Source: Octopus sinensis (taxonomy: Eukaryota). Taken from it: a DNA stretch of 64,000 nt. The stretch covers positions 57,474,001-57,538,000 of the forward strand of contig NC_043013.1 in NCBI RefSeq assembly GCF_006345805.1. The letters run 5' to 3'. The stretch's first letter is position 1; each line of letters starts with the position of its first letter. A program made the position numbers and the translations under genes. Positions 1-64,000 of this stretch are shown here, one piece after another. Below the pieces are notes generated by a model. The model was not told the DNA's origin. It was given only the letters and a program-made list of their open reading frames with translations, and ran no database searches.

Positions 1-166
1 TACATACATTCGTAGATGTGTATTTAAGAAGTAGTCAGTTTGTCTGGAGAGAAATCCGTTCAAACTGAGCGTCTTATCTATTTCTATATTTTCCAAACAA
101 TTTATCGGAAGACAGATTGCTAATGAAACACAGAAAGAGATAAGGAGAGAGATAGGCAGAGAAGTA

Positions 167-167
<1 letters not shown>

Positions 168-241
<74 letters not shown>
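168..241. repeat. (GT)n(GA)n compound microsatellite
   Basis: Direct reading of the dinucleotide tracts; these explain ORFs 74-274 and 171-359. Confidence 0.95.
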
Positions 242-244
<3 letters not shown>

Positions 245-2183
245 CGGAAGACGAGTTAACAATGATGAAAACAAAGAGAAAATTGTGAGAGGAAAAACGA
301 TAAACAGAAATATTTTTAGATATTTCTGTAAAACATCAGCAATTTGCGTTGGACGATGAAGATAAATTCTTTACTGTTTGTAGAGAGTACTACCTATCGA
401 TTATTAGCACCGACTCATTCGTGCTCAAGTGCAATTGCTACGAATCTCCAGTCTTAGAATGTCTCGTTCGCATATTTCATTGCTACCACGAACAATTCCA
501 ACCGTACTCGTCGTCCGATTGGTTTCTCCTGTCATACTCTTACGCTTATCTATTACTCGACTGCTTACAACTATCAATTCAGTGGAATAATCTGTATGGG
601 GTCATTCGACTTGTTATCTGAAAGTGGTAATTCATAGAGGATAACCATTTTACGAAGAGAAAGGCAGAAAGGGCATGGCTGGAATATCTTTGCCCAAAAG
701 ACAATGTCAAGAAATCAACAAAGTTTAAAGGAACAAAAATTCATTCAGATAACAACAACAACAAAAAACAAGAAAAAAAAACAGAACAAAAAACATGTGT
801 AAGCGTAATGTGGTAATCTTTATTTCTAAACTTTGCTGTTTCAATTCTCAACTTCTCATGTACACGAACGATATCTTAAGATAACAGTTGTTGATCATCT
901 CTTTAATATCTACCCATTCCTACAGTTAGAAATATTGCATTAACACCTACCACTCTATCTTGGATATAATGGAAATATTTAGTCACCTACCTTGCAGAAG
1001 TATATTTCCAGAAGCATTCATGCAACATGTCATCAGGTGTTTATCAATTTGGTTATAGAGAGTTCACTCTGAGGTAGAACTCGTGGTTCATAGAAAACGA
1101 TTCTGCAATAATCACAGTTAAGCTTTTCTTGGTCTTGCGATGTAAACAAGGCTGTGCATCCAGATTTATCTTTTACATGACAGATGTAGCCCAACGAAAA
1201 AATGTCGCTGAAAAACATCACAGGTGAAACAATCACAGACAAGAAAGTCATAATACAAAAGTTCAAATTCAGAAGATGACTTATTTTATTTTGCATAGTA
1301 ACTCTACGTATTGTTTGTCTGTTCATATTGGTGTAATGCCATGATATAAATTATGTTGTCATCGTGTACATGTGAGGCATTGCCAATTACCAAGAGATTA
1401 AAACTAATATCTGTTTAAGTAATATTTATAGAATTTAAATAAAATGAGATGTTTTTTTATTCTGAGTTTTGCAAAATTGTAACATTTTTCTCTGCTATTT
1501 TATTCCATTAACACATTTCCGTTCGCCAGTGTTTCTACTATTCTACGAATTAGAATCCAATTATTAATTTATTCTGCACGCAATAACTTAGAGATGTTCA
1601 GGTCTAGCATCAATTGCATTAGTCGGGCCAGTTTGTGTGTATGTGTGCGGGGCTAAATGCGTAAGGCTACAAACATCATGGGAAATACTCACTACATCTT
1701 TAACATTTATTAAAAACATAATATTAGATTTTAATTTTTACAATTTCTCTCAAATATAGTCTTTGCTATTCCTAAGCAAAGTAATTGAAAGCATCCCTTG
1801 AAATATATACATCAGTAATAAATCGGTGACTGCATGCAGTTTTGGGCGCTGGGAAACTTTCTAAGTAATGTAAAATCGAAAAACCCTAAATCTCAGAATA
1901 ATGAGAATGTGGATCTAGAATTCGAAAGGATTGCACGATGCATATTTATGGTTATCATATGAGAAACAGGGACAATTACTTTCATTTTTCAAAATTATGT
2001 TATAACTGTTCTATAAACACTGATGAATTTTAATATTCAACACACACACACATACACACCATAACATACACAAATATAAATGGGTCGATAAAATAAGTAG
2101 TAGTTGAATATTGCATTCAATATAATCAACTGAACTGCTCTCTTAAATTTATTGGTCTTGTACCAAAATTTGAAACAATCATT

Positions 2184-2217
<34 letters not shown>

Positions 2218-2246
2218 GTAGTAGTAGTGATATACATTATTCACAT

Positions 2247-2340
2247 TATTTACATTTGACGATATTTGTCCTCGTCTTGTTTGTTGTTAACGCAACGTTT
2301 CCGCTGATATACCCTCCAGTCTTCATCAGGTGTCTTGGGG
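2247..2340 (-). mobile_element. Penelope-like pseudo-LTR fragment with decayed hammerhead motif
   Basis: Minus strand reads ACAC-CTGATGA-A-GACTG..CAGCG-GAAAC-GTT-GCGT. The hammerhead core boxes are present, with mismatches in stems I and II. Confidence 0.55.
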
Positions 2341-2389
2341 GTATAATTATTATTATTATTATTATATTATTATTATTATTATTATTATT

Positions 2390-2467
2390 GAGGTAACTGC
2401 CTGGAATCGATCTCGGAATCTTGTGGTTAGTAGCCCGCGCTCTTAACCAGTACACCATATGCCCGTG
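2390..2467 (-). mobile_element. tRNA-derived SINE head
   Basis: Minus strand GGCATATGGTGTACTGGTTAAGAGC..CTACTAA..GATCGATTCC has A-box-like and B-box-like motifs at tRNA spacing, but the cloverleaf is degenerate. Confidence 0.6.
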
Positions 2468-3420
2468 ATACTATCATCATTATGATGTGTTGTGACTGTT
2501 CACTGAAATTTCTTTTTATATTTTTTACTTCCAAACATTTGAAGAATTGAAGTTCTTTAATTCAAACATTTATTGCCTTGATTCAAAATTCTCCAATTTT
2601 TGCTGAAACAAGCGTCACCGCTTTTCATCCCTTCAGGAGAGTAAGTAAGTCGAAATGCTTAATTAATATGCAAAGGTTTAATGAATGGAAGTAATGTGAT
2701 AATATCCCAGCTAAAACATACATCTATTCAATAGTGAATAGATGAAAATGTGACACATATTACAATAGATTGTTTAGTTACTAATCATAGACGAATGCAC
2801 TATCAACCAATCGTATCTCGATATATCCAATATGTTTTTGCTTATATATTGTCACGCTGCTATCCGTTAATCATAAACACAAAATCCACTTAATCTCGAG
2901 AAATAAATTGCATAATGAATGGGTTCAAGACACATTTGAATGAAGGATAGAGTTGAAATTTTAATGTTTCGAAATATCGGCTTTGATAAGAATCTATTCA
3001 CTTTGTTTGAACGGTTAATGAAAATTAAAACAGGGATACTGTTAACAAAAAGCGGTAAAATACTAACGAGATAATTAGATGAGTGCTGAAAGACGGTTTG
3101 ACGCATAATTAAGGCTCACTGAAATCTGCAATGTTCAGCAGAAGCTAAGGCAATTTCGCACGTTTATTATGGAGTTTAATCAAAGACGTGGGAGAGGAAG
3201 AAATAACAGGGTGCCAGATAAAATGCCACTAAGATTGTAATCTTCTAACTGCGAGTTCACATCCGGTCCTTGTTAACGGTGCCTTTCATGTTTCTGATTG
3301 ATAAAATAGGTGCCAGGTTTTATCTTGGGATTCTTCATAGGAAATGTATTTAACGTTAAAATATTTCACATTTCATTAAACACGTGAGTGTCTCAACATA
3401 CATTACTTTATCAGGATTAA

Positions 3421-3454
3421 TTCACACACACACACACACACGCACACACACACG

Positions 3455-3522
<68 letters not shown>
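3421..3522. repeat. (CA)n(TA)n microsatellite
   Basis: Direct reading. Confidence 0.95.
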
Positions 3523-3524
<2 letters not shown>

Positions 3525-3525
<1 letters not shown>

Positions 3526-4028
3526 AAAACAGAGGGCTATTCCGTCTGGTCGCTTACCATTCTCGCAGTCGAGACCTGCTAGCTCAAGTTGAGACGGGAA
3601 ACCAGCCGCGTAAGGACCTCTTCTGAATATGTCATCCAGTGCGGCGTGTCGGGTTAATCAGCTCACGCTAAAGCTGCAGGATAAAGGATGTAGGACGAAT
3701 TCATCTTCTACTGCTCGGTAGCGACAATTGTTCATCTCACAGACGCAGAGACCGAAGCGTCGGTACACTCCGATACGGGTGCACTCATCATCTGGAAGGC
3801 TAGCGTAGATAATGCGCCGGTATTTGGCTGCCAAGCGAAACTGAGGCAGGCAAGATGGTGCTGGTCTAATGATGTATCTGGCCGTGCGAGGTTGGACTTG
3901 CATTTGATGCCGCCCCAGTGCTTTGGACATTCGTATGAGGAGACCGACGACAGATAGGCCGGCAGGGTCAGGTCCACTGCAGATCGGAGACCAAGGCAAC
4001 CGAATCGGCAGTCTGGCGCAGTCAAAAA
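3525..4028 (-). mobile_element. CRE-clade non-LTR retrotransposon 3' fragment (end of RT thumb, CCHC knuckle, restriction-like endonuclease)
   Basis: Minus-strand translation across frameshifts and a stop: CRFGCLGLRSAVDLTLPAYLSS; QHHLACLSFAWQPNTGA; LPDDECTRIGVYRRFGLCVCEMNNCRYR..LHPLSCSFSVS*LTRHAALDDIFRRG..FPSQLELAGLDCENGKRPDGI. This matches the CRE-type pattern GGLG.RSA.DLALPA.LSS / RHAALND / LEP.GLD..DGKRPDG. Confidence 0.8.
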
Positions 4029-4424
4029 TGATGTTAAATAATTGCTGCCGCTTTTGCAGTTGCTACTATTTTTGTTGTTATTGTTGTTTCTGTCGTCGTC
4101 GTTGTTGTTGTTGTTGTTACTATGCTGTGGTCCTGCATTAAGTGTAAGTCCGCGAGGTGGCAAAATGGTTAACGCTTCTACTCAACGACAATTCTTCCGG
4201 GACGTTACGTTTCTGATTTCAAATACCAGAAAGGACAACTTTGGTTTTCATCATTTCGCAGTCAATGTAATTAACCTCAGCACAAGTGAATCCATGGGGT
4301 CAATGTAATTAATTAGGCCTTCTCCTTTAAACTGCTGGTTTTGCGCTAACATTTGAAACAATTACTGATGAAACCCAAACGTAATATGACTGAACAAACC
4401 GGGTTCCAAATTCGTTTTCTATCT

Positions 4425-5081
4425 TATACTTTTCGATTGTTTCAGTCTTTAGACTGCGGCCATGCTGGGGCATCACCTTGAAGAATCAACCCCAGGTACT
4501 TATATTTTAAAGTTAGTAGTTATTCTATCGGTTGCTTTTGCCAAACCGTCAGGTCGTGGGGTCGTAATCATATTAATACCGGTTGTGAAGGTGTGGTATT
4601 GAACATAGGCAGATGCAAAGTCACTCCTAGATCATGATATATATCTGTATGTATATATATATATATATATATCCATGATAGATCGTTAGCCACTACACAC
4701 ACTTTTTGTCTCCTTGTTTTTTCTGTGTCCCTTTCTGTAGAAGCGCGTAGGCTTGAAATGTAAAATACTTTTTTTCTATTCCAGAGCGTTATACTAATAC
4801 ATCTGTTTGTTTTGTACACCACCTGTCTTCGTTTTTTTGTAAACTCTCCCTATATATATATATATATTTAGAGAGAGAGAGAGAGATGCATATACTTTTA
4901 CACACACATATGTATATATAAATACATATACACGATGGGCTTCTTTCAGTTTCCCTCTGCCAAATCTACTTTGGTCAGTCCAAGGCTATTGTGGAAGATA
5001 ATTGCCTAAGTTGCCACGTCATGGGAATGAACTCGAAACTACATGGTTGAGAAGCAAATTTTCTACTACTCAGCCATGCCT
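4425..5081 (-). mobile_element. Diverged tRNA-derived SINE (same family as 29969 and 55671), interrupted by a PLE pseudo-LTR
   Basis: Segments TTCAGTC..GACTGCGGCCATGCTGG and GGGCTTCTTTCAGTTTCC..CAGCCATGCCTGC align with the copy at 55671-56075. Confidence 0.75.
4673..4852 (+). mobile_element. PLE pseudo-LTR 3' fragment nested in the SINE's internal microsatellite
   Basis: High similarity to 49418-49611 (ATAGATCGTTAGCCAC..AAACTCTCCC then (TA)n), with a decayed hammerhead-like GAAGCGCGTAGGCTTGAAATGT. Confidence 0.65.
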
Positions 5082-7104
5082 GCTATCATTGGCTGCTATC
5101 TCTAGCATACTGAGGAACGATGCATTTTAAGTTAAGTCTGTTTGACAGATTAATTATTGGTAGTAGTTGAATTTTTGGAAAATTTGTGTTAATGAACTCG
5201 GCCATTTTATCAACTGAAAACAAATCTGTGTTTGGATGTGGTTTGTTTACAGAGATCTTGAATTTGTTTTAGCGAAGACTTTCTGGTAAGAAAACGTGTT
5301 CATATGATTTGCAAACTCTCCCGTCTATGAAGTGTGATGCAACTGATGGTCTGCTAGTTTGAAGAGCTGTCCGGTATAGATGCAGGACAAACTCCCAGGA
5401 GATATGGTCCATTGGTTAAATGCTTTTGTTCTGTGAAATGAGATGCATCATAAAACTGATTGATGGTTGAAAATCTCGTTATAGAGGATCTGAAGAGTTG
5501 AGAAGAGGCGAACAGAAGAACTTTCCTTCTAGCAATTGGTAATTTAATTCTTGTCAGCTAATTCGTAGGCAAAAGTAACTTCATTGTCCATTTTATTTCT
5601 TTGGTAAGACGTTTGGATGTAATATATAGGAGACTTGGTTGTTATTTCTAGTAGGCGGAACAACTATGTAGATGACCACTCGTGGACTTGAAGTTTTTTA
5701 AAATTATTTTAAAAGATGATAAATGAGTGGCAGTTGAATCAGTCATTTTCATTTTCACGTTTAATTTGAAGGGTAAAATCCGGTTAATAGTTAAAAGATA
5801 AGGGCTCGAATTATATACGGTAACGTGCTTTAAAAATAACGATGCTCTATTATAGAGAGGATTTTAGTTCTGCCGTTCCAAAGGAAAAGAAATAAGATCT
5901 TTAGGATTTTGTCCGGGCTTTGATTTATCTCACGGAAAAATTTAAAAAAATAGAAATACTTGTTAGAACAAAACTTATTTTAATCCGCGAAACAAACTTG
6001 TATCCCAAACACATTCTCTTTCTCATGCATAACCATTAAAACTGAGAATTCACGAAGCAGTTTACAATAAATTTATCATTAGATGTTGTAAGGAAAGCTA
6101 CAATTTCAATTTATTTCGCTTAGAAAAGAAATTCTTTAGCAACTTCATATGAAATGGGAATTTCAACCGGGAATATTCAATAGAAGCGCAAGTAACTGTT
6201 TAAAATAATTTATCTGAAGAAATAGGTTGATACATCGGCTGTTGTGTTGGATGAAATATGTTATGTTCCAGGGAAAATTAAACGAATTCAAAGGAATTAA
6301 TCATTATTGTAGGGAAAAAAACTATTTCCAACAAGAAATCAGCAGGAGATTTCGTGAAATAATTTCTCCTTCAATTAAATTCAAATAAATACACTTTTGA
6401 TTTCATTACTCAGTGTGTTATTACTACATGCAGGTTATGGCATCAGACAACATTCTCCAGTCTTAAAGATTTAAACACTGCATGTAGGAAATATATATCT
6501 TCATTTTATTTTCTCGTAAATTGTTCGAGAGAAAGAATGTTCCGGCTCAATGTATTTATTATCAAGAAGCACATATATCACATGAAATAGTAAAAAGGTT
6601 TGCATAAATAGTTCACGGGGAAGAATGATTTGTGATGCAATGTGTTGAAGGTAACTTATCAGGAAAAATATTGCCTCTTGATACAGAAGTTAGAAATCAC
6701 GCTGAAAACAGAGAACAGAGGTTTAGAGGGAATTTACTTCTGCGACATCATCTTTAACTACAATACAGCTTCTATAGCAAAATTTCCAACAGCATTCCAG
6801 GAAAATATTTAGCCGAATGTTTGAAAGTAATATTTCGAAATGTCCAGGTTATTTGGAAAGAACTTTGCTGCTAGTGGAAGAAATCGATATGCTATTTGTC
6901 ATGGGAGGATTACACAAGAAAGTCATTGTTATAAAGTAAAACAGAAGAATCGGAGAGAATTAATGAGGACCTTAGTGGCAAAAGGTGAGGAATGGAGTAA
7001 GTTTAAACTGTGGAATAAATGTTGATATCTTCGGGAAAAGAGATGTTTAATGATTTCGTTTGGATCTTACGTCAGAGAGAGAGAGAGTGGGGGACGGGAA
7101 AGGG

Positions 7105-7152
<48 letters not shown>

Positions 7153-8192
7153 GGTGAGTTATTTATTGCTGAATAAGTAGATTCCCAACCCTAAGAAACA
7201 ACCTGTTTCTTCTGAAATATTCTACCGGAAAATTTAGAATTATTTTCTCCTCAAAACAAATTTATAATCCAGTGTTTGTGATTTTATATATTTGGAAAAT
7301 AAAGTATATGTAAATGTTTGACTTATTTAATCAGGAGTGAAGAATGATAGCAACTATTTACTTTTGAAACCTTTTAAGGGTCTCTTACATAGATGAATAC
7401 TTGACTGCAGGACAACGAAGACGTTAAGTTATGGCTCTGAAGTTTGAAGAGTTCTATGTTGACATCGCAATTATTTTCACGAAATCGAACAGAAAGCTCA
7501 TTTGAACACATCTTTCTGCAAAGAATTACAACAACAATAGAAAATTTCCTTTGCCCACATCGCTTTCATGACATCTCATTAGATTCAAGCACTGAAAAGC
7601 TACACTGGAAAATTAAACTTTCTAAAAGGTAGAAAATGTATTAATATGACTTCAACGGTAAGAATAATCATTATCGAAGATATTGACTATTGCTGGCATT
7701 ATCATTATCATTATTAAAGCAAGGATAATTAAAATAGCAGCCATTATTTATGAATATGATTAAAGCAAGAATCATTAAGATAGCAGTTATCGTTTGTTAA
7801 TATAATCCTTCTTACTGACGACCAGCGCCAAAATTTGCGATATTTAGTTTCAGCTTTGATAAAAGAACTCATAAATCTTGATGCTGCACCATTTCCATCT
7901 GGTTTCTATTCTTGGCTTAAATTTGTCTTACTACTTTTCCATCAGCTAATTTAATGACAAAAAAATGAAAATAGTTTAGTTCCAGTCCACAACAGTTTCA
8001 TTCTAAATTGTAACCAGATTTCATATAGGTTTTGATTTTCTACAATTGAAATTCTGCAACTCAATGGTCAACACTTATATTTTGGTCCTTACTCACACAG
8101 CAGTGGTTTCGGTTCCAGGCATATGACTTTATAACTGCCCTGCTTGGGCACTTAAGTACTTTGGAGGAAATATAGAAAACATTGAAATTATG

Positions 8193-8813
8193 GAAATATT
8201 AAAATAACTAAGTCTCTCTAAAAGAGAACAGCGGCAGCGTTCCCGGAAAATAATAGTTATCGCCATACTAATATGGCATTCTTATAAAAATAAGAAAAAA
8301 GCTGTCCGCTTATTAGCTCCATGAGGCCATCGCCTTAAGTTAGCTATTTGATACACAAACTGTATCCATATGGCCTCATGGAGCTAATAAGCGGACAGCT
8401 TTTTTCTTATTTTTATAAGAATGCCATATTAGTATGGCGATAACTATTATTTTCCGGGAACGCTGCCGCTGTTCTCTTTTAGAGAGACTTAGTTATTTTA
8501 ATATTTCTATTATTGAAAACAAGTGGATGTATTCCACCGAAACTAGGTAAATAAAACCATCGAACAGAGATTGTCGGAAGCGACACCTACTGGCTGGCTA
8601 CGCTGCATTGAAAAGGGGCAATACCCCGAAACGCGTCTGTAGCTGCCGGTCAAGTAGTGTGGAGCGACTGACCTCCCTTGTTCGAAGGTTATATGGATAC
8701 AGTTTGTGTATCAAATAGCTAACTTAAGGCGATGGCCTCATGGAGCTAATAAGCGGACAGCTTTTTTCTTATTTTTATAAGAATGCCATATTAGTATGGC
8801 GATAACTATTATT
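8193..8813 (+). mobile_element. PLE pseudo-LTR / retrozyme-like unit with inverted and direct duplications
   Basis: 138-bp inverted repeat 8193-8330 / 8370-8507; 82-bp direct repeat 8370-8451 / 8732-8813 (period 362); hammerhead-like motif at about 8590-8650 (GGGG-CAATA-CCCC-GAAACGCGTC). Confidence 0.7.
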
Positions 8814-11800
8814 AAAATTATGCTTGTAACCGAAATCCTGAGATTGGCATTTAAAATGTTAAAGCTTAGTTTTTGTCGCAACAAAAAGATGATTTTCCTT
8901 GTAGATTTCAAATTTGAGAGGGTTACACTGAAAATAAATATATTTCTCAGTACCGAGTCGCTTCTGTTTTCAATTCGTCATTTAAACAAATATTTGTTTC
9001 TGTTTTAGGAACATATTTTAAAAATATGTACTTTTACATGTTGTCTGTTTTAATGCCGTCAAAACTGTTCACACCACAGTAAATCAAAAATACAAATTAA
9101 ACATTTATTTTTCAAGAAAACCATTTTTTTATATGTCATCATCTTATTTATTGTAGCAAGTAATTTCCGTTTCACTGTTAGGATGTAAAATTTATAATTT
9201 AAAAAAGAATTATATGCTAAGTTTTTTATATTATTTTGTTTCAACATCGTTTATTAAGATTTTTCTGGTATATTTTAGTTATCTCTTATCATTTAAGTTA
9301 GAAAATTGTCGAATTGGTTCACATGGCATTGCTCATTTTTCGCTCCTTCCCCAAATGAATATAAACAAAATTCCTCAATATTACAGAAATTAATTGGAAT
9401 ATGGTTATATTGCTTCAAACGATCGTTGAGTTAGGTGAAAATATCTCATAATATGAAGTTATTATGCTATAAAATTTAAAAGTGCACTTTACACGAAATT
9501 TCCCGGAAGCATATGTGTATAATAATATATTGATATGCTTTAATTACAAATAGCGAAGGAGGCATTTGAATGGCACCATACTTTAGATAAGGTACAAAAA
9601 TACAGCTAAACATGATTTTTGACTCATTGCTTTACAGAAGACATCAAATCGAATAGGTTAATGTGGAAATCATTTATATTTGAAGACACACTATTACTAT
9701 TCTCAGTTGATATATTTCTCCTTTAGGCTGATAGAGATATTTTAAGTCAGTTGCTCTCAGTAATAAAACTATTTTGCCGGATGGACGAAATAGTGAAAGG
9801 TTTTGAAAACCAGTTGTGCATGATGTCCCACATCAAAATGTGTTTAACATGCAGCATGAGAAGTCACTTACGTGATGTAAGAAGGCTTTATTGATGACCG
9901 ATGTGAGCTTGTTAAAGAAAAGTAAATCCACGAGAGAGATATTTTCGGTAAATGCCATTGAAAAGAGAAAGGTATTAAAATATTACTTTGGAAATAAAAA
10001 TCTTTTCAGCAGTATGATACATGAGAGGTTTGAAAAATGGTCAGGTAATACACATGCAAAGGAAATAATTTATTTGCAAATTCACATGGTATCATCATCA
10101 CATTGTCGTTGAAGGGTTTGTTAAGCAACAGTCTCCAGTTTAGCAGCAGTTTTGTTGATAACAATATCAAAATTCCTACTTTATACACTACATTACTCTG
10201 CGAGTTACAGAGTCTCAAAATTTAAAAGCAAACTCTTTTCTGCAGAGGGTCGTTGCCTGTCACAAGAAAAGTTTGTTTTAAATGCTTCTGCAAGCTCTAC
10301 GATACTGCTATAGAAATTTTACATATAAATCAGGATGGCAAACAAGGAAAAGACATTGACTTCATTTGTGGAGACGTAACTGAATGAATTTGTATTTTTG
10401 AAACTTTCATGAGTTACTGGAAATACTGGAAAGAATGCTATAAAAATAAAATCAAACTGCAGTAGCACAACTTTGGCAGAAGAAGATATCGTCAGTTTTC
10501 GTCTATTGAAAACATCTTATAATTATTTAAAGACGATAACCTCAGAACGTTCGTCTGTGCACACGTTCTAAAACCACGTGATATATATTTCTATCCCAGT
10601 GAACGTCTTCAACTATATTCAAAGATTCGCATATGACATGTGAGCAAACTTTTAACAGAAGCCGTTTCCAATCGTATTTTTGTATATCCTGAAATATACT
10701 GCCCAGTCTTTAGCAGTTATGTCTAGCAGGGTGAGCGGTGACATTGACGTCTCCCTCAAATGTGTCATTCACACTGGGAAACACGACCGTAGTTCATTGT
10801 CTCCCTCTTGAGACAATTAAGCACAATCAAATTATTGGATCTGCCGTGCTACCATAGGAGAAAATAGGAAAGAGAAAGTAATTTGACATGGAAATATCAG
10901 CCAATATTTTAGAGAGAAAGACAGCTGCTGCTTCTTTAAAGAAAAATATATGAAAAAATTTCTGGCATGGCATTTTTGTACAGTTACTAAGTTTATATAT
11001 CACTAATCTATGACATACAAAGCTGTATAGTTACATTTATTGCACTCATAGACTCGCTGCGTGTGTGCTTGTGTGTGTCTGTGTGTGCGCGTGGAGTAAC
11101 GATTAACTGTATATATATATAAATATATATATATATACATATATATATGTATATACACGCGAACACACAATTAGTTGTTACTTCTTACACACACGTATAT
11201 GCTACTTATATCAATCATCCGTTTAGCTCCATCTTTGACAGTCCATTTATGTCAAATTTGACATACTGATCACTTTCTTAACTGGAAAACTATATTTTCA
11301 TTTCGTCTATAGAACTTGAAAACATTTTGTAATTTTAAGTAATTCCTAAGCTGCCTCAATGATATATTGGTGGGGGATATTGTTCTGAATGTGCTTTGTG
11401 AACTTGGTACAAACACCGAAGAAGGTAAGTTTTTAAACGCAATTCTTCTCTTCTTATAATATAAGATTATCAGGTAATAATTCGTTTTCGAATCTGTGAA
11501 TACATGTTCAGAGAAAATAAAAAGAAGTAAAAATGAATCTAAGTCAAATGATGTACCGAAGTAACCTCAAGCTGCTTTTGCTAATATTTACTTAATACTT
11601 CTTTCAGAATAAAAGAATCACAATCTCAAAAACTGCGAGAGGAAACACGAAGTAAGATTATAAAAAGCTGGTGCATTGATTCCCTGCCTCAGTCTTATAA
11701 AGGTGACAGTCATTGACTCATATTAAATTAAGTCTCATGCTTTGAGTCCGCAATTCTTGAGTCTTCTTGTGGCCATCACAACAATATACGGTCAACAGAC

Positions 11801-12121
11801 ATTCCTTGTGCCTCATAAAGCACGCTGCAAGGCCAGACGACTATAGAGTAATCCATACGAGACGTTGCTGTATTTTATAGTGAGTAGTAAGAATCTCAGC
11901 AAAGCAGAACGATGAAAAATTCGGGAAGATGTGAAACGTTATTCCACCGAATATCTGTTGTAGGAAGGCTTGATGATAGCTGACCGAGAGCAACATACCA
12001 ATAACAAAGAGCTGGTTACATACCAACTAAATCCCAAATCTTAACACATTAATCTCACTTCCTACAAGAATAACGTATTTATGGATTTTACATGAAAATG
12101 CTGCTGCATACTATTAAAAAG

Positions 12122-12185
<64 letters not shown>

Positions 12186-12326
12186 GTTGAATGAATTATC
12201 TTATTATGGATAATTCGGTTAACCGATACCTGGGTAGCAAATTCACGTCAGAAAAACACGGTTGAAGCTACATGCCTAGGGCAGAGATCACGTGCTATCG
12301 TGTGGGAATTTGTGTGTTTTTTTTAA

Positions 12327-12724
12327 ATACAAATAAATGAAAGAATGGAGTTGAACGACGAATTAACAAAATTCCTTTATGTTATTTTCGACATATGTTT
12401 CGAAGGCTGCATATTCCTAATTTCGAAGGAATAAGGGGTGCATTAATCTTCTACATTCAACCATTTCTGACGTCACTGTTTATAACGGAATATTTTAAAG
12501 AAACACTCATTATCGCTATGAGCTCCGTGTGGGCAGTCATCTAAAAGATTTTGTGCATCTTGATGCTGACATAAGTTCCTTACTTTTCGTGATGAGAAGG
12601 CGGCATAATGCACCCCTTCTTCCTTCGAAATTAGGAATATGCAGCCTTCGAAACATATGTCGAAAATAAAATAAAGGAATATTGTTAATTCGTCGTTCAA
12701 CTCCATTCTTTCATTTATTTGTAT
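12327..12724 (+). mobile_element. PLE pseudo-LTR with 119-bp inverted copy and hammerhead-like motif
   Basis: Arms 12327-12445 and 12606-12724 (3 mismatches by eye). Motif TTTTC-GTGATGA-GAAGGC..GCCTTC-GAAACATATGTC-GAAAA at about 12584-12666. Confidence 0.7.
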
Positions 12725-12829
12725 ATATATATATATGATTTTTTAAATTCTCAAACGCAGGATACTGCTAATAATATAGCCTGAACAGGATAAGCTACCC
12801 CTATTTTGCAGAAAAAAAAGTGTTGGCAC

Positions 12830-12900
12830 CCGGCTATAATACTCGAACTCACACCTCCGTGATTATGCGTCGCGGTGTTCTGAACCAATTAAGCTAATTA
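12830..12900 (-). pseudogene. tRNA-Met-like relic or SINE head
   Basis: Minus strand TAGCTTAATTGG (A box) .. GCATAATCACGGAGGTGTGAGTTCGAG resembles the tRNA-Met(CAT) anticodon-to-T-arm segment. The stems are broken. Confidence 0.4.
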
Positions 12901-13235
12901 TTATCAGACAAAATGTCTTTACATTACATATACATTAATAGCGAATTAAAACTTGAAGGAGTATGTGAGAGACTTTGCAAATGAAAATGGAATACTCTGC
13001 AGTGAACGCAATGAATAATTAAATTTGTGATGAACTGGACGCAGTAAATATTTAAATTTACAAGAAATTGGAGTTAAAAAATTCAATAAACTTGAGAGAT
13101 CGATATGATAAGAAACTTTCTTAGAATATAAACTTATAAAAATATTTGCAGAGGTCAACCCTTTAATGATTGCTTTCTTTTAGTACTTTTAGTAATTGTT
13201 ACATACCTAATTAATAAGCAGCTTTCTCCATTAAC

Positions 13236-14192
13236 ACCTTGAATACCTTGACCGACCAGTCCGTCAGGTGTCCATTTGACACCGCTGGTCACGGCACGCT
13301 GTCCACTCCTCTCTGGATCACGCCTTCTTCATCCATGTGGTCCCAATCGCCCTCCTAAAATCGTAACTCCATCGTCGTGGAGGCCTTCCGAGTGGTCGTT
13401 TCCGCTCGCGCGGGTCCACCGATTATCGGTGATCCGGGCGACGTGTCCAGCCCATCTCAACCTGCTGCGTATATATCATATAATGACATCTCTCACGCTG
13501 GACTTCTTTCTGATGACCTCGTTACTGATGTGCTCTCTCAACGAGATTCCAAGCATTGACCTTTCCGTTGCTCTTTCAGCCGTTACCAGTCTCTGTTCTT
13601 CTCTCTTTGTTGTAGCCCATGTTTCATTACCATATAACATTGCAGGTAGAACTGTGCTCTTGATGAGGTTGGCGCGGGTGGTCCTGTCCAACCTTCCCTT
13701 GAGCACATCCCTTATGCCATTGAACGCCTTCCATCCGGCCCTTACTCTCCGCAAGATCTCCTTTTCGATATCTCGGCACATATTCCCTTCCTGTTCATAG
13801 GTAGACATATTCCTTTACCTCCTCTACTTCATCACTGCCGACCACCATTCGATCTTTCGGTACGTTGTCGGACCGTGTGAACTTCGTTTTCCTGCGGTTC
13901 ATCTTGAGTCCTACTATAGAGCTTTGATGTCGAGCTCCGTCAGCATGGTCTGAAGCTAATCCGTGGTTTCAGCGATGACTACGATGTCATCATCAAAAAG
14001 GAAGTGGGTGAGTAGCTCACCACTGATGTTGACACTGCCTTGCCAGTCGATGCCTCTGATGATCTGCTCGAGACATGCGGTGAAAATTTTTGGAGAGATC
14101 GCATCTTCTTGCTTCACCCCCTTCTCGATCGACACTCGTACGGGGGATGACAGCAGAACTAAGTCGGTGGTGCATCCGGAATTTGCCTCCAT
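13236..14192 (-). mobile_element. RTE-clade LINE, 5'-truncated, frameshifted
   Basis: RT motifs KGVKQEDAISPKIF and HFLFDDDIV; post-RT EILRRVRAGWKAF..VLPAMLYGNETW; C-terminal GKRPLGRPPRRW. Confidence 0.9.
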
Positions 14193-14248
14193 TGTAGTAT
14201 ATATTCTCCATTATAGTATATATATTCATATATATATATATAATATAA

Positions 14249-14280
14249 TTTCTATTGAATTTTTTGCTACCCTAAATTGA

Positions 14281-14318
<38 letters not shown>

Positions 14319-14630
14319 TAATCAATCTGGGTAGCAAAAAATTCAATAGAATTATTTTGCCACCAGCGGTCTAGTGAGAAAGAGGAAATAGTCAAAGACT
14401 ATAAATAAATTCAACAACAATTGAGGAACGGCTTCAATAGGCCATTCTCCCACTAGAAAGAGCAGCCAGGACTCCAAACGCAAATAGTAGTAATTCCGAA
14501 ATTTAAGGAAAATTAAAAAAAACATTGTATTTTTCCTTAAATTTCGGAATTACTACTATTTGCGGTTGGAGTCCTGGCTGCTCTTCCTAGTGGGTCGAAT
14601 GGCCTATTGAAGCCGTTCCTCAATTGTTGT

Positions 14631-14632
<2 letters not shown>
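14249..14632. repeat. Two abutting inverted repeats from one PLE-like terminal sequence
   Basis: About 35-bp arms 14249-14284 / 14318-14352 around (TA)n, and about 101-bp arms 14412-14512 / 14531-14632 with a short spacer. The structure ends in (TA)n. Confidence 0.8.
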
Positions 14633-14668
<36 letters not shown>

Positions 14669-14936
14669 CAATATGTAGATATACACCAGGCTGTGTCCAC
14701 GACAAGCACATCGGCATATTCCAGGACTTGAAAGTATATCTGTAGATGTTATATTCTATATGACAGGTGAAAATTCTGGGAACTACAATTAATTAGATGT
14801 TGGAAAATAGTTATTGCAGTAAATTCACGTTATAAAAAGCTGACAAATGTTAAAAGATAAAGCTAAAGAAATATGTTGGTATTATTTAATACGCATTAAA
14901 TATGTTTTATAAATAAACCTTCTGGCTGAAGGAAAA

Positions 14937-15118
14937 AGGACTGAAATTTGTGGGGAGGGGCGCAGTCGATCACATTCACTCCAGTGCTTCACTGGTACTT
15001 AATTTATTGATCTCGAAAGGATAAAAGGAAAAGTCCACCTCGGTGGAATTTGAGCTCAGTACCGTAAGACGAAACAGAGATAGGTATTTCGTCCAGCGTG
15101 CTACCAATTCTGCCAGCC
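14937..15118 (-). mobile_element. tRNA-derived SINE, monomeric form (family targeted by the Tx1)
   Basis: Minus strand CTGGCAGAATTGGTAGCACGCTGGACGAAATACC..GAGCTCAAATTCCACCGAGGTGGACTTTTCCTTTTATCCTTTCGAGATCAATAAATTAAGTACCAGT aligns with 22141-22497 and 42324-42535. Confidence 0.8.
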
Positions 15119-15616
15119 CGAACCCGTATAGGCTTTAGTAATAATAGTCACATAAATATTCAAGGAGAAAAACAAGTAAACCATCTCCTATAAGTAATTC
15201 TTCTGAGCAAGAATCAAAATAATAGTTTAGTTTTCTATCTGAAGAATTACAGACAGGACATGTATACCTGCGTCACTCCTATTAATAATGTAACATATGT
15301 AATGCGGATTAAATAAAACATTTTTCCATTTTTCTCTTTATTTATGTGTATGTACGTAATGTATGTCAGTATATATGTATGTCGGCATGCTTGTCTGCAG
15401 GATTCGTTTTTAATTCGAAGTAGGTACAGCTATAAAAGCGTGGAAATATTGGGTTAAGAAACCCTTTAAATAGAAAAAAAAAACATGTCGAAGACTATTA
15501 CTCACAGATTTATGTTTCGAGTTCCATTGCTGTAATCTAAATATTACACGTCTCTCAAACTTTCTAAATTCTTATGGCATAAAAGATCTATAAGTACACC
15601 TGTGTGTGTGTTGTGC

Positions 15617-15677
<61 letters not shown>

Positions 15678-16229
15678 CACACACACAGCGCACATTTCTA
15701 GTTGAAAGAAGTAGAATAAAGATAAACGTTGTTGTTGCTGAACTACATTTTAAAGTTAATTAACGTTATAATATTTGCCTTCTCGATGTCTGTAGGTCTC
15801 TGAGGTGGTGTGAGGTGCATTAATGGATCGGAGAACATCAATATTACGAGACAGATGAGCAAATAAATATGCTTCTCTTACAGATCGATGTCTTTTGCTA
15901 TTTAATGCAAATACATATTTACTTGGTTGAGATGTATCTGGATTTGGAATAGGTTGACAAACCATTTATTTCATTCCATCAGCGTAAAAGATTTTAAACA
16001 TCAGCTAAATAATCTAACACAAGTTCACTTTTATACTCAAAGCTGATTCCTTTCTGCCCCGAGTCGGCTTTTACGTGTGGTGCTGTTGTATAAAAATCCT
16101 ATTACCATTCCTGTCGCATATAATGGGAAGATCGCCTAAATCACCATTTATCTCTCTGCGTAGGCATTTAATTACATTCGTTTCGGTTCTGAGATCAAAT
16201 CCGATCGATATCCGATGCGGCTAACTTAT

Positions 16230-16672
16230 TATTATTGAGTGAGAGAGCAGTGCATGCCATCAAAGTGACACTGGGTTAAAATATAAGAAGCCCTGTATAC
16301 CCATCATCACTGCCTGTCTGATAGGGGTACACAAGGCACATGCATCACAACCAGTCATGTACCCGTCATGGTGATCTCATATCAAGATAAACAGTGCATG
16401 ACCTTGCAGGTGGGGCTCAGAATTTTTTTCAGGTCGAGTAACTCATCCAGCTCAAAAGGAACTTCAATAAGGATTGTTAAAAGATATTGAACGAAATGCC
16501 CCTGTTTCCAAAGGTGAATTATTCAAATCCCGTAAAATTTCCCTCAACATATGGCTATGATATTCCCTCACTACTTCTCGTGATCACAGATGCACATATC
16601 GTCAGCCACTAAGGGAAACGTTCATCCGGTTAAGGTCAAACAACTGACAAGCAAGTCTGTCGTATTGAGTAG

Positions 16673-16673
<1 letters not shown>
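16230..16673 (-). mobile_element. Interspersed repeat, probable LINE 3' UTR with (AAT)n tail
   Basis: Ends on the minus strand in CACTGCTCTCTCACTCAATAATAATAA. Recognised from memory as a common octopus repeat; no coding motifs seen. Confidence 0.4.
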
Positions 16674-16707
<34 letters not shown>

Positions 16708-16734
16708 CATTATTATTATTATTATTATCAAATG

Positions 16735-16800
16735 AAAGCGGCGAGCTGGCAGAAACTTTAGCACGCTGGGCGAAATGCGTAGCCGTATTTCGTCTGTCGC
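16735..16800 (+). mobile_element. 5' half of tRNA-derived SINE head (A box), interrupted by the Tx1 LINE
   Basis: GCGGCGAGCTGGCAGAAACTTTAGCACGCTGGGCGAAATGCGTAGCCGTATTTCGTCTGTCGC matches the head of the intact copy at 44180-44236 (minus). The SINE sequence resumes at 22141. Confidence 0.9.
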
Positions 16801-16936
16801 ACATGTGTTCGTGAAGTAAGAATTGCTGTTTCGTGGTGTTAATATTGTTAACAACTGTTGTTTCTTGTTAAACTGTTGAATAACTTAACTGTTGGAGTTT
16901 TCAATTGAAAACACTTAGTGCTTGTGGTAGCACGCG

Positions 16937-18112
16937 TTGTTCATTCCCCCTTTGGGGGGAAGAATGTCGTCTAGCATGGAGCCTACCGTTGGAGCAGAAA
17001 TACTTGTTTCTCCTGTTGAGAGGAGGAAATACATGTCCGGCGAGGAGCCAAATACAGACAAGGAAATAGGGGTTTCCCCCGCTACAAGAAGGAATAGCAG
17101 ACAGGATAATATATTTGATATTTTTGGAGATGTGTCTGAGAGCTCGTCAGAACTTTCACCAGAAGAGTTTCCGACTCTGCCAAAGAACAAAGGCATTGTG
17201 TCGAAGAGAATAATTGATGTGCCTAGCATCCAGATAGAACCAAAAAATGGAAAAAAAAGTTTTGCGTTGGCTGCTGGGGGTGGAACCCAGATACTGTCGA
17301 CGAATAAAAGCGAAATTATGAAATACAGCAAAATGATGGAAATAAATGACAACGGTGTGAAAATTGAACCTCCGCAAAAGTTATTACAGGAAGAAAAGCA
17401 AAAAAGCAATAATTTTCAAAACATATTGTCTACAAAAAGAAAAATTGAAAGAATGTCAGAAGAGAAAATAGAAAAGTGCTTAAAGCCAATATTGGGCGAC
17501 GTAGTATTTCTGAGAAGAGGAAAAAAATTCGGAACGGTGGAAGTAAGGTTCACAAATAAAGAAATAGCACACAAGAACTCAGTTGAAACGTTGAAAACGA
17601 ACGACGTGGAGTTAATCCCTATTATATGGGGATGAGGACGTCGCGAATAAAAATTACAAGGGTCCCGCCAGAGGTCGAACCTATGTGGTTGTTGGCGGCA
17701 GTCCTAATCAAAGAGGTAGAAAAAATTACTCTCCTCCAGGCTACCGCTACGGAAAACCCACTGGGATGGTAAAACAATTAATCTTCTCATTCAAGCGGAC
17801 CCTAAAATAATTCAAACAATTCCTGAGACAATTGAGGTAGGGGAGGAGAACCTCGTGGTGTTTGTTGAGGGCCGAAAACCTCGATGTTTTTTATGTGGTC
17901 AATTAGGCCACATTCGAAGGAACTGCAAGGAAAATGAAGAAGAGGAGGAAGAGGAGAAAAAAGACAAAGAGGAAGAAGATAAAGAAGAAACAGATGAGAA
18001 AAAAAACAACAAACAAAAGAAAAATACAACCAGCAACCCAGCCGAGAGCGGCGACTACTACAGAACAACGACCAAAAAAGACTGCCAGAAGAGAAAGAAG
18101 AAAAAAGCATAA
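16937..18112 (+). pseudogene. Tx1 ORF1 (gag-like nucleic-acid-binding protein), frameshifted
   Basis: ORF 16937-17635 continues after a frameshift (MRTSRIKITRVPPEV..) into 17855-18112, which has CFLCGQLGHIRRNC (CX2CX4HX4C) followed by an acidic/basic tail. Confidence 0.8.
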
Positions 18113-18495
18113 TAGCCGTATACACTAAAGATACTGAGCTCATGAGAGACATTCAACTCATAAAGACTGTAAAAAAATTGATAACCTTTCAGAGGAATTT
18201 ATCAATTACGACATATATGAAGTCTCAAATAAGACTTATAGAATTCTACAAAATAAGTACAGAAAGACTGTATCTTCATTGAGATTAGATTTTAACAAGT
18301 CATATTTCATGATTACCAGCCCGATCCCGCGAGAAAAGGAAAAGGTGGAGATTCCCCCTCCACCTGATAATTCTGTGTCGGTGGTGAGACGGGATTTTGA
18401 CAAATCTATTTCCCAAGACCGTCCACCTCCGACCCTGGATCAAAAAAGGTGGAGGGTCCCCCTCCACCGGACAATCCTAATTAAACAGGTAAGTG

Positions 18496-21400
18496 ATGGC
18501 TATTCACATTGGTTGTTTAAATGTTCATGGCCTGTTGTCAAGCTGGAAGCAAGGACGCTTTCTGAATGACATCAGGTCGAGAAATTTGGATGTAATTGTT
18601 GCAACGGAAACCCGGGTGAAGGGGCCAAGAGATCTGCTCCCCTCCTGAACGGCTACGAGAAATACGTTTCTCCTGAGGGCGGGAGGTGGGGGTGGGGTGT
18701 TGGTCCTACTAAAAAGAAACCGGGTAGCCGAGAAAAAGTTGGTTTTTTCTGACCAGAAGGCAGGCTGGTCGTTCTCGACTTGACATTCAGTTGTGGCAAG
18801 ACAATCAGGCTGGTCGCTATTTATGCACCAAACATTATTGGCCCGCAAACTGAATATTTTCGTGGCCTAGGAAAGTTCCTAGCCACGTCGCATTCACTAG
18901 TAGTGTTAGGAGACTCTAATACAATATGTGCAGCACACACAGATTGTGTTGGCTCAAACTCGAACATGAACAGAAAATGTAACCCAGGCTTTCGGGATCT
19001 GCTAAGTCAATTTCAGCTAGCAGATCCATATAGGTTGGAGCACCCGAACACTCCACAGTGGACGTGGTCAAATAGTGACGGGTCTACCAGAACATATCTA
19101 GATAGGATTTTAATTAGAGAAAAAGATAAGTCCATAGTTGAGTGTCCACAGTTTTTTCTAGTCAGCTACAGTGACCACAAGATGGTTACCTGTAAACTGA
19201 CGGTAGATAAGTTGCATAGACAGGGATCTGGCTACTGGAACTCAATACGTCACTTTGGCGATTGAGGAGTACAGAAAGCGGATCAAGATGTTAATACAGA
19301 GGGCATTAACAGGTACCATCATTAATAACAAATGGTGGTACGCCCTAAAAAGAGCCATCAAATATGAGTCTATTAGGTTTAGCATAAGTTTAGCTAAGAA
19401 GGGACGTAAAATAGGAGATGGTCTAGCTAAGGAACTAGAAGAAGCCTGGAGGACTGGTAATACAGACCAAGCGAGGGTGAAAAGACTGGAGTTAAACCAG
19501 CATCTTGAAGCCCACCACATGGGAAGTATTACCAGAGGTAAGTTACGTGCAATGGGAAGTGAAGGAATCAAAGCCGCTGGATGGGCCCGAGTGGTGGAAG
19601 CTCGGCAAGGAAATAGTTCCTCTATTCGGTCTTTGACGAATCAAAATGGTGTATTGATAAACGAACCCGAGAAAATGTGTGAGGTCTTTCGGGAGTACTT
19701 CGCCCAGCTGTTCGGGGGTGACGGCGGTCCTGGTGGTGGGAGAGCCCTCGAGGACTTTCTTACCGGGCTGCCGTGCCTCTCGGGGTCGGATGCGGAGTCT
19801 TGCGAAGGGCCAATCACACCTGAGGAGGTGATGGAGGCTTTGGCCGATTGTAAAGCGGGTAAGTCACCGGGACTTGATGGTCTTCCGTACGAGCTGTATA
19901 AATGTATGCCAGACTTGTTCGGGCAACTACTGACTGACGTGTACGCGAACTGGAAACAGAATGGGTTTATCCCCAGATCTGTGCGCGGGCAGTAGTGACG
20001 TTGGTCAGAAAGGACCCGGACAAGGGGGACGTTCTAGAGAATTTCAGGCCCATCACTCTGTTAAACGCAGAAGTGAAGATTTTGGCCAAGGTTCTAGCAA
20101 AAAGGTTGGCGCGTGTCGCGAATGGTATAGTCGGGGAGGCACAGACATGTGCCATCCCAGGCAGAACCATTCAGGATACCCTCCATCTTATTCGCTATAC
20201 CATAGAGAGGTTTGGTAATAAATCTGGCAAAGGTGGGGCATTGGTGCATTTGGACCAGTCTAAAGCTTTTGATAGGGTTGACCATCGATACCTCGCGACT
20301 GTACTTGCGCGGTTTGGCCTGGGCCTTGGCTTCCTCAGGTGGTTTATCGCTTTGTACCACAACATTGACTGGATAGTTCGGGTGAACGGTTTCCTTTCGA
20401 AGCCGTTCTGCATCAGACGCTCGGTTCGTCAAGGATGTCCGCTTTCACCACTTTTGTATGTGATGGCTCTCGAGCCATTACTGCAAAATTGAGTGGCATC
20501 CCGAGAGAACCAGGACTAGAGGAGTTTGTTACGGCTTTCGCGGATGATATCACTATAGTGTAACCACGGGGCACGCCTACGTGAAGTAGGTAAGACTATT
20601 GAGGCTTACGAGGAGGTAGCAGGAGCAAAGATTAACCGGGAAAAGTCGGTCGGCTTGCAGCTCGGCACCTGGGTTAGCAAGTCGATGCCTTCAGACAGTG
20701 TTGTTAGGCGCTGGACGGAGGGACCGGTTAAGTTGCTGGGAGTCTGGTTTGGACCAGGCCTCCAGATAGAGAAGAACTGGACGGAGGTATTGAGCAGGGT
20801 GGCTGCAGTAGTCAAGACCTGGTCTTGGCGGTGGCTATCCCTGAAAGGGAGGGCGGAAGTGGCCAATGTGTTTATCGCATCGGTCATTACCTACCGCCTG
20901 ACCGTCGTGCGCTGTCCGGATTCATGGTTGATCAGGTTGGAGAGACAGCTCTTTCGCTTTTTGTGGAAGGGCAGGTCGCCACTTGTGAAACGCTCTGTCT
21001 GCTGTCAAAAGCCTTTAAATGGAGGTTTAGGGATGCCTTGGTTAATGATGCGCAGACATGCGTTGAGGTTGAGGCACCTCTGGATTCTCCTGGATAGTGA
21101 ACGGGTGTGGTCTCCGCTGGCCAGACAAATGTTCCCTGAGTTCAAGAGTTTTTGCGAACAGGAAGCCTGGTGTTCTCGTAGACCGAGGTCGAGTGAGTGG
21201 CATAAAGAGTGCCGTAAGGCCCTCTTGCTGTTCCGGTGCTCGGGCAACGCCAGCGGTGGGGGTTCTACACGGATTTTATATAGTGGGTTGGTAGAGTCTG
21301 AATGCGACGATGGCCTGGGGTCGACTCTATGTCTCGGATTTATTCAACTGGACAGCTTGTTTCATCGTACATTCGGGTTGAGAACGTTGGACAACTTCCA

Positions 21401-21890
21401 AAAGTCCTTAACCTGGCAATGCTACAGAGGTGCCTTGCCCGTTTGGGATAAGCTCGCAAGACATGGTAAACGTCAGTCGCCGACCTGTCCAAGATGCGGG
21501 GGGGGGGACAGGGAAACCGTCCCTCACGCTATTGTTCAGTGTCCGGAGATAACTGAAATGTGGGCTTATGCTGAACATCTGTTGTCCGGCGAAGGAAGAG
21601 TACGGCTGTCGACTGAGTCAATTATAAAAATTGACCCACCGGGAGTTCTAACGAACGAAGGTAAGAATTGTTTTCTCACGGTTGTAGCAATAGCAAAAGA
21701 GGCAGAATGGAAGACTAGGATAAAAGGAATTAAGACAGGCAACTTTATCTCTGGTGACAATTTACGATCCTTTTTTTCTTTTCATTTGAAAAGGAAACTG
21801 TGGCTGGAGAAGAGGTGTCTGTCAGAGTGTACGTTCCAAAAGAGATGGAAGTATGTTGCACGAGTGTTGTGCGTGCAAGGAACCGTGTGA
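18496..21890 (+). pseudogene. Tx1 ORF2 (APE endonuclease, reverse transcriptase, C-terminal CCHC), several frameshifts
   Basis: APE: MAIHIGCLNVHG, ATETR, IYAPN, LGDSN, YLDRI, SDHK. RT: KSPGLDGLPYE, NFRPITLLN, DQSKAFDRVDH, RQGCPLSP, FADDI, INREKS. Tx1/L1-like: WSWRWLSLKGRAEVAN, GGLGMP, CPRCGGGDRETVPHAIVQC. Confidence 0.92.
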
Positions 21891-22140
21891 ATAGACGAGG
21901 AAAAAAAAAAAAAAAGGAAAAATAAAAAGGTATCAGCGGTAGATCGGGGCTTGTGGGATCGGAGCGTAACTTGATCATCGCTTCATTTGTATTGTTTTTG
22001 TACTGTGTATTCCATTCGATTTTTATGTATTGTATTTTATTTTTGATGTCACATTTATGTAAAATCATATCGATTCACTGATCCCATCAGTTGTACTGTC
22101 CATATCTATGTTTGGCCCCCGGTGGGCAATAAAGAAATTC

Positions 22141-22497
22141 GTATTTCGTCTTCCGTTACGTTCTGGGTTCAAATTCCGCCGATGCCGACTTTGCCTTTCG
22201 TCCTTTTGGGGTCGATAAATTAAGTACCAGTTACGCACTGGGGTCGATGTAATTGACTTAATCCGTTTGTCTGTCCTTGGTTGTCCCCTCTATGTTTAGC
22301 CCCTTGTGGGTAGTAAAGAAATAGGTATTTCTTCTGTTATTATATTCTGTGTTCAAATTCCGCCGAGGTCGATTTTGCCTTTCATCCTTTCGGGGTCGAT
22401 AAATTAATTACCAGTTGAGTACTGGTGTCGATGTAATCGACTCATTCTCTGTCCCAAAATTGCGGCCCTTGTGGCAAAATTTGAAACCATTATTATT
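22141..22497 (+). mobile_element. Composite SINE body: 184-bp unit with Tx1-like tail (22141-22324) plus resumed host SINE body and (ATT)n tail (22325-22497)
   Basis: Two tandem copies of GTATTTC..GTTCAAATTCCGCCGA(G/T)G..GGGGTCGATAAATTAA..ACCAGT separated by a tail that matches the LINE 3' end at 34 of 44 positions. Confidence 0.88.
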
Positions 22498-25199
22498 AGT
22501 ATTATCACTATATTTACTGCTGAACACGACGTATTTTCGAACGCTCGAAGTAAATCTTGTTTAAATGCTTTCTTTCTACCCATTTGTTACCGTTTTTCCC
22601 CCGTTTAAACATTGTTACAGTTTGTTAATAGAAACATTAGGGACCTGGCAATGGGTTCCTGCGTTCGTTTCGTCCCTAGTGGTGGGCTATATTCGACCCC
22701 AAAAATGTCCGGCGAACGTTTCAATCAAATATAAATCAACAGGATGGCGAAACGCACCTTGAAAGATTTAAGAAAAGAAAAAAAAAAACTTCCCCTCCAC
22801 AAAAGATGTTTTTGAATGCTGAAGATTTCTTTCCCTCCGTTACTCATAATATTACAGGAGAGGGGGAGGAAAAACCAAGAGCACTAAAGTTCAAAGTCCA
22901 CCTCACAGTAGCAGTAGTAAAACATTGGCACCTGCAGTGAGGGCAATGATAGCGGTGGCGGCGGCATCGGCGTCAGTAGTAGTAGCATTAGCAGTATTAT
23001 TAGTAGAAGTATTATCAGTGGTATTAGTATTAGCAACAGCAACGCAATTCAGAACACAGTGGATTTCAGCGGAGAAAATAATCCTACTATTGAAGGCGAT
23101 GACGAAGGTGTGCAGAGTGGCAATGGTGGGAGTGGTTACAATTCCACCACCATAACCATCAACAGGAATAGCAGCAGCAGCTGCAGCAGTAACAACGGCA
23201 ACAAGAACAACGTAGATTAAGTTTTCCTCAGTCTAATGAATATCACCTAAGTTTACAGTTTCCAACTGTATTCATTTTTTTCTTCTTTAGAAACCTTCTA
23301 CGGTCACTAATTGGCATCTATCTCTCGCTCTATCTAATCATATGCATATACATACATGTATATATATATTATATATGTATATGCAGTTACAGTTTATGTG
23401 TATTACTTTTGCAGTAAATCTTTTGCCAGTCGATTATTTAAATCAGTTCTCAATAAAAATCGTTTGATAAGCAAATTCGTATTAATTTTGTTTACATTCG
23501 TCAAGTGAAGCACCGGCCTGTCTTGTTGTTGACATTATTTCGTTAGTTCCCATCCTCATATTTCGTTAAAGGTTTAATCAGTTCCTGTCAACGTTTCTTT
23601 TTAAGTGGTAAAGTAAAAAAGAAATATATATATTAAAAACAAACGTCTTCACTTACGTAAAACATAAAATAAAACACATTGTTTTTATTATTTGCCATTC
23701 TCTTAACACTTTGGTCACATTAACTCAATGGATAAAACTTACGGTTCCACTTGTAGCAGCAAAACTAAAAGAATAATTCCATTAGTGATTTTGTTCTGGA
23801 GAATGAAACCTCATTCTGTCAAATAAAATCTTGCAAAGAATTATGGGTAAAAAATAAAGCAAAGAAAAGACAAAAGAAGAAATATGGCAGCGAGGCGGGA
23901 GGGGCGTGAGTAAGAAATCGAATTTTTGATTTATGGAAATTTGTCGACAGCAATTTTTAACCAATGTAGATCCATGTAGCTTATTTTATTCAACACTTCC
24001 AACTATTTCTTAGAATAGTTTTTAACTCCTTTTTCTATTTATTTACATTGGTTTCATTTTTTTTTTTACACTTAGGTGTTTTACTAAACGGAATATTGCT
24101 GGCAACAATCAAATTATCCCTGTACCATAATTCTATACTGCTTCCAACGACATCACTTTGAATCAACAAGTTGGAATATAGGTTTTGTGTTTCGCTAGAA
24201 AAGCAACAAAAGTATATATTTTTTCTTTATGTTTAACTGCTATTATTTGAGGAAGGATATTTTTAAAATCCTATTCTTCAATCTGTGTGAATCATACATT
24301 TTATTTAATATATTTGTTTTTCTCTCTTCAGCAAAGTGAACAGATATATATATTAAAAACAAACGTCTTTGAAACACATTTAGGCACAACAACGCAACAA
24401 ATTGTTAACTAGTTTCTATCCTGAAACATGCCAAGCTGTCACCATCAGCACTTTTACATTTTTACATGTCTCAACTTCATCATATATTTGTGAGCAATGT
24501 GTATGTGTGTGTGTGCGTGGCTGTGTGTGCGCGATGCAGTTTCATGCGTGTTTACATATGTATGCAAATACGTGTTTCCATATGTGTGTAGGTGTATGTA
24601 TATAAGAGGGAAAAGCACACAGGCAAGCAGATAACTATATATAAATGTACATACCTGTCTGTCGGTCAGTCAATCTATCTAAATTATATGTGTGTGTGTG
24701 TGCGTGTGTACTTATGTATTTATATATATATGTAGGTTTATTATACATCTATATACACATACATTCTTACATACCGACAGACAACAGACATACAGACAGA
24801 TAGATAGAGAAATAAATACATACTGACAGATATTTAAGTGCAGATATATAGAGACAGGCGCACAGACAGAGTTTATCATCATTATTTTACGTCCTTTTTT
24901 CCATACTTGCATTTGTTAGACGAGTATTCCCTATAATAATTTCTTGCGAAAAACGTCTGTCCATAACCATCATTTTACGGCGTAACTTTAAGTTCAATCT
25001 CCGCCAGTTCTTCCTATCTGTCTTTATTAACCTTTCGTTTTGGTGACATTATCTAACTGGTCTCTTTTATCCTTCATTTGTGCATCACTTGTTCCTAGAA
25101 ATGCAGGCTTCTTATCAGCCCTCTACAGCTGATTTTTTTTAATATTCAGCTATCTGTGCTCCATCGCACCCTCAAAGTAAAAACCTATCGGAGCAACGT

Positions 25200-25750
25200 G
25201 GTAACAGAAAGTGTCAAATATTTGTAGCATTCATTTGGGGTTTTGAAGTAAGAGAACTTTCATAAAGTCTCTTACAGAGGAATATGGGTCTATGTCTACT
25301 GCCTGCAGTATAGTTCTCTTTTTTGCATATTGAGGTGCATTATTCCCAGATGGTTGCAGATTCCTGTAGTTTTGTCTTTTAAATAATCGATTTGGCTAAG
25401 CAATACTTCCACGTCGGGACTCCACTCAATTTTTTCGACTAATTCAGTTATCAGAATTTGGTCGTCGGCAAATATAGTTTCTATAGAAAATCGTTCTTGA
25501 GCTCCCGTTATATCTGAGACGTAACAAGGCTTTTAAGAATGAATCATTCCATCCTTTTAATGACATCCAACATTATCTTGTGCATCCTTCATTTTTTTAG
25601 ATGGTAACATACGACTTAAGAGTCATTTGCTTGTTATTTTGTGTACATCCAGTGACTGAGCTATTCCCCGTAGACGTGGATTCATTCCTTTCCTTTCTGG
25701 ATCGGCCACATTTCCGTGATTGACTGTCAAAACTTTAGCTTTTTGCCTTG
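25200..25750 (-). mobile_element. Very old non-LTR RT relic
   Basis: Minus-strand fragments LRGIAQ, TIFADDQILI and ECYKYL occur in the order of RT motifs, but with many stops. Confidence 0.35.
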
Positions 25751-26596
25751 GTTCTTGCTGGTTAATCCTAATATAACTCTGTTCAGAATCCTGATGCGTA
25801 TCTCAGGATTAATATCAGTTAAATTTCCTTTTTTCCAGATTTATTATGAAGGAGGATATGAACTGTAGCTCCCATGATTTTGCAGATAATAAGGCGGTGA
25901 GCCAGCAGCATTCTTAGTGTGTCGCACAAATGCTTAGCGCCATCTCTGCTCAGTCAGTTTAATTATATACTCTTCACTACCCAAAGTGTTAACACCTGTT
26001 TTCTAAACCCCCTTCTTTTAGGTTCACTTTCTAAGTAGCACTGCATCATTATCCCGTTTTATTCACTCTATTATCTATTATCTGCTTACTCTGTATAAGG
26101 GTAACAGCTGTGGTCAATCTGCATCTTTACTGAACCACTGAAGAGGGAGAGGCCTTCCCTTAGAGGTTCAGCTTCATTTCCGCTTTTACAACCAGAGTTT
26201 CTACGGGAACTCCTGTCTCTCATCATCTGAAATAAGGTAATTTTCCTCACCAACGTCATCGCCACTATTATTTTTTGGCATCCGATAGTTTCAAGCAACT
26301 TTCTGTTGCATCACTTGTTGCACCTTTGTACTGGTGAGGTGATGAGTGCTGCCTTTTTCGTGCTGGGGGATATTGTATTGCATCAGTATGCTGGTTGGAG
26401 ACTTCTGCTTTCTATTGCGTTGTTTGTTCAGCGAAGGTTGTGTTCTTCTGTTGGGTATCAGATTTTCATGACACATGTGAGCTTTGTTGTTTTTATTTTT
26501 TGGTATTTACTGTATGAGTTTATTCCTGTATGCTTTTGAAGTGTGTGTAAATCATAAACTAATATTATTTTAATTTTTTAATTATTATTATTATTA

Positions 26597-27470
26597 CTAG
26601 TACATGTCCCGTTAATAAGGAAACAAACAATGCTATGTTTAGAATAACATTTCAATTTAATTCAACTATTGTTTGAGAAATACACAAAAGATATAATTTG
26701 ATAATATTTACATATTTTTATTTATGCAAATACTTTACGAAATCAGTAATAAAATAACAAAGAAAATACTAAGCAAGTCTCTACTTTTTACATATCAATA
26801 TTTATACTCTTTCCGTGTAGACAACGTTACATGTAAGTTTTCTTAACGTTTTTATTATGACGTCTACTTGTTCCTGATCTAGTAAATTCTTTTTGATCAG
26901 CAAATATTTTAAGATTCACTGGATCCCCAACCTTACTAAGAGCGACATATAACCGGCCATGAGTAAATACGGGCGCAGGCATGTAGATGCTGCGCTTAGA
27001 AAGGCTTTGTCTTTGACTTTTGTTTATAGACATCACGAAAGCAGGTCTCACTGGAAATTGGCGTCTTTTCAAACTGAAGGGTAAATCGGTATCAGATGGT
27101 TGCAGAATAATGCAAGGAATCAAAAGTGTGCGTCCTGCATCAACACCAGCTATTTTATTTGCAGTGATCATATTATCTAAGCCGATAACACTCTATAACA
27201 TGCGCCATTGCAGTGCATATATCTCTGATCTAAGTTTTTTAGCAACATTATAGTTTGATAATGTGAGGTGGCATACTACATATTAAGAGAATTCAGAAAT
27301 TCAGGAGGGTACAGTGCAAATTGTTGATCTTCTGCAACAGAATCAATACTCCTCAGAGAATATGTCTCACTTGAAATTTTCTGGATTATGTGGTTATTTA
27401 GATTGCCAACTTCTTCATTCTTTGTTGTTAGTATTGCTCGGGATGATAACCATTGGGCATTGTTCTATTT
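26597..27470 (-). mobile_element. Helitron 3' fragment (PIF1-like helicase C-terminus and CTAG terminus)
   Basis: RAILTTKNEEV..SIDSV..YPPEFLNSL..MPPH and RRQFPVRPAFVMSINKSQRQSL..HGRLYVALSKV. The 3' end is ..TATTAACGGGACATGTACTAG|T, with a decayed subterminal hairpin. Confidence 0.9.
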
Positions 27471-29905
27471 AACCTCTAACTCTTCATAGTCATGATGATT
27501 GGCCAAATCCTCCTTGCTGTTGACTTGAAATTGCTGAGGAATCTGTATTACATCATCATATAATTGTCAAACATAATAATGAGACAGGCGACTGTATTAT
27601 GATGACAATATTTGTATCTTATTTACACAGCGCCATGTATGAAAATAACCAAACTTCCTCACCAACATCCACATACATGCTTACACACACACGCACGCGC
27701 ACACACATACCTGTTGTTTTTATGTGACTCACAGATAGGAATGAACGAAAGAAGAACATTAAAAAGTATAACGAATACGTTGAGAGAGCTATTGAAACGG
27801 TATTCACATGTAACGGTAAATATTAAGAATTAAGTATCTGTAACAAAGGGGCCCGAAAATTTGACGATGATGTGTTGGTCAAGCACGTTGGATCCTTGAA
27901 AATCAGCATATGATTTTAAATGTGTACATTTGTTGACAATATGCTTAACCTTGTGAAATTACTGCTGAGGAAAATGTGTGACAGATGTGAGAGAAAGGGC
28001 AATCAGTAAATGTGGTAGACATGACACTTAGACAGATTAATCAAGTGTGAGTAGATGAATGTCAGTGTGAAACGAATGAGTCGGGGGAGAAAGGAAAGAT
28101 GCTTACAGTAGATTTCGTTTGACCCAGTGACATCGTTTCTCGTTCAGCCCCCCCCCCCGCCTCCTCAACCGTCTGCAACACGCTGTCACGATATCTAGGA
28201 GGGAACTGACCCCTTTGATGGTCAGCGACTGCATATTTATAACAGTCTGCAGTCGATAGAAAGATGGTCAAGATCCGGTTCGGCTGAACCTAATTTCACC
28301 AAGCTGGTTATTAAAAACTCATCAATCATTGCGTTAATTGATTGGGGAAAGAAGTTTTTCCCGCCGCAAATTGATTTGGCGGGGGAAAGTGCGATCAGTA
28401 ATTCTGAGATGCGGTCTCAAATCTTAAGCGATAGAACTAATATTCGTTCTTTATATGAGCCTTATCACTCGGCAAGAACTTAAAACAAACTTGAAGAAAG
28501 AAAAGAAATTTCGTTTTTTTCTTGTTTTCTCCTTTTACCATTATCAAAGCAAATATTTCATTCAAAACGATGGATTATATTTCAGTTACAATTTATATGA
28601 AATAAAATTTCAAAACAGTCTGCGTGTCTGTAAGGATATATTTTACGTATATATATACGGCCGGCTTTTTCAGTTCCTATCTACAAATTTTACTCGCAGT
28701 TATAAACACAAGTCACCTGCCGAAATATTCTACGCAGTGGGGCGAGACTCTAAGGCGATTTCGTAGTGAATCTTCTTATAATACAACCATTCCTGCGCCT
28801 AAGAAACTCTGTGAGTGGACATTGTAATTTTTCATTGATAATAACTGTTGAGTTACATTCCACAGTTTTATGATTTAATTTTTGTCTGTGCGATAAAGTT
28901 TTATATAAAACATTGCAGGAAAGCATTTTTTTACCTTTAGATACATAATCACGAGCCTTATTGCAGCAGACAGGTTTGAGTTCTCCGGCGAAATGTTATT
29001 TCCCTCGCTGATTCAATTTGTGGCAGGAAATATTCGTGTTAATAGCTGCAGGTTTAACAGCGACATCTTTAAAGTGTTTTCCAAAAGGACATGGATATTA
29101 TACAAATACAAGCTGTTTTCTTTTAATCACTTTGACAATGTTTAAATAATGTTATGATAGCACAGAGATTATAATAGTTATCAAAATCTAATGCCTATTC
29201 ATTCAAAACGGCACTCTATCATGGTGATGCTTAATATGAAATTCCTGGCACTCCAAACTCTGTGGAAAATGGCAAATTATGTGGTATCTATTTCTCCTCT
29301 AATGACACTAAGCTGGTGCGTCTGACTTAATGCTAATGTCTATTTTCATTGCTCTCCTTCTCTCACGCCCTCCACCACACTCTTCCCTCCCCAGTAACAC
29401 GCACTTACGCCATTATCATGCATCTCTACTTTTCTCTCGCTCTCATTTTCTCAGTCTCCTTTCTCTCTCTTTTCCCCTCTCTATTAGTTTCCTATTATTG
29501 GTTCACATTACCTTAATGTTACTATGTCTACCAATCATAAACTGTCTATGACCTACTTTGGTTAATAGTTGCTTCCATATATATATATATATATATGTAT
29601 ATCAGATGGAGGGAGAGAGAGAGATTTTGGGGTTTTATATCAGGTATGACGAGAAATAAAATAATAGATTAGAGCGATGCCAACGGACAAATTGTCGATT
29701 TACTAGAATTCTGATGTAAATGGTGATAAGGAAGTGTTTATAACTAGATGCAGAACGAATATCTAAGAGTACTTAATTGACACAGAACAGTTTTCCGTTC
29801 TTACAGATATGTTTACAGTATTAGTTTATATATAAACATACATATATATACATATATTTAAATGTATGTATATATATATATATATATATATAACTATATA
29901 TATAT

Positions 29906-29967
<62 letters not shown>

Positions 29968-29968
29968 T

Positions 29969-30335
29969 AGCCGCAGGAATGGCTGTGTGGTAAGTAGCTT
30001 CCTTACCAACCACATGGTTCCGGGTTCAGTCCCGCTGCGTGGCACCTTGGGCAAGTGTCTTCTGCTATAGCCTCGGAACGACCAAAGCCTTGTGAATGGA
30101 ATATGAGACGGAAACTGAAAGAAGCCCGTTGTATATATGTGTGTGTGTGTGTGTGTGTGTATGTCTGTGTTGACAACCAACAATGCTGGTGTGTTTACGA
30201 CCCCGTCACCTAGCGGTTCGGCAAGGAAGACCGATAGAATAAGTACTAGGCTTACAAAGGTTAAGTCCTGGGGTCCATTTGCTCCAGCATGGCAAGAGCC
30301 AAATGACTGAAACAAATAACAGAATAATAGAATAA
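29969..30335 (+). mobile_element. tRNA-derived SINE, near full length
   Basis: GCAGGAATGGCTGTGTGGTAAG (A box), GGGTTCAGTCCC (B-box-like), CCTTGGGCAAGTGTCTT core-like segment, internal (TG)n. Aligns with 55671-56075. Confidence 0.9.
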
Positions 30336-30353
30336 TACACATATACACATGTA

Positions 30354-30396
<43 letters not shown>

Positions 30397-30427
30397 ATAT
30401 ATATATATTTATATATATATATATACA

Positions 30428-30463
<36 letters not shown>

Positions 30464-30471
30464 CATGTATG

Positions 30472-30502
<31 letters not shown>

Positions 30503-30814
30503 ATACATATATATATATTATATATATATATATGTATGTATACGTTCATATATGTAAGTATTCGTATGTTGTATACATATATGTATATATTTGTATTTAT
30601 GTGCTATCTGATGAAGGCAAAGCATTTCTCATGCAGAGCCAGAAATCCGGGATCTGAAATTATCCAGTATTTTTTTTTTGTTAGTTTTTTTCTTTATTTG
30701 CCTTTTCTCTTGGTGCTGTGTGAATATTTAATGTGGTTTTAGAGTCAAGTTTTGGCTGCTATAACTAGCATGGTGGTATATCTTAGATACCCTTAATTAT
30801 AATTTTATATATAT

Positions 30815-30845
<31 letters not shown>

Positions 30846-30866
30846 CATACCTACACACACATATAT

Positions 30867-30902
<36 letters not shown>

Positions 30903-31688
30903 CAGGGAATAGGATGCGTGGCGTTCGATCATATAATAATATAAATAATATATAAATATATCTACATATATGTAGATACTTTCATATATAACCAGAAAGG
31001 ATGAAGAACAAGAGAGGGAGAGAGATAGACAGAGAAGAGATAGTAAAGGTAGAAGAGTTCGGTTCTTCATCCTTTCTGGTTTTCTCCCCCACTCTTTCTT
31101 GTTCTTCTCCTCCCCTATTCACCGTTCCCTCTCTCTCATTCCTCCTCCTCCTCGATTTTCTCGTCGCTGACACGTGACGAAAGATAGTCTTTCTGCCTAC
31201 AACCTTCGAAAAGAAAAATCGTGCTTTACTGTCTCCTTCATTACCTCGTCTTCCTCGCCTTCACAGCATATTATTTCTATCGTTTAGGCTTAACAGCTTT
31301 CACCGTTTGCTTTTACTGTTTTTTTTTCTCATTGTCCTGTTCCTTTTACTGTTTTGTTTTCACTGTGCTACTCTTGTTAGCACTTTCACCCTCCGCAAAA
31401 AATTCCAAATTTTATTTAATTTGCTTTGCGGGAAGGATTGTGTCAATGAAGTCGCGTCTTGTCCTTGCCTTCGAAACTTGATGTCTCGTTTCTCTGTTTG
31501 TTTATTTTTCGTTGTTCGAAAAAAAGTTCGTTTCTATCTTTTTGTTTTTATGTTTTCGTTTCTCATTGTGTTCAAAGTTTTTTGATGTCCTGTATCCATA
31601 TATGCGTGTATACATATGTATATACATGTATAAATATATATGTATATATATGTATATATATTTATGTATATATATATGTATATATATG

Positions 31689-31725
<37 letters not shown>

Positions 31726-31753
31726 AAAAAAGCAACAAGAATGGATCAATATA

Positions 31754-31838
31754 TCGGTACAATTGTTTCGTACGAAGATATCTTTAATAAGGCTACAAAA
31801 ATTGCAGTAAATATAGGTGGCTCGTACTCATCAGCCGA
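31754..31838 (-). ncRNA. Type I hammerhead ribozyme (canonical core)
   Basis: TCGG-CTGATGA-GTACGAG..TTCGTAC-GAAACAATTGT-A-CCGA. Confidence 0.8.
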
Positions 31839-32313
31839 AAAAACACCCGAGATTCTCAAACATCAAAGGGGGTAATGTTACACTCGTGAAACATCATGGA
31901 GAGTTCTATAAAAATGAGAATTTAGATAACAGATTGGTTTCTAAGAGTTCAATTAGTATTACACAGTCATATATCAGGTTATTAAAAAGTTTTTTCAAAA
32001 CATCTTAGTTTTCCAGAAAGTGAAGATAAAAGTGAGTGTGTGAGTTTATCCGTATTGAAGAAAGTTTGATTCCTGGAGATCTGATGAGAGGTATCGTACT
32101 CACAGAATATGTGTTTGTCCATATATAGTTCATAGTAAAGTGTGAATCAAGCTGTGTGAAGATATTTTGAATACAATCGTGCGAAATTTCTCAAAACTAC
32201 TGTGTTATAATCCGAGGAAGAAGCGTAGTCTTATAGTGGAGACGAACAGGCTGCTATAGAAATCTACAAGAACCACAGAGCTAAAGGAAGAATGTTGAAT
32301 TTCGGGTGTTTTT

Positions 32314-32398
32314 TCGGCTGATGAGTACGAACCACCTATATTTACTGCAATGTTTGTAGCCTTATTAAAGATGTCTTCGTACGAAACAATTGTACCGA
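32314..32398 (+). ncRNA. Type I hammerhead ribozyme (canonical core)
   Basis: Stem I TCGG/CCGA, CTGATGA 32318-32324, stem II GTACGAA/TTCGTAC, GAAA 32383-32386, palindromic stem III ACAATTGT, predicted cleavage after GUA at 32394. Confidence 0.82.
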
Positions 32399-32549
32399 TA
32401 TATTGATCCATTCTTGTTGCTTTTTTCCTATTTGTAATCACCCCACTTCGTCGAATGGTTAACATCATACAGATTTCTGGTGCATCCAAGTTAGGTACCA
32501 TATTCATGTGAATTCAATAGAACTCACTTGAATCTTAATTGCTTAAACC

Positions 32550-32990
<441 letters not shown>

Positions 32991-34509
32991 ATAGATTGAT
33001 AACCAATTCGACTCTGCAGCCTTATTTCTGGAGGAATTTGTATAAATATTCCCAACTTGAAGCAAGTATATTCAACACTACTTTGCTGATTTTTCCGTCC
33101 CCCACATTATTTTTCCATCGCGACATTGTGACAATACATCAGAGATAAGTAAAAGACATGGCGACCAAAGGTTAATTACTCTATTAAACATTGAAGCTTT
33201 AAATGGCGAATGGCTGAATCACATTGACATAGTTTCCACTAAAGACTTTAATAACCTGACCAAAAGACAAATTAACAAACTAAAACAAACAGCAAAAATT
33301 AAATACTCATATAAAGAATGAAGCTAATTAAAACAAAGGCAAAAGGAATCAAATGAGGAAATTCTCAAACGCGTAGCATTAAAAATTTATCAGTTATTTG
33401 AGATGTCATATTTATCTTAGACATTTCTAATTAACTATTCTAGATCCTCTAATCTGAAAACTGTTTGCTCTTAAATAATCTACTCTCTCTTTTCCCTCCT
33501 CCCTCACTCCTCTCTCTCCCTCTCTTTCTCCCACTCATTCCCCACTCATTCCTCTCATTCTTTCTTGTCATTTTACTTTATCACACTCTCGTCCTGTATT
33601 CTCTACTTCGCTGTTCTTTCTATATCACACTCTACTATCTTTCTCTCTTATTCCATGATTACTTCATGACTTAGTTTTACTGTTCTCTCTCTCTCTCTCT
33701 CTCTCTCTATTATACTATTCTTTCTAGTTTCCTCATACATACTTCATCAACTCCAACTTACGTTTTACTCTCACAAAATCTACCTCTCTCTGTTCGCGTA
33801 CCTATTTCCATTATACTATGACCACATCTTATTTCCTATCTGTACTTCCTTTCTCTTTCTACTACTCTTTCTTTCATTCGTATTCTCCTGTCCTTATCAG
33901 AGTTATGCTATATATAACAATAAGATAGTTCTGCAAGAGAGAAGAACACTACAGGCCATACGAAGAATACAACCAGAACCAGAAGCAAGAAGATGAAAGA
34001 CGAAGTCACTGTTTCTGAAGCGGTCATTCTGTTCTGGATATCAGCTCGCGTAGATAGATTATGAATAATTCAGAAGGTATAGCAACAAGCTAGAAAATCT
34101 AAAAATATTTGAATTATGGACATCAGTCCAATAATCAAAGAATTTCGCAAACCTTAGTTATGGACATGTTGATCATAAATGACCTGTACAATCGTCTGTA
34201 ATATACAGATGAGCTCCGACATATATCACTAAAATTGTTCTTTGTATCTTTTTTATTCTTGCTCGCTCTGATGATAATCCTCTGACCATCTGGTTCTGCC
34301 TCTAGACCCAATACCTGCATATTTCTTTGATGATACCATCGGAAGATAGAAAAGGATTCTTAAATAGCGATTCATGCAACAAATATCACTCAGAGTTTTT
34401 ATTCTATTTCAGAAATAAAATTTGTATATGATATATGATATAAGATATACACATACATAGATACATATATATGTGTGTGTGTATCAGACTCACACATACA
34501 CAATTAATC

Positions 34510-34549
<40 letters not shown>

Positions 34550-35815
34550 ACATGTACACAATACATACGTGTGTATGTGTATACATATGTGATATGCGAT
34601 ATGATATCATGATATTCATATAAATTTGATTCTTTATATATGAATATATGAATATGATATTTACGAGGAACATACACTGAAATACTTGCAATCAAGAGAC
34701 GTTCAGTTTCGTGGTAAAACAAGGTATGCTATTAAAACATAACAGTGATGTTCATTCGTCGATTTAGTGTTGAATTATTCAACCAGAATATAAATTGCAC
34801 ACTCTATGACAGCACAAAAGAAACCAAAATGACATGCAGTGTTATTGAAGCGCAGATTGTTAAATCATTCCTGTTGCTGAAAGTACTTAGCCTGCTCGTG
34901 TTTTTCGCATATGCAACGCAATACATTGTGTTGAGTACTATAATATCTATGAAGATAAAATATTTATATAAATATGATACTATCGCTGACCAATCTATAA
35001 TGCTTTAAAAACAAACGATATTCGGAGAGAAACATAATCAACTTTGTGCGATCAAATATTTCTTAAAAGTAGTCTATGAAAGCATTAGCATTAAAAGGTT
35101 TAATATCCAATGTAGAGGATGAAAGAAAAATGGCGAAGGTTGTATATAACGATTCTAATACTGACTTTAATTATTCCGTTGGCAAAGAATTGCTACAGTC
35201 TTCAACTAAATGAAGATTGATATCTCCTCATATATAATTACTAGTATTTAGTGCCACTCTACCCAGGTACGATCGACATCTTATAATACCATTTCTACAG
35301 ATCAATATGATTAGAAACCTGCCTCAAGTCTTACAAATCCCATTTTATATGATAGCATGCGTAATTATGATAAATGTAGGGTTTTGTTGTTGCGATTGTG
35401 GTTGTAGATGATCGATTTTAGAATTCTCCTGCTAATATCCTCATCATTCTTCTCTCCATTCCTATCACCGTTATTCCTTCTCCCTACTCCTCTTTCTCTT
35501 CATCCTCAGCATCATCATCGTCATCATCATCACCATCATCATCAACAACATCAACAGCATTATTTATATCCTTATGATCGACATCATCAACACCAGTACC
35601 AGTACCAGATACATGTAAATTAGGACTATTCGATGTTTAATCGCCGCCTCCACCAAACGCACCAACACCAACGCCACCAGGCAGGACCAGTAACAAGAGC
35701 AACGCATTAGCCTCATCTACTGCACCAACGACACAGCAGCGTCTTTCGATGTTCCGTCAACAGATTACAGAAAATAAAAAAAACAGCATATATAAAACCT
35801 CTATCACCATGACCA

Positions 35816-35819
<4 letters not shown>

Positions 35820-35858
<39 letters not shown>

Positions 35859-35995
35859 TAATAATGATAATGACAAGAACAATAGCAACAACAATAGTAA
35901 TAACGAGGAATAGTAACAACAAAAGTAGTAGTAGCAGTAGTTGTTGTTGTAGCAGCAACAGCAGCAACAACAACAGCAACAAAAGCAAGAACAAT
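35820..35995. repeat. Compound trinucleotide arrays (AAT, AAC, AGT, AGC)
   Basis: Direct reading; these explain ORFs 35713-35994 and 35864-36067. Confidence 0.9.
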
Positions 35996-36469
35996 CGATT
36001 ATTCCGTAATAATGTTAAGATACATCATTTCTATTATGAGGTGGCCATTACTTGTTTCTCGACATAATCCCTGTTTAGTTAAACTGCAATGTGCCTCGCC
36101 TTGCCTGGCCTCCCGTTGCCTTGATGTGCATTAATATTAATGTAAGATAGAACAAGCAGATAGGACAAGAATATTTCAACAAGAATTTACTGGAGATCTT
36201 TCAGATAAGAAACGGAAGAGAAATATAGACACTGGATACGGTTGATCGATTAAGTAGGTCAGCTGTGGCTAAGATTTAAGATAGACGTCATGCATGCATA
36301 AATGAATACACATGTATGTGTCTCTAAATGTATGTGTGTGTGTGTGTAAATGTACAACTATGTAGAGAGACAGCTGCGAATATATGCAAACACACTCATA
36401 AATATCAATGCATGTCTGTATGCACATGTATTATTTATTTATTTATTCATGTGGTATCAGATATTCAGA

Positions 36470-37470
<1,001 letters not shown>

Positions 37471-37736
37471 GATATGTAAGCCTATGGGTGGATAATGAGC
37501 ATTATCAGATCCATTTAAATCTCGCAGATCTTAAATTTCAAAATGAAATCGATATTTTTCTGATCTGCGAGAGTTACGAATTGTTTTGAAACTAGCATTT
37601 CCCATTATTAACTTTCCTATTTACGACAAAGTTTGATGTGTACACACACACACACACATATATACATACATATATGTGTACACACACACACATATATATA
37701 TATATACTCTTTACTTGTTTCAGTCATTTATATATA

Positions 37737-37780
<44 letters not shown>

Positions 37781-37856
37781 TTATATTTTATATATATATA
37801 TACATATATATATACAAACATACGTGTGTTCGTGTGCGTGTGTGTATATGAGTATT

Positions 37857-37890
<34 letters not shown>

Positions 37891-38471
37891 AACAACTATG
37901 CACATATTCACACGTGTATACATTCCTTGACATAAACATATAACTGTATGTGTGCATGGCTGTTGTATATGTATATGAACCGAACGGCATCATTGTGTAC
38001 AATATTTATCAACAAAATTTCATATCCGTGTTTGTAAAAAAAAAAATTATGTTAAATATTTTAACAAATTTTACGGCGTATCAAATGAATACAAACATTA
38101 CAGAAAGTAAATAGAAATATATACATGTGTATATATATATATATATATATATGAGCGTATGCATATATTTTCGTATGTATGTATGTGTACTTTTTATGCA
38201 TGCGTGTGTGTGTAACTGCGTGTATATCTTTGTGCGTTTATTCTTTATTTTTCTTTCTCATTTGTTACAAATAAAGAGAGTTAAAGGAAGTGTATGAAAC
38301 GGCTGATTCCAATCTTATAAAGTTGGTAGGCTTATTATGAGAAAACATGAACGTTTCAACGAGAATTGTTAATATATATGATACAGGAGTCATACATGCA
38401 TATATATACACACAGACACACACACACACACACACACATACACTCATCGATATGTATGTTTGTATGTATAT

Positions 38472-39017
38472 CAGGTCACTTTCGAGTGCTACTGGTAACA
38501 TGAAACCTAGAACAACCTGTTGCATGGTCGGGTCGTCGGCGACTAAACCGGCAACCCCACCAAGCTTGCTTGGTGAGGAGGGTATTTATTAGACACCCTG
38601 CGGAATGAAAAACAAAACCCGTCAAAGGGCGGAGGAACTCTTGAGAGTCAACGGCCGTCCAATAAATGTCTTAAGGCTGTATCATGCGCGGGGACATAGA
38701 AATAATCGGACTGAATACCCGATCGCGTGGTTAAACTATTGGGAGTGAAGGACTCCTAGCCATTGTTAGGGCATCCTTCTAGGAGAAGGTAACTCAGGAA
38801 ACTGGGATAACTCCGACATAAACTGCGGCTCAGTGGTTACCGATGATGTCGACTTGTTCTTCTTTTCGGATTATGGCTGCTGTTGCTTAGAGAGTGAGAT
38901 TGACTCAGTGCACAGCCTTTCCACACGTTAAAAAGAATCTTCTTGCACAGGCATTGCACGATAACAACATTGATTAAGCTTCGTGAAATGGCCATCCTCG
39001 ATAACGAGGGGGCAGCC
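38472..39017 (+). mobile_element. Bipartite non-autonomous RTE derivative (5' UTR-like segment fused to RTE 3' end)
   Basis: Last 44 bp (38974-39017) match the 3' end of the RTE at 54879-54922 at 41 of 44 positions, followed by (TA)n. No RT-coding sequence in between. The 5' part resembles RTE/BovB-type 5' UTRs, from memory. Confidence 0.7.
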
Positions 39018-39023
39018 ACCACC

Positions 39024-39099
<76 letters not shown>

Positions 39100-39641
39100 T
39101 GTAGCTATTTAAACAGTCGTATTTTCCTTTTTCCAAGACTATTATTCTGATATACCGGAAGAGACTTAAACTAGAGACCCTTATATATTCCCTTCGTGGA
39201 GTTTGGCTGAGTTTCTCTTCTAATACTTAATTTCCAGTCGTAACTGTGTGAAGTAGCTTTGTGGTTAATATGTTTACTTCAACATCATATTGTATCGTGT
39301 TTTTGTTACAATGTGTAAGTGCCTATTTCTATAACATTCTGTTGGCCAATTATCTTAGGATAAAAATTACCTAGAAGGAATCAAAGCCTGCTTTTTTATG
39401 CGAGTCTTGGCGGTTAAAGCGATAGACATATGGTCGTATACCAGTGCTTTTCACATCTGGGCCGATCAGTGAATTGTAGTACTGAAAAATCACTTCATAT
39501 CATTAAGTTCCAGCCTCCACAAGTGAGCATAAATACCACCTGGCAACTGGTGCAACACTGTCCATCTAGCATTTCCAGCTTTGATGTTTCGGTAGAAAGA
39601 GAGTGGGATGTCACAGGGGTAGCTTTCTTCGTCTGTCTGTG

Positions 39642-39642
<1 letters not shown>

Positions 39643-39719
<77 letters not shown>

Positions 39720-39720
39720 C

Positions 39721-39794
<74 letters not shown>

Positions 39795-39825
39795 ATCTAT
39801 CTATCTCTCTATCTATCTATCTTTC

Positions 39826-39907
<82 letters not shown>

Positions 39908-39910
39908 CGA
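39643..39910. repeat. (TATC)n plus (TA)n array
   Basis: Direct reading. Confidence 0.95.
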
Positions 39911-41499
39911 GTTTCATCGTAAACGTGTGCGTGACAATTATAAAACTACGTCAACATATGTCGTTTTCGCTGTAATGTGAAAAAGAAAATCTTCCTTGAT
40001 CGAACTGATAAAATAAATACCTCCACTGAAATAAGTAAAGGGAGAATATATACGAATTATATATTTCGAAGGTGATGCTCCAGCAATGCCAATGTCAAGT
40101 AATTTAGAATTGCGAATTAATAAATATTAAAACTGTAGTTTTAATATTCATGAGCGCAGCTTTCTGATTATGAATCAGTAAAATTAACTCCTTCGTCTTT
40201 CATCTCACCCTCAGAATGCTTGTTGCATGCCAACTGCGCACAGCGTTTTTGGACCCACAAATATTTCTTTCTTTACACATCTGCTCTGGGGCCCACAATG
40301 CTCTCGTCCGCCTTCCTATATTTAACACCAATAAGTCATATTCACTTCCCACTCGTATTTTTCCTGCAGATGGCGACGTAACGGGTGTTGATAACGATTC
40401 CAATCTGACCAGTCTCAGAGATCTCAAAGAAAACGTGTTTACTTCTACTGCCACATGTACGAATTAGATAATTTATATATCACAATCATTCAAACACGTC
40501 TTTTAGATATTGAAATAGTCTCTATGTGTTGGTTCGAGGATTTTCCTTTCTACACCTTTTGTGGGAGTTATCTCATTAAACCAACGTTGTTTGAATTATG
40601 GCCTTTTTGCAAATGCCACTCCGTTCATAGAGATCTTATCGTATAGAATATTAATCACAACTATCCTGCAAGATTGGGATGAATTCTAACATCCTCTGTG
40701 CAGTGATTTTCTCTGTTTAAGCCCAGAAAATATTCTCACTCCTCAGCATAATGTAGGCATTGATGAATAACGAAAACGACAACAGCAACACCATCAACAT
40801 TACTCGACCCGCTTGAAAAGGCTTCGAAGCCTTTAAAAAATTCACCCTGGCAGCTGGAAAATGGAGACTGCATGAGATAATGTTGTCTTACCTTAATTCT
40901 CAAAAAGAAAACTCGAAATTTTCACTGCTGGAACACTTTTTTCAACAATCTGTATTAGAACTGACCAGAGATCGAATAGAACCAGCAATGACAACAACTA
41001 ACTAAATAACCATAACATTGGAATCTCATTGTTTTGTTAATTGTTTTGTTTTGTCTCTTGTGACACTTTTACTAATCTCACTTATTGGATTACGGTCATA
41101 TTGGAGCAGCGTCTACATAGATGTTAATCAATCCTTTCGACCTCATTCAACAGTCAAACATTTATCTTCGTGATTGGTGTAAGTTATATGTGTATAGTTT
41201 GTGCAGTAGGATGGGCTATACGTATTTCTGTATTGATCTTGTAGTTTGGTGAGAAATTCTATGTGACAGTGATGGGCTCGTTCTTTACTGCCGATTCTTA
41301 ATTTTATTTTCAGTTGTAATTGCTCCTTGTTGCCAGAGTAAGCTTAACTGACGACAAAATGTAATCGTTGTCGTTATTGTATGGTCAATATTACAACCGG
41401 AATCATGGAATTCACCACTTTGACGTTTGCAATCAAATTTTAAATCCCACCGGTCATTAGCAGACTGTTTGTCAGGATTCTGGTCTGTTATTGTGAAGA

Positions 41500-41720
41500 T
41501 GGTTTTCACTGTGTTTCGCAAATATATTACCCATCTAAGTTTAAGAGAATTTAGATTCTCATCCACAAACGAAGAGCTCGATAAATAAATCAACAACATA
41601 AAGCGAACAGCAATCAACAGCAGGTGTGCTAAGGTATTCTAATAGCGTATTAAAGCAAGGGATACAACAATACAGGCCCGAATGTAAAGCAATAAACACA
41701 TCAGACACCACAGCTCTTAA
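41500..41720 (+). mobile_element. Possible PLE RT-thumb relic
   Basis: KYITHLSLREFRFSSTNEELDK*INNIKRTAINSRCAKVF loosely fits the PLE pattern RAFR.CS..E.L..E...IK..A..NGY. Confidence 0.3.
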
Positions 41721-41994
41721 AAATACACAATTCGCACATAAAATGCATTGCATGAAACAAAGGCATACAAACTCCAGAATCATTGAACGCATTATCAAAA
41801 ATTCCATCAACAGAAAATGTATTGCATGCAATCAGAATATTATACTAAAAATATACTTCAGCGACACATGTTTAAAAATATGCATCGAGGAGTTTCTTAC
41901 TCCGTAAATGGAACAAAATAAAAGTGACAATAAATCAACGAATAAGTTATCTAAAGTGTCCTTCGTTTGTTACATGGAATCGTATACTTTGTGT

Positions 41995-41995
41995 G

Positions 41996-42093
<98 letters not shown>

Positions 42094-42146
42094 CCTACCT
42101 ACCTACCTACCTACCTACCTACCTATCTATCTATCTATCTATCTAC

Positions 42147-42178
<32 letters not shown>

Positions 42179-42196
42179 TCTATCTAAATCTCTCTG

Positions 42197-42229
<33 letters not shown>

Positions 42230-42230
42230 G

Positions 42231-42287
<57 letters not shown>

Positions 42288-42300
42288 GTCTGTCTATCTA
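41995..42300. repeat. (TATC)n/(TACC)n array
   Basis: Direct reading. Confidence 0.95.
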
Positions 42301-42323
42301 TGTATATCAATATTTATCTGTTG

Positions 42324-42535
42324 AGGCGGTGAGGTGGCGGGGTCGTTAACATGCCGGATACGATGGTCGGAATCACTTCGTCCGTCTTGACCACCTGAGT
42401 TCAAATTTTACCGAGGTCGACTTTGGTTCACATACCTTAGGGGTCAATAAAATAAGCGCCAGTTGAGCACTGGGGTTGATGTTCTCGACTTACCCCATTC
42501 TTCCAAATTCTTCCAGATGTTCAGAAATTAAAATC
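42324..42535 (+). mobile_element. tRNA-derived SINE, diverged monomer (family targeted by the Tx1)
   Basis: AGGCGGTGAGGTGGC..GAGTTCAAATTTTACCGAGGTCGACTTTGG..GGGGTCAATAAAATAAGCGCCAGTTGAGCACTGGGG. Confidence 0.8.
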
Positions 42536-42544
42536 ACTAACAAA

Positions 42545-43785
42545 AGGAGAGATCTATAAGCATATGTGAGAATTAGAATCTGACATAGTACTAACTATAG
42601 AAATAAAAGCGAAAATTGAGAAATACATCAGAAGGGTGAGAAAATTAATGAATTCGAAATTAGATTCCCCGAATCTGGTGAAGGCTGTAAATACTTGGGC
42701 AGTAATGCTACCTAGATATTCAGCAGCTTTTGAAGATGGGAAAAAATCTGAATTAGCAATCCCAGAAAGAAGAACTAGGACGTGATTCATTATAAATGGA
42801 GGAATTCATCCTAGAACAGGCGTAGCAAGATTTTAAATATGTAGAAAAGAAGGTGGTAGAAAACTGCATAGATTTAGCTGCATTAGATATAGCCTCCTAT
42901 ATCCTATATAGTTAATAGCGAAAGAGTTTATTACGAGCTGCTAGATACCAGTAGGAGATAGAAAGCCAAAGAGCCAAATGAAGTTTAAAAAATAATAAAT
43001 AAAGATTATCTTACTGGTAAGGGAAGCTTTTGCATGCTAGATTTCCAAAGATTGTTGCAGGAAATCGTAATAATGAGACATGGGTACGGTTGCAGAAAGG
43101 AAGGACGTAAAGAGAGAAACAAAATTTGCAAGTAGCACCACAGCATCAAGCGACGAATTGGATAACAGCCGAGATAGGAAAAAAACACGATGTAGGTTAT
43201 GTAAATAAAAAAAACATCAATTGTGCGATAAGAGAAAAGGCAAGAATGAAATTCAAAGACAGCATGCTAAACAGATTGAAGAGAAACCTTTAGGTGACCA
43301 CACCGTGTATGTATGCAGAAGAAAATCCTGGGATTCCTTAAAAAAGGTAATTGAATACAAGAAATACAGTTTCTTATTGTAGCAGCACACGTTCAAGCAT
43401 TAAAAACAAACAAACAAGATGAAAAAATATGTGTATGGGGAAAAGGCATCAGCAAAATTTAAAGTATTTTGAATCTGGGATGAAACACTGGCACACATTG
43501 TTGCAAGATGCCTCATGTTATGCTACAAAGAATATAAAAAATAGAGACATGATTAAGTTGTGAAAGTGTCACCAGGAAAGCGTTGTCAGAAATAGAGATT
43601 TGAAGTTGAAAGTACATGGTATAATCAGTGAAAGAGTGCTGGAGTCTGGGAAATGCAAAATTTTATGAGATTTTCCTGTTCGAACGGATAAGAATCTAGA
43701 ATTAATAAAGCAGACTTAACGATAATGCATGATGAAAAGCGAAGTTGCTTCCTAATTGATTCATCATGTTCGTTTGTGTACCGTT
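42545..43785 (+). mobile_element. R4/Dong-clade (RLE) LINE 3' fragments, two overlapping-homology pieces
   Basis: YIRRVRKLMNSKLDSPNLVKAVNTWAV, GGIHPRTGVAR..RKEGGR, TWVRLQKG..CRLC; second piece VAAHVQALKTN, ETLAHIVARC, RHD, KCKIL*DF, ADLTIMHDEKRSCFLID (PD..D endonuclease). Many stops and frameshifts. Confidence 0.8.
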
Positions 43786-43843
43786 ATCTGAAGAGGTCTC
43801 ATCAGAACGAAAAGTGTTCTCTCCTACTTGGTAACATGATTAA

Positions 43844-44236
43844 AATAATCCTTTCTACTATAGACACAAGGCCTGAAATTCTGAGGGAGCGGACTAATCG
43901 ATTACGTCGACTCCAGTGTTTCACTGGTACTTAATTTATCGACCTGAAACGATGAAACGCAAATGCACCTCGGCGGAATTTGAACACAGAATATAATAAC
44001 AGACGAAATACCTATTTCTTTACTACCCACAAGGGGCTAAACACAGAGGGTACAAACAAGGACAGACAAATGGATTAAGTTGATTATATCAACCCAAGTG
44101 CGTAACTGGTACTTATGTAATCGACCCCGAAAGGATGAAAGGCAAAGTTAACCTCGGCGGAATTCGAACTCAGAACGTTGCGGCAGACGAAATACGGCTA
44201 CGCATTTCGCCCAGTGTGCTAACGATTCTGCCAGCT
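43844..44236 (-). mobile_element. Composite (dimeric) SINE with internal Tx1-like tail, no LINE
   Basis: Head 44236-44196, 184-bp unit 44195-44012 ending TGTACCCTCTGTGTTTAGCCCCTTGTGGGTAGTAAAGAAATAG, then GTATTTCGTC restarts the host body 44011-43844. Confidence 0.9.
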
Positions 44237-45536
44237 TTCCCCGTGAAACATGACAAAATAATAACAGACCATTTTTTCGTCGCCACTTAAAATACTATTA
44301 CTGTGAACACCTATTCTTACTGCTTTAACTATTATTTTCATGAGAACGGCAACTTTAAATAAACAATAACAACAACAACAATAAATGTAATATAATTTAG
44401 TATTCTTCTGTGAAATATTATCCTTCATATAATTAATTCAGTTTGATGCTAACTTTCTGACAAGACGACCGCATTTTTATCCTCCTTCGACAATAAATTA
44501 ATTTTTTGCTAATTGTTCTGTAATTTTTAGTTATGGAATTTACTACCCAATCTTATATAAATATTTAACAGTTTCAGTCTTCTGTTTGCAAAATACACAT
44601 TATCCTACATTTGCCACGTCTATTTTTAACATTTTAAAGCGTTTTAAAATGCAAGATCATTAACTTTAGCTAATGTTACTATGTGAACATATATTCGAGT
44701 GAAGGGAAACAGAGTTTATGTTAATGGCCCTTCTATGCCCACTTATCTTAAGTACTTCTCATGTTAAACTGGAGACTGCTAAGGGATCTAAATATTTTAT
44801 TTACTCTTAGAATTGATATGGCGTTCTTATAATATCTTTGTTTGTACATTAGCATTTTAGCTGCTGGTATTAAAATAGCTGCTTGTTTTTCCAGACAGTT
44901 TTAAGGTGTTTTCTGTGTAGAGAGATAATGTTATTATTTGCTTCTCATTGAACTTCGTTTCCTATTAAGTGATTATTCACGTTTAGTGCAACTAAAACAA
45001 ATTTTATTGCTTCTATTATCGTGAATTTCAGAGAGTTCAAATGTAAAAATAGAAGCTGAAACGTATTTTAACGTGTAGTTTGTAGACACAACATCGTAAC
45101 TGTTAAATATTTATATATAATAGGTCAGTGAAGGTGTTTGAATTAAAAAAAGAACATGACTAAATATGCACCGACTTTTAGTTTCACATCTCCGCCTCCA
45201 TCACGAGGTTCAAATCCCACTAAAATTAGGTAATTGTAATCGATCTGAGATATTGATAATTCAAAAAGATGTTTTATATCAACTGAAATATAATTTCATT
45301 AAATTCTCTGATCAAAAAATGATGGAACTGAACCAAAAAGGATACGTGTTCTTGGTCGCTAGCCTTCCTACAAACAACAGACAGCACCTTACCAATAATG
45401 CTATGAACGACTGGCACTCGCATGTACTGATAAACAAAACTATTCAGGCATGGGTTCCACTCCGGTCAAAAGAGAGACACAAATGATTTTATTAACCGAA
45501 TCCCTTTATGGAGGTCAAATGATTTTTTATAAACGT

Positions 45537-45589
<53 letters not shown>

Positions 45590-45669
45590 AACTTTTTTTT
45601 ACTAATATAGACATTTCGAAAGCTACATTCTATATCCTATAGAGGAACCCGTTTGCCTAATACACACAC

Positions 45670-45750
<81 letters not shown>

Positions 45751-45752
45751 AT

Positions 45753-45917
45753 ATATTTTCCCTTCCTTGTATCTTTCCTATGTTTCTGACGAAGAGCACT
45801 GCTCGAAACGTTAAATGCTCTTTCTTTCCTTTCCTGAGCGTCCAATAACACTATACTTGTTCCACGTCCTCACGTTGTTGTGGTTTCTCTTTGTGTTTTC
45901 GTGTTTGGATTAACTTT
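45753..45917 (+). mobile_element. PLE pseudo-LTR 3' fragment with minimal hammerhead
   Basis: TGTTT-CTGACGA(45786-45792)-A-GAGC-ACT-GCTC-GAAAC-GTT-AAATG. The fragment ends in (TA)n. Confidence 0.7.
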
Positions 45918-45975
45918 ATATATATATATATATATATATACATATAGATATATATATACGGGTGTGTGTGATTGT

Positions 45976-48857
45976 GTATATATGTATATATTAATAAAAG
46001 GAATTCCAACCTTGTCTGATCTTCACGTTTTATTTACAATCTTATAGTGATATAATATAAGATAATATAATAGAATAGAATAAAATAAAATAGTAGAATG
46101 TTAAATGTTCATTCTGATTGAACTAGTACTTTCATGCATTAAATTATGCAATCTTCATGTTCATGTAGTAGTGGTGACAGTCATGCTTCCCAACTTTTTA
46201 CTGTAGCGAGATGGTTAAATCTGTGCCTTAAATACACCCGTGAGGGCTCCAGATTGCTAGGTTTTGCAAACTGTATTCTGACCAATCAGTGTGTAGCATC
46301 ACTCAATAATTAAGCTGATTGGTTGGTTTAGGCGTCACGCTTTGTTGAACATGTCAAGAGTCCTGTATCTTAACCCTGGCCGAGGCAGCAATTGTTGGGC
46401 TATTTTTAGAAATGTTGTAAATAGCCTTTGTCAGGGATTTTTATATTTCAATTGTCATCATCATCATTGTCAGCACCTTAATTATTGTTGCTAGTGGTGA
46501 TGGTGTTGGCAATAGAACTTTTAACCCTAAATAAGATAATTTTCTTGCTATCTTCATCTTGATCACCTTTAGTATTGTTGTTGTTTTTAGTGGTCATGGT
46601 CGTAGCAGTAGAAGTAGTACCTCTAAGTATTATTATTATTGCTTAGTTAGCTTGGGTTCGAATTTATCAATAAAATTCTTTTCTCTGATTTTCCTCTCGA
46701 TTTCACTTGGGCTGTGTCATTTGTAGAATGGAAATATTATATATATTTTCCGACCACATGTTGCTAGGTGGTTACTCAAAGGTATCTGACGGACCTCTGG
46801 GTCTCTAATCTGTTGTCGGTGTACACGTGAGCGTTCTGATAGTGTATTTCTCGTCTGACCTACATATATTTCTTCACAATTTGGGCATTTGTGCAGTAAA
46901 GTAAATTTCTGCTTTTGCAGTTCATATTCGCGTTTGTGAATATTTTCCCGGTTTTTGTGTTTATATATTGGCCGGCATGTATGAATTGGCATGTGCCACA
47001 CCGGCTTTCATTGCATTTAGATACAGTGAATGTTTGGTCTTTGTTGCTAAGGTCAAATTTTGCCTTTGTTAGTAATTTTTTCAAGTTTTGGGGCTGTCTT
47101 TTACTAAGAACCATAGCTCGTTCCGTGATTATATCTTTTAATTCATTACTTTGAGCAATGGGTTGTAGGTTTGCTTTGGCAATGTTGAAGATATTCTGGT
47201 GACATGAGTTGTGTGTCACTATGAATGGTATGACTTGTTCTTGTTTTCCTCTTCCTTGGGTTGTCCTAAGTTGTTGTATGGGTATTTTTATAGCCCGTTG
47301 TATGCCATTTTCTATAAGTAGAGATGGGTATTTTTGTTTGAGAAAAAATTCTCTTAGTTCTGTTAAATGGTGGTGTCCTTTTTAATTACCATTATATCTA
47401 GGAATGGTAATTTGGTACTACTCATCTCCTTTGTAAATTGGAGAGATGGGTGTAGGTTGTTCAGGAGGATATTGAAGTCTTCCAGAGTATTTAGAGATTC
47501 TGTCCAGATTATGAAGCAGTCGTCAAGGTATCTCTTCCATGCCTTTTCAATATACTTTCTAAATCCAGTGCCATAGTTTACCTCCACCTCTTGGTAGAGT
47601 TGTTGTTCTAAGTATCCCATTACAGAGTTGGCGTAAACGGGAGCAAACCTCGTTCCCATCGCCGTGCCTCTAATTTGGATGTAATTATTTCCATTGAAGA
47701 AGAATGTGTTGTTTTCTTGAATAAGTTTGACTGTGTCTAATATAAATGGCACTGTGAATCTGCCGGGAATCATTTTTCTATGTTTTTCTAACCAGTATTT
47801 AATCGCCTTTATTCCTAAATCGTGTGGAATATTGGTGTAGAGGCTTACCACATCAAAACTTAGTAAAACTGAATTTGTTTCTGTTGTTTTGGGAAGATGG
47901 GACAGGAAGTCGATGTCATCCCTGATGAAACTGGGTATGTAAGTACATAGTGGTTTCAAAACAATGTCAATAAAATTGCTTAGACGGTGGATAGGGCATG
48001 CTGGACCAGCTATGTTTTCGGTATTTTGGATGTAGTAATTTTATGTACTCACTTCCTTGTTATTTTACTGCATGTTGAATATCTTTTGATTTATATATTT
48101 TCGGTAAGCCGTAGAAGTTGCTGGGTTTTGGTTCGAAATTGGTGATGTAGTCTCTTTCATTATCGGTAAGTGAGTTGTAGTGTTTTGAAATCAGGTTGTT
48201 CATCTTTTTCATGATGAGTGGTCTATATTTGAGGGTATTTCACAATAGAAGGTTGTGTCCTTCAGTTGGTCCTCAACCAAATCCTTATAGTATTCGGTAT
48301 CCATAATAACAATTGCACCACCTTTATCTGCTTGTTTAATTATTATTGTTTGATCGTTTTGTATACGTTTACATGCAGACATCTCTGATTTGTTAATGTT
48401 TGGCCTAACATTGGTATTGCGTCTAAGGGGAAATTTAGACAGGATATCAATGTATTGATCAAGGTAGTTATTTCTTCCTTTTGGTGGGGTGAAATTTGAT
48501 TTATTCCTTACTAGGGATTCATCAATCACATTACTTTTGTTAGCGAAGAATATCACCACAGATATATACTATAAAAACACAGACACACATCAACACCTGA
48601 ATTTAACCATCTCGCTACAGTCAAAAATTGGGAAGCATGACTGCCACCACTACTACATAAACCTGAAGATTGCATAATTTAATGCATGAATGTACTAGTT
48701 CAATCAGAATGAACATTTAACATTCTACTATTTTATTTCATTCTATTATATTATATTATATTATAGTATATTATATTATATCATTATAAGATTGTAAATA
48801 AAACGTGAAAATCAGACAAGGTTGGAATTCCTTTTATTAATATATACATATATATAC
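45976..48857 (-). mobile_element. Penelope-like element (Neptune-like), rearranged, with inverted pseudo-LTR ends
   Basis: QADKGGAIV; RT SFDVVSLYTNIP, RGTAMGTRFAP, RYLDDCF, LPFLDI; Cys linker KCNESRCGTC; GIY-YIG-type CPNCEEIYVGQT..LSERSRVH. Inverted repeats of about 250 bp at 45976-46220 / 48601-48857. Confidence 0.92.
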
Positions 48858-49329
48858 GTGTGTGTGTGAATTCTCTTCAGTGCTACTTCTCTTCACCCCT
48901 ACTCTCTTTCCCTCTTCTCTCTTACTCTCTTTCTCTCTTCTGTCCTCCTCTCTCTCCTCACATACCCACCTTCTCCTCCCCCATAAACCTGCCCACCCCT
49001 ACACATCCCTACTCCACCTTCCCTATCCTTCCCCTCCTCCCCTTCTATCCCACACCCTTTCCCCCACATACCCCACCTTCTGCCTACCCACAAACCCCAA
49101 CTCTACTCCAACACCCAGCCGAACCCATACCCCACTCATGCTTTCCCCTCTCTCGCCTCCCCCACCTCCCCACAACATCACACCACACCACACTACACTA
49201 TACAACATTACACATCACATCACTACACACCACCCACACACCCTTCCCACATCTTCACACCTACACATACATACACGCACACGTCCAGACCACCAACCTT
49301 CTTTCACACGCACTACATACACACACGCA

Positions 49330-49611
49330 CCTTTGTGTTAGGGGGAGGTCATCTTTACCTTGTTATCTCCCCTACTTTCCTTCCTGTGTTTGACCCTTCT
49401 GTCCGGCGCTAGTGGCCATAATAGATCGTTAGCCACAACACACATTTTTTCTCTCCTTGTTTCTCTCCTTGTTTTTTCTGTGTCCCTTTCTCTAGAAGAG
49501 CGTAGGCTCGAAACGTAAAAGACTTTTTCTACTCCTGAGCGTTATACTAATATATCTGTTTGTTTTGTACACCACCTGTTTTCGTCTTTTGTTTTTTTCG
49601 TAAACTCTCCC
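49330..49611 (+). mobile_element. PLE pseudo-LTR fragment (same family as 4673-4852)
   Basis: CTTT-CTCTAGA-A-GAGC-GTAG-GCTC-GAAAC-GTA-AAAG hammerhead fold with a mutated core. The fragment ends in (TA)n. Confidence 0.65.
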
Positions 49612-50209
49612 TATATATATATATATATATAAATATATATATATATACATATATATACATATATATAAAATCCTTTGGTCAGCCTCAGCACACGTGTGAA
49701 CTGTTCTCCACTACAGCTTATAGTGGTAACCAGTTCCTATAGCTAATAGTAATAAGTCTACTACTAATATAGGATGAAGTTTTTTTACAGAAAAAAATTC
49801 CATAAATAAGATACATACTTATATGTACTCATGATTTTTGCTTCGGCTTTCTTTCCATGGGCGCATGTAAGTATCTTATTTATGTCTTTTCGTATTTTCT
49901 ACTGAAGAGGAAAAAAATCTATTATGAGATAAATTCCGAAATTGATTCAATATAGATATAACGAACTTTTAAAAAAAATTCTATAGGCTGGCTTTCCTCG
50001 ATTTCAGCTCTTCGTGTTTTCTGTAGCGAGTAAATAATATGTGGAAATTGACGATTTAAAAGTTTGTTATCAGCATATTGGCATAGAAATAATTTTCTTT
50101 AGCCCTTATTTATAAGTTATTTATAATTTTAACCTTAAAGGTATTTTAATATGCTGCCACATTTTTTGATGGATTTTTTTTTGTAAAAACACTTCATACT
50201 ATATTAGTA

Positions 50210-50269
<60 letters not shown>

Positions 50270-51302
50270 AGTTTGAAAACGCCACTATATAAGATAAATT
50301 TTCATTTTCTTAGAAATTTTACATGTTTCGGTTCTTCTTCAAAAAACGAACCGTATCAAAATTATTTTTAAAAGTTAAGTGTAATAAAAATGTTCATAAT
50401 AAAAAAGTTCATATATATATATACATATTTGTATATATACATGTACACACGGTCACCGACACAGAAACATTCACACACATATTTACACTCACACATACAA
50501 AACGCTTGCGCGCATAGACACACATACACACATGCCCGCGCGCATGTTATATTTTCCTGTAATTGTATTTCTTGTTTGGTTCAGCATTAATAAGAGCAAG
50601 AAGCAGTATTCAGTCCTGCTACCACCATAAAAGCCCGCAACCAGCCACCACCACCATTTAATTCTCATCTGTTATCTGAAAGAAACGTCATCACCATTTT
50701 CACCACCATTTTAACACCAAATCACAGCCGACCAAGAAGAAAAAGAAGAACGAAGAGGAAGTGGAAGATGAAGACAAACCAGAAGAATAAGAAAAACAGC
50801 AACAATAGCAGCAGCAGCAGCAGCCGCAGCAGTAGCAACTACGCTCTCTCTTGTTCTGGTATCCTGCAACAGGAAATGTGCAGACATAACTGTGCGGCTG
50901 TAACTTGGCTGCAGTAAATGTGCAGACGCTACGTTTTATTCTGCTGTAAAAGTGCAGAGGAATCTCTATTGCTTTTGCTCCTAATAAATCATGGAATTAA
51001 CCAGAATGAATATTTCTTTGATTTCAGTCTTTTTTTTCTTTTTAGTTTTTGTATTTTCCATGGGATGATAACTTTCCTCTCCAGCAATCAATGAAGAAAA
51101 TCCCTTTGAAAATGGCAGCTAAATAAGATCTCACCTAAACCTCAACATTGTGACTCTCCGCGCCGCACCCCATAAAACTACCCGCACCCTCACAAACACG
51201 TGTATAGACAGTTCTTCATCTTATTTCTTTTGTATTTTCTGCTTTTGTTTTGAAGATTATTTCTCAAAGACAGCGAGAAAGCGAGAGAGGGAGCGAGAAA
51301 GA

Positions 51303-51352
<50 letters not shown>

Positions 51353-52914
51353 GTGAAAGAGGAAGACCATTTCCACAGATGTCTGCTTTAAGACACATTC
51401 AGTAGACAAGCTTCATAAACAGCTATACGCCAATCATCTTCCACACGACAGACCATTCTTATGACTGACATAAAACACCAATCTTATTACACACTATACA
51501 CACACACACACACACACACGCACACACACACATGCACACACACACACATACACACTCATGCACGCACATACATAGATAGACATATATGTTACACAGCAAT
51601 TTTCTTTCTTTATCATTTCTTCTCTGCCTCTCACCATCTTGCACTACGTTCTTTTTCTTTTTTATCTCCATTCCATCTTTCTCCACATCCCCCTTTTACT
51701 CTCCCTTATCCCTTTCTCATAAGTACGACCACATGGTGATGCCATAGAACAGTTATTTGAGCCACGAGTCACGTGTCACTATTTACTTCCGATTCAAGTA
51801 GAAGAAACCTTTACCCATTAGAAGGTCACAACGAGACTCAGACAGAGATCATATTTTTACAGTCTACTGTCGTCTGGGCTCTCGTAGCTAATTCACCGGA
51901 AGCTCTATTATTCATCATCTTGACAGCAGACACTAGAGATTATAAATGAAGAGGAAAGACATTAATATCTCGTGTTCCAAAATCCAAAGTTAGCTCCCAG
52001 TTTCAAATTGAAGTGACTTCTCTTTTCACTTCCAGTCTAAAACGACGACAATAGCAACAATGTTTTATTGATTCATATACCCAGGTAAAGGCTTTTTTTT
52101 CCAGAAATACCCAAAAGAGGAGGAGACAATTAACCGCATCAGACAGATTACTACTTCCTACGGATGGCTCATCGCGTATTTTTAAACAACCATCTCAGCA
52201 TCCAAACCACGTTTAGTATTCCAGCCTGTTTCACTACACACATATATTCGAAGGAGACCTGAACAACATACAGTTGATATGTGTTAGTATCCCTACAAGA
52301 GGCTTATCACAAACTTTCAAACAACACCGGCAGCATTGAATCCACACTGCACGCGTATCAGATCAGCTGGGGTACAGTGATTGAGAGCATGTATGCTTTC
52401 TTCGTAGAAGCGTTCGCAAACAGCTACATTATGGTCACTAAGAGGTTGAAAGATAAATAAGGAGAAGAGTAGGCTAGCAATTAAACATTTATATCAAACA
52501 AACATCGAAATGGAGAAGCGTAACTAAGGGAGACGGGCCGTTCACCCCTGGGCGACGCCTTTACGGGCGTAGCACTTGTAGTTTTGCTGTATAACACTGT
52601 AGCTTGTAGGGAGCAGGAAATTGACAATCACAAGAGTTCTCAGGGTCGCATACAGTCTCGCTACACTACTGTCTGTACCACAATCATTTTGAGTCTCACA
52701 ACAAGGAAATGAAGAACCAGACGAAGAGAACACCTTTCCACGAGTGTCAACTGAATGTCTGCCATCTCACCACAACACGCAAACGTCTGTAGATCTAAAT
52801 TGTAAAGAACCTGATGAAGATAGCGAAGAAAGTGGCAAAGAAACGAAGACTAAACTTGCTGTTATAGCATTGCTCATCGTTAGTTACCACAAATAGTACC
52901 TTGACGTGTACAGT

Positions 52915-53265
52915 TGTGGCTAACATTTTATCTATTCTGCACTTCATATAACTGGTCCTTAACGCATGTTCCTCAGCTGCGCATACGAGTGCTTCTGTCT
53001 ATCTTCAGGTCACTCCTCTTCATCCTGTCCTCTGTATCTGTCTTGACGTTCACATCACTCGCAAATTGACCGTACATTTTCTTTACCTTCCATGCTTTTT
53101 CTTTTTCTTTTGTCCATTTCTTGTTTAAATTTTTCGTTAGTTACACAATTTTCAGCTTTCTTCGTGTGTTTCAACAGTGGCTCCACTGCATTTTTATATA
53201 CCACCTTAGGCTCTTTTCCTTTGTTCCAACAGTGGTGCCACTGCATTTATTTGTGTAGCACCCTA
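52915..53265 (-). mobile_element. R4/Dong-clade LINE fragment
   Basis: WKVKKMYGQFASDV .. MKRSDLKI .. TEALVCAAEEHALRTSYMKCRID; homologous to the region at 43.0-43.5 kb. Confidence 0.7.
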
Positions 53266-53268
53266 GGC

Positions 53269-53329
<61 letters not shown>

Positions 53330-53780
53330 TAGTTTTATTTTTATATCGTGCTTTCACTTCACTACCGAGCGCAGCTCTGTGTGCCTTGGGTATGTGCTGT
53401 GATTTGTTTATCATTACTGCTGTTGTTGTTATCAATAATATCAATACGACAACTTTTTGTTTATGCGCGTACGTACCTGTGGGATGTGTCACACTTACTT
53501 CAAACGAAGAAGTGAGTGGCAAAGTGAGAGAGAGATCAGAGAAGAAGTAAGAGAAAAAAGGAGAGAGTAAGAGAGAAAGAGTGAGAGAGAGAGACAGTGA
53601 GTGGTGACAGTGACCGTTTTGAGTTTTTAAGTGTTTATCAGTATTTTCAGAGTAGACTGAAACATACATCGCCAGAAAAGTAGATACATAGATCGAAAGT
53701 AAAGTAGATACATAGATCGAAAGAAAAGTAGATACATAGATTCATACACACATTGTTAAACTAAACTTTTCATTCACTCT

Positions 53781-54110
53781 GTTTAAGAAATGGCACTCCG
53801 TCGTTTACGACGACGAGCTTCCTGTTTATCTGCTCAACAGAACATTCTACTCGTGAAATTGACGCACATGTAGCTGAGTACTCCACAGACATGCATACCA
53901 TAACGAAGTGCTCATGGTTACTCAGCCTCAGATTATGACAGGGCTGGTCCCTTTAAATTACAGCTACAACTCACTTTTTCCAGCTGAGTGGACCACAGCA
54001 AGGTGAAGTAGAGTACCTTGCTCAAGAACACAGCACGCCGCAGGTAACCGTGCTCATGACTTCACGATCGTGGGCCGAATACCCTTAACTACTGAGTCAC
54101 GGACCTTCAC
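53781..54110 (-). mobile_element. tRNA-derived SINE, third family, diverged
   Basis: Minus strand GTGAAGGTCCGTGACTCAGTAGTTAAGGGTATTCGG head and GTTCTTGAGCAAGGTACT..TCCACTCAGCTGG core-like segment. Confidence 0.6.
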
Positions 54111-54621
54111 GCCTTTAACCTTAGAGAAAAGGAACGAAACGATAGAGACAGAGAAAGGAAAACATCAGCCATTTACAACGACAACTAAACAGAAAGACGA
54201 TCGACCTTTTCCAGCTTCTTTACATTTAACAACGAAAATGAGGGAAAGACTTTCAGGTGTTTACGTTTTTATTCTGGGAGTTCTAGAACGATCGAACGTT
54301 AGTTCATTCTTCTTTCCCTCACCCCGGAACTTATTAGCCTACTTTCATAGATCTTCATGCCGTGTTTTTTTCAGGCACATTTAACGCTTTCTACAAGCAA
54401 GCCCAGCTTCCTTCTCTTCTTTTTTCACGCATGATTACCCGGAGCAGATTCATTATTTACTTTATTTACTGCTTCCAATTTGTTTGGCAGACGGTCAGAC
54501 CGTCATTTAAAGATGATTTCGTTAAATATTGTTATTGGTCTTGTTGAATAAAATGTGTTGAAAAAAAGCCGCAAAATTATGCACCAACCCAATATATATG
54601 TTTGTATATATATATATATAT

Positions 54622-54657
<36 letters not shown>

Positions 54658-54671
54658 GTGTGTGTGTGTGT

Positions 54672-54704
<33 letters not shown>

Positions 54705-54755
54705 TTATAATATATATATATATGTATATAATATGTGTATGTATGTATGTATATA

Positions 54756-54796
<41 letters not shown>

Positions 54797-54837
54797 ATCA
54801 TATATATATAGATATATGCTTTCATACATATACATTC

Positions 54838-54878
<41 letters not shown>

Positions 54879-55598
54879 GGCTGCCCCCTCCTTATCGAGT
54901 ATGGCCATTGCACGAAGCTTAACTGTTACTGGTGCTGTGATCGAATGTTACTATTTTAGCCCAGCCAAAGATCTACAACGTCTTGTACAAAATTAGCAGC
55001 TAAAACCTTTACTGGTAATAACCGGCTGTAGTGGTAACTGGACTTCATGTACCTTTGCATGTCGTTTAAGTCCTCCTGCCGAATTACACTCTCTTCCACA
55101 TGTCCGACAGATATGATTAGTATGGTGTGTTACACCACCACCAGTGGTCAGGTTGTCACTCATCTGTCTCGCTTTATGACTACGAAGATGACTCTTGAGT
55201 CCAGCTTTACTGAGGCAGGGTCTTGCACAGACATTGCATGTCAGCATCAAAGGAAGACCCTTCTCTTCTGGAAGTGTAACAGCGATACCCTTCCTGACAT
55301 CCCTCCTTACTTTCTCATGCGCAACTCGAGATTTCTCAAAAGTAGCTATCCCCTCGTGCACAATCCTTCTCCACCTGCTACGGTCAGTGGCTATGCCCTC
55401 CCATGCGTCAGGAGAGATGCAAGCATCTCTTAATGAAGCCTTCAGCAAGTCCTTATGACTCTTGTTTGGTTTATGTGAGTGTTGTTCTCCTTTAGCTAAC
55501 TCTCCATAAAAGAGTTGTTTTGGCATCCTTGAATCCTTCATCCTGACCAGATGACCACTCCATCTGAGCCTTTGCTTTAACACAAGAGCTTGTGTCTC
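54879..55598 (-). mobile_element. RTE/BovB-type LINE 3' fragment with tandem C2H2 zinc fingers
   Basis: QRLRWSGHLVRMKDSRMPKQLFYGEL, WEGIATDRSRWR; fingers CNVCARPCLSKAGLKSHLRSH and CRTCGRECNSAGGLKRHAKVH plus a decayed third; short 3' UTR then (TA)n. Confidence 0.88.
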
Positions 55599-55670
55599 AT
55601 ATATATATATATATATATATATACATTCATATATACATATATATATACATTCATACACACATATATATAT

Positions 55671-56075
55671 CTCTTTTACTCTTTTACTTGTTTCAGTCAT
55701 TTGACTGCGGCCATGCTGGAGCACCGCCTTTAATCGAGCAACTCGACCCCAGGTCTTATTCTTTTGTAAGCCCAGTATTTATTCTATCGGTCTCTTATGC
55801 TGAACCGCTAAGTAACGGGGACATAAACACACCAGCATCGGTTGTCAAGCAATGCTAGGGGGACAAACACAGACACACAAACACACACACATGCATATAT
55901 ATACATATATACGACGGGCTTCTTTCAGTTTCCGTCTACCAAATCCACTCACAAGGCTTTGGTCGGCCCGAGGCTATAGTAGAAGACACTTACCCAAGGT
56001 GCCATGCAGTGGGACTGAAGCCGGAACCATGTGGTTTGTAAACAAGCTACTTACCACACAGCCACTCCTGCGCCT
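55671..56075 (-). mobile_element. tRNA-derived SINE, full length, young
   Basis: AGGCGCAGGAGTGGCTGTGTGGTAAG head through a TGACTGAAACAAGTAAAAGAGTAAAAGAG tail. Aligns with 29969-30335. Confidence 0.92.
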
Positions 56076-56279
56076 ATATATACATTAATACATACATATA
56101 TACATACACACATATTATATATATATATACATATATATAGCCGATTAACGGTAGGAACTTCTGTAAAGTCGATGAACGGTAATCGGCTATATTTACATAC
56201 CGAATTCTACCAGTAAATAATTGTGGTCTTTTTTAAAAACCATTATAGAAATTATTTACTCTTATTATTATTATATTAT

Positions 56280-56282
56280 TAT

Positions 56283-56335
<53 letters not shown>

Positions 56336-56413
56336 TATATACATACATTTATATATATATATATATATACATACATTCATACATATATATATATATATAC
56401 ACATACATTCATT

Positions 56414-56447
<34 letters not shown>

Positions 56448-56636
56448 TATATATTATATATATATATGTATATATATATATATTCATACATACATATACA
56501 TTCATTCATACATACATACATACATATATATATTCATACATACATTATATATATATATATATACATACATTTATGTATGTATATACATATATATATATAC
56601 ATTCATACATACATACATACATATATATATACATAC

Positions 56637-56690
<54 letters not shown>
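56280..56690. repeat. (TA)n/(TACA)n/(TTCA)n compound array
   Basis: Direct reading. Confidence 0.95.
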
Positions 56691-56693
<3 letters not shown>

Positions 56694-58184
56694 AGTACTT
56701 ATTTTTGTAGCTAAAATATTTGAAAAGTACGTATCATTCCATCATTAACACTTCATATTTTATAGTTAAGTGCTTTCTGTTGCACAAGGACTTTTAAACA
56801 ACTTTCTTTAAAAAAGTTTTTGGCAAAATACGGAACCAAACATTTCATAATGCACACAAACACACACACAAGATACACTTATATACACACCCACAAAGAC
56901 ACACACACACACACGCACACACACACGCACAACACAGATGCACACACCTCATGCATATTCGAGAACCTAGTGAATGGCGGTTATTCACCGGTGTAATTTG
57001 CAATTAATTGAAGGAAAATCAAACACTGTAAGAGCGAATAATGTTGTTTACTGAAAGCTCATTTCTGGGAATTTCTGGTTCCCGTCCTAATAAAATATGG
57101 GCGTGTTTGCATGTGTATGTGTGTGTGCGTGTGCGTGCGTCAGTGCGTAATGGAATATAGTTGAATTTCTGCGTTGCAGACATCTAAGAAACACTGTCTC
57201 CTGTACTGTGTGTAGATTATATTCTTTACCGACGTCTTCAGTGTTTATTGTATCAATGTGAACCATTCTCTTCACAGATTCTTAGAATGCGATTTAATGT
57301 AGCTACATTTGAGTTTGCCTTAGAAAGAGAATATACATTCTGAAGACAAGTTACAATTCCAATTACTGCAATTTCGTTCAGAATGGTTGTTGTCTCACAA
57401 AGAGCGGTTGTAGAGGATTCCCCAACCAGATGTAAGCATCGTGGTGATCGGCTGCAGTTCTTATTTATAGTGTAAGGATATCAAGGCAGAGCAGTGATAT
57501 CAATTCTGAATTTACTCCATTTGTGCAACACCACTGAAAATGAAGAAATCGTTTCTACAGTTTTCAGAACTATTTTTTCAGAACATATTTTCAGGCCAGA
57601 GATTTTGACATCATTACGGAAGTGATTCGACTGCACGATACTGATAAACTGAAACTACAGTGAAATACCTGTCTACCACTTACGGCATCATATCTGAGTA
57701 ATTAAGTTTCGCCTGCCTGTGGAGTCTGTTTACTTTCTTTTTAATAAAATACGTCTTTAAATAAACCTCATTCACTGGCATTTAAGCAACACATGTATGT
57801 TAAGTATGTAGTACATTAAAGATTATATCATATAACTTATTGTTTAGCATAATCTGCATACACCCGTGTGTGCACCGTCTGTGTTTGTATATATGTATGC
57901 ATGATTTTAAATGCATAGGACGCTGCTTTACACCCATCTGCATTGTTTTACTATGTGGTTTGTAGCCTGGTCGAAAAGAACTGCTTTTTTTGTGACTACC
58001 ACCGGATTAGATAAATCCATATATTGTGCATAAATTTTATACAATCATGTGTGTACGTGTGTTTGATCGTATTTAGGGGTGAAATTGTTTATGTATACAT
58101 GCCTCTCACTCTCTCTCTATATATATATATGTGTGTGTGTGTATGTATTTGTATATATATATATATATATACATATATATATGT

Positions 58185-60269
58185 AATCAAAATAAGTAAC
58201 AAGGATATCCAGAGGTAATGCAGTACGATTGCTTCATGTGACTCCATTCAATTGAACAATGCAATTATTACTTCAGTTTTAAAATATAGAGCAATCTTCA
58301 GCTGCATAAAAATAGTTCTGAAAACTTATTATAAAATATACCTAGTATATTTATATTAATAGGTGAGGTAAGTTGTTATAAGAAATTTTCTTATAATTCT
58401 ATAATTTTTAGACTAAAATTAATATTTACTTATCATGGGAATTACCATAAGTGACTAGTGTTTAATACCGGATAAAGAAATGATTAAGTTACTGGGCAAA
58501 AATTATATCATTAACAAAACTTATTAAAATTTTGGGTTCTATTATAGATTTAAGAAAATGCTATTATTATTCCTTATATGATAATTTATAACATTTTTTA
58601 ATTGGTTCTTATTTATTTATAATCTAATTATAAAGCTTTCTAATACATTCAAAGATCATGAGGGTAGGGTTGGTTTAGGGAAATAGAAACCAAGTAACTT
58701 AGCGATTCCCATATAAATTAAATAATTCTATTTACATTGTAAGATTTACATTTTGGTTACCTCCCTTGCACTGTATTTTAAAGATTTTGGTATGTGAGTC
58801 AATTAATGCCTTATTTATTGAGAATCTCCTCATAAAAAGATCTTCTAAATCTCCTTAATTAATATTCAAAACCTGATAAAAAATAGATAATAATATCTAA
58901 ATTACTTGGTTTCTATTTCTCTCATGATCTTTGTATGTATTAGAAAAGCTTTATAATTAGATTATAAATAAAGAAGAAAATAACATTTTATAAGTACCAA
59001 TTAAAAATATTATAAATTATCATATAAGGAATAATAATAGCATTTTCTTAAATCTATAATAGAACCCAAAATTTTAATAAGTTTTATTAATAATATAATT
59101 TTTGCCCAGTAACTTAATCATTTCTTTACCCGGTATTAAACACTAGTCACTTATGGTAATTCCCATGATAAGTAAATATTAATTTTAGTCTAAAAACTAC
59201 AAAATTATATGAGAATTTCTTATAACAACTTACCTCACCTATTAATATAAATATACTAGGTATATTTTATAATAAGTTTTCAGAACACAAATCTATTCTA
59301 CCCCTTATCTATGATATTCTACAATAATTTATATTTATTTTTCATTATACTCATTCAAATTCCTTTATTTTAATTTTAATCCATTGTTTCTTACTTATTC
59401 ACTCACTATATCATTTTATTGATAATATATTTCTATAGATTTCACACTCAACCTATACAGAACCATACTGATATATTTCACTATATATTTTATAATACAA
59501 AAAATATGTTCTAAGGTTATTAGCATAAAGAAAATATATAAAGTTTTAACATATTCCTTTAATTTAACTCATTAATTAACTATAAATATATATTGGGTTG
59601 GTATAGAAACTTATATAAATATGAAATTATTTCTATATTCTCCATCCCTATTTTGTGTAAAATACTGAAATTATTCTGGCTTCTAGTGAAAAAAAGACTC
59701 TCTAAAATGTACCTGAATATTTCAAATTATCATTGGGGTTATGGTTGTCAAATAGTTAAGTATTATAAGTTTTACTCTCCCTTGCCCATCAGCTTTAGCC
59801 TGCAAATTTGGCTGAACCCAATGGTTTTCACTTCAAAGAAATCTTGATTTATGACTCTGCCACTTAAACTGTCTTTTTACTCTATCCATAAAAAGATAGA
59901 TTCTAGTTTCCATTACACTTGATAAACTAGTCTACAAATTAGAACTAGCCCTCCCCCAGTAGTAACTCTAAATAACAAATTAAAATCAATGATAAGCAGT
60001 GTCTTCCTGTGAAAAAATATCAGTTACAACTATGATGTTGTTGATGAAACTTCTTCTTTGTCTATCTACTTATCCCCTTTGTGATTTTGGTTAATAGAAT
60101 AACTGTACAAATGAATCCTTTGAATTTAACTAAATTCTATATTTTTATGCAGCTGAAGATTGCTCTACATTTTAAAACTGATGTAATTTTTGCATTGTTC
60201 AATTAAATGGAGTCATATGAAACGATCGTACTGCATTACTTCTGGATATCCTTGTTGCTTATTTTGATT
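58185..60269 (+). mobile_element. Non-coding PLE-like unit with nested inverted repeats and hammerhead-like motif
   Basis: Outer arms 58185-58314 / 60140-60269; inner arms 58315-58702 / 58897-59286; ATGCAG-CTGAAGA..GAAACGATCGTA-CTGCAT at 60147-60236. Confidence 0.65.
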
Positions 60270-60571
60270 GTAATCACCCCGTTTTGAATTATATGGATAA
60301 TACCATACCCAATTCTGGTGCCTTTAACTTAAATACCATATTTAACTGAATCTAAATTTTACTGAACTTATGTATATATATAATTGCAAATATTACATAA
60401 AATTTCACTTCGAAGTTTGTGTGAACTGGCGTTGCAAGCAGAGTTGTTACCGATACAATTGTAACTGATCATAAAATGTGTTTCATCGTATTTCGTTGTG
60501 CTATTATTTGGCTTGTATATATATTTATATATATATGTATTTATATATATATATATACGTATATATGTATG

Positions 60572-60650
<79 letters not shown>

Positions 60651-60664
60651 CGTATATATGTATG

Positions 60665-60709
<45 letters not shown>

Positions 60710-60715
<6 letters not shown>

Positions 60716-61830
60716 GTAAAGAGTGAAAAAACGACAGAAGGCTTAAATGTTAAAAAATATATATATTTGCGTCAATATGTCTGAAGAAAATTAGAACATT
60801 TTTTAAACAAATTTTTTTTTTTTTTTTTTTCCTTTATAATGACATAATTTTTAAAGAAAGACCGGTTTCGCATTTAGCTTTTCAAATTTCTTGTGACGTT
60901 ATGTTTATGTTTAATAGAGTTATCCTTGTGTTTAAGCTCCGGAGAGTTCTAAATAAGGGAAGGTAGTGGGTGATTTCTTCCGGTGTAAGGGAGATAATCG
61001 CTTAAAAAATTTTTTCCTTTCCCTTAATGTGAATTTCTCTGTATCAGTATGTTCGGATGGTTGAGTCTGGGCTTGTACTTTTCAATGAAGAATGTTTCCT
61101 TGTTTAGTCTAATTTGTGTTGATGATCCGAAAGCACATTGGTAAAATGGAAAGATTAAAAATTGTGGTAGTAGTTGCTTTGCGCATTTCTCAATGTGCTC
61201 ACTAAAAGGTATCATTCTATATTCTGGGAATGCAATCTGTTGTCGATGCAGTGTGCATCTACGTCTGAGTGATAGTCCCGTGGAACCCACGTAGTCTTGG
61301 TGGCAGCCCGAGCATTTTATGACATAAATTATGTTTTCAGAGGCACAAGTAAAGTTAGATTTGATCTTGAATTTCTGTCCCTCTTTAAAGAGGAATTCTG
61401 ATCCTTCTAGCAGGTTAGGACATGTTGCACAGTTCGATCTACCACATTCTTTTACTTTTGCATCCGTAATTTCAGAAGACAATTTTGCCTTTGTGAGAAT
61501 CTTTTTAAGTGATTTAGGCTGTTTGTAGCTTTTAATGATTTGGTGTATGTTTAGAATTTCCTTTAATTTGGGGTTTTTATGAAGTATTGGTAATTCTGGG
61601 TGATGATGGTGAAGGCTTCTTTGTTTCTGGGGTTGTATGTAGATATGTAAGGTAGTATTTTCGGGGAAGGTGTGTTGTTGTGTTGAACTTTTCTTAAAGT
61701 TTCTATGTTGATTTCTGTTGCACGTCTGATCCCATCCTCTATGAGTTGAGCTGGGTAATGTCTGCTTTTTTCACTCTTTACTATTTTTTTTATATATTCA
61801 CCCACGTGCCTTCACAAACCAACTTTCTTA
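60710..61830 (-). mobile_element. Second Penelope-like element (Neptune-like), 5'-truncated
   Basis: HYPAQLIEDGI, LPYISTYNP, linker CGRSNCATC, GIY-YIG IIYVIKCSGCHQDYVGST..LRRRCTLH..KETFFI..PRLN. Pseudo-LTR 60710-61020; 22-bp inverted tip 60710-60731 / 61766-61787. Confidence 0.88.
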
Positions 61831-62602
61831 TCTATATATATATATATATATACACACACACTTTGAACTGAAGCCGTTCCTGCTATGTCCACCGCGATTA
61901 CATCTCTAAAGGCAAATATAGCAAAAATCTATTATCCATGGCAGAAAAATCATCAATTGGAATTTTTTAAACAATTTTCTGTAATTTTAATGAAGCATCT
62001 TTTAAATGATATTCTTAATAGAACATGAGAAGCTATCTGCTGCTATATGGTTCCAAAAATGTATAGGTCGATACAGTAAGATGAGTAAGATGAGAGAAAT
62101 ATTAGAAATAACATCAAGATTACGAGAAATTCAATAAAGTTTCTTAAATGATCGATGGTATTCCTGAGTGACTAACATTTAGCTACTCGCGAGCTCTTCT
62201 AGGCTTCATCACCAATTTGGTTCTCAACCAAAACGTATCCGCTTTTAGTAGTAGTAATGATCCAGTCTTCATCTACATGTTGGGATAATTAAAATTTGGT
62301 TCATTCAAAATGGCAGAGTAAAGTAGAAAATTGACCTTGAGTCAACACATCTCAATTACTTTAAAGGAAAAGTGTTGATTAACTGGCTTTAAATGAATGG
62401 GCTCATTGAGAAACAACATTTAGTGAATACTTCGTTAAAAACTATTAGCTACAAAAAAAAAAGATTAATGTGATTTAAGTGACGAAAATATACTAAGTAA
62501 CCCCCAGAATTGACTTTGAATGAAAATATCTTGCCTTTGTGAAGGAAAACTATACATTAGTTGTATTCAAAGGAAAGGCCTTTGTGAGGTGAATCTTTTG
62601 GT

Positions 62603-63030
62603 GAAAACCTTGTCAAAAAATATTAGCTACGGAAAAGTCGTGTCGTAAAAAGTAACGTAAAAAATGTGATCATTTTAACAAATCGAAATATTTTTGTCAC
62701 TTTCAGATATTTAGCTTTATAAAAGTTATGAGTAACTTCGCTTAATGGTACAGAGCTCTTAGCTGAAGTTTGAGAGCTCTACAGTTCGTCACTCTGTAAT
62801 GGCTAAATGGCCAACGTTTCCTGTTTTCTAAGGGTTTTTAGCCAGTCTTCTCCGTTGCCTTCACAGTTATTCTGCGTTCTAATGAAAAAAAATATCGATA
62901 AGAAGAAAATTTTGGGGAAACCTTGTCAAAACGTATTAGCTTCAACAAAGTTGTGTAAATTAAAATGAAGACAAAAATTGATATTTTTAAGAATTCAAAA
63001 TATTTTTGTCTTTTTGAGAAAGATATTTGA
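62603..63030. repeat. Diverged internal direct repeats, possibly part of a non-autonomous DNA element
   Basis: AAACCTTGTCAAAA..TATTAGCT..AAATATTTTTGTC starts at about 62603 and again at about 62917. Termini were not identified. Confidence 0.3.
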
Positions 63031-64000
63031 ACTAAAATGAAAGGGTTCTAGGTAAGCCTTAAATTTAGGAAATAGTTCTAGTTATTTTAAACCATAATTA
63101 CTGATCGTGCATGCATGTAGCTAAATCGTTTCTTTTAGCATCTCTAAAGTATACCTGAACTCGCTCTCTCTGTGCAGATTGAAGTGTAAAGAATTCAATT
63201 TCAAGCTTACAACATCTCAAAGGTGGAGGCTTCAAAGTTATTCTATTTTACTTTGTCAAAAACCCCCAAAGTTACACGAAATGTATGGCTTTGATTCGAT
63301 TCTTAATTCAGGTTACAATGTAAAAGCAAAACATTCCAAGCAATATTATAATTTCATTATAAGTTTTACCAAATTCTTTGGCACTGAGAAATCAAAATTT
63401 GGAAATTAAAGAGTAAGTTATCAAAATAGAGGTATACTTATTATGAATGTTACCAAAACAGCTAATAATAGCGTTACTAATGTTTCATTGCTGTAAGAGT
63501 CGAGCTAAGCTAATATTATTATTGGAGCTAAATAAAACTTTTTGCTGGCAAACTCAATCTTAGATTAAACTGGGTTAATTAATCTTCATTTATGATCACG
63601 GACAAATTATTTCAGGCAGTCCTTAATGGTATTATACACTTGGCACTTGGCTCAAAATTTTAGTCTAATTTTATTACATATTTTTACTAAATTTTCACTT
63701 TATCGTTGATATTGTTAGCTGCTAGTTGTCATGTGATTTGGTTTACCACTATTTTTCAGAATTTATTAGTCAGAAATATTCAATATCTTATACATATTTC
63801 TAGTTTTATTTGGAATAAGTTATTTTTGTTAATAAAATGTTTGTATTCTTATGGAATGTAGTGTAAGTTATCAAGTCAAGGATGTTACATTCAAACGGTT
63901 ACACGGACCCAATTTGGGGTGGGTACATTTCATTTTATTTCGGTGGAATATCAGGTCAAAACCTAAAAATAAAGTTATTTGATGTGCAGACATGGTCGTG

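What the first reader, a model, noticed from the sequence alone, without database searches (positions are those of the whole stretch)
16735..22497. Tx1-clade LINE inserted inside the tRNA-derived head of a SINE: candidate SINE-targeting site-specific retrotransposon
Seen: a 5.3-kb APE-RT LINE splits a SINE between its A box (16.75 kb) and B box (22.17 kb), with GTATTTCGTCT duplicated on both sides. A shorter element ending in the same 3' sequence occupies the same motif twice more (junctions at 22324/22325 and 44012/44011), giving three junctions with one motif. Known: many Tx1 families are sequence-specific for multicopy targets (Tx1L/Tx2L into DNA transposons, Keno into U2 snRNA genes, Dewa near tRNA arrays, Kibi/Koshi into microsatellites). 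Inference: this family targets an abundant SINE, acting as a hyperparasite with a huge supply of safe landing sites. I do not know of this being described in cephalopods, but could not search.
Basis: partly seen in the sequence, partly recalled or inferred. Interest (0 to 1): 0.9.

Follow-up and report, generated by a model that had tools for sequence, protein, structure and literature searches.

The report
Octopus LINE that targets a SINE
A young 5.3-kb jumping gene (a LINE) in octopus genomes has landed repeatedly at one exact 11-base site inside an abundant short repeat (a SINE), so it is a new example of a site-specific retrotransposon that uses another mobile element as its landing pad.

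Summary
The core observation holds. A full-length 5,345-bp LINE (window 16796-22140) splits a SINE, with an 11-bp duplication GTATTTCGTCT. A LINE-free paralogue (44236..43844, minus strand) shows the empty site.

They are one internal junction of a dimeric SINE family present in both copies.

The only two other same-family copies I could fetch are from Octopus vulgaris, on two chromosomes. Both sit at the identical SINE position, in the same orientation, with unrelated outer flanks and differently built host SINEs.

The three LINEs differ by 0.3-0.8%, while their host SINEs differ by 4.6-7.8%. A young element therefore entered old SINE copies three separate times. This rejects the idea that a composite "SINE+LINE" unit was copied.

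An 81%-identical relative in O. bimaculoides shows the same 3' junction. A second family (ORF1 49% identical) shows the same 5' junction. More distant relatives (O. sinensis, a metagenome contig) are not in SINEs.

The target SINE carries the LINE's own 3' tail. SINE multimers joined at the same site look like by-products.

Tx1-clade membership and the tRNA origin of the SINE head remain unproven. This is a new member of a known kind (target-specific APE LINEs).

The parts
16673..16729 (.). (ATT)n microsatellite immediately upstream of the host SINE. It is flank, not part of the element.
   Evidence: Read directly from the sequence.
16738..16795 (+). Host SINE head (positions about 1-52 of the SINE), including an A-box-like motif at about 16758-16770.
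   Evidence: Aligns to the heads of LINE-free SINE copies.
16785..16795 (+). Target-site duplication, upstream copy, GTATTTCGTCT (SINE positions 42-52).
   Evidence: It occurs once in the empty-site paralogue.
16796..22140 (+). Full-length LINE of 5,345 bp. It starts GTCGCACATGTG... and ends ...GGGCAATAAAGAAATTC, with no poly(A) or microsatellite tail.
   Evidence: Differs by 0.79-0.80% in substitutions from O. vulgaris copies L010:9113-14465 and L011:14961-20233, with the same ends.
16964..18112 (+). ORF1, with the CCHC zinc knuckle at about 17882-17932. It is broken by frameshifts in this copy. In the three-copy majority consensus ORF1 is 509 aa and runs to just before ORF2.
18496..21890 (+). 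ORF2: APE-like endonuclease (about 18496-19230), reverse transcriptase (about 20025-20486 matches RVT_1), zf-RVT (about 21402-21563). This copy has several frameshifts and three in-frame stops.
   Evidence: Pfam, translations, human L1 ORF2p at 203 bits.
22115..22127 (+). 3' hairpin GCCC-CCGGT-GGGC (4-bp stem, 5-nt loop), followed by AATAAAGAAATTC. The motif is shared with the SINE tails.
   Evidence: 95.5% of cells paired across 11 LINE and SINE tails, with one compensatory pair (G-C in 6, C-G in 5). Tail similarity.
22141..22151 (+). Target-site duplication, downstream copy, GTATTTCGTCT.
22152..22324 (+). Remainder of the host SINE's first unit: B-box-like motif at 22165-22177, body1, and LINE-like tail1 ending AAAGAAATAG.
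22325..22497 (+). Second unit of the dimeric host SINE. It starts at SINE position 42 (GTATTTCTTCT) and continues with body2, tail2 and (ATT)3.
   Evidence: Same architecture and shared derived bases as 44011..43844.
43844..44236 (-). LINE-free paralogue of the same dimeric SINE family. It shows the empty target site (motif at 44195..44185) and the same internal dimer junction (44012/44011).

Best explanation
This is a young non-LTR retrotransposon of the L1/Tx1 type, with an APE-type endonuclease. It integrates by target-primed reverse transcription with strong specificity for one site, positions 42-52 (GTATTTCGTCT), in the head of an abundant octopus SINE, always in the SINE's orientation.

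Shown:
- The element's anatomy.
- The 11-bp duplication and the empty site.
- Three independent same-site insertions of near-identical LINE copies into old, diverged SINE copies of different architecture.
- The same junctions for an O. bimaculoides relative and for a second O. vulgaris family.
- A 3' tail and hairpin shared with the target SINE.

Inferred:
- The element's endonuclease nicks the bottom strand between SINE positions 41 and 42 (5'-...CGAAATAC^GGCTAC-3').
- The reverse transcriptase primes on the LINE RNA, held through its 3' hairpin plus AAUAAAGAAAU tail.
- The top strand is cut 11 nt downstream (after ...TTTCGTCT), which gives the duplication.
- The only AATAAA lies 12 nt from the LINE's end. 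Transcripts therefore probably run into the downstream SINE sequence, and this could anneal to the nicked target and sharpen specificity, as in rDNA-specific R1 and R2.
- The same machinery acting on the partner SINE's RNA would explain SINE dimers and trimers joined exactly at position 42.
- Insertion separates the SINE's A-box-like and B-box-like motifs by 5.3 kb, so it probably silences that SINE copy.
For: 1. Element anatomy and duplication. Empty site.
2. L010 and L011 (O. vulgaris OX597815.1 and OX597817.1) were found through ORF1 protein homology. That selection is blind to flanks. Both carry the LINE at the identical SINE site and in the same orientation.
3. There is no cross-locus flank homology of 80 bp or more in 3 kb on each side. 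The outer duplications differ: ATATATCATGAATG in L011 and TATCATAAAATAA in L010. The host architectures differ too: a monomer, a body1+body1 dimer, and a body1+body2 dimer.
4. LINE divergence is 0.34-0.80%. Host-SINE divergence is 4.6-7.8%, with Poisson P of 7e-9 to 5e-12.
5. O. bimaculoides L012: a LINE 81% identical ends ...AAAGAAATTG|GTATTTCGTCT inside a SINE of another subfamily (tail2 type). L013: a family with ORF1 49% identical starts directly after ...GCGGTATTTCGTCT| of a SINE head.
6. Chance levels: about 6e-5 per event under random insertion, 0.0014 under an RTAT-only nick preference, 0.105 under GTATTT-only (1e-4 for 4 of 4). P(3/3) is 0.008 if the true SINE fraction were 20%.
7. 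The SINE tail matches the LINE tail, and the shared hairpin has a compensatory pair.
8. Seven SINE-tail|position-42 junctions of at least four different second-unit types occur in 185 kb.
9. Precedent: Tx1-clade families target other transposons, and their partner SINEs share the preference (PMC4494074).
Against: - Only three same-family copies, and two relatives, could be examined.
- There is no biochemical evidence for endonuclease specificity.
- The O. bimaculoides copy (L012) is 5'-truncated near LINE nt 722, and no SINE head lies upstream. A simple insertion does not predict this. That assembly has N gaps and other repeats there.
- Five SINE copies with the LINE-like tail sit in ordinary AT-rich sites starting ATAT, ATGT or GTAT. 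Either the machinery that moves the SINE is not strictly site-specific, or several LINE families move it.
- More distant relatives are not in SINEs: L001 and L014 (O. sinensis), and L003, which ends in (ATT)n.
Confidence: 0.85

Rival explanations
1. Composite unit. A single ancestral LINE insertion into a SINE created 'head + LINE + body + tail'. That whole unit was then retrotransposed through the SINE tail, so the shared junctions are inherited and not re-created.
For: Each LINE-bearing SINE is flanked by its own outer duplication, as a transposed composite would be. All three LINEs are full length with identical 5' junctions. L012 keeps the downstream SINE body but has no head upstream of its truncated 5' end. 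Some Tx1 families are known to carry small-RNA-derived 5' heads (PMC4494074).
Against: The SINE parts flanking the LINE are 6-14 times more diverged than the LINE itself, and no closer to each other than to LINE-free copies. The three hosts have three different architectures. The window host shares the CTGGG variant and the body2 unit with LINE-free copy B. The differences lie right next to the junction. A transcript starting at the SINE's first base would also need a promoter whose B box is 5.3 kb away.
Confidence: 0.05
2. Loose nick preference plus chance or microhomology. The endonuclease only prefers a short motif (RTAT or GTATTT), which occurs once in the SINE. SINE hits then simply reflect SINE abundance.
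For: SINE copies with the same tail type insert at sites beginning ATAT, ATGT or GTAT. The related O. sinensis LINE joins at ...AAATT|GGAT with ATT microhomology. GTAT occurs only once in the SINE (read from the alignment). SINEs make up 11.6% of the O. vulgaris genome (PMC13282606).
Against: There are 8,969 RTAT and 238 GTATTT sites in the sampled 185 kb, against about 13-25 in SINE context. The expected share is 0.1-10% per event, against 4 of 4 LINE 3' junctions and 4 of 4 5' junctions observed (P of 1e-4 or lower).
Confidence: 0.06
3. Spread by ectopic gene conversion or recombination. The LINE is copied from one SINE to another using the flanking SINE homology, with no site-specific integration.
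For: The LINE is flanked by 52 nt and about 170 nt of repeat homology. The junctions are identical.
Against: The 11-bp duplication at each copy is the signature of staggered nicking. The host sequence right next to the junction is not homogenised: +1 is T in the window and G in L011, and L010 has a 12-bp deletion. The homology arms are short and 5-8% diverged. The relatives in L012 and L013 sit in other SINE subfamilies.
Confidence: 0.02
4. Segmental duplication or assembly redundancy. The three LINE-in-SINE loci are copies of one locus.
For: The LINEs are 99.2-99.7% identical in substitutions.
Against: There is no flank homology of 80 bp or more beyond the SINE. The outer duplications, host architectures and chromosomes all differ.
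Confidence: 0.01

Closest known systems
Tx1-Mar LINE families and SINEU in crocodilians (Kojima 2015, PMC4494074)
   Same: An APE-type LINE of the L1/Tx1 group with a strong preference for a specific region of another transposable element, inserted in a fixed orientation. A partner SINE shares the preference. Nested LINE and SINE insertions occur at the target.
   Different: There the target is a Mariner DNA transposon, and the SINE heads come from U1 or U2 snRNA. Here the target is a SINE that itself carries the LINE's 3' tail, so target and passenger are the same family. The junction is exact to the base in every copy seen, where Tx1-Mar and SINEU cluster 'around' two regions of the Mariner element.
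Tx1L/Tx2L of Xenopus laevis, and Keno, Kibi and Koshi (Tx1 clade; cited in PMC4494074; Christensen et al. 2000)
   Same: Sequence-specific APE LINEs that use multicopy sequences (DNA transposons, U2 genes, microsatellites) as landing sites. In Tx1L the specificity is attributed to the endonuclease.
   Different: The target class differs (a SINE head). Clade membership of the octopus element was not tested by RT phylogeny here. The best named relative is a Ciona 'pol-like protein' (Q76IK4) at 27% identity.
R2, R1, and Utopia (rDNA- and U2-specific non-LTR elements; PMC4640811)
   Same: Precise 3' junctions in a multicopy target. This is the 'safe haven' strategy. Co-transcribed target sequence may guide integration.
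   Different: R2 and Utopia use a restriction-like endonuclease, and R1 belongs to another APE clade. Their targets are essential host genes, not a parasite.
Stringent LINE/SINE pairs that share a 3' stem-loop (for example eel UnaL2/UnaSINE1; Kajikawa and Okada 2002, recalled from memory and cited in PMC4494074)
   Same: The SINE's last 48 nt, including a short hairpin, match the LINE's 3' end. There is no poly(A) tail.
   Different: Those pairs insert without site specificity. Here the LINE's landing site lies inside its partner.
Human L1 ORF2p (PDB 8uw3, 8sxt)
   Same: Same domain order: APE, RT, and a C-terminal cysteine-rich segment. 203 bits over residues 5-855.
   Different: L1 nicks a loose TTTT/AA consensus, uses a poly(A) tail, and has a different ORF1 type (coiled coil, RRM, CTD). 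The octopus ORF1 has a CCHC knuckle.

Membership tests
L1 superfamily (L1/Tx1-type APE LINE) | ORF2 with an N-terminal APE-like endonuclease, a central RT and a C-terminal zinc-binding segment | tested here: met
   RVT_1 at 8.7e-20 and zf-RVT at 2.4e-07, both above their cut-offs. Exo_endo_phos scores 20.6 bits, below its 24.5 cut-off in this frameshifted copy. Human L1 ORF2p aligns over residues 5-855 at 203 bits, and L1 endonuclease chains also match.
Tx1 clade | RT domain groups with Tx1L, Keno, Kibi and relatives in a phylogeny, apart from L1 proper | not testable with these tools
   No named Tx1 or L1 reference set was available. Indirect evidence only. The best named hit is the Ciona pol-like Q76IK4 (259-267 bits, 27% identity, full-length coverage), against human L1 at 203 bits. 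That this Ciona protein belongs to the Tx group rests on my memory of Kojima and Fujiwara 2004. A 2026 O. vulgaris repeat annotation lists 13 recently active 'L1-Tx1' families with a mean insertion length of about 5.4 kb (PMC13282606).
Tx1 clade | ORF1 of the RRM + CCHC zinc-knuckle type | tested here: inconclusive
   The zf-CCHC is found (1.2e-05, above cut-off). The upstream part has no Pfam match, so an RRM is only suspected from the sequence.
Target-specific non-LTR retrotransposon (operational criterion of Kojima 2015: one kind of sequence in more than 20% of flanks) | The same target sequence flanks a large share of independent copies | tested here: met
   3 of 3 same-family copies at three unrelated loci. 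One O. bimaculoides relative (3' side) and one second family (5' side) add to this. P(3/3) is 0.008 if the true share were 20%. The sample is small.
Target-specific non-LTR retrotransposon | Copies arose by independent integrations, not by copying of one occupied target | tested here: met
   Host SINE divergence is 4.6-7.8% against LINE divergence of 0.34-0.80%. Host architectures and outer duplications differ.
Target-specific non-LTR retrotransposon | The element's endonuclease cleaves the target sequence specifically | not testable with these tools
   Needs a nicking assay with recombinant endonuclease.
tRNA-derived SINE (SINE2), the target | Head derived from a tRNA, with internal A and B boxes | tested here: inconclusive
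   A-box-like TAGCACGC(C/T)GGG and B-box-like GAGTTCAAATTCC lie about 45 nt apart. However, ARAGORN finds no tRNA in the window, and Rfam gives no tRNA match at E up to 10 on two copies.
tRNA-derived SINE (SINE2), the target | 3' tail shared with a partner LINE; dispersed copies with target-site duplications | tested here: met
   Tail similarity and shared hairpin. Monomer copies have 13-14 bp duplications at unrelated sites.

The most novel reading that the evidence does not exclude
The LINE homes specifically to its own non-autonomous partner, and the recognition is partly RNA-guided.

- Every source copy sits in a SINE, and the only AATAAA lies 12 nt from the LINE's end. Transcripts would therefore carry GUAUUUCGUCU... 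at their 3' end, and this sequence would anneal to the nicked bottom strand of other SINE heads.
- Specificity would then come from a modest RTAT nick preference combined with this annealing. It would be self-reinforcing and could in principle be re-aimed.
- The same process acting on SINE RNA would build the SINE dimers and trimers.
- A further oddity fits here. The target's bottom strand (CGAAATAC) resembles the element's own 3' end (AGAAATTC or AGAAATAG), so every junction forms a GAAAT/ATTTC inverted repeat.
Probability: 0.3. Interest if true: 0.75.

Novelty: new member of a known kind. Interest (0 to 1): 0.62.

Why it matters
- It adds a SINE to the list of landing pads used by target-specific APE-type LINEs. 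Known targets are DNA transposons, LTR elements, small-RNA genes and microsatellites.
- The element is young. Copies lie 0.2-0.6% from their consensus, and a 2026 annotation counts 421 recent 'L1-Tx1' insertions in O. vulgaris. It sits in a genome whose repeat expansion is much discussed.
- The target is the LINE's own partner SINE, so this is a two-way parasitic relation. The SINE borrows the LINE's machinery, while the LINE lands in SINE copies and probably silences them.
- It offers a mechanism for the origin of dimeric and trimeric SINEs.
- The site is exact to the base and occurs on the order of 1e4-1e5 times per genome. That figure is a rough extrapolation from 9 intact sites in 185 kb, and the sample was biased towards SINE-rich loci.
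- It would therefore be a tractable natural system for studying how an APE-type endonuclease, or RNA-target annealing, achieves sequence-specific integration.
- Practically, repeat annotators should expect LINE-in-SINE nesting here to be systematic, not random.

Tried and rejected
1. Two metagenome scans for more copies found nothing usable. The exact LINE-tail pattern gave 0 hits. A protein-pattern search gave 68 pattern hits, none confirmed. A viral-contig scan gave 2 hits, which I took to be chance and did not follow.
2. The C-terminal and ORF2 protein searches gave only relatives at 62% identity or less. The contigs fetched were too short or from non-octopod hosts: L003-L005, L008 (no SINE), L009. 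Only the ORF1 search reached same-family copies.
3. My interim idea was that an (ATT)n-type tail and ATT/TATT microhomology explain the site. It arose from L001, L003 and the Argonauta SINE tails. I dropped it as a sufficient explanation once L010 and L011 appeared and the site counts were made.
4. I considered the composite-unit model seriously after seeing outer duplications around the whole SINE+LINE. The divergence contrast rejected it.
5. A tRNA call for the SINE head was sought with ARAGORN and Rfam. Neither gave one.
6. The first regular expression for tails was faulty and returned nothing. I redid it.
7. I looked for a SINE head or an outer duplication upstream of the truncated O. bimaculoides copy and found none.
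8. I computed a three-copy majority consensus only to count open reading frames. It was not printed or saved.
Full report
**1. What is in the window**

Bases 16796-22140 are a full-length non-LTR retrotransposon of 5,345 bp.
- It has a 168-nt leader.
- ORF1 starts at 16964 and carries a CCHC zinc knuckle (Pfam zf-CCHC, 1.2e-05).
- ORF2 starts at 18496. It has an APE-like endonuclease segment (Exo_endo_phos, 20.6 bits, below the 24.5 cut-off in this damaged copy), a reverse transcriptase (RVT_1, 8.7e-20) and a C-terminal zf-RVT (2.4e-07).
- The 250-nt 3' UTR ends ...GGCCCCCGGTGGGCAATAAAGAAATTC, with no poly(A).
- This copy is dead: ORF1 and ORF2 carry several frameshifts, and ORF2 also three in-frame stops.
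- Human L1 ORF2p aligns over residues 5-855 at 203 bits. The best named relative is a Ciona 'pol-like protein', Q76IK4, at 27% identity over the whole length.

**2. The insertion itself**

- Upstream the sequence reads ...GGCGAGCTGGCAGAAACTTTAGCACGCTGGGCGAAATGCGTAGCC GTATTTCGTCT | LINE.
- Downstream it reads LINE | GTATTTCGTCT TCCGTTACGTTCTGGGTTCAAATTCC....
- A paralogous SINE on the minus strand (44236..43844) is uninterrupted. It has one copy of the motif and gives the empty site.
- The LINE-in-SINE observation and the 11-bp duplication are therefore real.

**3.

Both SINE copies in the window share one composite structure: head + body1 + a LINE-like tail (…TGTTTAGCCCCTTGTGGGTAGTAAAGAAATAG) | GTATTTC(G/T)TCT + body2 + a second tail + (ATT)n.
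- Their second units share the derived stretch GTTATTATATTCTGTGTTC.
- The junctions at 22324/22325 and 44012/44011 are therefore one ancestral junction, inherited by a dimeric SINE family. They are not two insertions.
- The 'shorter element' is the SINE's own left monomer. Its last 48 nt align to the LINE's 3' end (score 26 against 8.2 +/- 1.6 for shuffles).
- The tails share a 4-bp hairpin with one compensatory pair across 11 LINE and SINE tails. This is the usual signature of a LINE and its non-autonomous SINE partner.

**4. Looking for more copies**

- The window holds only one LINE copy.
- Searches with the C-terminal and ORF2 parts reached only relatives at 62% identity or less. The metagenome scans found nothing.
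- A search with ORF1 found annotated gene models in Octopus vulgaris at 95-97% identity. Because these were picked by protein similarity, the choice is blind to flanking DNA.
- Their loci carry full-length copies of the same LINE: L010:9113-14465 (OX597815.1) and L011:14961-20233 (OX597817.1).
- Both are preceded by ...GCGTAGCCGTATTTCGTCT| and followed by ...AATAAAGAAATTC|GTATTTCGT... This is the same SINE position and the same orientation.

**5. Independent insertions, or one composite being copied?**

This was the serious rival, because each SINE+LINE is flanked by its own outer duplication (ATATATCATGAATG in L011, TATCATAAAATAA in L010). Four results argue against it.
- The flanks beyond the SINE share no homology of 80 bp or more.
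- The host SINEs are built differently: a monomer (L011), a body1+body1 dimer with a 12-bp deletion next to the junction (L010), and a body1+body2 dimer (window). The window type also exists LINE-free as copy B.
- The LINEs differ by 0.34-0.80% in substitutions, but the host SINE parts differ by 4.6-7.8%. The hosts are no closer to each other than to LINE-free copies. There are 10-17 differences where 0.7-1.8 are expected at the LINE's rate (P of 7e-9 to 5e-12). By my own count from the alignment, about 7 of the window host's 12 or so private changes are at non-CpG positions, which still exceeds the LINE's rate.
- The host bases right next to the junction differ among copies. That also argues against spread by gene conversion.

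A young element therefore entered three old SINE copies separately, at the same bond.

**6. Relatives**

- In O. bimaculoides (L012), a LINE 81% identical ends ...GGGCAATAAAGAAATTG|GTATTTCGTCTGTCTATTCG... inside a SINE of the other tail type.
- In O. vulgaris (L013), a different family (ORF1 49% identical, first 83 ORF2 residues about 75% identical) begins right after ...GCTTAGCGGTATTTCGTCT| of a SINE head.
- More distant relatives are not in SINEs. An O. sinensis copy joins ...AAAGAAATT|GGATGTTC in non-SINE DNA (L001).
- Another O. sinensis family (ORF2 71% identical at the protein level) forms head-to-tail arrays joined ...AATAATAAAACAG|ATTATTTGATG (L014).
- A metagenome relative ends in (ATT)n (L003).
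- Specificity for the SINE site is thus a property of one sub-lineage.

**7. Chance**

- In 185,451 bases of octopus DNA, this SINE family covers 2.7%.
- A random insertion hits one given bond and orientation at about 6e-5 per event.
- If the nuclease needed only RTAT (8,969 sites), the expectation is 0.14% per event.
- If it needed only GTATTT (238 sites, about 25 in SINE context), the expectation is 10.5%, or 1e-4 for 4 of 4.
- By the operational criterion used for Tx1 families (one kind of sequence in more than 20% of flanks; PMC4494074), 3 of 3 has P of 0.008 under a true share of 20%.

**8. The SINE as both target and passenger**

In the same 185 kb, the LINE-like SINE tail is followed seven times by AG|GTATTTCGTCT + SINE body. 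These are dimers and one trimer, with at least four different second-unit types. It is followed five times by ordinary AT-rich DNA beginning ATAT, ATGT or GTAT, with normal duplications.
- The SINE is therefore moved both into SINE heads and elsewhere. Either the machinery has a strong but not absolute preference, or several LINE families move the SINE.
- One dimer and the trimer have units that share private variants. Some multimers may therefore have grown by local duplication.

**9. Mechanism**

Shown: the anatomy, the duplication, the exact and repeated junctions, the independence of the events, and the shared tail.

Inferred:
- a bottom-strand nick between SINE positions 41 and 42;
- priming on LINE RNA held by its 3' hairpin and tail;
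- a top-strand nick 11 nt downstream;
- specificity residing in the APE domain, as reported for Tx1L (Christensen et al. 2000, cited).

The only AATAAA lies 12 nt from the LINE's end. Transcripts therefore probably extend into the SINE, and this could add RNA-target annealing, as in R1 and R2. This was not tested.

**10. Comparison with the known, and novelty**

- Target-specific APE LINEs that land in other transposons are well known. Examples are Tx1L in Tx1D, and Tx1-Mar with its SINEU partners in a Mariner element (PMC4494074).
- Reviews list tRNA genes, transposons and microsatellites as targets (PMC4640811).
- Five full-text searches of the held library turned up no paper describing a SINE-targeting LINE in cephalopods.
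- Of the two octopus papers I opened, the 2022 octopus LINE paper does not mention Tx1. The 2026 O. vulgaris repeat annotation lists 13 recently active L1-Tx1 families (421 insertions, mean about 5.4 kb) without any mention of targets.
- I file this as a new member of a known kind. Its unusual feature is that the target is the LINE's own partner SINE.
- Tx1-clade membership and the tRNA origin of the SINE head are not established here.

**11. Open point**

The O. bimaculoides copy is truncated near LINE nt 722, with no SINE head upstream. The region has assembly gaps and other repeats. A census of truncated copies would settle whether this matters.

Noticed in passing
L014:4510-21353 (O. sinensis CM016867.1): A related LINE family (ORF2 71% identical at the protein level) forms a head-to-tail array. 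One full copy is followed by at least three internally deleted copies with a period of about 3.57 kb. They are joined directly, 3' end to 5' end (...GGGTAATAATAAAACAG|ATTATTTGATGAAG), with no SINE between them.
   Followed up: partly
L013:7520-8045 (minus), L013:9441-9790, L013:11308-11795 (minus), L010:14466-14815: SINE dimers and a trimer whose units are always joined as tail AAAGAAATAG | GTATTTCGTCT (SINE position 42). Some multimers have units sharing private variants, for example TCTAATTTCAAATGCCCTCGGGG in both units at L013:9485 and 9669. That suggests local duplication as well as insertion.
   Followed up: partly
L013:1091-1255: A SINE of the second tail type begins exactly at position 42 (GTATTTCGTCT). 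It has no head and is preceded by non-SINE, microsatellite-rich DNA (...GCATTTCTATG|). Either its 5' truncation falls exactly at the target site, or it is the remnant of a lost insertion.
   Followed up: no
L011:7650-8003: A SINE monomer carries an internal palindromic insertion of about 120 bp (MITE-like, inverted ends GGGCACTGTC...GACAGTGCCC) at about SINE position 145. This is not the LINE's target site.
   Followed up: no
L012:9640-9900 and 11320-14212 (O. bimaculoides CM046601.1): The O. bimaculoides LINE relative has an assembly gap inside it. Its 5' end is at about LINE nt 722, next to a reversed older SINE and a (GAA)n tract, and no SINE head lies upstream.
   Followed up: partly
window 16796-22140 compared with L010 and L011: The window copy has 33 private substitutions and 22 private indels. 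The two O. vulgaris copies have 9 substitutions each and 3-6 indels. About half of the window's indels lie next to runs of the same base. The window copy may be older, or its assembly may carry more indel errors, so some of its frameshifts may not be real.
   Followed up: partly
Protein P0004: A protein labelled 'MAG: zinc-binding domain-containing protein [Herbaspirillum sp.]' is 52% identical over the full length of this LINE's C-terminal region. It is most likely cephalopod-type host DNA binned into a bacterial genome.
   Followed up: no
L002:803-963, 1136-1260, 11620-11759, 12235-12297, 12913-13075 (Argonauta hians): Argonauta has monomer SINEs with the same body and a related tail (...GGCCCTTGTGGCTAATAGAGAAATCTATT), followed by varied non-SINE flanks. 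The SINE/LINE-tail partnership therefore predates the Octopus-Argonauta split, but SINE targeting is not evident there.
   Followed up: partly
window 14964-15120 (minus) and 42395-42492 (plus): Two further, older copies of the SINE family are present (76-81% identity). One has a degenerate target motif (CTCTGTTTCGTCT), and the other has no matching head.
   Followed up: no

What the first reader, a model, noticed from the sequence alone, without database searches (positions are those of the whole stretch)
22097..22324. A 184-bp SINE unit carries the Tx1 3' end: a putative Tx1-dependent SINE
Seen: LINE 3' end TGTCCATATCTATGTTTGGCCCCCGGTGGGCAATAAAGAAATTC (22097-22140) versus unit tail TGTCCCCTCTATGTTTAGCCCCTTGTGGGTAGTAAAGAAATAG (22282-22324), 34 of 44 identical by hand. 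Both keep a GCCC-N5-GGG(C/T) stem-loop just before an AATAAA-like motif. The monomeric SINEs at 14937 and 42324 lack this tail. Known: stringent-type SINEs borrow the 3' tail of their partner LINE, and Tx1-dependent SINEs are uncommon (crocodilian SINEU is a proposed case). Inference: a SINE subfamily switched to, or added, a Tx1 partner and so inherited its target specificity for its own parent family.
Basis: partly seen in the sequence, partly recalled or inferred. Interest (0 to 1): 0.85.

Follow-up and report, generated by a model that had tools for sequence, protein, structure and literature searches.

The report
Octopod SINE sharing its LINE's tail
A short mobile element in an octopus-like genome ends in the same small hairpin-containing tail as a neighbouring L1/Tx1-type LINE, and element and LINE have inserted at exactly the same spot inside copies of that short element; this is a clear but fairly ordinary LINE-SINE partnership with a self-targeting twist.

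Summary
The LINE 3' end (22097-22140) and the tail of the 184-bp unit (22282-22324) match at 34 of 42 aligned columns. That gives a local score of 25 against a null of 7.4 +/- 1.4. Both are followed by GTATTTC.

The LINE (about 16800-22140) belongs to the L1 superfamily. I could not separate Tx1 from L1 by phylogeny. It sits inside a tRNA-like SINE with an 11-15 bp target duplication starting GTATTTCGTCT.

LINE relatives in Octopus sinensis and Argonauta hians carry the same tail, and the O. sinensis tail matches the unit better still (38/43). Argonauta SINEs also carry this tail. The pairing is therefore old in octopods, not a recent partner switch. The 4-bp hairpin shows compensatory changes.

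The "unit" is the left half of a composite SINE (head + unit 1 + unit 2). A second copy lies at an unrelated locus (44242-43850, minus strand) with an identical junction, so the composite probably spread as a family.

LINE relatives are not found in SINEs. They sit at TAT(T/C) sites and microsatellites. The GTATTTC in the SINE head fits this short preference. Self-targeting is suggested, not proven.

This is a new member of a known kind.

The parts
16673..16728 (.). (ATT)n tract, the outer target of the SINE composite; ATT repeats resume after the composite at 22489-22498
   Evidence: TRF; sequence
16740..16784 (+). tRNA-like head of the interrupted SINE (GGCGAGCTGGCAGAAACTTTAGCACGCTGGGCGAAATGCGTAGCC)
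   Evidence: 93% identical to the head of the second composite
16785..16799 (+). upstream copy of the LINE's target-site duplication (GTATTTCGTCT exact; up to 15 bp with 2 mismatches)
   Evidence: one search compared
16800..22140 (+). L1/Tx1-superfamily LINE. ORF1 16937-17635; CCHC knuckle 17855-18112; endonuclease fragment 18780-19265; RT 19995-20492; zf-RVT C-terminus 20655-21890. ORF2 is broken by frameshifts.
22097..22140 (+). LINE 3' tail: hairpin 22115-22127 (GCCC/CCGGT/GGGC), then AATAAAGAAAT at 22128-22138. No poly(A).
22141..22155 (+). downstream copy of the target-site duplication (GTATTTCGTCTTCCG), the 3' half of the anticodon-stem-like region of the SINE
22141..22324 (+). unit 1 of the composite SINE (184 bp): box-B-like GGTTCAAATTCC, conserved core GGGGTCGATAAATTAAGTACCAG, LINE-like 3' module
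22261..22324 (+). LINE-derived 3' module of unit 1 (about 64 nt; strict match 22282-22324), with hairpin 22299-22311 (GCCC/CTTGT/GGGT)
22325..22488 (+). unit 2 of the composite. It starts again at GTATTTC, carries the diagnostic TGTTATTATATTCTGTG, and has a standard short tail with GGCC-CTTGT-GGC.
43850..44242 (-). second, uninterrupted composite SINE: head 44242-44196, unit 1 44195-44012 (184 bp), unit 2 44011-43850. Outer target duplication ATTATTTT(G/AA)TCATGTT.
14940..15122 (-). monomeric SINE of the same superfamily with a decayed short tail
42324..42505 (+). monomeric, diverged SINE of the same superfamily, directly downstream of a (TATC)n array

Best explanation
The 184-bp unit is the left unit of a composite tRNA-derived SINE (head + unit 1 + unit 2) in an octopod genome. 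Unit 1 ends in a 45-64 nt module copied from the 3' end of an L1/Tx1-superfamily LINE clade that octopods share.

The core of this module is a 4-bp stem with a 5-nt loop, followed by AAUAAAGAAAU. I infer, by analogy with stringent LINE-SINE pairs, that this core is the handle by which the LINE's reverse transcriptase picks up its own RNA and the SINE RNA.

The LINE's endonuclease prefers to nick just 5' of TAT(T/C). The SINE's anticodon-stem-like segment contains GTATTTCG, so resident SINE copies are themselves targets.

I infer the following history. A long-tailed SINE RNA was once reverse-transcribed at that site in a short-tailed SINE. The 5' junction was resolved in register, through the homology between the new cDNA and the target. 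This produced head-unit1-unit2. The composite then spread as a unit using the tail of unit 2. In the copy at 16740-22488 a full-length LINE later used the same site, leaving an 11-15 bp target duplication.

Shown: the tail homology, hairpin covariation, identical junctions, target duplications and unrelated flanks.
Inferred: recognition of the tail by the RT, in-register joining, and amplification as a composite.
For: - Tail homology. The window LINE against unit 1 scores 25, versus a null of 7.4 +/- 1.4. The O. sinensis LINE against unit 1 gives 38/43.
- The tail belongs to the LINE. The O. sinensis 3' UTR aligns to the window LINE's 3' UTR over 229 nt and ends in the tail in a non-SINE context.
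- Conservation. The tail is found in Argonauta LINEs and in at least 10 SINE-like copies there.
- Hairpin. 94.9% of cells are paired, against 47% or less when the partners are slid. Pair 26/36 is G-C in 16 sequences and C-G in the window LINE and both unit 1 copies.
- LINE class. Endonuclease, RT, zf-RVT and a CCHC knuckle are present. Human L1 ORF2p matches at E = 4e-33 over residues 7-409, while R2 reaches only 1e-17.
- Same site. The SINE head lies upstream of the LINE, and GTATTTCGTCT is duplicated on both sides. The junction AAAGAAATAG|GTATTTC is identical in both composites.
- Composite family. Identities are unit1-unit1 86.8%, unit2-unit2 80.2% and unit1-unit2 68-75%. Both unit 2 copies share TGTTATTATATTCTGTG. 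Each composite has its own outer target duplication, and the flanks are unrelated.
- Target motif. In Argonauta 6 of 13 tails are followed by TATT within 3 nt, against a background of 1.8% (p = 5e-8). Two target duplications start with TATT. LINE relatives lie in (TATC)n twice, in (ATT)n and in (ATTT)n.
Against: - Only two composites and one LINE copy from the source genome could be examined. That genome is not in any searchable collection.
- No monomeric long-tailed SINE was seen in the window, so a source for unit 1 in this species is inferred from Argonauta.
- The unit 1 pair (86.8%) is somewhat less diverged than the unit 2 pair (80.2%). Independent later insertions of unit 1 would predict this.
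- The O. sinensis LINE copy is followed by GATGTTC, which is not a TAT site.
- The hairpin is short. MFE folding of single tails is no better than folding of shuffles.
- The three C-G sequences may reflect a single evolutionary event.
Confidence: 0.6

Rival explanations
1. A monomeric, Tx1-dependent SINE with the long tail is currently or recurrently mobilised, and it inserts sequence-specifically into the GTATTTC site of resident SINEs. Each composite in the window is then an independent nested insertion.
For: - The junction is identical to the LINE's own insertion point.
- Unit 1 copies are more alike (86.8%) than unit 2 copies (80.2%), as expected if unit 1 arrived later.
- Tandem re-use of one nick site by two SINEs is seen in Argonauta and is reported for SINEU (PMC4494074).
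Against: - Both composites share the same unit-2-specific 17-nt variant. They also share the same in-register 5' join with a single head, and exactly 184-bp units.
- The heads are 92% identical, so they are not older-looking than unit 1.
- Relatives of the LINE and the tailed SINEs of Argonauta are not inserted in SINEs.
Confidence: 0.25
2. A one-off chimera made by template switching. While copying a LINE RNA at the GTATTTC nick, the reverse transcriptase jumped after about 45-64 nt to a SINE RNA. Unit 1 was never a free tailed SINE.
For: Template switching is the accepted way in which SINEs acquire LINE tails and extra heads (PMC4494074). No free long-tailed monomer was seen in the window.
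Against: The 64-nt module, including the pre-hairpin segment TCCATTTGTCTGTCCTTGTTTG, is 77% identical to the ends of short Argonauta elements. The join between SINE body and tail therefore predates this event, or the module circulates on non-autonomous elements.
Confidence: 0.1
3. Tandem duplication by unequal crossing-over or replication slippage, with the resemblance to the LINE tail arising by chance or convergence.
For: TRF reports a 184-bp tandem period. Arrays of SINEs built by recombination are proposed for bivalves (PMC11481361).
Against: - The two units carry different tails and differ by 25-32%.
- The tail similarity lies far beyond chance, and it extends to LINEs of two other genera.
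- The same structure occurs at an unrelated locus with its own target duplication.
Confidence: 0.03

Closest known systems
SINEU and Tx1-Mar of crocodilians (Kojima 2015, PMC4494074)
   Same: A non-autonomous element and an L1-superfamily, target-preferring LINE are found at the same target inside another repeat family. Tandem insertions are frequent. The partnership is inferred from the shared target.
   Different: - SINEU heads derive from U1/U2 snRNA, and the target is a Mariner DNA transposon. Here the head is tRNA-like and the target lies in the SINE itself.
- A 3' tail shared with the LINE is directly visible here.
- The target preference here is much weaker and shorter (TAT(T/C)).
- Tx1 membership of this LINE was not tested.
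UnaL2/UnaSINE1 of eel and other stringent LINE-SINE pairs (Kajikawa and Okada 2002; cited from my own knowledge and)
   Same: The SINE carries the conserved 3' end of its LINE, with a short stem-loop close to the terminus. This is the expected recognition handle for the RT.
   Different: UnaL2 belongs to the L2 clade and ends in short repeats, and its recognition was shown experimentally. Here the LINE is L1-superfamily, ends in AAUAAAGAAAU(U/C) without repeats or poly(A), and nothing has been tested.
Microsatellite-targeting Tx1 elements Kibi, Koshi and the crocodilian (TTCC)n/(TTTC)n group (Kojima and Fujiwara 2004, as summarised in PMC4494074)
   Same: Relatives of this LINE end directly at (TATC)n, (ATT)n and (ATTT)n tracts.
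   Different: The repeat motifs differ. Only 8 junctions were seen. No phylogeny links this clade to Kibi or Koshi.
Composite or dimeric SINE families (Alu, Twin, B1-dID; definition in SINEBase, PMC3531059) and tandem-like SINE arrays of bivalves (PMC11481361)
   Same: Two SINE-derived units are joined head to tail and dispersed as one element. The bivalve arrays include the form 'first SINE with complete head, then repeated units'.
   Different: Here the junction coincides with a LINE insertion site and with a LINE-type tail. This points to retrotransposition into a SINE rather than to unequal recombination or a dimeric tRNA precursor.

Membership tests
Stringent-type LINE-dependent SINE | 3' tail homologous to the 3' end of a LINE of the same genome | tested here: met
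   34/42 to the window LINE, score 25 against a null of 7.4 +/- 1.4; 38/43 to the O. sinensis relative
Stringent-type LINE-dependent SINE | Pol III-type head (tRNA-derived, boxes A and B) | tested here: inconclusive
   ARAGORN and Rfam find no tRNA. By eye there is a box-B-like GGTTCAAATTCC and a head TGGCAGAATCGTTAGC. Unit 1 alone has no head.
Stringent-type LINE-dependent SINE | Dispersed copies flanked by target-site duplications | tested here: inconclusive
   Both composites have their own outer duplications. No free long-tailed monomer occurs in the window. Met for the Argonauta tailed SINEs.
Stringent-type LINE-dependent SINE | Mobilisation by the partner LINE depends on the tail | not testable with these tools
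   Needs a retrotransposition assay
Tx1 clade of non-LTR retrotransposons | L1-superfamily architecture: AP-type endonuclease, RT, C-terminal zinc-binding domain | tested here: met
   Pfam hits to Exo_endo_phos (weak), RVT_1, zf-RVT and a CCHC knuckle in the ORF1 region. Human L1 ORF2p matches at E = 4e-33 over the linker plus RT.
Tx1 clade of non-LTR retrotransposons | RT-domain phylogeny places the element with Tx1 rather than L1 | not testable with these tools
   No named Tx1 reference sequence was reachable. The 895 homologues are unnamed cephalopod proteins.
Tx1 clade of non-LTR retrotransposons | Sequence-specific target (one target type in more than 20% of flanks; criterion of PMC4494074) | tested here: inconclusive
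   Eight LINE 3' junctions: 1 in a SINE (window), 2 in (TATC)n, 1 in (ATT)n, 1 in (ATTT)n, 1 at TATTTTT, 1 at TAATTAC, 1 at GATGTTC. The sample is small and spans several families and species.
Target-sharing SINE/LINE pair (SINEU/Tx1-Mar type) | SINE and LINE preferentially inserted at the same position of one repeat family | tested here: inconclusive
   The identical nucleotide is used by the LINE and by the unit 1 tail in both composites. These amount to perhaps only two independent events, and the finding was selected because of this coincidence.
Composite (dimeric) SINE family | Same two-unit structure and junction at independent loci, each with its own target duplication | tested here: met
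   Two copies on opposite strands with unrelated flanks, identical junctions and shared unit-specific variants
Composite (dimeric) SINE family | [quoted passage not shown] | not testable with these tools
   The source genome is not in the searchable collections

The most novel reading that the evidence does not exclude
Octopod tRNA-derived SINEs, which make up about a tenth of octopus genomes and are mostly unclassified, are driven by an L1/Tx1-type LINE clade. Recognition goes through a conserved 3' hairpin.

The endonuclease's TAT(T/C) target lies in the SINE's own anticodon-stem remnant. The family therefore feeds on itself. Retrotransposition into resident copies, joined in register, builds head-(unit)n composites. 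This would be a retrotransposition-driven route to SINE multimers and to seeds of tandem repeats.
Probability: 0.3. Interest if true: 0.6.

Novelty: new member of a known kind. Interest (0 to 1): 0.45.

Why it matters
SINEs are the largest retroelement fraction of octopus genomes. In the latest O. vulgaris annotation, 893 of 900 recently active SINE families are 'unclassified' (PMC13282606). None of the papers I could search names their LINE partner.

A shared hairpin tail with an L1/Tx1-type LINE gives a concrete, testable candidate for the engine behind these expansions.

Stringent tail sharing with an L1-superfamily LINE is uncommon in animals. The coincidence of the SINE-SINE junction with a LINE insertion point offers a simple mechanism for how composite SINEs and short SINE arrays can arise by retrotransposition rather than recombination.

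It changes no general principle. LINE-SINE tail sharing, target-preferring Tx1-like elements and dimeric SINEs are all established.

Tried and rejected
None carries the SINE or LINE.
2. The SINE core 20-mer was scanned in genome contigs and viral contigs. Both gave zero matches.
3. I tried to survey what follows the tail through spurious ORFs in the protein collection. An X-padded query found no candidate.
4. I looked for LINE clade names among homologues. The 895 hits are almost all unnamed, so there is no Tx1/L1 label.
5. Loci from the ENA assembly ERZ21867824 (L126, L127) contain neither the SINE nor the tail. They come from a different cephalopod and were not useful.
6. P0004 is not on record. 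The short contigs L124, L125 and L128 end before the tail or lack a clean one.
7. ARAGORN and Rfam searches for a tRNA in the heads found nothing.
8. MFE folding predicts an extended lower stem (UCUAUGUU with AAUAAAGA). Only 55-70% of its cells pair, so it is no better than the controls and is not claimed.
9. Segmental duplication of the two composites is rejected because the flanks are unrelated.
10. Chance similarity of the tails is rejected.

Full report
**What the window is.** The sequence is eukaryotic with about 35% G+C. The LINE proteins it encodes find their best named relatives in Argonauta hians and Octopus sinensis, at 54-65% identity. No hit exceeded 67%. The source is therefore an octopod whose genome, or at least this LINE family, is absent from the searchable collections.

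**The observation.** A local alignment gives 34 matches in 42 columns and a score of 25. The LINE tail scored 7.4 +/- 1.4 (maximum 14) against 3592 other tiles of the window. It scored 7.8 +/- 1.5 (maximum 16) against 5000 dinucleotide shuffles. TRF independently calls a 184-bp period over 22105-22442.

**Anatomy.**
- A SINE head lies at 16740-16784, upstream of the LINE. It is followed by GTATTTCGTCTGTCG, and then LINE sequence begins.
- The LINE ends at 22140 in ...GGGCAATAAAGAAATTC and is followed by GTATTTCGTCTTCCG.
- The LINE (about 16800-22140) is therefore inserted in a SINE, in the same orientation. Its target-site duplication is 11 bp exact, or 15 bp with two mismatches.
- The LINE has an intact 232-aa ORF1, a CCHC knuckle, an endonuclease fragment, an RT and a zf-RVT C-terminus. 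ORF2 is split by several frameshifts.
- Its linker plus RT region matches human L1 ORF2p at E = 4e-33 across residues 7-409. R2 proteins reach only 1e-17.
- It is thus an old, inactive copy of an L1-superfamily element. No named reference was reachable, so Tx1 against L1 remains untested.

**The unit is half of a composite SINE.**
- Downstream of the LINE come unit 1 (22141-22324) and unit 2 (22325-22488). Both start with GTATTTC.
- A second element on the minus strand (44242-43850) has the same build, but with its head attached and no LINE. It consists of a head, a 184-bp unit 1 ending in the identical GCCCCTTGTGGGTAGTAAAGAAATAG, and then GTATTTC and unit 2.
- Each composite has its own outer target duplication. 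These are ATT repeats in one case and ATTATTTT(G/AA)TCATGTT in the other. The flanks are unrelated.
- Unit 1 copies are 86.8% identical and unit 2 copies 80.2%, while unit 1 against unit 2 is 68-75%. Both unit 2 copies share TGTTATTATATTCTGTG where other copies have TGCCGCAACGTTCTGAG.
- The simplest reading is one founding event followed by spread of the composite through the tail of unit 2.
- Independent nested insertions are not excluded. The slightly higher unit 1 identity leans that way.

**The tail belongs to a LINE clade shared by octopods.**
- The O. sinensis relative has a 3' UTR alignable to the window LINE's over 229 nt. It ends TTGTCCCCCTCTATGTTTGGGCCCTTGTGGCTAATAAAGAAATTG in a non-SINE context. 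This matches unit 1 at 38 of 43 columns, better than the window LINE does.
- Argonauta LINE copies end ...GGCCCTTGTGGCTAATAAAGAAAT(C).
- A metagenome-borne octopod LINE ends ...GGGCCCTTGTGGCCAATAAAAGAAATC.
- In Argonauta at least ten SINE-like copies in 22 kb carry the tail. Short elements there share 77% identity with the last 64 nt of unit 1.
- The tail is therefore a LINE 3' end, and its use by SINEs is old. A recent partner switch is not indicated.
- Standard short SINE tails in the window and in O. sinensis retain a diverged hairpin and an A-rich end. They are probably the same module in decayed or sister form.

**The hairpin.**
- In an alignment of 20 LINE and SINE tails, the four pairs of the stem are formed in 94.9% of cells. 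When the partners are slid, the figure is at most 47%.
- Pair 25/37 occurs as G-U, G-C and A-U.
- Pair 26/36 is G-C in 16 sequences and C-G in exactly the window LINE and both unit 1 copies. This compensatory swap also ties unit 1 to the LINE lineage of this genome.
- The helix is short, and single-sequence folding energies are not better than shuffles. A predicted lower stem is not supported.

**Target choice.**
- In Argonauta, 6 of 13 tails are followed within 3 nt by TATT, against a background of 1.8% (p = 5e-8).
- Two clear target duplications begin with TATT: TATTTCAAGGAA and TATTATCTTT....
- LINE relatives end at (TATC)n twice, at (ATT)n, next to (ATTT)n, and at TATTTTT. Only the O. sinensis copy does not; it is followed by GATGTTC.
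- Two Argonauta SINEs sit in tandem, having re-used one nick site.
- The endonuclease thus prefers a short TAT(T/C) motif, often in microsatellites. This is Tx1-like behaviour (PMC4494074).
- The SINE head's GTATTTCG, the 3' half of an anticodon-stem-like hairpin CGAAAT...ATTTCG, offers such a site.
- In the window, 5 of 6 GTATTTCG occurrences lie in SINEs, but only about 4% of the 134 TATTTC occurrences do. One LINE and the founding SINE event both landing there suggests some extra preference. The sample is tiny, however, and was selected for this coincidence.

**Mechanism proposed.** The LINE RT recognises the 3' hairpin module in cis and, on SINE RNA, in trans. The endonuclease nicks 5' of TAT(T/C). 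Target-primed reverse transcription of a long-tailed SINE RNA then took place at the GTATTTC of a resident SINE. The new cDNA is homologous to the target, so second-strand priming can occur in register. This gives one head followed by two units, with a 12-bp duplication (GTATTTCGTCTG) hidden in the repeat. The LINE later used the equivalent site in one composite. Recognition by the RT and the in-register join are inferences.

**Comparison and novelty.**
- The closest case is SINEU/Tx1-Mar in crocodilians, with a shared target inside another repeat and tandem insertions. Here, in addition, the tail is visibly shared and the target is the SINE itself.
- Stringent pairs such as UnaL2/UnaSINE1, microsatellite-targeting Tx1 elements, composite SINEs and bivalve SINE arrays cover the remaining features.
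- Papers on octopus repeats list abundant tRNA-Core and tRNA-Deu or unclassified SINEs and active L1-Tx1 families, but name no partnership.
- I rate this a new member of a known kind, of moderate interest to transposon specialists.

Noticed in passing
L002:14810-15310 (Argonauta hians): Two tailed SINEs lie head to tail. The second is flanked by the duplication TATAG(G/A)(C/T)CAGCA, and the first ends exactly at its upstream copy, so one nick site was used twice.
   Followed up: partly
L129:12765-12807 and L129:18834-18916 (Argonauta hians): Two LINE 3' ends of this clade abut (TATC)n microsatellites directly, which suggests microsatellite targeting by one Argonauta family.
   Followed up: partly
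window 41996-42305 and 39642-39836: Two long (TATC)n arrays. The first ends 19 bp upstream of the 5' end of the monomeric SINE at 42324. No TATC follows that SINE, so a link to the target preference is unclear.
   Followed up: no
proteins P0001, P0002, P0004, P0006; locus L123: Octopod LINE sequences sit in records labelled as metagenome contigs, and in one case as a protein of a Herbaspirillum sp. MAG. This is most likely host DNA contaminating those assemblies.
   Followed up: no
window 18340-18374 and 18444-18478: A 35-bp direct repeat (86% identical) inside the LINE, between the zinc-knuckle region and the endonuclease. The nearby stretch 17928-17994 is a Lys/Glu-rich 24-bp repeat.
   Followed up: no
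window 16000-22000: The LINE is much richer in G+C (40-50%) than its surroundings (about 35%) and has a positive GC skew.
   Followed up: no
window 22880-23220: A low-complexity stretch rich in AGC/AGT/GGC triplets just downstream of the composite SINE. It looks like a coding-type trinucleotide repeat or a decayed exon. I did not analyse it.
   Followed up: no
window 29800-39900: An unusually dense series of long (TA)n and (AT)n microsatellites, up to about 400 bp (32551-32949).
   Followed up: no
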